Source: Candidatus Hermodarchaeota archaeon (GTDB taxonomy: Archaea; Asgardarchaeota; Lokiarchaeia; Sigyniarchaeales; SOKP01). Taken from it: a stretch of DNA of 33,287 nt. The notes below the pieces were generated by a model that worked only from the letters and a program-made list of their open reading frames with translations, did not search any database and had not been told where the DNA came from. Position numbers and translations under genes: made by a program. Positions within the stretch are counted from its first letter, which is position 1. Every line of letters begins with the position of its first letter. Below, piece after piece: positions 1 through 33,287 of this stretch. The stretch is from NCBI GenBank assembly GCA_048885535.1, contig JBHLLO010000005.1:47752-81038 (forward strand), in the 5' to 3' direction.

Positions 1-2
1 AT

Positions 3-1214
3 GAAGTAGGTCAAAAGAAAGTACCTTTTGTGACTATTTTTGCATCAGGGTTCGCTGAAGCTGGAAATAAAAATCTTGAGAATGAAGTTTTAGATATAGC
101 TAAAACGTATGATATTAGGATTATTGGACCTAATTGCTTGGGAGTTTATAATCCTGAAGCGGGTTTATATATTGGACGAGCTCAGTCAAAAAAAGCAGGA
201 AATTTTGGTGCTGTTTTACAATCTGGTGGATTGGCAGTGAATGTCGCTCAATTAGCTGATGCCTACGGAGTGGAAGTCTCAAAATTGATCTCCATAGGAA
301 ATGCAATCGATTTGAGTTATCCTGATTTTTTGGAATACTTCTTATATGATAATCGAACTGCTATAATAGGATTGTACCTTGAAAATCTTAAAAGCCAAAA
401 AAATGGGCGAAGATTTATGAAAAGTGCGAAGGAGTGCAATCTAAACCGCAAACCTGTGATATTATGGAGAGCTGGTTACGGTGAAGCTACAAGAAAAGCA
501 ATTATGTCTCACACAGGGGGATTAGCAGGAAACAATAAGATATGGGAAGCAGTTGCAAAGCAGACTGGATGTTTATTAGTTAATAATTCTGTTGAACTTG
601 CAGCTTTAGCCTCTGCTTTTAAGCTGATTCATTTACCCAGTTCAAGAAATATAGGCTTAATTGGTATTGGTGGAGGATCCACTATAGAAGCTGGAGATGC
701 TTTGGAAAAGTACAATCTAAACATTCCCAAATTAACAGAAAAAACTATAAGCAAAATGGGGAGATTCTTGAATGATGTAAATACTAATTTTACCAATCCC
801 ATCGATTTAGGAGCCCAAGGTGCATTACCACATATTTATTATCGTACAATTTTAACTTTAGATAAAGACCCAAATATTTCAGCTATAATTTTTGTTAAAG
901 ATCCTGAGCGGTTTAAAAATTTAGAAGATTCTTTAGTGGGAAAATTAGGTTTTGAAAAAGGTACAGATTTAAATAAATCGTTTATCAGATATATTGGAAA
1001 AGCAAAAAGAATTTGTAATAAACCTATGGTGTGTGTCATGCTAAAAATTTCAGAGGGCTTTGAAGAATATAAGAGTCGTTATAAATTCAAACTCAGATTA
1101 CTCAATAGAAATGTGCCTGTATTTGAAAGTTTTGATCTTGCTGGAAAAGTCCTTGATGGTATGAACAAATACCGAGAATTTTTACAGAAACATGGAAAAT
1201 ATCCTAAAAAATGA
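3..1214 (+). CDS. ADP-forming acyl-CoA synthetase alpha-subunit-like protein (CoA-binding and ligase domains), 5'-truncated by the window edge
   Basis: The frame is open from base 3 (EVGQKKVPFVTIFASGFAE), so GTG at 30 is probably not the true start. Motifs: SGFAE, RIIGPNCLG, QSGG, SIGNAIDL, phospho-His motif SHTGGLAG, NPIDL. Confidence 0.85.
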   Translation, partial: EVGQKKVPFVTIFASGFAEAGNKNLENEVLDIAKTYDIRIIGPNCLGVYNPEAGLYIGRAQSKKAGNFGAVLQSGGLAVNVAQLADAYGVEVSKLISIGNAIDLSYPDFLEYFLYDNRTAIIGLYLENLKSQKNGRRFMKSAKECNLNRKPVILWRAGYGEATRKAIMSHTGGLAGNNKIWEAVAKQTGCLLVNNSVELAALASAFKLIHLPSSRNIGLIGIGGGSTIEAGDALEKYNLNIPKLTEKTISKMGRFLNDVNTNFTNPIDLGAQGALPHIYYRTILTLDKDPNISAIIFVKDPERFKNLEDSLVGKLGFEKGTDLNKSFIRYIGKAKRICNKPMVCVMLKISEGFEEYKSRYKFKLRLLNRNVPVFESFDLAGKVLDGMNKYREFLQKHGKYPKK

Positions 1215-2028
1215 ATTTGTTACCTTCTTTTTTTAAATGCTTAATTTCTATTGGACGTCCGGGGCTACCTTGATAGTAAAATTCATTAGGTTTGCCTCTC
1301 CAGTTTTTATGTAAAACCGTATTTGGAAATATAACATTATTTTCAGTGGTTAAAGCATTAGGACCCATAATATCCCCTGGATAAAATGTAGTATTTTTAC
1401 TAATCTTTATTTCCATCATTGTTATTTTACCGAAAATCGTATTAACTTCATGTGATGATAATCCAGATGTAGGATAAAAGAATACATTATCACCTAAATC
1501 CGTGAATTCTAAACCAACATAACTGTTGCAATAGATAACATTCTTCCCAATTTTATTATGACCAACTCTTCTAAGAGTTCGATTAACTAGCCAAGGAAAC
1601 GGTGATTTTGAAGTTAACCACATTGGTAGTTTTATTATAAATCCTCGCTTATGATAATATTTTATCATTTTTCCTTCAGGGCTATTTGGATCATCAAGAA
1701 CTCTAGCAAATACACCCTGTTCTGGAGGATACTTTTTATTCCAGCGTCTCGTCCATAAGGCAGTAAATTCAATTATTAAAATAAGATAAATATAATATAG
1801 TAAAAATAAAAATCCTGGAAGTATTATTATATGTAGTACATTATCGAAACCCAATACTAAGTCAATAAGACCATATTCGAATAGTAAAAAGAGACCCAGA
1901 CATACATATAATGGAACTAGGAAGCTAATAATATTTATTTTAAAAAAATCTAAAGCTGGAAGTTTTACAACCCTCTTATCTTCTTGTTCCATTGATTTTT
2001 TAAAATCGTTTATGTTCTCATTTTCCAT
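1204..2028 (-). CDS. Membrane protein with C-terminal degenerate hexapeptide-repeat (left-handed beta-helix, acyltransferase-like) domain
   Basis: Two N-terminal hydrophobic segments. Repeats KIGKNVIY, DLGDNVFF and KISKNTTF, and terminal YQGSPGRPI resembling the GxPA end of LbH proteins. Confidence 0.6.
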   Translation of the reverse strand: MENENINDFKKSMEQEDKRVVKLPALDFFKINIISFLVPLYVCLGLFLLFEYGLIDLVLGFDNVLHIIILPGFLFLLYYIYLILIIEFTALWTRRWNKKYPPEQGVFARVLDDPNSPEGKMIKYYHKRGFIIKLPMWLTSKSPFPWLVNRTLRRVGHNKIGKNVIYCNSYVGLEFTDLGDNVFFYPTSGLSSHEVNTIFGKITMMEIKISKNTTFYPGDIMGPNALTTENNVIFPNTVLHKNWRGKPNEFYYQGSPGRPIEIKHLKKEGNKFIF

Positions 2029-2152
2029 AATATTGCTATTGACGAGTGATTATAAAAAAAAATTGGTTATACCCTAAAATTAGAAAATTTTTCATTTCAA
2101 TATAAAATATGATTAGTAAATATAATAATAATTAACCTAAAGTTGCATATAA

Positions 2153-2815
2153 ATGTCAAGAAAAATTGATAAGGATATCGAGCAGTATTATGCAGATAGA
2201 GCATATGAATATGATAAAACGTATTTGAGACCTGAACGCCAAAAGGATATTAAAAAGCTTCATAAATTGCTAAAGAATCTACTGAGCGGTCATAGAGTAC
2301 TTGAGGTTGCATGTGGAACTGGTTATTGGACTAAGACAATTGCATCTGTCTCAAAATTTATCACTGCTGTTGATATAAATAATAAAGTGCTTCAAATTGC
2401 GAAAAGCCGCGAGATTCCTTCAGATAAGGTCATTTTTGTTCAAGATGATGTTTATTCATTAAATAAAATTCAGAATAATTTTTCTGCAGGTTTTGCTGGT
2501 TTTTGGTGGTCTCATGTATTAAAATCCAAGCTAAAAGGATTTCTTGCCTTATTTCAATCAAAACTTCAATCAGATGCTCTTGTTGTTTTTGTTGATAATC
2601 GAAGTGTGAAGAGAAGCTCTACCCCAATAATTCGAATTGACAATGATGGAAATACTTATCAGATAAGGAAATTAGAAGACGGACGAGAATATGAAATATT
2701 GAAAAATTTTCCTACTAAACAAGAAATTCTCGAAACTCTTGGTAGTAAAATTAAAAATTTTAAGATAAAACTTTTAAAATATTTTTGGCTTGTTTCATAT
2801 AATATTCAAGAATAA
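2153..2815 (+). CDS. Class I SAM-dependent methyltransferase
   Basis: Motif I VLEVACGTGYW, post-I TAVDIN, and GFWWSHV; 220 aa. Confidence 0.88.
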   Translation: MSRKIDKDIEQYYADRAYEYDKTYLRPERQKDIKKLHKLLKNLLSGHRVLEVACGTGYWTKTIASVSKFITAVDINNKVLQIAKSREIPSDKVIFVQDDVYSLNKIQNNFSAGFAGFWWSHVLKSKLKGFLALFQSKLQSDALVVFVDNRSVKRSSTPIIRIDNDGNTYQIRKLEDGREYEILKNFPTKQEILETLGSKIKNFKIKLLKYFWLVSYNIQE

Positions 2816-2985
2816 GTTTCTTAAACTGATTTAATTACCCCAAAAAAATCTTCTATTACAAAAACTCTCATTTTAAATAAAAAAGGGTTATTTTCATGAT
2901 TTTAGGAAAATTTATATCTAAAAAATTTCGTCTATAACCCAATATTTATATAAAGTTATTTAGAAGTATGCTTTTTAATTAACAT

Positions 2986-3918
2986 ATGATTGACATTCTG
3001 ACCACAATCCTAGGAATAATTATAGCAATGATCTCAACATTTTGCTTTAACTTTGGAATGGTTCTTCAAAAGAAAGGTCTTAAAGAATCTTCTGAGATAA
3101 AAATTGAAAAAGGTATAGGAAATCTGCTAAAAACATTTAAAGAATTCAGCAAAAATAAATATTGGCTTACTGGAACCCTGTTGGGTTTATTTGGATTGAT
3201 TCCTTATGTAATTGCTATGGGGATGGTTGGAATACTTGTAGTGCAACCTGTATCTACTGTTGGTTTAATTATTTTTGTTATATCTGCAATCAGAATACTT
3301 AAAGAGAAAATATCTCTTTTTGAAATAATTTCAATTACATTGCTTATTATTTCTCCAATCCTAATTGGATTAGCAATTATTTCTGATATTAGCATTAATT
3401 TATCTGAGTTCATTTTACCATATATTACATTCTTGACTATCATTATCCTTATCTGTATTTTTTCCTTCATAGTTTCTAAAAAGAAAAGAGGTACACGATT
3501 AGAAGGATTTTTTATAATGCTTATTGGGTCACTGCTATTTTCACTTGGTGCCACGTTTACTAATATTCTAGCTCAAGCTTATAATGATGCTAATATTAAT
3601 CCGCTTTTTTTTTGGGAAATAATATTTGGAATTTTTTGGCTAGACTATTTACACATCTGGCTTTTTTTTGGCTTCTGGGGAATGATTATTTTTAATTTAG
3701 TAAGTATTGTATTTTTTCAAACTGCACTTCAAAAAATTAAGGCTGTTGTTGTAGTTCCGATTCATAACGCAATTATCTTATTAGTGCCTGTTTTGGCTGG
3801 TTTGTTTGTATTTCAACAAAAATTTGAGAATACTTTATTATTTCTAATATCAATTGTCATAATATTATTATCTATTATATCCCTTAGCAAATTTCAAGCA
3901 GATATTGAATCAATATAG
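2986..3918 (+). CDS. DMT-superfamily transporter, NIPA (Mg2+ transporter)-like
   Basis: About 9 hydrophobic segments. GMVLQKKG, YWLTG, VVQP, LKEKI and FQTALQ..VVVP mirror the NIPA/DMT pattern. Confidence 0.65.
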   Translation: MIDILTTILGIIIAMISTFCFNFGMVLQKKGLKESSEIKIEKGIGNLLKTFKEFSKNKYWLTGTLLGLFGLIPYVIAMGMVGILVVQPVSTVGLIIFVISAIRILKEKISLFEIISITLLIISPILIGLAIISDISINLSEFILPYITFLTIIILICIFSFIVSKKKRGTRLEGFFIMLIGSLLFSLGATFTNILAQAYNDANINPLFFWEIIFGIFWLDYLHIWLFFGFWGMIIFNLVSIVFFQTALQKIKAVVVVPIHNAIILLVPVLAGLFVFQQKFENTLLFLISIVIILLSIISLSKFQADIESI

Positions 3919-3935
3919 TAAGGTAAATTTGAATA

Positions 3936-6698
3936 ATGTCAGAAATAACTTGGGATAAATACAGTTTAAAAATAGATGGAAAAAGAATCTTTTTGATGGG
4001 TGGTGAATTTCATTATTGGCGATGTCCAGATAGAGCACGATGGCATGATATACTTACAATGTATCGAATTGCTGGTTTAAATTGTGTAAGAATTTACTTT
4101 CATTGGGGTTATCATAATCCAAATGAAAAGAAGTTTTATTTTACTGATAATCGAGATGTAGATTATTTATTAAACCTATGTGAGCAATTGGGACTTTATG
4201 TATTTGTAGCTCCTGGACCGTATATATGTGCCGAGACAAATGCAGGAGGATTTCCAGGATGGCTTCTAGCAAAACGCGATGTAATGATTAGAAATCTTAA
4301 GAGAACATATAAATCGAAATATGATCCTAAGTATTTAGAATATTGCAGGAATTGGTATGAGGAATTCATTTCTATTATTTTAAATCACCAAATAACTGAA
4401 AATCCAAAAGGATGTGTATTAGCTTTTCAAGTGGAAAATGAGTATGATAAAAAAATAGTAATATTTAAAGGCCTTAAGAGATACATCGAGGAACTTATAG
4501 AGATTGCTCGAAGATTTGGAATAACTGTACCTATTTTCCATAATGATAGACGAGATGAAGGATCATGGGTTGATATTGTAGATTTGTATGGTTTTGATAA
4601 ATATGTAATATTTGCTCCCAAGTTTCCTAAAACTATTCCTATCCCTGAGTGGTCCTTTAAAAAATTTAAAAGAAGAGTTGATAATGTTGAAATAAAAGTA
4701 AGGTCATTTGGAGAGAGTGCTGCAAATTCACCATTATTCATTCCAGAACTACAAGGAGGTTGGTTTAACCATTGGGGTATTAAATATGGATTTGATGACT
4801 TATATGATTATTATGGACATACTTTCCAGAAAATATTGGAACACAGTCTAGCCGCACAGGGGTCTACAATGATGATTCTTTATATGTTTTATGGAGGGAC
4901 ATCTTGGGGCTCTATACCAGATCTTGACGTTTATTCTAGTTATGATTATTCTGCATGTATAAGAGAATTTGGTTATCAATCAAGTCGGTTCAGACATCTA
5001 AGGTTATTTAACTTATTTATTAATAGTTTTAATGAAAGTCTCGTTTCTACCGATTTAGTTGATATACCATCTATAAAATGTAGTGAGGAAGAGATTTATT
5101 ATTCAGAAAGAATTGGTCGGGATGGAACACGGTTTATCTTTTTTAGAAATTTCAATAAAAATAAAAAAAAAGATTTTAAAATTCAATTAATTGAGAATTT
5201 AGAAACACCTTATATTGGTTCTCATGAATTAAATCTACGAGATTCGTTTATAGCTATTGGAAATCATAAAATAGGTGTTTTTACAATCGTATTTTGTTCT
5301 TTACCAATAATTATTAAAGGAAGATATCATAACGGATGGCTATTGGTATGTTATCAGAATGGTGGAGAATTAACTTTAAAAAGTACTAATCTAAGCGTTA
5401 AAGGCAATTGCAGGGCTCTTGAGCAAGGTGGAATTACAAGAGTTATTTTCCCAAGTAAAGGATATTTTTGTATTACAAATAAAGATAATCAGAACTTATA
5501 TGTTATAGTTTTATCGCTTGAAGAAGCCTTAACATTAAATGCTGACTTTTCTAGCAATGAATTGCAAGTATCATGGGGTGCATATTCAATTCATTTTGAA
5601 AATGATTCTCTATTTATTGAATCTTTAGAGAACCAAACAGTTCTACTATTAACAATGAAGGATGAAATCACTGGATTTAAAAGAATTGAAAATATTCCCA
5701 TTCCTGGATTATATAGAAAAGTTTTGAATCCAAAATTTGAAATTCTACCTATCAGACTAAACAAGTGGTATAGTCTTAGAACTAATTGGAGTAATAATGA
5801 TCATTCTGAGATTTGGAAAGAGATTAATTTTAAAAATGAAAAAGATCCAATTGATCATCATTTTACTAGTGGACATATCCTTTATAAATGTGAATTTGAA
5901 GTCTCAAAATTAATAAAAATAAATATAAAATTGAATATAAGAAATAAAACTGCTATATGGTTAAATGAGAAATTTATTGGAGGTCACAATACTTATAGTA
6001 TTATCTACTTACTCCCTGGAGCGAAAAATGGACCAGATCCAACATTTCTTGGAAAGAAAAAATACAAACTTGGAAATGCATTAAAAATTGGAAGAAATAT
6101 CTTGTATGTTCTTACAGAAAACTTAGGACATAGTCGTATCCCACATTTAGTATGTGATGTAAGAAATCCACGAGGGATCATCTCTGCAAAGTTCTCAAGA
6201 AGAATTAAGAAGAAAAAGTGGTTTATTACTGGAATTGATGTTACTAAACTTGAACAATCATATAATACTGCAGGGTTACCAGGAGAAAAATTCGAATATC
6301 ATTTGGGAAAGGGGGATGACTGGATTGAACTTGAAGGAGATCCTTCTATTTCACCCCAAGATCAAATTGTTTGGTTTAAAACTACATTTGATTGGACACT
6401 TGACGAAAATAAAAGAATACCGTTAAGAATCCATCTAGAGGGTAAACATAATGTGCATATATTTCTTAACGGACTTTATATCGGTAAATATTGGGGAGAA
6501 TACGGACCGCAACATGATTTCTACGTTATGGATAAAGTTCTTAAGAAAAAAAATATCTTAGTTCTCGCATGTTGGACTACAAATGAAGATTTATTTTCTA
6601 TTTCAGTTAAACCCTATAAAATTAACCCTGAAAGTGGAAATATTGAAGAGAGAGGCCTAACATTTGCCACTCAAAAATTTACAATACCTCTCAAATGA
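3936..6698 (+). CDS. Glycoside hydrolase family 35 beta-galactosidase, multi-domain, no evident signal peptide
   Basis: GGEFHYWR, PGPYICAE, GGFPGWL, acid/base QVENEY, nucleophile PELQGGWF, YMFYGGT, SYDY. C-terminal jelly-roll-like domains (LNGLYIGKY..GPQHDF). Confidence 0.93.
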   Translation: MSEITWDKYSLKIDGKRIFLMGGEFHYWRCPDRARWHDILTMYRIAGLNCVRIYFHWGYHNPNEKKFYFTDNRDVDYLLNLCEQLGLYVFVAPGPYICAETNAGGFPGWLLAKRDVMIRNLKRTYKSKYDPKYLEYCRNWYEEFISIILNHQITENPKGCVLAFQVENEYDKKIVIFKGLKRYIEELIEIARRFGITVPIFHNDRRDEGSWVDIVDLYGFDKYVIFAPKFPKTIPIPEWSFKKFKRRVDNVEIKVRSFGESAANSPLFIPELQGGWFNHWGIKYGFDDLYDYYGHTFQKILEHSLAAQGSTMMILYMFYGGTSWGSIPDLDVYSSYDYSACIREFGYQSSRFRHLRLFNLFINSFNESLVSTDLVDIPSIKCSEEEIYYSERIGRDGTRFIFFRNFNKNKKKDFKIQLIENLETPYIGSHELNLRDSFIAIGNHKIGVFTIVFCSLPIIIKGRYHNGWLLVCYQNGGELTLKSTNLSVKGNCRALEQGGITRVIFPSKGYFCITNKDNQNLYVIVLSLEEALTLNADFSSNELQVSWGAYSIHFENDSLFIESLENQTVLLLTMKDEITGFKRIENIPIPGLYRKVLNPKFEILPIRLNKWYSLRTNWSNNDHSEIWKEINFKNEKDPIDHHFTSGHILYKCEFEVSKLIKINIKLNIRNKTAIWLNEKFIGGHNTYSIIYLLPGAKNGPDPTFLGKKKYKLGNALKIGRNILYVLTENLGHSRIPHLVCDVRNPRGIISAKFSRRIKKKKWFITGIDVTKLEQSYNTAGLPGEKFEYHLGKGDDWIELEGDPSISPQDQIVWFKTTFDWTLDENKRIPLRIHLEGKHNVHIFLNGLYIGKYWGEYGPQHDFYVMDKVLKKKNILVLACWTTNEDLFSISVKPYKINPESGNIEERGLTFATQKFTIPLK

Positions 6699-6809
6699 AG
6701 AATTACTTAGATTAGATATATTTAATATGTAAAATATCTTTTTTATCATAATTTTAGGGAATATTAAGAATGCATTAATTTCTCATTAATTGAAAAATAA
6801 TGAGATGAA

Positions 6810-8033
6810 ATGGAAGAGAAAAAACAAAGTAATAACAAGAAGAAAGTCTTTAAATATAGATCTTTGCTACCCCTATGGATCGCAATTTTTATTGATATAT
6901 TAGGGTTCTCTCTAATTTTTCCAATGGTTGGTTATTTCAAAGAGTTATTTAATACCTCACAAACTATGATTGGTTTAGTGTTTTCAGTAAATGCAATGTT
7001 TGGTTTTATATTTGGACCTATTCTAGGGAAACTAAGCGATAAATTTGGGAGAAGACCATTACTTTTGATATCTCAGCTAGGGACATGTATAGCTTTTATA
7101 ATGTTGGCCTTTTCTACTTCTTTAGAAATGTTATTTATTTCTCGGATGGTTGATGGAATTTTTGGAGGAAATTTCCCTATTGCTAAAGCTATAGTTAGCG
7201 ATGAGGTCCCTCCAAGAGACAGAGGTATTCAAATGGCTAATGTAGGAGTAGCACACGTCCTGGCATCTCTCATTGGTCCCGCCATAGGAGGGATTTTATT
7301 TACATTAGGAGGAATTTTTTTACCCGGTTTGTTTGCGGCAGGGCTTTCCATAATCACAATGATTTTAACCATAATATTGTTAAAAGAATCTTGGCCAAAA
7401 GAAAAAAGAATTCATCATCAACAGATTGAAATCAAAGTAGATCAGAAAATCAGACAGAATAAAAATGCTGTATTTTTTCTAATTCTATTCGGATTCCATA
7501 CAATATCTTTCATGATAGCAATGTCATCTATTTCATTTTTTGGAGCAAATGTCTTGAATCTCCAGCCACCTGAGATTTCCTTTATTTTGATGATGGGTGG
7601 TATAGTAAGAGCTGTTATAAGATTTACTGCTTTCAAACCAACTGTTAAGAAATTAGGAGAAACAAATGCTATAAGATTAGGGCTCTTAATCTTTGTTATA
7701 TGCTTCTTTTTATTCGGAGTGTATCCACATGTAGTAATGCTATTTATACTATTAATGTTTGTTAGTTTTGCTGCTTCACTGAGTCGCGGACCATTAAATA
7801 GTAAAATAAGCCAAACAGTCTCTCCTAAAATACAAGGTAAAATAAATGGATTATCTTCAGCATTGGACATGGTTGCTCAGATTATAGGACCGATAACAGC
7901 AGCTTTTATGTTAGATACTTTTGCTCCTTTATGGCTAGGTATTCTGATAGGATTAATAGCTTTACCTCCATGTATAATGGCTTTCCAAAATCTAGATTTG
8001 AAGAAATACAAAACTAAGAATTTAAGAGAATAA
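6810..8033 (+). CDS. MFS transporter, DHA1/TetA-like
   Basis: About 12 TM segments. FIDILGFSLIFP, motif A GKLSDKFGRRP, RMVDGIFGG, and GPAIGG. Confidence 0.92.
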   Translation: MEEKKQSNNKKKVFKYRSLLPLWIAIFIDILGFSLIFPMVGYFKELFNTSQTMIGLVFSVNAMFGFIFGPILGKLSDKFGRRPLLLISQLGTCIAFIMLAFSTSLEMLFISRMVDGIFGGNFPIAKAIVSDEVPPRDRGIQMANVGVAHVLASLIGPAIGGILFTLGGIFLPGLFAAGLSIITMILTIILLKESWPKEKRIHHQQIEIKVDQKIRQNKNAVFFLILFGFHTISFMIAMSSISFFGANVLNLQPPEISFILMMGGIVRAVIRFTAFKPTVKKLGETNAIRLGLLIFVICFFLFGVYPHVVMLFILLMFVSFAASLSRGPLNSKISQTVSPKIQGKINGLSSALDMVAQIIGPITAAFMLDTFAPLWLGILIGLIALPPCIMAFQNLDLKKYKTKNLRE

Positions 8034-8042
8034 ACTCTCGAT

Positions 8043-8903
8043 TTAAATTTTCTGCTTTCTTAATAAAAAATCATTAACCGTATTGTTTACCGCAGGAGCA
8101 TTTTCTAGAGGAAAGTAATGTCCTCCATTAAAGATTTCTAAATTACTATTTGGTATTAATTTATTCATTTCTTCACTAGCAATCTTAGAAACTATTCTGT
8201 CCTTTTCACCTGCCAGTATTAAAGTATCATGCTTAATCTCATGAAGTTGATTTCTAGTGTCATGCCTTACTATAGTCTTAATTTGATTCAAAATATCTAG
8301 GGGTTTTGAGGTTCCCTTAGTTTTTTCATTATTCATTAATTCTTCAGTTGTAAATAAATCATGGAATCTCTTTTTTGGATTTTCTACCATTTCCTTGTAA
8401 AAACCCCGAGAAAATCTTTGCTTCATTTTATTATAAAAAGCTTTTTCTGGGTCTACTAATTTTTCTTCATAACTTTTTAACTGGCTTTTTTTATACATTT
8501 CTAATCCTGACTTATCTAATGGTAAATTAGGGAAGGTTGCCAATAAAAGTAATTTATTAAGATTTTTAGGATATTTTAATGCAAAATGTTGAGCATACAT
8601 ACCTCCTAGTGAATGTCCAGCAATATGGACTTCTTCAATATTTAAATGTTCTAATAATACTTTTAAATCATCTGCCAATATTTCCATATTATATGGTTCC
8701 GTAGGATGTTCTGAATTTCCGCATCCACGGTTATCAATTGTAATCACCTTAAAATTTTTTGATAAAGGTTTGACTTGAGCAATCCAGAATTCTTTATACA
8801 TAGCGAATCCATGCAATAAAACTAAAGGAAATCCTTGCCCATGAATTTCATAGCAGATTTTAACATTATTCACATTTGCGAATAATTCAACCATAAGTAT
8901 CAT
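8043..8903 (-). CDS. Alpha/beta-fold hydrolase (paralog 4 of tandem array)
   Basis: HGF oxyanion motif, DNRGCG, nucleophile GHSLGG, Asp in GEKDR, His in GGHYF. Confidence 0.92.
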   Translation of the reverse strand: MILMVELFANVNNVKICYEIHGQGFPLVLLHGFAMYKEFWIAQVKPLSKNFKVITIDNRGCGNSEHPTEPYNMEILADDLKVLLEHLNIEEVHIAGHSLGGMYAQHFALKYPKNLNKLLLLATFPNLPLDKSGLEMYKKSQLKSYEEKLVDPEKAFYNKMKQRFSRGFYKEMVENPKKRFHDLFTTEELMNNEKTKGTSKPLDILNQIKTIVRHDTRNQLHEIKHDTLILAGEKDRIVSKIASEEMNKLIPNSNLEIFNGGHYFPLENAPAVNNTVNDFLLRKQKI

Positions 8904-8952
8904 CCTATATTTGATATACTCAAATAATAAGAGAAGATGGATGCAAAAAAAT

Positions 8953-9804
8953 TTAATCCAATAAAAAGTCTATAACATACTTATTAATTTCTGGAGCTTT
9001 TTCTAAAATGGATTGATGAGCTGCTTTCTCTACGACTATTAATTTGCTATTTGGAATTTGATCGTGTAATTTCTGATTCACTAATTTGGGGGTAGTTTTA
9101 TCTTTTTCAGCACATAAGATCAATACATCATTTTTAATCTCGTGAAGTTTATCATAAACTTTATGAGTTTTAACAGCTGCTAACTGATTTTTTATATCAT
9201 TAGCTGTAGTGGGATTTGTTAGCCTTTCTTCTACTAAATCCTCAACAGACCATATATTATGGAATTTTTTTTTTGGATTTTGTACCATTAATTTCCAAAA
9301 AGGACGAGAGTAGCTATACTTAGCACCTTGTAAAAAGTTGTTAAGAGGGTCTTCCATAAACTTTTTTAAACCCTCAATTGCATTATTTTGATACATTTCA
9401 AACCCTTTTTCATTAAGCAACGCTTTATTGCTTAATCCAGGAACTGTGTTTATTAAGACAACCTTTTTCACACGATTAGGATATTTTAACATAAAATTTT
9501 GTACAATCATACCTCCAAACGAATGACCAACTATATGAGCTTTTTCAATTTTTAAGTAATCCATTAATGCGTTCACATCATCAGCATACAAATCCATAGT
9601 ATACGGTCCATCTGGTCGATCTGATTTCCCAGCACCTCTGTTATCAAATCGTATGACTTTGAAATATTTTGATAAATCTCCTACTTGTGCACGAAAATGC
9701 TCCTTCTTATCACCGAACCCATGGACTAGAATAACTGGATATCCTTTACCTAATACTTCATAACAAATTTTATTTCCATTTACAATGGCATAAGCTTCAG
9801 TCAT
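8953..9804 (-). CDS. Alpha/beta-fold hydrolase (paralog 3)
   Basis: HGF, DNRGAG, GHSFGG, AEKDK, AAHQS. Confidence 0.92.
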   Translation of the reverse strand: MTEAYAIVNGNKICYEVLGKGYPVILVHGFGDKKEHFRAQVGDLSKYFKVIRFDNRGAGKSDRPDGPYTMDLYADDVNALMDYLKIEKAHIVGHSFGGMIVQNFMLKYPNRVKKVVLINTVPGLSNKALLNEKGFEMYQNNAIEGLKKFMEDPLNNFLQGAKYSYSRPFWKLMVQNPKKKFHNIWSVEDLVEERLTNPTTANDIKNQLAAVKTHKVYDKLHEIKNDVLILCAEKDKTTPKLVNQKLHDQIPNSKLIVVEKAAHQSILEKAPEINKYVIDFLLD

Positions 9805-9815
9805 ATTTAAAAAAG

Positions 9816-10661
9816 TTATTCCTTTAAAAATTCAATTATCGTTTTATTTACCTCAGGAGCTCTTGAGAGAGGTGAATTATGTCCAGCATTTTCGATCATT
9901 TTTAAAGTACTATTTGGAATCGCATGTTGCATTTCAATCATAGATTTACTTGAAGTCAATCTATCATGTGTAGATGCAATTAATAATGTCTGGAGTTTAA
10001 TTTGTTTTAATTCATCGTATGTATTTGGTGGAAAGAGTGCGTAAGATTGATTTAATATATCTTCAGGAGTTAAAGGATTTAAATTTTGGAGTTCAATTAA
10101 ATCTTTAACAGACCATAATCCATAGAATTTTTTATTAGGATTAGCTTCCATTTCTTTTCTGAATTTAATGTGAAAACCCAAACGTGCACTTTTCCAAAAT
10201 GCCTTTACTATATCTTCTTTTCTTTCTTCTAATTCTTCTAAATAATTGTTTCTAATTATTTCGACACCTTTTTCATCTGGAGCACCCATTACAGTATTTA
10301 TTAAAACTAGCTTTTTTATATAGTTGGGATATTTTATTGCAAATTTTTGAGCTATAATCCCTCCCATTGACCATCCAATAATGTTGGCTTTCTCAATTCT
10401 TAAATAATCCATCAAACCTTTAACATCATCCGCAAGCATATCCAAACTATTTGGGACGCTTGGGCGATCAGATTTCCCCCCATTTCTATTGTCAAATCTA
10501 ATTACTCTGAAATGTTCAGATAATGGTTCCCATTGTCCTATCCATCCTTCTTTCATACTTCCAAATCCATGAACTAGAATAACCGGTTCTCCTTTTCCCT
10601 TTTCTTGATAACAGATTTTAATTTTATTAACCTCGGCATAAGATTCTTTCAATTTTTTCAC
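9816..10661 (-). CDS. Alpha/beta-fold hydrolase (paralog 2)
   Basis: HGF, DNRNGG, GWSMGG, STHDR, AGHNS; GTG start. Confidence 0.92.
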   Translation of the reverse strand: MKKLKESYAEVNKIKICYQEKGKGEPVILVHGFGSMKEGWIGQWEPLSEHFRVIRFDNRNGGKSDRPSVPNSLDMLADDVKGLMDYLRIEKANIIGWSMGGIIAQKFAIKYPNYIKKLVLINTVMGAPDEKGVEIIRNNYLEELEERKEDIVKAFWKSARLGFHIKFRKEMEANPNKKFYGLWSVKDLIELQNLNPLTPEDILNQSYALFPPNTYDELKQIKLQTLLIASTHDRLTSSKSMIEMQHAIPNSTLKMIENAGHNSPLSRAPEVNKTIIEFLKE

Positions 10662-10669
10662 CCTTTTTT

Positions 10670-11509
10670 TTAATGCTTAAGAAAGTTTATTATATTTTGA
10701 TTAACTTCAGGAGCCTTTTCTTTAGTAGAGCCATGACCTGCATCTTCAATTACGATAAACTTGCTATTGGGTATTCTTTCATGAATTTTTTGATTTCCAG
10801 ATTTTGGCATTTGTTTATCTTTTGATGCACACATAATTAAAGTCTCACTTTTAATTTCATGTAATTTATCTAATATATTATGAGTTCCAAGAGCATGAGC
10901 TTGATTTTTTATATCTTGTGGGGTTGCAGGACGAAAAGTTGTATATTTTATCAAATCTTCTGTTGAGAAAAGACCAAAAAATTTCCTTTTTATATCTTCC
11001 TTCATTAATCTCCTAAATCTTAGAGTATAACCACTCGGAGCAGAATCAAAGAAAGTTTTAACAGGATCTTTTAATCTCTTCTCGTATTTTGTTATTTGAC
11101 CGTTTATATAAACCTCTAATCCTGATTTGTCTTCTGGCCATTTAGCTATAGTATTAATCAAAACTAGTTTATTCACTCTATGTGGATATTTTACAGCAAA
11201 ATGCTGTGCGATCATACCACCAAAAGATTGACCAACAACATGAGCTTTATCAATTTTAAGAAACTCTATTAACCCATTAAGATCATCTGCTAATAATTCC
11301 ATTGTGTATGGATGATCTGGTCGATCAGAAGCTCCTGATCCGCGATTATCATATCTTATTACTTTAAAGTGTTTAGATAAAGGATCAAATTGAGGTAACC
11401 AACTTTCTTTTTTAGAAGCAAATCCATGTATGAGAAAAACGGGATCTCCTTCACCCTTTATCTCATAACAGATTCTTATTCCATTTACTTCAGCGTAATG
11501 TTCACTCAT
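10670..11509 (-). CDS. Alpha/beta-fold hydrolase (paralog 1)
   Basis: HGF, DNRGSG, GQSFGG, ASKDK, AGHGS. Confidence 0.92.
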   Translation of the reverse strand: MSEHYAEVNGIRICYEIKGEGDPVFLIHGFASKKESWLPQFDPLSKHFKVIRYDNRGSGASDRPDHPYTMELLADDLNGLIEFLKIDKAHVVGQSFGGMIAQHFAVKYPHRVNKLVLINTIAKWPEDKSGLEVYINGQITKYEKRLKDPVKTFFDSAPSGYTLRFRRLMKEDIKRKFFGLFSTEDLIKYTTFRPATPQDIKNQAHALGTHNILDKLHEIKSETLIMCASKDKQMPKSGNQKIHERIPNSKFIVIEDAGHGSTKEKAPEVNQNIINFLKH

Positions 11510-11628
11510 AATTTATTGAAGTGATTTATCTAGAAATAATATTTGTCATCAAAAAATAATGTTTCTATTTAATTTATTTGATAAAAACAACTTGTTTCAA
11601 AGTTTAGTAAATACTTAAAATTTAAACT

Positions 11629-12681
11629 TCACACTATTACTATAAATCTACCACAGTTGCTACAGTTTCCATTAATATCTAAGTTCACTTTTCGAATTTC
11701 AAAGCCTTTTCTTTCAATTATTATTTTAGAACAATTTGGGCAGAATGTATTTTCATATTTTGAGAAAGGTAAATTTCCTAGATATACAAAATCTAAGCCA
11801 ACTTTTTTAGCTATTTCATATGCTTCTTCAAGAGTTCTTAGTGATGTTGGTTCAAACAAATCATATTCATTTGATTTATAGTGGGGAAAAAAGCGAGTTA
11901 AGTGAAAGGGAGTGTCTTCTCCAAGCTCTTTAATAATCCTTTCAGAGATACTTTCAATGATTTTTTTATCTGTATTGAAGTTCTCTATTAAAAGAGTAGT
12001 CAATTCAACATGGACTCCGGAATCCTTTGCATTTTTTGCATTCCTCCAAACATATTGAATATCTATACCGCAATATTGCTTAACCATTTCAGAATCTCCT
12101 TTTATATCAATGTTGACTGCATCCAACCCGTTATTGATTAAATCATTTAAAACATCTTCAGTCATATAGCCATTGGTTACATATGTATTGTATAAACCTT
12201 CTCTCTTGGCTAATCCAAAGACTTCTAATGAATACTCAAAAAGTAAAGTAGGTTCATTGAAAGAAATTGAAGTTCCTTGGCAATTATGTTGTTTTGCCAG
12301 TTCAATTAAACTTTTTGGAGATATAAATTCGTTTGAATTCTTCACTAATTTAGAAATATTTTCTTTTGGATGGGAAATATGATAATTCTGACACCAAAAA
12401 CAATTGAAATTACAACCATATGTTCCAACAGTAATAGCAGTCGACCCTGGATAAAAATGATACAGAGGTTTCTTTTCAATTGGATTAAAAGATAGTGCAG
12501 GGATTAAACCATAAACAATGGTATAAATCTCTCCACCAAGGTTACTACGTGTTTGACAAAAACCTGAATTTCCTAGCTTAATTTTACATTTACGTTCGCA
12601 TGTTAAGCATTGAGATATTTTATCACTAATTTTTTTCTGAAATTTTGTTTTCTTCTGAAATTTTTGACTTACTATATCCAT
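11629..12681 (-). CDS. amrS: AmmeMemoRadiSam-system radical SAM enzyme (PFL-activase-like)
   Basis: N-terminal CxxCxxxC..C, PIEKKPLYHFYPG, radical SAM motif GCNFNCFWCQN, FNEP, FHLTRFFP, VYLGN, and C-terminal CxxC..CxxC. Confidence 0.88.
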   Translation of the reverse strand: MDIVSQKFQKKTKFQKKISDKISQCLTCERKCKIKLGNSGFCQTRSNLGGEIYTIVYGLIPALSFNPIEKKPLYHFYPGSTAITVGTYGCNFNCFWCQNYHISHPKENISKLVKNSNEFISPKSLIELAKQHNCQGTSISFNEPTLLFEYSLEVFGLAKREGLYNTYVTNGYMTEDVLNDLINNGLDAVNIDIKGDSEMVKQYCGIDIQYVWRNAKNAKDSGVHVELTTLLIENFNTDKKIIESISERIIKELGEDTPFHLTRFFPHYKSNEYDLFEPTSLRTLEEAYEIAKKVGLDFVYLGNLPFSKYENTFCPNCSKIIIERKGFEIRKVNLDINGNCSNCGRFIVIV

Positions 12682-12692
12682 TGACTTTCAAT

Positions 12693-12974
12693 CTATACTT
12701 TAACTAAGTGATATACATCTGGAGGTTTTTCTTCCCACTCCTCGAATGGATCATCCTTTACAGCATCAATCATTGCTGGTCTTGCCGCTAGCCAATCCTC
12801 TTTTGAATTCCAGATGGCAAATCCAATAAGACAATTCTTTTCTTCATCTTTAGTTGTATGAGCCATAATAAGACCTTTCTTTTCTTCCATGGCTTTACCG
12901 AAGCGATGCATAGAGTCAATTAGAAATGCTTCTTTCCCTTTCCGTGGATGATGAATTGACATATGAACAAACAT
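12693..12974 (-). CDS. Antibiotic-biosynthesis-monooxygenase (ABM)-like small protein
   Basis: 93 aa with dimeric alpha/beta-barrel pattern PRKGKE..F, GL, and AIWNSKEDW. Confidence 0.65.
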   Translation of the reverse strand: MFVHMSIHHPRKGKEAFLIDSMHRFGKAMEEKKGLIMAHTTKDEEKNCLIGFAIWNSKEDWLAARPAMIDAVKDDPFEEWEEKPPDVYHLVKV

Positions 12975-13040
12975 ATTTTCAACCTTTTTACTTTATTTCG
13001 ATTTTACTCTTACTTTTAACAACCAATTTTTAGCACTATT

Positions 13041-13856
13041 TTATGATGCAATAATTAATATAAGAATATAGATAAATATCAAATTACCTAAAATTATACC
13101 CGTGTCCTTCAACGAACTTCTTCCCAATAAGTCTTTCCTAGGTTTTCTGAAAATATAAAGTACACCCAGGGGGAATATCAAAACGGGTAAAATAAATAAA
13201 TTGAGAGTGAAAAGTATTGAGAATATGCTTATTCCTAAAGCGCATAAGGAAGAAATCCACATAACAATCTGTGATGACTTCGATTTTAACCTAGATAATG
13301 CGTCTCCATCGATCATTTCATGTAACATTTGTCCAACAAAACCAGCAGCAGTTACCGACAATACTATGAGCCACTCGGACAGATTCAAGTTTGGAAAGTA
13401 ATTAAGAATTGTATCTCCTGCGTTGATTTTAATCATAAAATAAGGTAAGAAAATATGAGAAATTCCTAAAATAATGTGGTTAATTATCACCAATTTTTTG
13501 AATAAACAATAAATAACAACTAAAAAAACAATTATTGCTAAATAAATGGCTAAAATTGGTTTTTCAATAATGTAATTCATAAAACACAAAGTTCCTAAAG
13601 TGAAAGAACTTATAGAAAGGACTAGTATTTCTTTACGTTGATAACCTTCTACCCGCTCTAATGTTTCCTTTTCATTTGGATCTTTCATATCAATTACATC
13701 ATTGAGCGTATTTCCTGTAATTGCATAGAAGCCAAAACCAGCTAATATCCAAATATGAGGAATTATGTCATAATCATTGAGATAAATACATATTAGACAC
13801 GGTATCAATACAGAAAAGAGATATTCGATTCTGAGAAGTCTAAATCCTTTACTCAA
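13041..13856 (-). CDS. Divergent UbiA-family membrane prenyltransferase
   Basis: About 8-9 TM segments. First Asp-rich motif GNTLNDVIDMKD and second HEMIDGD. TTG start preceded by AGGTG. Confidence 0.7.
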   Translation of the reverse strand: MSKGFRLLRIEYLFSVLIPCLICIYLNDYDIIPHIWILAGFGFYAITGNTLNDVIDMKDPNEKETLERVEGYQRKEILVLSISSFTLGTLCFMNYIIEKPILAIYLAIIVFLVVIYCLFKKLVIINHIILGISHIFLPYFMIKINAGDTILNYFPNLNLSEWLIVLSVTAAGFVGQMLHEMIDGDALSRLKSKSSQIVMWISSLCALGISIFSILFTLNLFILPVLIFPLGVLYIFRKPRKDLLGRSSLKDTGIILGNLIFIYILILIIAS

Positions 13857-13946
13857 GAGAAAAGCACACCTATAAAATTAGTTTTATAATTAAAATTTAA
13901 ATATTATTAAAAAGATTTAAGATTTTCAGAATTTTCACTTGTTAAA

Positions 13947-14747
13947 TTAAAAATACATTCTTATTGCTAGTCCTATCAATACTATAGCAACAAAATATTG
14001 AAGGTAAGCTCTCGGCATTTTTTTAGATATTTTAGCTCCTATGATTGTTCCTAGTATTGCCCCAATCGCAATAAGAAAACCTATCAAATAATCAATCTGT
14101 CCAAGGATGCTCTTTATAATTGTATTATAAATTGCTGTAAAAAATATAATAGATGTTGATATTGCTGTAGAGTTATGAATAGGGTATCCTAAAATAATAT
14201 TGAGTACTGGAGTGTTTATAATTCCTCCCCCAATTCCCAATAAGTTAGCTGCAAAGCCAGCTAATATAAATAATGGAATAGAAGCTCTAAAATTTGATTT
14301 ATAATCATGGTCTTGTAATGAAAAACTTTTTTGTGTTAGATCTTTATTATTTAAATCCTTAGTAGTTCTTATTGCTTTATATATCATATTTACTCCTGCA
14401 ATAAGTAATGTTGATGCAAATAGAATTTTTAATATTGTACTATCAATTTGAACAAAAAAAAAGATTAATGAACACAATATACTTCCTAAAATAGAAAACC
14501 CAGCAAAAATTAATGAAAGTTTGATAGTTGTTCTCTTCTGTTTTAAATAAGTTATAAATCCTACACATGATGACAACAAAATCACAAATGTGGAAGTGTC
14601 GACAGCAATATCAATAGGAAGAAGAAATAATAAAGTAATAAATGTTACAAAAAACACTCCTCCACCCACTCCCGCAATAACGCTAATTATACCAGCAAAA
14701 AAACCTAGGATTAATAAAAGGATAACTTGCAAAAAATCCATAAACAA
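13947..14747 (-). CDS. TauE/SafE (TSUP) family transporter
   Basis: Two internal repeats with GVGGG and GIGGGIINTP; about 8 TM segments. Confidence 0.9.
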   Translation of the reverse strand: MFMDFLQVILLLILGFFAGIISVIAGVGGGVFFVTFITLLFLLPIDIAVDTSTFVILLSSCVGFITYLKQKRTTIKLSLIFAGFSILGSILCSLIFFFVQIDSTILKILFASTLLIAGVNMIYKAIRTTKDLNNKDLTQKSFSLQDHDYKSNFRASIPLFILAGFAANLLGIGGGIINTPVLNIILGYPIHNSTAISTSIIFFTAIYNTIIKSILGQIDYLIGFLIAIGAILGTIIGAKISKKMPRAYLQYFVAIVLIGLAIRMYF

Positions 14748-14870
14748 ATAAATACCCGATTTATCATAAATCTTCTTAAAAGAATCTTAGTATAAAAAAA
14801 TCAAAATTAAATTATAATAAAGTTATTAAATTACTAAGATTATAATCTAAAAATTTGGTTGTTTCAGTCT

Positions 14871-15263
14871 ATGCCCAATCCTGACGAAAATAAACTTATT
14901 GTTAAGCTTACTAAATGTTCTCGTTGCGGTAACCCTTTTATGATCAAAAAAGGGGAAAAAAAAATGGCTGAATTAATATGTGATAATTGCATTAAATTAG
15001 AACAAAGGAAGAGACGATTAACGGATTCAGTTATCGAATCTCAGAAGAAAATCAAAATATCTATTGAGGAAATTAAGAATCAATTGAAATTAGCCAAATC
15101 ACAATATAGAAAAGAATTATTTAAAGAAAAGATAAAAACTAGATCAGAGGCTTTAACAAAATCAATTGAATTACTAGAAAAAATAAAGAAAACAAATGAT
15201 GAGAAATATATTGACGAATATAAAAGCCTTTTTGATAAATTAAAAGAATCTTATTCCGACTGA
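14871..15263 (+). CDS. Hypothetical protein with N-terminal Cys4 zinc-finger-like motif and coiled-coil C-terminus
   Basis: CSRC-x17-CDNC followed by a K/E-rich helical region. ATG at 14871 is preferred over TTG at 14859. Confidence 0.7.
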   Translation: MPNPDENKLIVKLTKCSRCGNPFMIKKGEKKMAELICDNCIKLEQRKRRLTDSVIESQKKIKISIEEIKNQLKLAKSQYRKELFKEKIKTRSEALTKSIELLEKIKKTNDEKYIDEYKSLFDKLKESYSD

Positions 15264-15285
15264 GGTTTTATGATCATATCTTCTT

Positions 15286-16014
15286 TTAGATTTTCCTCAG
15301 ATAATAACTAAATACAGGTATAAATAAGAAATAATTACCTAAATCAATACTGGATCTTATTAGATTTAAATCAAATTGTTTTGAATTTAGAATGTTTTGA
15401 AAAAAATCAATTTCTTTATGTAAGCCCTCTTTATCAATACTCGGAATCCAAGGAAAACTAATACAAAAATGATCTATAACTCTAAATTGATTAGAAAAAA
15501 ATTGATTTAATTTTCTACCTACCGCGGGATCTCCTCCTAAATTTTTCAAGTTATATGAGATTTCATTTTTTAAATTACTATCAGGGTATTCAACAAGCCC
15601 TGCGAAATCAGGTTCTCCTAAAATTAAACAAACACCTTCATCGTTCAAAATTCTATGAATTTCTGAAAAAGCTTTCCTTATATCTTTTATCCAGAGAAAA
15701 TTAAAATATGAAATTACAATATCAAACACTTTATCATTAAAAGAATTGTTAATAATGTCCATTATTTCCAAAGTTGCCTTAATCATATTTTTTTCAAGAT
15801 TAACTTTTGCATATTCAATCTTAACAGCATCAACATCTATACCGTGTAATTTTAAACTATATTTAACTCCAACTTCCTTAAGTAATTCTCCTGTTCCACA
15901 TCCTATTTCCAACAAATTCTCCTTTTGTGCAAAACCTGCTTTATTATATAAATTATCTCGTAACTCTGCTGTCCATTTTAGGTATTCACTGAACCTTAGA
16001 TCCCATTTCATCAT
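15286..16014 (-). CDS. Class I SAM-dependent methyltransferase
   Basis: LLEIGCGTG, GIDVD, FDIVIS, and EIHRIL..G..EPD. Confidence 0.87.
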   Translation of the reverse strand: MMKWDLRFSEYLKWTAELRDNLYNKAGFAQKENLLEIGCGTGELLKEVGVKYSLKLHGIDVDAVKIEYAKVNLEKNMIKATLEIMDIINNSFNDKVFDIVISYFNFLWIKDIRKAFSEIHRILNDEGVCLILGEPDFAGLVEYPDSNLKNEISYNLKNLGGDPAVGRKLNQFFSNQFRVIDHFCISFPWIPSIDKEGLHKEIDFFQNILNSKQFDLNLIRSSIDLGNYFLFIPVFSYYLRKI

Positions 16015-16210
16015 TTAAATCCCATTTCTTACGTATGTCTTTTCTAATATATCTTAATTAAAATTTAATTCAACAGCTCTACTAAAAAAGTTAAGCATTT
16101 TAGCACTTAAACTCTATTTTTAATTTTTTTAGTATTATTTTTATAGAATCTATATTTCTAATTTAATTAAGTTGGTTATTTTAATTATAATAATTTTTTA
16201 CTTCTAAAAC

Positions 16211-16624
16211 ATGACAATAAATCAGATTTCTGTTTATCTTCCTAATAGACCTGGTCAGCTTGCGGAATTTTTTGAAGTGTTGATGAATAATAAGATTTTT
16301 ATTAGGTCATTAACTGTAGCAGAAACAGAGGATTATGGACTCCTTTTACTCTTAGTCGATCAATTTGAAGAATGTGCTAAACTTTTAGAAGAATTAGATA
16401 TTTTGTTTTCCATAACAGAGGTCGTAGCAGTTAGACTTTCAGATAATATCTCTGCTTTATACAAAATTGCTAAGTTGTTAGGGGCAAATCATATTAATAT
16501 CGAGTATCTTTATACAAGTATAATTGATGATAAACCATTACTAATTTTCAGATTAAATAATAACGAAAATGGACTTGAAATCCTTAAACAAAATGGCTAT
16601 TCTGTTGTTGAACGTTTAAAATAA
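16211..16624 (+). CDS. Tandem ACT-domain protein
   Basis: QISVYLPNRPGQL, SLTVAETEDYG, and second repeat NINIEYLY; 137 aa. Confidence 0.88.
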   Translation: MTINQISVYLPNRPGQLAEFFEVLMNNKIFIRSLTVAETEDYGLLLLLVDQFEECAKLLEELDILFSITEVVAVRLSDNISALYKIAKLLGANHINIEYLYTSIIDDKPLLIFRLNNNENGLEILKQNGYSVVERLK

Positions 16625-16686
16625 CTAATTAAAGCTCGTTTTCTTTCTCATCATATACAATAAGGAGGCTTTCATGAATATTAAGG

Positions 16687-19209
16687 TTAAAAAAGATCGT
16701 CGTCAAGATCTTCATTACCTTCAGGAAATCTTCCAAATTCTTGCATGAATTGTTGTAGCAATTCGCTTTCTCTTTTAGTATACATTGGATCTTCATCATA
16801 ATTAAAGAAACAAGCTTTTTTATTGGTTTCTAATTGTTCTTCAAGTGCTAAACGTAAATTAAGTGTACCTTGAATTAATATTATTTCTTGACTCTCATTT
16901 AAAATTTGAATTACACCTTCAATTTCGGGTACAGTTTGAATATTATCAATAGTTAATTCCACCCACTTTTGAGGTGGAAGTGCGATAGGAGAGATGCAAA
17001 AACGTAGATCACATCTTAAACATCTACTTGCTTCCTCTAATGCTAAAGATTCATCAAATCCTAATTCAATTTCATTGAAATTATTTTGCCGTTGTTCAAG
17101 TGATAAAAGTGGCATTTTTACTCGTGCTTTATCGTAAAAGCTATCATCACGGCCAAAATTGGAATTTGGAACGCCCTTTTCAATGAGGACATCTTCAATA
17201 TTACCAATACCTCCCAGATATTTATCAATTGAAGAAGCAGCTCTTCGTCCCATTTCAATTGCATCAACTACAGAACTTGGACTATTTATAACTTCACCAC
17301 CTGCAAAGATACCTGGAATGTTTGTCTCTAATGATTCAATTTTTACTTCGATTAATCCTGATTTGGAGATGTTAATTTTACTTCTACTACCTAATAATGA
17401 TAAATCAGGAATTTGTCCTATGGCCAATATTACCATATCAGTATTAACAGATTTTGTATTATTTTCATCAAAAATTGGATTAAACAAATTATTATCGTCA
17501 TACACAGAATCGCAATGGATTAATTCAATTTCAGATATCTTACCATCCTTATCTATAATTCTTTTTGGTCCCCAAGAACAATCAATTGTTATACCCTCAT
17601 CTATTGCTTTTTGAATTTCCCAATCATGAGCGGGCATTTCTTCTTTGCATTCTAGACAAGTCAATTGAACATTTTTAGCTCCTAACCGCTTAACAGTCAA
17701 AGCTACATCTACAGCTACATTACCTCCCCCAATAACAGTAACATTATCTGGTATTCTTATTTCCTCGCCCTTATTAACTTTTTTCAGGAAATCAAGACCC
17801 CATAGAATATTTTGATAAGTTAAACCTTGAAGATTAAGCTTTTTGGTATTTTGAGCACCGATAGATAAGTAAGTTGCATCAAAGTTCATTTCTTTCAAAT
17901 CTTCAAAAGATATGTGCTCTCCAATCGCTTTATCTGTTTGGACATCAATTCCGATACTTAAAATATGGTTTAAATCATTTTCAAGAACTTCCCGTGGTAA
18001 CCTATATTCAGGAATTCCTTGGCTTAACATACCACCTAAATTAGAATAAGCTTCAAATAGAGTCACTGAATGGCCTAACCTTCTTAAGTAATATGCTGCT
18101 GTTAATCCAGATGGACCTGCACCTATAATGGCTACTTTTTTCCCTGTCGAAGGTTTGATTTTTATTTTTGATTTCCACAATTCACTATCATACTCCATTA
18201 TAAAACGTTTTAATCCACAGATGGCTATTGGGTCATTAATCTGATTCCGACGACATTTAATTTCGCATTCATGAAAGCATACCCTTCCAAGAACTGAAGG
18301 AAACGGAGTTTTTTCACGGATGACTGCTACTGCTTCAGCATACTTTTTCTCTAAGATTAAACGAATATAAAGTGGTACATCAATCTTTAATGGACAGGTA
18401 TATTTACAAGGAACAAGTAACTGTTCACGTTCAGCCCAAAGAATATCTTTATCTATAAGTGCTCCTGTAGGACAAACCTGTACACATGCTCCACAGAATT
18501 TACAACCCGAATCCTTAAGTGAAGGAGCAAGACTTCCGACTACTGTCTCCCCATTTAAATAAACAAAACCTAAGGCTTCAATCCCACGAACATCCCGACA
18601 TACTCTAACACATCTAGTACAACCAATACATAATTCATAGTTTCTGGTGAAAAGTGGTTCATTTTCTATAATTACTCGTCCTTGGGGTTTATAACGTGGA
18701 ATATCTTCTCGAATTCCAATATATTCTGCTACTTTTTGTAATTCACATCTTCCTAATATAGGGCAACATCGTTCTTCTACTGGTACATTAGGTGAACATG
18801 GTTCACGGCTACAACCTTCGCGTTGTGCACACATTAAGCATGCATGGGGGTGTTTTGAAAGAATATTTACTAACTTTTCACGACGTATAGCTTGAATCTC
18901 TGGAGTATCTGTCAAAATAATCATTCCTTCTTCAACAATTTTACTGCATGATGTAATATTCCCTTCAATTCCCTCTATTTTTACCAAACAAAGTTGACAT
19001 CCTTGATGTTCTTGAAAATCAGTGTTAATAAAATTAGAACTTCCTTGGAATATTTCATCATTTGGGGTTAATCCTACTAGAGGCGGCAAATCAGGGTGAG
19101 CACAGAGACTTGGAATATATATACCTGAACTTAATGATGCTTCTAATACATTACTTCCCTTTTTAACATCAAAATTAATTCCATTTATTGTTATTGAGAC
19201 TATTTCCAT
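16687..19209 (-). CDS. bzdV: BzdV-like multidomain Fe-S flavoprotein (putative NAD(P)H:ferredoxin oxidoreductase; NuoG/hydrogenase-like N-terminus, GltD-like core, extra C-terminal domain)
   Basis: 2Fe-2S Cys (SLC..GCQLC..TSC), HxxxCxxC, two CxxCxxCxxxC motifs, PCKYTCP/GRVCFHECEIKC, FAD motif GAGPSG, NAD(P) motif GGGNVA, and RCLRCD. Last gene of the bzd operon. ATG at 19209 is preferred over GTG at 19218. Confidence 0.8.
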   Translation of the reverse strand: MEIVSITINGINFDVKKGSNVLEASLSSGIYIPSLCAHPDLPPLVGLTPNDEIFQGSSNFINTDFQEHQGCQLCLVKIEGIEGNITSCSKIVEEGMIILTDTPEIQAIRREKLVNILSKHPHACLMCAQREGCSREPCSPNVPVEERCCPILGRCELQKVAEYIGIREDIPRYKPQGRVIIENEPLFTRNYELCIGCTRCVRVCRDVRGIEALGFVYLNGETVVGSLAPSLKDSGCKFCGACVQVCPTGALIDKDILWAEREQLLVPCKYTCPLKIDVPLYIRLILEKKYAEAVAVIREKTPFPSVLGRVCFHECEIKCRRNQINDPIAICGLKRFIMEYDSELWKSKIKIKPSTGKKVAIIGAGPSGLTAAYYLRRLGHSVTLFEAYSNLGGMLSQGIPEYRLPREVLENDLNHILSIGIDVQTDKAIGEHISFEDLKEMNFDATYLSIGAQNTKKLNLQGLTYQNILWGLDFLKKVNKGEEIRIPDNVTVIGGGNVAVDVALTVKRLGAKNVQLTCLECKEEMPAHDWEIQKAIDEGITIDCSWGPKRIIDKDGKISEIELIHCDSVYDDNNLFNPIFDENNTKSVNTDMVILAIGQIPDLSLLGSRSKINISKSGLIEVKIESLETNIPGIFAGGEVINSPSSVVDAIEMGRRAASSIDKYLGGIGNIEDVLIEKGVPNSNFGRDDSFYDKARVKMPLLSLEQRQNNFNEIELGFDESLALEEASRCLRCDLRFCISPIALPPQKWVELTIDNIQTVPEIEGVIQILNESQEIILIQGTLNLRLALEEQLETNKKACFFNYDEDPMYTKRESELLQQFMQEFGRFPEGNEDLDDDLF

Positions 19210-19347
19210 ATTGAACACTCTCTAAATAAAATTAATCATCAAATTAATTACTTTTTAATTGAAATAATGAGTGTTAGAGCATTTGTTTCAAGTTTAATGA
19301 AGGTTCATTCTTAAAATTTTTATTAAACCGACTGTGATTTTTCCATC

Positions 19348-19638
19348 CTACCAAGAATGAGTTATTGCGCCAGGTTCACAAGATTTCACACAAGGTAATT
19401 CTTTTGTTTTGCCAACAGGCTTACAAGGAGCACAAGAGTATTTAATTTTTTTACGGTGTTCTTCTGAAACAATTGCAATAACCTCATCACCTAATGGGTC
19501 TAACTCATTTTCACCCATTTCAAGAACATTTTCTGGGCAGGCATCAACACATTTCCCACATGAGTTACACAAATCTGTATCAATAGTAATAAAATATTCT
19601 CCTGAACCATCCTTATAACCATAATTTGCTTTTGTCAT
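19348..19638 (-). CDS. bzdM: 2[4Fe-4S] ferredoxin, BzdM type
   Basis: ANYGYKDGSGEYFITIDT start, CNSCGKCVDACP, CAPC-x10-CVKSC, and terminal HSW. Directly follows bzdQ. Confidence 0.85.
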   Translation of the reverse strand: MTKANYGYKDGSGEYFITIDTDLCNSCGKCVDACPENVLEMGENELDPLGDEVIAIVSEEHRKKIKYSCAPCKPVGKTKELPCVKSCEPGAITHSW

Positions 19639-19666
19639 TTCAGCACGTCCACATTATTAAAAAAAA

Positions 19667-20548
19667 TTAACTTTTTTTTCGTTCTTTTTCAATTAGGGCC
19701 TTCGCAAATAAAGCAGCACCAATAGCTCCAGCAAGTTGAGGATCAATACTTGGCTCTGGAGCTTTAAGCTTTAGTTCATCTTCAATTCTCTTAACAACAC
19801 CGATATTTTTTGCAATACCTCCCGTTATAGCAAATTTCTCTTCTATTCCAAGTCGCAATAATAGGGTTACTACACGATGAGCCATAGCTGAGCAATATGC
19901 GGCTAAAACTTTTTCTTTTGGCCATCCCTTTCTAAGTAACCCAACAGCTTCTGATTTTGCAAATACTACACATGTACTACTTACCGGTTCAGGTTCTTCA
20001 TCAACTTCTAAAGACATTTTTCCCACATCATTAATATGAACTTGAAGTAGATCAGCAAATACCTCCATTCCTCTTCCAGTTCCTGCTGCACACTTATCAT
20101 TCATGAGAAAAGCAGTAACTTTCCCGCGATTGTCACACCGAATCGCTTTACAATCTTGCCCGCCCATATCTAAAACTGTTCTTATATCAGGACCATAAAT
20201 AAAGTTTGCACCTCTTGCATGACAGGCAATTTCTGTAATTGCTCTTTTTGCGAAAGGAACATTGACGCGACCATATCCCGTTCCAACCACATACTGAATC
20301 TTATCCAAAGTTAATCCAGTTCCCTCCAACGCCCAATCCATAGCACTTTTAGCACTATCTGGACTATTTGATCCAGTTCGCATACTTGAATAGCAGTAGA
20401 TCTCTCCATCTACCATTATAACGGCTTGAGTGCTGACTGATCCAACATCCACCCCTGCTGAGATGATTTCACCTTTTTTCCAATCTAAATCAGGATTTGT
20501 AAATCTAGATTCAGTCCATCTCCAATATTCTTTTTCTGTCTTTGACAT
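19667..20548 (-). CDS. bzdQ: Benzoyl-CoA reductase, Bzd type, subunit Q (ASKHA ATPase/activator)
   Basis: N-terminal EYWRW.E extension, GVDVGSVS, TGYGR, EIACH, DMGGQD, MNDKCAAGTGR, STCVVFA, GGIAKN. ATG at 20548 has GGAGGT just upstream. Confidence 0.9.
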   Translation of the reverse strand: MSKTEKEYWRWTESRFTNPDLDWKKGEIISAGVDVGSVSTQAVIMVDGEIYCYSSMRTGSNSPDSAKSAMDWALEGTGLTLDKIQYVVGTGYGRVNVPFAKRAITEIACHARGANFIYGPDIRTVLDMGGQDCKAIRCDNRGKVTAFLMNDKCAAGTGRGMEVFADLLQVHINDVGKMSLEVDEEPEPVSSTCVVFAKSEAVGLLRKGWPKEKVLAAYCSAMAHRVVTLLLRLGIEEKFAITGGIAKNIGVVKRIEDELKLKAPEPSIDPQLAGAIGAALFAKALIEKERKKS

Positions 20549-20552
20549 TATT

Positions 20553-21335
20553 TTAACCTCCAATCTTATCTTGAGCTATAAGCGCAGCTCCTAATGCGCT
20601 TACATATTCTGGGGCTATATCCTCTTTTGGTACTAAAAGCTTAAAGCCCAAATTTTTATTCATTGCATCAACAAAACCAATATTGTTGGCGACACCACCT
20701 ATTAATACTACTTCTTTTTCAATACCTATTTGTCTTACCATGCTAGTATTTCTATCTGCAATTGCATCATGAACAGCTCGAATTATATCTTCTTTAGAAG
20801 TTTTTTGATGGATCAATGATACAACTTCAGATTCGGCAAAAATCGTACATTGCGCATTCATGGGTATTTGCTTTGTTGATTTCAAAGAAAGCTCTCCCAT
20901 AGTTTCGATATCAACTTCTAATGCTCTTGACATGGCTTCTATAAACGCACCAGCTCCAGCAGCACACTTTTCATTTATTCCAAAATCTTTAACCTTTCCA
21001 TATTCATCGAGCTTTACAACTAATCCTTCTTCAGCTCCAATATCGATAATAGTGCGAGCTGAAGGAAATAAGAAAAATGCTCCACGACCATCGCAAGTTA
21101 CAGTGGTTACATTATCATTTGCGAATGAAATTGCTTCCATTCCAGCTCCAGTTGCAGTAATGTATTTAATATCTTCTCTTGTAATTCCTGCCTTTTCAAT
21201 AGCTTGATCGAGTGCTTGCCTGGCAGACTCTTCTTGATCAAATCCGCTTAATACTGAAGCTGTGGATAAAATCTTATCCTCAAAAATACAAACTTTTGTA
21301 TTTTTTGAACCTGCATCTAGTCCGACCGTTATCAT
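20553..21335 (-). CDS. bzdP: Benzoyl-CoA reductase, Bzd type, subunit P (ASKHA ATPase/activator)
   Basis: GLDAGS, TGAG, DIGAEE, INEKCAAGAG, AQCTIFAESE, GGVANN; lies between bzdO and bzdQ. Confidence 0.87.
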   Translation of the reverse strand: MITVGLDAGSKNTKVCIFEDKILSTASVLSGFDQEESARQALDQAIEKAGITREDIKYITATGAGMEAISFANDNVTTVTCDGRGAFFLFPSARTIIDIGAEEGLVVKLDEYGKVKDFGINEKCAAGAGAFIEAMSRALEVDIETMGELSLKSTKQIPMNAQCTIFAESEVVSLIHQKTSKEDIIRAVHDAIADRNTSMVRQIGIEKEVVLIGGVANNIGFVDAMNKNLGFKLLVPKEDIAPEYVSALGAALIAQDKIGG

Positions 21336-21367
21336 ACTAAACCACTTCTTATTATAATTCTAAATTA

Positions 21368-22678
21368 TTAATTTATTTTCTCAATACCAATTGATTCCAT
21401 AAAAGTGTCTACTCGTTTCATTGTTCGCTCAAGATCGAATTCTCGTTCATCTCCCATGTTCCCTTCGAACGGCATTGTTGGAATCCCAGCTTTTTGAATA
21501 GCTAAACGATTTTCTGCTATCCCAAGGCTTAAACCTTCACACCCTCTATTAAAATGTAAAAACACACCATCTAATTTCCATTCCTTAGCAATTCTTATCA
21601 TCATATCCGATTTAAGTTTTGGATGATAAAAGTGTTGCCATTCAGGTTTACTTAAATTCCACTCAGCTAGAGCCCGTAATGCATCATCCCTGTTAGTTAA
21701 TTCAATATCTGGAATGGATCTTGGTCCCCACGTTCCATCTTCTTTTACTTCCCATAATCCAATAAGACCAAAAGTATAAAGACTTCCAACAGAAACACAG
21801 CCATATTGTTCTAAATAACGAAAAATTCTTAAAAATGCCCATGGTGGTTGGGTATCTGTCATTATTCGACATTTTTCGTTCCCTACAGCAGCAATACCTC
21901 TTGCTACACGATCCTCTACCTCTGGATATAGTTCTTTTTCATAAAAATCTGCTGTCCATTGAGCAGATTTCCTTAAAGTGCCAAGAACATATAAGGAATA
22001 CATCGATTTTTCATCTAATGGAGCTGGGATTGCTTTATTAAGCTCACATATAGCAGCCCAGTAATGACATGAGCGAAATTCATTCTTAACAGCCTTAATT
22101 AGTAATTCATCATCATAATCTCTTCCAGTTATTTTTTCTAGCCATTCAATACCATCATGCATTTGTCCTACAACATAGTTGATTTTATGTTCATTTAGTT
22201 CTTCATATGGTCCTACTGATACGTCAATACTAAACATAGGAATGCCTCCCTCAAGGTCACTTGCTACTTGATACCACTTAGCATGTGAACAGCAAATGTG
22301 ATCCTGCCAAATAAAATCTGGTTTAGGGAATTTTTCCGAAAATTGTGGCCAGGCATATTTGTTTAGAAGTATAGATCCCCAGTAATTCCGCATATAAGAG
22401 CAAAGATCTCTTGCAAAACCCTTTGCTTCAGTTGCTTCATGACATTCTAACGCAAGTCTATCATTAAATGCTATTGTTGCACCATAGGGTTCCCCTGTTA
22501 AGGAGTATACATCATCCCCTAAACCAGCAGGAATAGCATCAAAAGACCATGCTCCACCTACCCAACGGAGCCCTCCTTTATCATGGGCTTCAGCAAAATC
22601 TTTATAATAATTTTCTCTAAGAACTTTAGCTTTATTCCAACATTTTAATGATTCAGTTGGATATTTTGTATTTTTCAT
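21368..22678 (-). CDS. bzdO: Benzoyl-CoA reductase, Bzd type, subunit O
   Basis: [66 protein letters not shown]-like AAGGAGG upstream. Confidence 0.9.
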
Positions 22679-22696
22679 TCATTTTCCTCCTTCTTT

Positions 22697-23821
22697 TTAA
22701 AATAAATCCTCTTCTCTTATAATTTCAAGAAACGCTTCAACACGTGTTTTAAATTGACCAATTGGCACTGTGACATCAAACTCGAGGAATAATGTTTGAA
22801 TGCCAAGATTATTCTCAAGTGTTTCTTTAATTATAACTGTATCAAGTTCATGTGGGTCACAAAATTTCATCTGCATAATAATGACTCCTTGTACATCATA
22901 CTCTTTTGCTAATTGGAGAATACGGTCAAGCCTTGTACGGTGAGGCCAGTCTTTACTTGGACATGGTGTACGATTAACATACCTTTCAGCTATTGAAACT
23001 ATTGGATCTCCATTTGTATTTACCTCTGTATTAAAATATCGAGTACCCGTGCAGTGTTCATCAATAACAAATCTAGCTCCTAATCCTTCCACCATCGCAA
23101 CAAATTCAGTATCATCATCTTCAGAACCTAAAATCATCAATCGTTCACCTGGTTCAAATAAAGTCCTTGAAGGAAGCTTCTTTAGAAGTTCCTCTAAAGC
23201 TTTATTATGTTCCCGTTTATCAACCATTTGTGAAGATACTACCATCAACATAGCTTCAAGACCAGTTAAGGGTGGATTAGGACTTTTTCTTAATTCATAT
23301 ACTTGTTGTAATAGTTGTCTGTTTTTATTCATTATCTCAATCCCTCGTTTAATGTCATCATCTGTAATTTCTTTCCCAGTCCATTTTTCAATTGCGTTCT
23401 TGAACGATATTAATTCTTCTGTTAAATAAGGAATAGCATGAGTGCTTTGCACATGCATTGGGTGTGGTAAATAGTATGAAAAATCTACAGGTATATGTAA
23501 TTCCCAACTTGTGAAAGCCTGCCTAATATGGAGACAACTTTGTGCTATCGTAATACCATCAAGGTAATCATATCTCCCTTTTAATCCCTGAGCTAAACAA
23601 TCTCGGCAGAATGGGCAAAACATCGCAAATATATGCGGTTCAGAGACATCCTGTGGCTCATGACTACCTAAAATTCTTACTGGTAGAATATCTGCTGCAT
23701 AAAGAATTTCTTCGGGAACATAAGTGCAGAAATATCCTAATATTTTTCCACCAGTACGTTCTTTCCATTTTTTAGCATAGTCATGACGGTTTTCATACCA
23801 CTCTTTAAATTGATCAAACAC
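22697..23821 (-). CDS. bzdN: Benzoyl-CoA reductase, Bzd type, subunit N
   Basis: FKEWYENRHDYA, GYFCTYVPEE, MFCPFCRDCLAQG, QSCLH, GSEDDD, DEHCTGTRYF, KFCDPHE. GTG at 23821 has GGAGG 8 nt upstream. The ORF track starts at ATG 23836. Confidence 0.9.
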   Translation of the reverse strand: MFDQFKEWYENRHDYAKKWKERTGGKILGYFCTYVPEEILYAADILPVRILGSHEPQDVSEPHIFAMFCPFCRDCLAQGLKGRYDYLDGITIAQSCLHIRQAFTSWELHIPVDFSYYLPHPMHVQSTHAIPYLTEELISFKNAIEKWTGKEITDDDIKRGIEIMNKNRQLLQQVYELRKSPNPPLTGLEAMLMVVSSQMVDKREHNKALEELLKKLPSRTLFEPGERLMILGSEDDDTEFVAMVEGLGARFVIDEHCTGTRYFNTEVNTNGDPIVSIAERYVNRTPCPSKDWPHRTRLDRILQLAKEYDVQGVIIMQMKFCDPHELDTVIIKETLENNLGIQTLFLEFDVTVPIGQFKTRVEAFLEIIREEDLF

Positions 23822-23941
23822 GTTTAATGCCTCCATTTGGATAAACTTTATATTTGTTATAATTTACCATTTTAAATCAAATATCTCCTTGATACATTCT
23901 ATTTTTGAAAGTAAAATTTAAATTAAAAATTTTATTAACCT

Positions 23942-24988
23942 CTATTTTTGACATAATATTATTATTCTAATTCCTTCTCCTTGACGCATAACATCAAAAG
24001 CTTCATTAATTTCTGAAAGTGAAAATTTATGAGAAATTAATGGTTTAAGTTGAAGTGAGCCAATCTTAACTAAATTGATAATATGTGGATAATCGACAGG
24101 ACGGCAACCAAGACTCCCCATTAACTCCATTTCTCGAAACATTACACGACCAATATCGAACCCATCCCAACGTTTAGGTGAATATCCCACTGCAACTAGA
24201 CGTCCCCCTGTTTTCAAACTATTAAAAGCTTGTTTCATTGTCGTTGGATGTCCAATGGCTTCAAAAGCTATATCTGCGCCTCCTCCTGTTATTTTCCTAA
24301 TAGCGCTAACAATTTCCCTCTCATCTTTATCTTTTGCTAAAATAGTTTCTACAGCTCCAATCTGCTTAGCAATTTCTAATTTTTTTGGGACAATATCAAC
24401 AGCAATAGGTAAACCTCCTGCTACTTTTATGTTTTGAACTACATTCAAACCAATGCCACCACAACCTATAACTACAGCCCAATCACCAGGTCTTACTTGA
24501 CCTCGATTTTTTACAGCATGATAAGGCGTTGATACAGCATCCGAAATAATACAGCTTTCCTCTAATGACATTTCGATTGGAAGGTGAACTACATCTTTTA
24601 TAGGAACCTTAATTTGCTCAGCAAATCCCCCATCAATATGATTTCCAAGCATTATTTGATTAAGACAAATATTTTCTCTACCAATTCTACAATTAACACA
24701 GTACCCACAAGAAAGTACAGCAGGAATAATTACATGATCTCCTTCTTTGAAATTCTTTACGTCTTCACTTACTTCTTTAATTACTCCAGATATCTCATGG
24801 CCCAAAATAAGAGGAGGCCTTTTGACAGTTGGTACTCCATGTTCTAAATAACCAAAATCAGTATGACAAACTCCACATGCCGTGATCTCAATAATTGCTT
24901 GTCCTGACTCGCTTGAAATAGTTGGATCAGGATAATTGTTATCTAATTTTAAAGGTTCTTTAACTTTTTCAAAAACTGCGGCTTTCAT
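23942..24988 (-). CDS. had: 6-hydroxycyclohex-1-ene-1-carbonyl-CoA dehydrogenase (Zn-dependent MDR family; Had/BzdX)
   Basis: CGVCHTD.GY, LGHEISG, PAVLSCGYCVNC..GRENIC, DAVSTPY, GCGGIG; operon context. Confidence 0.82.
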   Translation of the reverse strand: MKAAVFEKVKEPLKLDNNYPDPTISSESGQAIIEITACGVCHTDFGYLEHGVPTVKRPPLILGHEISGVIKEVSEDVKNFKEGDHVIIPAVLSCGYCVNCRIGRENICLNQIMLGNHIDGGFAEQIKVPIKDVVHLPIEMSLEESCIISDAVSTPYHAVKNRGQVRPGDWAVVIGCGGIGLNVVQNIKVAGGLPIAVDIVPKKLEIAKQIGAVETILAKDKDEREIVSAIRKITGGGADIAFEAIGHPTTMKQAFNSLKTGGRLVAVGYSPKRWDGFDIGRVMFREMELMGSLGCRPVDYPHIINLVKIGSLQLKPLISHKFSLSEINEAFDVMRQGEGIRIIILCQK

Positions 24989-25056
24989 CCTAACTTCCTA
25001 CATTTTGTTGTGTTGTTATTATAATTTAAATATAATTATTATTAAATTTAAGAAAA

Positions 25057-25824
25057 TTAACGATTCTGCCAATTGGGTGCTCTTTTCTCTAGGAATGCTT
25101 GTAAACCTTCATTTGCATCATGTGTCGACATTAACTCCTTTAGGTAAAATTGTTCAATTTCGTCTAATTTTTTTTCAAAGTCGAAATTTAGGGCTTTATT
25201 AAACGCGTTTTTTGTATGTTGTAATACGATGGAACTTAAAGTATCAAAAGATCCGATGTAGTTTTTGAATTCTTGCTCATACGATTCATGAGGGAATATT
25301 TGATTAGAAATCCCTAATCTATGAGCCTCATTAGCATCAATAATTTCACCTAAAATTATAAGCTCAAAAGCCTTTTTATTTCTAATAATATGAGGAAAAG
25401 CTAAAATAGCAATCGGGGGAAATACACCTACTTTTACTTCGGGTTGCCCAAATTTCGCTTTATCTGAAGTAAGTACGATATCACAAAATAATGCAATTTC
25501 ACATCCTCCTCCAAGAGCGGCTCCTTTAATACTTGCGATTGTTGGACATTTTATCTTGTTAAGCTTTCTAAAAATTCCATGAAACTCCTTAATCATTTTT
25601 GGTGCTTTATCACCAATATGATCACTTATATCAACTCCAGCTGAAAAGGCTTTTCCATTATGATCAAAGATAAGAATTTTTAAAGATTGGTCTCCTATAA
25701 AACCTTCAAGAGCCTTGTTGATTTGTTCCATCATAGGAATGGTTAGAATATTGAGCGGACCATTGTTAAAAATAATCTTCCCAATATGATTTGTCTTTTC
25801 AACCACAATTAAATCATTTATCAT
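25057..25824 (-). CDS. dch: Cyclohexa-1,5-diene-1-carbonyl-CoA hydratase (crotonase family; Dch/BzdW)
   Basis: AFSAGVDISDH, LGGGCE, GQPEVKVGVFPP, ELMSTHDANEGL. ATG at 25824 is preceded by GGGAG; operon context. Confidence 0.8.
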   Translation of the reverse strand: MINDLIVVEKTNHIGKIIFNNGPLNILTIPMMEQINKALEGFIGDQSLKILIFDHNGKAFSAGVDISDHIGDKAPKMIKEFHGIFRKLNKIKCPTIASIKGAALGGGCEIALFCDIVLTSDKAKFGQPEVKVGVFPPIAILAFPHIIRNKKAFELIILGEIIDANEAHRLGISNQIFPHESYEQEFKNYIGSFDTLSSIVLQHTKNAFNKALNFDFEKKLDEIEQFYLKELMSTHDANEGLQAFLEKRAPNWQNR

Positions 25825-25894
25825 TTTCTTTTCTCCCAATCTGGCATTAAATCTTATTTATACAGCTTTTATAATGTTTTTAAAAAAATAAATT

Positions 25895-26854
25895 TTATTT
25901 TAATTTAGCTCCACATTTACCACAAAACCCAAAGTCGGAAGGTAAATTCTTAGTTTGACAAGATGGACAGGTAACGGAAGGGGGACCCCATAAAAACTCA
26001 GGGTGAGGACTTTCTCTTACCCCTCTATAATTTGGAGGACGTTTTTCCACAAAAGCCGACATTCCTTCAAGTGGTTCCCATGAGGCATAATGAATGGATA
26101 ACCAGTCTTTTGCATGACCAATTGTTTGATGCCAAACTAGATCTTTCCAGAAATTAACCTGTTGTTTTGTATATCTCATACATTCTGGAAATTTATCAAT
26201 GAGTTTTTGGCAATATTTATCAATTTCATCATCTATTTCGTTATAAGGTACAACTGAATTTACTAATCCCCATTCTAAAGCTTTTTGTGCTGAAATAGGT
26301 TCACAGAGATATAAGATTTCCCTTGCCCTCCGATCACCAACTATAATAGGTAGCCATTGAGTAGCACCTCCACATGCCACAGATCCTACTCTAGTCCCTA
26401 CTTGCCGAATAGTAGCATGTTCTGCGCATACAGCTAAATCACATGCCATTTGCCACTCATTACCTCCTCCTGCTACAATACCATTTATTCTTGCAATAGT
26501 AGGTTTACCAATATTTCGAAAAACGTCATGAGCTTCTTGGAAGATACACATCCACTTCCAATATTCAGCAGGTTGAACAGTAAATCTTTCTTGATATTCT
26601 TTTACATCTCCACCAGTACAAAATGCTTTACTACCCGCACCAGTTAAAATTATAACCGCAATTTTATTATCCCATGCAGCATCATGAAACGCCTCAATCA
26701 TTTCCATTAATGTGAGGGTTGAATAGGCATTATATACTTCTGGACGATTAATAGTTACAGTTGCTTTCCATGCTTCTTTTTCATAAATAATTTCTTTAAA
26801 ATCAAATTCATTTGGGTCCTTGGGGGTAAAATTAGGTTCTTTTGTATAAGTCAT
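25895..26854 (-). CDS. oah: Putative 6-oxocyclohex-1-ene-1-carbonyl-CoA hydrolase (Oah/BzdY-like ring-opening crotonase) with C-terminal zinc ribbon
   Basis: YNAY, AFCTGGDVKEY, GGGNEWQMACDL, GGAT, LCEP, FPEC. First gene of the operon. ATG at 26854 follows GAAGTGA; GTG at 26863 is the alternative start. Confidence 0.7.
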   Translation of the reverse strand: MTYTKEPNFTPKDPNEFDFKEIIYEKEAWKATVTINRPEVYNAYSTLTLMEMIEAFHDAAWDNKIAVIILTGAGSKAFCTGGDVKEYQERFTVQPAEYWKWMCIFQEAHDVFRNIGKPTIARINGIVAGGGNEWQMACDLAVCAEHATIRQVGTRVGSVACGGATQWLPIIVGDRRAREILYLCEPISAQKALEWGLVNSVVPYNEIDDEIDKYCQKLIDKFPECMRYTKQQVNFWKDLVWHQTIGHAKDWLSIHYASWEPLEGMSAFVEKRPPNYRGVRESPHPEFLWGPPSVTCPSCQTKNLPSDFGFCGKCGAKLK

Positions 26855-27083
26855 TATATTCACTTCTATACTAATTATTTTGATTTCTTTTACTTTTATT
26901 ACTACTCTTAGATAATTCTACAAATTCATTTAAAATTTGTTAATAGAATTTGATAAGTGGGAATAAAATACCATTAAGAAAGCAATTCAGATGGAAATCA
27001 AAAAGAGTAATATTTAAACTAAACATTATAATTATATCTAATGTAGATTCGAGAAATAAAATAAAGAACAGAACTGAATGCAT

Positions 27084-27365
27084 ATGGTTTCAAATAAAAA
27101 AAAAGATAAGGAAGAGAAAGATTCAAATTCTCCACTCAGAGGAAAAGACTGGGAAAAGGGTTTTACAATTGAAGAACATAGAGTAAATGAATACGTAGAA
27201 TTATATGAATCAATTGGTTATGAAGTACGTGTTGAACCCGCTACTCCCGATGAACAAGAAGATTGTCAAACATGTTTTAAAGCTGATTTTAACAATTTAC
27301 GAACAATTTATATTAAACGCACGAAAAATAAAGAACATGAAATAGATTCAGATGAACTATTGTAA
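27084..27365 (+). CDS. Small hypothetical CxxC protein divergent from the bzd operon
   Basis: Protein-like sequence RVNEYVELYESIGYEVRVEP..CQTCF..RTIY. Start is at 27078 or 27084. Confidence 0.7.
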   Translation: MVSNKKKDKEEKDSNSPLRGKDWEKGFTIEEHRVNEYVELYESIGYEVRVEPATPDEQEDCQTCFKADFNNLRTIYIKRTKNKEHEIDSDELL

Positions 27366-27376
27366 CTCGAATCTAA

Positions 27377-28636
27377 TTATATATCAAATGCCCATTCTCC
27401 ATTTCGCATAATTACTTCAGTAGATCCATCTTCCAAAATTCCATCAATATCTATTTCTCCAGATCCAATCATAAAATCAATGTGTGATACGCTAATATTC
27501 CCCCCTGCAGCCATAAATTCTTCTTCAGACATTTTCTCACCATTTTCCAAACATGATTCAAAGCTCCGACCAAGGGCAATATGACAAGAAGCATTTTCAT
27601 CGATTAAAGTATTATAAAAGATTAAACCTGATTGTGAAATGGGTGAACTATGCGGAACTAGCGCAACTTCTCCTAATCGGCTTGCTCCTTCATCAGTTTT
27701 TATAAGATTATCTAAAAATTCTTGTCCTTTTCTTGCAATTGCTTTTACTACTTTTCCTTTGGAAAAAGTAAATTCAAAATCCTCAACAACACTTCCGCCA
27801 ATATAAAGAGGTTTAGTTGCTCTGACAAAACCTTCTACTTTATCTTTATGAGGTGATGTGCAGATCTCTTCTGTAGGAATATTTGCAACAAATTCAATCC
27901 CATTTTGACTTTTGTCACTTCCTCCTAACCAGATATGCCCCACAGGAAGTCCTATCATTAAATCAGTTCCAGGAGCTTGTATTCTTAAAGCGGAATATTG
28001 CTTAGTATTCAGATAATTACGCCTAAGATGTAGTTGTTTAATATGCCCCTTCCATGCAAAAACCGGATCTTCTTGTTTCACACGACAAACATCAAAAATT
28101 GCATTCCACAATTTAGCTTTTCCTTCATCAGCTGGGAGATCTGGGAAGACTTTATTTGCCCATCCATCAACTGAGGCAGAAATGCAAAGCCAATTCGTAA
28201 AATTTTTCATAATAAGGTCTCTACCAGGTTTATTATATTTTAACGCAATATTTCTAGTTATTGCTAAAAGTTCCGGATCTTGATCAATATACAAGTCGGG
28301 GTCAGCCGCTATAATTCCCGCTAATGCGTCGCCTTTTTCTACAAAATCTAATGTAGCATCCCTTCTCCAAATTGGGTACTCCTCGAATGAATCACGAGGT
28401 GCATGCTGGAATCTAATTAAATGCATCTGAGGATTGTTCCATAAAACCTCTACAAATCTAGCTCCCATCTGATATGCTTTCCTCACGATTATTTCTATAA
28501 ATGGGGCCAATTCAATCATAGAAGAAGCAAGTTCAATTGGAATTATCAACAAACGTTGTCCTTTTTGTAGATTGAGGCCCACCTTTAATATTAACTCAGC
28601 ATACTTCTCTAAATTGCTCTCAAATTCTGAGGACAT
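27377..28636 (-). CDS. Aminopeptidase, peptidase family M29 (AmpS/PepS/aminopeptidase T)
   Basis: LEKYAEL..VGLNLQ.GQ, ANIPTEE, LGEVALV, FYNTLIDENASCHIALG, HIDFMIG. Confidence 0.93.
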   Translation of the reverse strand: MSSEFESNLEKYAELILKVGLNLQKGQRLLIIPIELASSMIELAPFIEIIVRKAYQMGARFVEVLWNNPQMHLIRFQHAPRDSFEEYPIWRRDATLDFVEKGDALAGIIAADPDLYIDQDPELLAITRNIALKYNKPGRDLIMKNFTNWLCISASVDGWANKVFPDLPADEGKAKLWNAIFDVCRVKQEDPVFAWKGHIKQLHLRRNYLNTKQYSALRIQAPGTDLMIGLPVGHIWLGGSDKSQNGIEFVANIPTEEICTSPHKDKVEGFVRATKPLYIGGSVVEDFEFTFSKGKVVKAIARKGQEFLDNLIKTDEGASRLGEVALVPHSSPISQSGLIFYNTLIDENASCHIALGRSFESCLENGEKMSEEEFMAAGGNISVSHIDFMIGSGEIDIDGILEDGSTEVIMRNGEWAFDI

Positions 28637-28756
28637 TGGACTTTCACTAAAAACTATGAATCTGTTTTATGATTAATATTATAAGATAATAATCCTCATT
28701 TTAAAGTTTTATATTTTTAGTCAAGATTTTTATCTATTTTTTCATTAAATTAACTT

Positions 28757-29197
28757 ATGTCAAAATTAGAACCTGTCAAATTTGATGACTTTAAAGAGGG
28801 TGATTCTGCTTCATTTTCAAAAACAATCACTGAGGCAGATGTAACTCTATTTGCAGGGATATCAGGCGATTTTAATCCTCTACATATTAATGAGGAGTTT
28901 GCAAAAACTCAAATGTTTGGAAAGCGAGTTGTTCATGGTGCTTTTAGCTCAGCCTTAATCTCAGCTGTCCTTGGTGCTCATCTCTTCGGTCCAGGAGCCC
29001 TTTATGCATCTCAAAAGGTTATCTTTAAAAAGCCAGTCTTTATTGGTGATACTGTAACAGCTGTAGCAACAATTACTAAAAAATATACTAAAGAAGGAAA
29101 AAGTGGAGTTTTACAATTTCTTGACGTAGAAACAAAGGTTTACAATCAGAAAAATGAAGTAGTGACTGATGGGGAAGCCCAAGTTATTGTAATGTAA
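28757..29197 (+). CDS. MaoC/PhaJ-family (R)-specific enoyl-CoA hydratase
   Basis: Hydratase-2 motif FAGISGDFNPLH, RVVHG, GPG, and FKKPVFIGDT. Confidence 0.9.
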   Translation: MSKLEPVKFDDFKEGDSASFSKTITEADVTLFAGISGDFNPLHINEEFAKTQMFGKRVVHGAFSSALISAVLGAHLFGPGALYASQKVIFKKPVFIGDTVTAVATITKKYTKEGKSGVLQFLDVETKVYNQKNEVVTDGEAQVIVM

Positions 29198-29277
29198 TTA
29201 TTTCTTTTTCATTTTTATTTATTATACTTATTGTTTTCTTCTAAGAAATTCCCTAATAAACCTTTATCAAATATTTA

Positions 29278-29293
29278 TCCCATAAATATGGGA
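29278..29293. promoter_or_regulatory. Perfect inverted repeat TCCCATA-AA-TATGGGA, candidate transcription-factor site
   Basis: 7-bp arms that contain GC, in an AT-rich intergenic region. It is followed by a purine run and TTATTATTTAATATAAA (BRE/TATA-like). Confidence 0.4.
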
Positions 29294-29506
29294 AAAGGAA
29301 AAACTTATTATTTAATATAAATGTTTACAATCAAATTAAAATATGATTAGAAATCGTTCGGAATCATTAGTACAGAGTAAATAATCATCTCGGTAAAGAT
29401 TTTAAACAAACTTTCAATACATAGCATTCAATTACTCATTTGATAAGCTATATTTAATTTAAGATATATAAATAAGTCAATATAATATTTAATAGAGGTT
29501 TAGGCA

Positions 29507-31087
29507 ATGTCATGGCTTAATATTGGTGAAATAATTAAAGTTAATGCAAATAAATATCCAGATAAACTAGCATTAAAGGATTCAAAACGTGAATTGACCT
29601 TTAAGGAACTTGACGAAAGAACTAATAAACTCGCTAATGGTTTTCTTAAATTGGGAGTAAAAAAGGGCGACAAAATAGCAATTTTATCAAATAATTCAAT
29701 TGAATTTATGGAAACTTATAGTGCAGCAGCTAAAGGAGGATTTATAATAGTACCTTTAAATTTTCGCCTGCATCCTGAGGAACTATCATTTATAATTACC
29801 AATTCTGATTCAATATATTTGATTGTGGATTCACGATTTAAAGAAGCAACTGAACAAATTTGGACAAGAGCAAAAGAATTAGGATTGGATAAGGTTAAGC
29901 GGGTGTTAATCTCGAAAAATCCGGCAGATGATTGGTTACTTTATGAAAAAATTATAGAAATCGGAGCTGATTCTTATCCTTCTATTAAAGTTAATCCAGA
30001 AGATACATGGGTTATTCTATATACTTCAGGAACTACTGGAACACCCAAAGGTGTGGTACGATCCCATCGTTCCTACATTGCATTCTTCTTAATTAATGAA
30101 GCAGAATTTTCTTTTACACCCCAAGATTATGGTATGATTTTAATGCCATTATCTCATGTAAATTCCACTTTCTATTCATTTGTCTTTACTTATTTGGGGG
30201 CACCTGTTTATGTTCATATTGAGTACAAATTTGATCCTGAGGAAGTTTTAAAGATTATTGACAATGAAAAGATAACATTTACCTCGATGATCCCTACTCA
30301 TTATAATTTAATATTAAGTCTCCCTGAAAATATAAAGAAAAAATACAATCTTGACTCTATTCGAGCTCTATTAACGTCTTCAGCTCCTGCAACTAGGCAA
30401 ATGAAATTAGAAGTAATGAACCTCTTTAACAAAGCGGAACTTTTTGAAGCTTATGGCTCCACTGAAGCTGGACTCGTCACCATCCTAAGACCCGAGGATC
30501 AAATGAATAAATTGGGATCAATTGGAAAAGAGTGTATTGGAACTGACAGTATTCGAATACTAGACGAAGATGGGAATCCCGTGTCTTTAGGAGAAATTGG
30601 TGAATTATATTCTCGAGGTCCTCAGATGTTTGATAAGTACTATAAACTACCAGAAAAGACAGAAGACTCGTTTAAAGGAGAATTTTTCAGTGCTGGTGAC
30701 ATGGCTAAGAAAGATGAAGATAGTTTTTATTATCTTGTTGATAGAAAAGCAAATATGATTATTACTGGAGGAGAACATGTTTATCCTTCTGAGGTTGAAA
30801 AAATTATCATTTCTCATCCACTGGTTATTGAGTGTGCCGTAATCGGTTTACAAGATTATAAATGGGGGGAAAAGGTAACAGCTATCTGTATTCTAAATCA
30901 GGAAGTTCCGGTCCCAGAGGATGTTAATAAAGAAATACGCACATTTTGCGAAAATAAATTAGCAAGATTTAAGATTCCAAAAGAGGTTTTTATTATTAAT
31001 TCCGATGAGATGCCTAGAACAGGTTCAGGAAAGGTAATTCATCGAATATTACGAGAACGATATAATAAACAAATTATTAATAGTTAG
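29507..31087 (+). CDS. AMP-forming acyl/aryl-CoA ligase (ANL superfamily)
   Basis: YTSGTTGTPKG, EAYGSTE, AGD, DRKANMIITGGEHVYP.EVE, and PRTGSGK. GAGGT upstream. Confidence 0.92.
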   Translation: MSWLNIGEIIKVNANKYPDKLALKDSKRELTFKELDERTNKLANGFLKLGVKKGDKIAILSNNSIEFMETYSAAAKGGFIIVPLNFRLHPEELSFIITNSDSIYLIVDSRFKEATEQIWTRAKELGLDKVKRVLISKNPADDWLLYEKIIEIGADSYPSIKVNPEDTWVILYTSGTTGTPKGVVRSHRSYIAFFLINEAEFSFTPQDYGMILMPLSHVNSTFYSFVFTYLGAPVYVHIEYKFDPEEVLKIIDNEKITFTSMIPTHYNLILSLPENIKKKYNLDSIRALLTSSAPATRQMKLEVMNLFNKAELFEAYGSTEAGLVTILRPEDQMNKLGSIGKECIGTDSIRILDEDGNPVSLGEIGELYSRGPQMFDKYYKLPEKTEDSFKGEFFSAGDMAKKDEDSFYYLVDRKANMIITGGEHVYPSEVEKIIISHPLVIECAVIGLQDYKWGEKVTAICILNQEVPVPEDVNKEIRTFCENKLARFKIPKEVFIINSDEMPRTGSGKVIHRILRERYNKQIINS

Positions 31088-31133
31088 GTAAGTATAAAAT
31101 TACAATAAAAAATATGTATTAGATGTATGAAAT

Positions 31134-32342
31134 ATGACTTTTAAAAATGCTTATATACCTTATGGTCAATATTGGAGCACTCCTTTTTCTAGATGGCAAG
31201 GGAGTTTCCAAAATCTCCATGCAATAAAATTCGCGGCAGAAATAACAACTAATTTCTTAAATCAAAATAAAATTTCGCCTAATGAATTTGATGAACTGAT
31301 ATTAGGTATTACAATTCCCCAACTTAATTGTTTTTACGGGGGACCTTGGTTATCAAGTTTAATTGGAGCAGAACATATAACGGCACCTATGATAAGTCAA
31401 GCTTGCGCCACTGGAACTAATTCTGTTTCAATCGCAGCGCAAGGCATAGAAGCAGGATTAAATAAAAATATTTTGATTGTATGTACAGATAGATGTTCAA
31501 ATGGACCTCATTTAGCCTATCCTAATCCAGAAGCACCTGGAAATACTCTCGACTCAGAAAATTGGGTTTGGGACAATTTTGGTTATGATCCTTATGCTAA
31601 AAACTCAATGATTCAAACGGGTGAAAATGTAGCTAAAGAAGTAGGCATAACAAAAGATGAACAAGATGAGGTGACTCTTTTGAGGTATAAACAGTATCAA
31701 GATTCTTTAAAGGATGATAGAGCTTTCCAGAAGAAGTACATGATGGGTCCCATTGAGGTGAAAGATCGCTCAGGTCGTAAAGTTTTAGTTACTGTTGAAG
31801 GAGATGAGGGGATATATCCTACTACCATGGAAGGACTCTCTAAGCTTAGACCTGTTCTCCCCGATGGAACAATCACTTATGGAACTCAAACTCATCCTGC
31901 TGATGGTAATTGTGGTATGATTATCACCACACAAGAAAAAGCAGCAGGATTAAGAAAGAGAGAAGATGTTGAGGTTAAAGTAGTATCTTATGGTGAGTAT
32001 AAGACAAAGAAAGGTTATATGGCTATGGCTATTGTTCCCGCTGCGAAATTAGCTTTAGAACGAGCAGGAATTTCTATTGAAGACATATCTGTGATAAAAA
32101 CGCACAATCCTTTTGCTGTAAACGACATTTATTTCTCAAGAGAAATGAATGTCGATTGGAAGAGTATGAATAACTATGGAAGTTCACTAATATTCGGTCA
32201 TCCGCAAGCACCTACAATGTTGAGAATAATTATAGAAATGATTGAAGAATTAGTAGAGAAAGGGGGAGGTTTTGGTTTAGCAGATGGTTGCGCTGCCGGA
32301 GATACTGCTGCGGCTCTAGTTTTAAATGTAAAGATTGAATAA
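31134..32342 (+). CDS. Thiolase-family protein with non-canonical motifs
   Basis: STPF..WQGS, SQACAT, DEG, HPADG, KTHNPFAVND, NNYGSSLIFGHPQ, and GCAAGD. Confidence 0.88.
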   Translation: MTFKNAYIPYGQYWSTPFSRWQGSFQNLHAIKFAAEITTNFLNQNKISPNEFDELILGITIPQLNCFYGGPWLSSLIGAEHITAPMISQACATGTNSVSIAAQGIEAGLNKNILIVCTDRCSNGPHLAYPNPEAPGNTLDSENWVWDNFGYDPYAKNSMIQTGENVAKEVGITKDEQDEVTLLRYKQYQDSLKDDRAFQKKYMMGPIEVKDRSGRKVLVTVEGDEGIYPTTMEGLSKLRPVLPDGTITYGTQTHPADGNCGMIITTQEKAAGLRKREDVEVKVVSYGEYKTKKGYMAMAIVPAAKLALERAGISIEDISVIKTHNPFAVNDIYFSREMNVDWKSMNNYGSSLIFGHPQAPTMLRIIIEMIEELVEKGGGFGLADGCAAGDTAAALVLNVKIE

Positions 32343-32397
32343 AAAATAAGAATTTATTTTATTAAATTTAAATAAAATCGAAATTAAGACATAACAA

Positions 32398-33287
32398 ATG
32401 CTTAGAAAGAAAATACAAGCTGTTAGAGAATTAAATCAATTAATGTCTGATTATTATCATAAGCTGGATTATGCTTCTAAGGATGATAATAAGAAAGTAG
32501 CATGGTGTTCTAGTGTTGGACCAGCAGAAATACTCAGGAGCCTAGACTTTGAAGTTTATTTCCCAGAGAATCATAGTGCTATGTTAGGAGCCTCTAGAAT
32601 AGCCACAGATCTAATTCCGTATGCAAATGCAATTGGTTATTCACCAGAAATTTGTTCATACCTAACTGCTGATATAGGTGCTTATTTAAAACAAGTAACT
32701 GCATTATCTAAAGCTTATCCAGATATTGAAAGCGTTCCAAAACCAGATGTATTAGTCTTTAATACAAATCAATGTCGAGAGGTTCAAGATTGGTTTAATT
32801 GGTTTGCACATGAATTTAAAGTGCCAATAATGGGTATATCTACTCCGAGAAGTGTCGGTGAAGTTACAGATGCACACATTAAGTTTATAGCGCAACAAAT
32901 GGAAGAACTTATTCAACAATTAGAACCTATTTCAGCAACGAAATTTAAACTTAATAAACTTAAAGAAGTTGTGTCTCTTTCTCGTAGATGTTCTGAGCTT
33001 TGGAAAGAGATTTTAGAAACAACTGCTCATATACCTTCACCATTTACATTCTTTGATGGTACAATACACATGGCTCCTGCTGTAGTTATGAGAGGAACGA
33101 GTAAAGCTGTAGAGTATTATAAAACGTTATTAGCTGAATTACAACAGAGAATAAAGAATCATATTGGCGCTGTAGATAATGAACAATTTAGGTTATATTG
33201 GGAAGGAATGCCAATTTGGGGAAGGCTAAGACACTATTCTGAATTATTCGCGAATCTTAAATCATGTGTAGTTGCCTCGACTTATTG
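32398..33287 (+). CDS. 2-hydroxyacyl-CoA dehydratase (HgdA/FldB/HadB-like, HGD-D family) subunit, 3'-truncated by the window edge; absent from the ORF track
   Basis: Manual translation from ATG 32398: MLRKKIQAVRELNQLMSDYY..KVAWCSSVGPAEILRSLDFEVYFPENHSA..GYSPEICSYLTADIG..PKPDVLVFNTNQC..PSPFTFFD..RLYWEGMPIW. The frame is open to the end of the window. Confidence 0.88.
   Translation, partial: MLRKKIQAVRELNQLMSDYYHKLDYASKDDNKKVAWCSSVGPAEILRSLDFEVYFPENHSAMLGASRIATDLIPYANAIGYSPEICSYLTADIGAYLKQVTALSKAYPDIESVPKPDVLVFNTNQCREVQDWFNWFAHEFKVPIMGISTPRSVGEVTDAHIKFIAQQMEELIQQLEPISATKFKLNKLKEVVSLSRRCSELWKEILETTAHIPSPFTFFDGTIHMAPAVVMRGTSKAVEYYKTLLAELQQRIKNHIGAVDNEQFRLYWEGMPIWGRLRHYSELFANLKSCVVASTY

Follow-up and report, generated by a model that had tools for sequence, protein, structure and literature searches.

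Does an Asgard archaeon carry the machinery to dearomatise benzoyl-CoA, and how much of that route is encoded at a single locus? The stretch of DNA analysed here (the window; 33,287 nucleotides) contains nine co-directional ORFs, as the first-pass annotation had described; all are on the minus strand, from position 26863 down to 16687. Judging from their sequences and by analogy with Aromatoleum sp. CIB, these genes probably equip a Promethearchaeota archaeon with a functional cluster for the central pathway of anaerobic benzoyl-CoA degradation.

BzdN and BzdO are identified by sequence as the predicted catalytic dimer. BzdN (22697..23836), the reductase subunit with the [8Fe-9S] double-cubane cluster, reaches 482.5 bits against the NCBIfam equivalog TIGR03190 (cut-off 453.8), while BzdO (21368..22678), the catalytic subunit with the water-bearing (aqua-) [4Fe-4S] cluster and the aryl-CoA (benzoyl-CoA) pocket, reaches 687.1 bits against the equivalog TIGR03191 (cut-off 448.6). 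Both rank first with the crystal structure of Aromatoleum BzdNO, PDB 8S02 (Fuchs et al. 2025, PMC11971306). BzdN matches chain 8s02_B with 465.5 bits, compared with 174 for HadC and 105 for MbdN, and BzdO matches chain 8s02_A with 654.4 bits, compared with 104 for HadB and 50 for MbdO. With both Bzd models passed and 8S02 far ahead of HadB and HadC, the annotated identity as a Bzd-type class I reductase rather than a dehydratase is upheld.

The cluster ligands and acid/base residues of the Aromatoleum enzyme are also conserved. In BzdN, aligned to 8s02_B, inspected by hand and numbered as in PMC11971306, the seven shared cysteines, Arg53, Arg267, Arg290, His330 and Ser239 are retained, whereas Gln324 is replaced by Met. 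BzdO retains Cys95, Cys128, Cys380, Glu65 and His131, together with the pocket residues Trp46, Tyr97, Gln274, Tyr298, Leu302 and Leu383. Across 81 aligned BzdO sequences (the window and 80 relatives), 14 of 16 active-site positions checked are invariant and identical to the Aromatoleum residues. Gln124 is retained by 77 of the 81 sequences, the window among them, and the position of Ser44 is occupied by Gly in all 81, that is, in the window and the environmental clade. In Aromatoleum, according to the available part of PMC11971306, Ser44 lies 3.6-4.0 Å from ring C3 and forms a hydrogen bond to Glu65. Given the uniform change to Gly, the substrate range may therefore differ. A genuine reductase could, for instance, act on a substituted or different aryl-CoA, such as a meta-substituted benzoyl-CoA from lignin or humic matter. 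Gly would be expected to free extra room at the meta position, and the CoA ligase linked to the cluster falls outside the recognised benzoate-CoA ligases. Nevertheless, the six remaining pocket residues match the benzoyl-CoA-bound structure, and the 3-methylbenzoyl-CoA reductase MbdON is distant (50 bits for MbdO, 105 for MbdN). A different aryl-CoA is thus unlikely, and the reading preferred is that the substrate is benzoyl-CoA or a very close analogue. The benzoyl-CoA pathway as a whole also draws support from stable isotope probing (SIP), in which the activity of Loki-3 was tied to lignin and humic acids (PMC8027215, available part).

Subunit-specific NCBIfam equivalogs confirm BzdN, BzdO and BzdQ but not the three genes upstream of bzdN. 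Annotated in the first pass as oah, dch and had, these belong to the right families (two crotonases and a Zn-ADH), yet all three fall below their equivalog cut-offs. The first encodes a MenB/BadI/Oah-like crotonase of 319 aa (25895..26854), whose start is most likely the ATG at 26854, which the first pass gave as the end coordinate and which lies three codons inside a GTG ORF. It scores 209.7 bits against BadI (cut-off 467.6) over model positions 1-254 of 256, equivalent to a full-length core, but 178 bits against Oah (cut-off 464.45) over positions 37-212 of 360 only. The best PDB match is MenB 2IEX with 188.6 bits, and the MenB equivalog cut-off of 380 is far from reached. The protein also adds a C-terminal Cys4 zinc ribbon (CPSC...CGKCG), conserved in 21 of 21 homologues, that sets it apart from BadI and MenB. 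Identification as a canonical Oah was rejected in favour of a MenB/BadI-like enzyme with a zinc ribbon. BadI (2-ketocyclohexanecarboxyl-CoA hydrolase) and MenB (DHNA-CoA synthase), which share its crotonase core, break or make a ring C-C bond adjacent to a CoA thioester. The zinc-ribbon crotonase is a candidate ring-opening hydrolase.

The second gene (25057..25839) encodes a crotonase of 260 aa (ECH_1, 162.8 bits), a candidate dienoyl-CoA hydratase that holds the same place in 17 of 80 related loci. Its best matches are generic short-chain enoyl-CoA hydratases, with Dch TIGR03189 third (156.3 bits, cut-off 292.5). For the third, the Had-like Zn-ADH (23942..24988), Had TIGR03201 is the top match at 226.4 bits, under the cut-off of 338.65.

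These missed cut-offs, like the generic best matches of the second crotonase, would suit another acyl-CoA route that happens to adjoin the reductase genes (e.g. cyclohexanecarboxylate or generic beta-oxidation), with the dienoyl-CoA processed elsewhere or differently. The zinc-ribbon family is, moreover, widespread outside BzdO carriers. It occurs in Heliophilum fasciatum, Dormibacterota and others at 62-70% identity, and 15 of its 55 Asgard carriers lack BzdO (40 possess it), so the hydrolase need not be dedicated to the pathway. Five other Bzd loci have a canonical Oah (555-577 bits) as the neighbouring hydrolase. Despite this, nothing else in the genome matches Had or Oah better than the two in-cluster genes, and the Had model still tops the list for the dehydrogenase. 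In 17 of 80 loci the trio immediately precedes bzdN, and an Acidobacteriota locus (L081) pairs the same hydrolase type (57% identity) with Bzd genes. Within the window's own genus, the hydrolase is present in exactly the 10 genomes that carry BzdO. A separate route is accordingly improbable, and participation of the trio in benzoyl-CoA degradation is preferred.

The arrangement of the genes is itself informative. Of 80 related loci, 17 have all nine in identical order, and 51 keep the order of a six-gene core of NOPQ, ferredoxin and BzdV, across archaea and bacteria including Asgard, Thermoplasmatota, Aminicenantes, Planctomycetota, Gemmatimonadota and others. The arrangement is therefore not due to chance, and the recurrence of this core is a new point. 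In 63 of 80 loci a ferredoxin comes after bzdQ, and in 51 BzdV comes after the ferredoxin. An operon is suggested by the spacing, with intergenic distances of 55, 68, 105, 18, 32, -11, 28 and 129 nt. The spacers are short, as described in the first pass, but the 105-nt and 129-nt gaps could accommodate internal promoters. Of the Shine-Dalgarno-like motifs, only that of bzdO is clear (AAGGAGG); upstream of the other genes there is no more than a weak purine bias.

An archaeal host is supported, the source being a Promethearchaeota (Loki-type Asgard) MAG with 91.6% completeness. Its EF-2 shares 90-96% identity with proteins from MAGs that mostly carry the label Promethearchaeota or Lokiarchaeota; together with the syntenic loci, this agrees with the Lokiarchaeia-like host proposed earlier. 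The AT-rich codon use likewise holds, with GC3 of the nine genes at 0.18-0.24 and a genome mean of 0.216. Mis-binned bacterial DNA could nonetheless create a false archaeal host: MAG bins can be contaminated (here 1.88%), bacterial BzdO copies reach 68-75% identity, and a 7.9-kb contig labelled Halanaerobiales (L026) bears a BzdO at 93% identity. However, none of the nine genes departs in GC3 from the range normal for the genome, and the cluster is syntenic in many Promethearchaeota MAGs with flanking genes without BCR function (ACT protein, methyltransferase, MaoC, ligase and thiolase; 70-97% identity). Relatives' clusters are found on closed chromosomes labelled Promethearchaeota (L049) and Heimdallarchaeota (L046). 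Among 400 genomes of the phylum, 57 encode a BzdO above the model cut-off, the window copy shares 82-95% identity with other Asgard copies, and the Asgard sequences form a single clade (42 rows, FastTree support 100). Such an artefact is very improbable, and an archaeal origin is retained.

Two different activase-type ATPases, BzdP and BzdQ, are recognised by sequence as the predicted electron-activating dimer. The 260-aa ATPase in the BzdP position (20553..21335) matches BcrAD_BadFG (173.5 bits) and TIGR00241 (224.3 bits, cut-off 125.4), but the BzdQ model with only 143 bits; its PDB matches are the HadI activator (195 bits) and MbdQ (189 bits). BzdQ (19667..20563), whose gene overlaps bzdP by 11 nt, passes the equivalog TIGR03192 (429.7 bits, cut-off 380.2) and matches MbdQ in the PDB with 212.6 bits. 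In the BzdM position lies a 96-aa ferredoxin (19348..19638) with Fer4 family matches and two [4Fe-4S] motifs, CxxCxxCxxxCP and CxxC-x10-CxxxC-E-P. The last gene (16687..19218), with an uncertain GTG start, encodes an 843-aa BzdV-like iron-sulfur flavoprotein (Pfam Fer2_4, Fer4_Nqo3, Fer4_20 and Pyr_redox_2). This protein is a fusion of an N-terminal 2Fe-2S/NuoG-like module with a GltD/NfnB-like NAD(P)H module (PDB: NfnA 369.5 bits, NfnI alpha 241 bits), and is a candidate ferredoxin-regenerating oxidoreductase.

Asgard archaea ferment amino acids, and both the N/O pair (Pfam HGD-D) and the ATPases (BcrAD_BadFG) share their superfamily with dehydratases. That the pair is instead a 2-hydroxyacyl-CoA dehydratase with its activator for such fermentation is extremely improbable, being effectively refuted by the profile scores (132 bits for HadB, cut-off 750; 197 bits for HadC, cut-off 700) and the PDB ranking, with further evidence from the reductase architecture of two different ATPases plus a dedicated ferredoxin and from BzdO His131, a position that PMC11971306 gives as Ala in HadB.

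By analogy with Aromatoleum sp. [quoted passage not shown] Genomic context suggests that the second crotonase may hydrate the dienoyl-CoA, the Zn-ADH may oxidise the 6-hydroxy intermediate, and the zinc-ribbon crotonase may open the ring in place of a canonical Oah. On the same grounds, the divergently oriented MaoC, CoA ligase and thiolase may serve substrate activation and downstream beta-oxidation, and the 95-aa product of orf95 may be an accessory or regulatory component.

In Aromatoleum (Azoarcus) sp. CIB, the bzd cluster encodes BzdNOPQ, ferredoxin BzdM, BzdV and BzdW/X/Y (Fuchs et al. 2025, PMC11971306; Zamarro et al. 2017, PMC5658619). As in the window, its N, O, P and Q genes stand in that order and lead into a ferredoxin and an NAD(P)H-type oxidoreductase. 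In contrast, the beta-oxidation-like genes of the window lie upstream rather than downstream and are divergent from Dch/Had/Oah (BzdW/X/Y), with a zinc-ribbon MenB/BadI-like ring hydrolase. The Ser44 to Gly and Gln324 to Met changes are further differences, and neither a BzdR-type regulator nor a BzdA-type ligase is recognisable. Thauera-type BcrCBAD/BadDEFG and MbdONQP (PDB 9G87/9GAI) share the superfamily, ATP coupling and two catalytic plus two ATPase subunits. However, both are distant, with BcrB (48 bits) and BcrC (135 bits) far under their cut-offs and MbdO and MbdN similarly low.

The host novelty proposed in the first pass does not stand. According to the available parts of the reports, sediments of the Costa Rica margin yielded ATP-dependent BCR in Lokiarchaeota, Thorarchaeota and Heimdallarchaeota in 2019 (bioRxiv 10.1101/763623). 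In 2021 the cluster was described in Hermodarchaeota, where a contig of h02s_80 also bears BzdV, ferredoxin, Dch and Had, and 10 of 118 Asgard genomes were counted (Zhang et al. 2021, PMC8163825). Nor is a class I enzyme in a strict anaerobe exceptional, with precedents in Ferroglobus placidus and deep-sea Chloroflexi (PMC5736913, available part). The published Asgard MAG clusters have the same phylum-level hosts and the same ATP-dependent class I reductase, whereas the window represents another species-level genome. Because Asgard BCR is already published, the cluster is mostly ordinary; the exceptions are the unusual candidate ring-opening enzyme and orf95. In the available portions of the 2019 and 2021 reports there is no reference to the non-canonical hydrolase, to Ser44Gly or to the 95-aa product of orf95.

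Divergent from the cluster, and on the plus strand like the genes that follow, orf95 (27078..27365) encodes a 95-aa protein of no known family. It has a beta-alpha-beta-beta core with invariant W25, R35, E38, Y43, C63 and C66. A Pfam search gave no match even at E<=10, nor did a fold search. Homologues occur in 33 of 80 loci, and in Gemmatimonadota, Acidobacteriota and Thermoplasmata they lie downstream of bzdV on the same strand. Within Asgard archaea, orf95 is found in 64 of 400 genomes and in 51 of the 57 that are BzdO-positive, a co-occurrence that is a new point.

Further conserved neighbours include a 146-aa MaoC-like (R)-specific enoyl-CoA hydratase (28757..29197; MaoC_dehydratas 90.2 bits), syntenic in Loki-type loci at 75-97% identity. 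A 526-aa AMP-forming acyl-CoA ligase (29507..31087; AMP-binding 277 bits) is a candidate aromatic-acid activator. Its best NCBIfam match is PRK06187 (432.7 bits, cut-off 476), it scores 188.5 bits against the benzoate-CoA ligase TIGR02262 (cut-off 375), and homologues with 52% identity adjoin Bzd clusters in Acidobacteriota (L081) and Gemmatimonadota (L093). Genome-wide, no ligase reaches the TIGR02262 cut-off (best 271 bits). Describing the cluster as complete is therefore unproven and, with the oah-, dch- and had-like genes below their family cut-offs, overstated. A 402-aa thiolase (31134..32342; Thiolase_N, Thiolase_C) is another conserved, syntenic neighbour and scores 192.6 bits against TIGR01930, missing the cut-off of 240.55. 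A second HGD-D family gene (32398..33285; HGD-D 141.5 bits) is cut by the contig end, which is also the window end. It was rejected as part of the Bzd reductase, being HadB-like (HadB 177.9, BcrB 126.8 and BzdO 63.7 bits), and in a relative (G400) it encodes 410 aa.

The nine-gene minus-strand cluster that the first-pass annotation read as a Bzd-type benzoyl-CoA dearomatization operon is real, and its functional and host readings are correct, but taken as a whole the finding is not new. What retains interest is a non-canonical ring hydrolase, a 95-aa ORF beside the cluster (orf95), and a Ser44Gly replacement in BzdO common to the whole environmental clade. One proposal, which we regard as possible but rather doubtful, is that two parts of the benzoyl-CoA pathway in the Loki-type cluster have gone unrecognised: a zinc-ribbon crotonase as ring opener and orf95 as accessory factor.

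The source genome comprises 3.09 Mb in 112 contigs (91.6% complete); the window covers positions 47752-81038 of one contig, and its right edge is a contig end. Nine consecutive co-directional ORFs were found on the minus strand from 26863 to 16687, as had been described. The first gene most likely begins with an ATG at 26854. This codon lies three codons into the ORF as listed, which opens with GTG, and coincides exactly with the end that the first-pass annotation gave the operon. Spacers between the genes are, in order, 55, 68, 105, 18, 32, -11, 28 and 129 nt. The accompanying mention of Shine-Dalgarno-like motifs holds for one gene only, because a canonical AAGGAGG stands upstream of bzdO alone; for the other genes it is doubtful. 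A scan for bacterial-type promoters and terminators, which is ill-suited to archaea, returned chance numbers (52 vs 51.6 and 6 vs 5.4 expected, respectively), and no tRNAs were found within the window.

Subunits N and O were placed using the curated equivalog HMM cut-offs of NCBI and the ranking of PDB matches, in place of a reference tree. BzdN (TIGR03190, 482.5 bits vs a cut-off of 453.8), BzdO (TIGR03191, 687.1 vs 448.6) and BzdQ (TIGR03192, 429.7 vs 380.2) all exceed their cut-offs in this subunit-specific check. In the PDB, the crystal structure of Aromatoleum sp. CIB BzdNO (8S02) is matched with 654.4 bits by BzdO (8s02_A) and 465.5 bits by BzdN (8s02_B). The ATPase gene between bzdO and bzdQ scores 224.3 bits on TIGR00241 (cut-off 125.4) and 143 bits on the BzdQ model, with no BzdP-specific model among its NCBIfam matches. 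The cluster encodes two distinct activase-type ATPase subunits, one of which is BzdQ.

Grouping of N and O with dehydratases, the outcome chosen beforehand as decisive against a Bzd function, did not occur: the Bzd models were passed and 8S02 was the best match in the PDB. An identity as the dehydratase HadBC is rejected, with 132.2 bits on the HadB model and 196.9 on the HadC model, vs cut-offs of 750 and 700. The corresponding structures give 104 bits (HadB to BzdO) and 174 bits (HadC to BzdN), vs 654 and 465 for 8S02. Structures of 3-methylbenzoyl-CoA reductase match at 50 bits (MbdO to BzdO) and 105 bits (MbdN to BzdN). A Thauera-type Bcr identity is rejected, with BcrB at 48.4 bits vs a cut-off of 486.55 and BcrC at 134.6 vs 421.15.

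Catalytic residues of BzdO were compared in an alignment of the window protein and 80 relatives (81 sequences), numbered as in Fuchs et al. 2025 (PMC11971306). The following residues all occur in the window protein and do not vary in the alignment (81/81): Cys95, Cys128 and Cys380, which ligate the [4Fe-4S] cluster; Glu65 and His131, the acid/base pair; and Trp46, Tyr97, Leu302, Leu383, Gln274 and Tyr298, which line the benzoyl pocket. The position of Ser44 is occupied by Gly in the window and in every one of the 80 relatives (81/81). In Aromatoleum BzdO, this serine lies near ring C3 and is hydrogen-bonded to Glu65 (PMC11971306); it is a second-shell residue and no cluster ligand. For BzdN, an alignment with 8s02_B read by hand shows seven cysteines in common and Arg53, Arg267, Arg290 and His330 kept, with Met at the Gln324 position. 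For the [8Fe-9S] double cubane of BzdN, the section of PMC11971306 that names the surrounding basic residues gives no cysteine ligand numbers. Judged from its sequence, BzdNOPQ was correctly read as a Bzd-type class I reductase, predicted to catalyse the ATP-dependent conversion of benzoyl-CoA to cyclohexa-1,5-diene-1-carbonyl-CoA.

Two genes for putative electron supply complete the downstream end of the cluster. The first encodes a 96-aa ferredoxin whose two [4Fe-4S] motifs read CxxCxxCxxxCP and CxxC-x10-CxxxC. The second encodes an 843-aa fusion of a 2Fe-2S/NuoG-like N-terminus and a GltD/NfnB-like NAD(P)H flavoprotein, with an NfnA and, from formate dehydrogenases, NfnB-like modules as best PDB matches. 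This architecture fits the role of BzdV, described as a 'putative NADPH:ferredoxin oxidoreductase' encoded in the bzd operon (PMC5658619). Its position after the ferredoxin also fits a BzdV-like protein, a name we take from that paper.

The host guess of a Loki-type Asgard archaeon is compatible with elongation factor 2, syntenic loci and codon composition. The genome's EF-2 shares 90-96% identity with proteins of MAGs mostly labelled Promethearchaeota or Lokiarchaeota, and the nearest BzdO loci, at 91-95% identity, are in Promethearchaeota MAGs. These loci share flanks that are not part of the reductase system, namely an ACT protein, a methyltransferase, MaoC, a CoA ligase and a thiolase. Mis-binning of the cluster is unlikely: in one relative (locus L049) it sits on a closed Promethearchaeota chromosome, and the GC3 of the nine genes (0.18-0.24) falls within the genome distribution (mean 0.216, sd 0.026, 1279 long ORFs), while their total GC is somewhat higher (0.33-0.39 vs 0.313). 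GC3 within the host range is also compatible with the remark that any transfer would be old. Elsewhere, a Loki-type BzdO (93% identity) is encoded on a 7.9-kb contig labelled Halanaerobiales (L026), and one 'Heimdallarchaeota' bin holds three different BzdO copies on short contigs (L029, L034 and L041; 89-93% identity). Both are probably binning or labelling errors and not transfers.

The suggestion that a class I reductase would be new to an Asgard host is overtaken by reports from 2019 (10.1101/763623) and 2021 (PMC8163825). [quoted passage not shown] In the latter, Zhang et al. described a Hermodarchaeota cluster that includes BzdV, ferredoxin, Dch and Had, and found Bcr genes, related to class I Bcr of Chloroflexi, in 10/118 Asgard genomes. 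Likewise, a class I enzyme in a strict anaerobe, presented as unusual, has precedents in Ferroglobus placidus and deep-sea Chloroflexi (PMC5736913). An RNA/DNA-SIP study (PMC8027215), whose text never mentions benzoyl-CoA, linked the activity of Loki-3 to lignin and humic acids. The Asgard ATP-dependent ring reductase is therefore already published, and the window adds one further species-level genome.

Across 400 species-level genomes of the phylum, BzdO above cut-off was patchily distributed (57/400), including 10/42 in the window's own genus, with its own genome counted. Synteny was compared over 80 BzdO loci from a species-representative collection. The full nine-gene order is confined to the Loki-type clade (17/80 loci). 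N-O-P-Q-ferredoxin-V was found in 51/80 and N-O-P-Q-ferredoxin in 63/80; contig ends interrupt most of the loci outside these counts. The six-gene core is common to Asgard archaea, Thermoplasmatota, Aminicenantes, Planctomycetota, Gemmatimonadota, Acidobacteriota and others, with BzdO of the window 68-75% identical to that of the non-Asgard groups. A module kept this tightly across two domains offers a clean system in which to study how a whole redox module is transferred.

In a FastTree phylogeny of BzdO rooted on three long-branched paralogues from the window's own genome, 42 Asgard-type sequences form a single clade (support 100), with the window nested among Promethearchaeota. Branching between the Asgard clade and the bacterial and Thermoplasmatota groups is weakly supported, and given this weak support, the single FastTree analysis and the long-branched root, the tree establishes no branching order among these groups and no donor. 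Apparent in-frame stops or recoding in BzdO of one Asgard family were traced to a natural stop overrun by the HMM match, as checked in three flagged genomes (G104, G107 and G100) and one unflagged genome (G098) at loci L107-L110. A tblastn search of plasmids gave just 22-25% identical matches to '2-hydroxyacyl-CoA dehydratase family' genes, and the annotation of the Azoarcus KH32C plasmid locus does not name it as BCR.

The three genes at the upstream end of the cluster had been read as oah-dch-had. The families stand (two crotonases and a zinc-dependent alcohol dehydrogenase, Zn-ADH), but all three proteins fall below equivalog cut-offs. The Dch-like crotonase scores 156.3 bits vs a cut-off of 292.5, with Dch as its third-best model, and the Had-like Zn-ADH scores 226.4 vs 338.65, with Had as the top match of the protein and the best in the genome. 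The 319-aa crotonase at the oah position (25895-26854, minus strand) reaches 178 bits vs 464.45 on the Oah model, covering positions 37-212 of 360 (the N-terminal half). Full-length matches were obtained to BadI (TIGR03210, 209.7 bits vs a cut-off of 467.6) and to MenB (200 bits), and MenB structures are its best PDB matches. A genome-wide search found no better Oah or Had candidates elsewhere, and on the benzoate-CoA ligase model TIGR02262 (cut-off 375.25) the CoA ligase in the window (29507-31087, plus strand) scores 188.5 bits and the genome's best 271.1 bits. The description of the operon as 'complete' is thus unproven, since the Oah-, Dch- and Had-like genes and the ligases are all under family cut-offs.

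The crotonase at the oah position carries a C-terminal Cys4 zinc ribbon that is kept in 21/21 homologues, one of them from an Acidobacteriota locus. As a control, Bzd-adjacent hydrolases in Planctomycetota, Aminicenantes and Thermoplasmatales loci were canonical Oah in 5/5 cases (555-577 bits). Because these loci are canonical and the window hydrolase scores far below, the Loki-type cluster has a different relative at the Oah position. Its family is large and strongly conserved. Identity is 62-79% in MAGs labelled Thor, Hod, Kari and Heimdall, and falls in that range too in Tectomicrobia, Armatimonadota, Chloroflexi, Acidobacteriia, Methanomassiliicoccales and Heliophilum fasciatum, under generic names throughout.

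By manual cross-tabulation, the zinc-ribbon hydrolase occurs in 55/400 Asgard genomes, 40 of which also have BzdO above cut-off and 15 of which do not; in the window's own genus the two occur in the same 10 genomes. This pattern indicates co-inheritance and is not functional proof, because kin are non-independent and the genes are physically linked. These widespread zinc-ribbon MenB/BadI-like crotonases may be alicyclic ring openers that replace Oah/BamA. If so, surveys that use bamA/oah as a marker would miss or under-count anaerobic aromatic degraders in sediments.

Upstream of the cluster and divergent from it, orf95 (27078-27365, plus strand) has no Pfam match even at E<=10, and a search of the ESM Atlas returned only 'hypothetical protein' clusters. 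At E<=0.001 the family numbers at least 1000 representatives, with 421 at E<=1e-10 (64-139 aa among the matches listed), and ten representatives that were looked up are unnamed or 'hypothetical'. Residues W25, R35, E38, Y43, C63 and C66 are invariant. The AlphaFold model shows a beta-alpha-beta-beta core with a middling pLDDT of 68.8, and has no PDB fold neighbour at E<=0.001 (best E 0.37).

Homologues of orf95 are present in 33/80 BzdO loci: upstream and divergent in Loki-type loci, and co-directional with bzdV and downstream of it in Heimdall/Hod-type, Gemmatimonadota, Acidobacteriota and Thermoplasmata loci. It thus adjoins Bzd-type reductase genes in archaea and bacteria despite rearranged gene order. 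The family profile matched 64/400 Asgard genomes, comprising 51/57 BzdO-positive genomes and 13/343 others (tabulated by hand); seven of these 13 also carry the zinc-ribbon hydrolase. With its CxxC domain of approximately 70 residues, orf95 may serve Bzd-type reductases as a dedicated accessory factor, possibly in redox chemistry, assembly or regulation. A true partner would supply a missing part of an enzyme for which ATP-coupled electron activation is still under investigation.

Several neighbouring genes merit mention. At the contig end, a truncated gene of the HAD/BCR family (32398-33285, plus strand; full copy at L104:5766-6998, in a related locus) is HadB-like at 178-218 bits. This second HAD/BCR-family gene adjoins the thiolase (31134-32342, plus strand), is conserved in Loki-type loci, and is a single 410-aa subunit in a relative (G400). 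There it is followed by MaoC, ThiS, a CCG/HdrD-like protein, a 592-aa aldehyde:ferredoxin oxidoreductase, a 4Fe-4S protein and an ApbA-like reductase, and further on by a separate activase, an ETF and an acyl-CoA dehydrogenase. This gene set may be another ATP-activated acyl-CoA system.

Convergent with bzdV is a 137-aa protein with a pair of ACT domains (16211-16624, plus strand), found in the same place in 11/80 loci at 48-89% identity; it may be a small-molecule sensor or a mere neighbour in close relatives. A tandem array of four alpha/beta-hydrolase paralogues, each 279-286 aa long, occupies 8043-11509 (minus strand); one of the four matches the RutD, PcaD-type enol-lactonase and proline iminopeptidase families of NCBIfam at ~100 bits, all below cut-offs; a role in aromatic ester or lactone hydrolysis is a guess. 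A radical SAM enzyme of the AmmeMemoRadiSam system (11629-12681, minus strand; TIGR04337, 260.9 bits vs a cut-off of 220) has no visible tie to the cluster. Lastly, a 920-aa GH35 beta-galactosidase followed by an MFS transporter (3936-8033, plus strand) places a sugar-use module beside the aromatic cluster.
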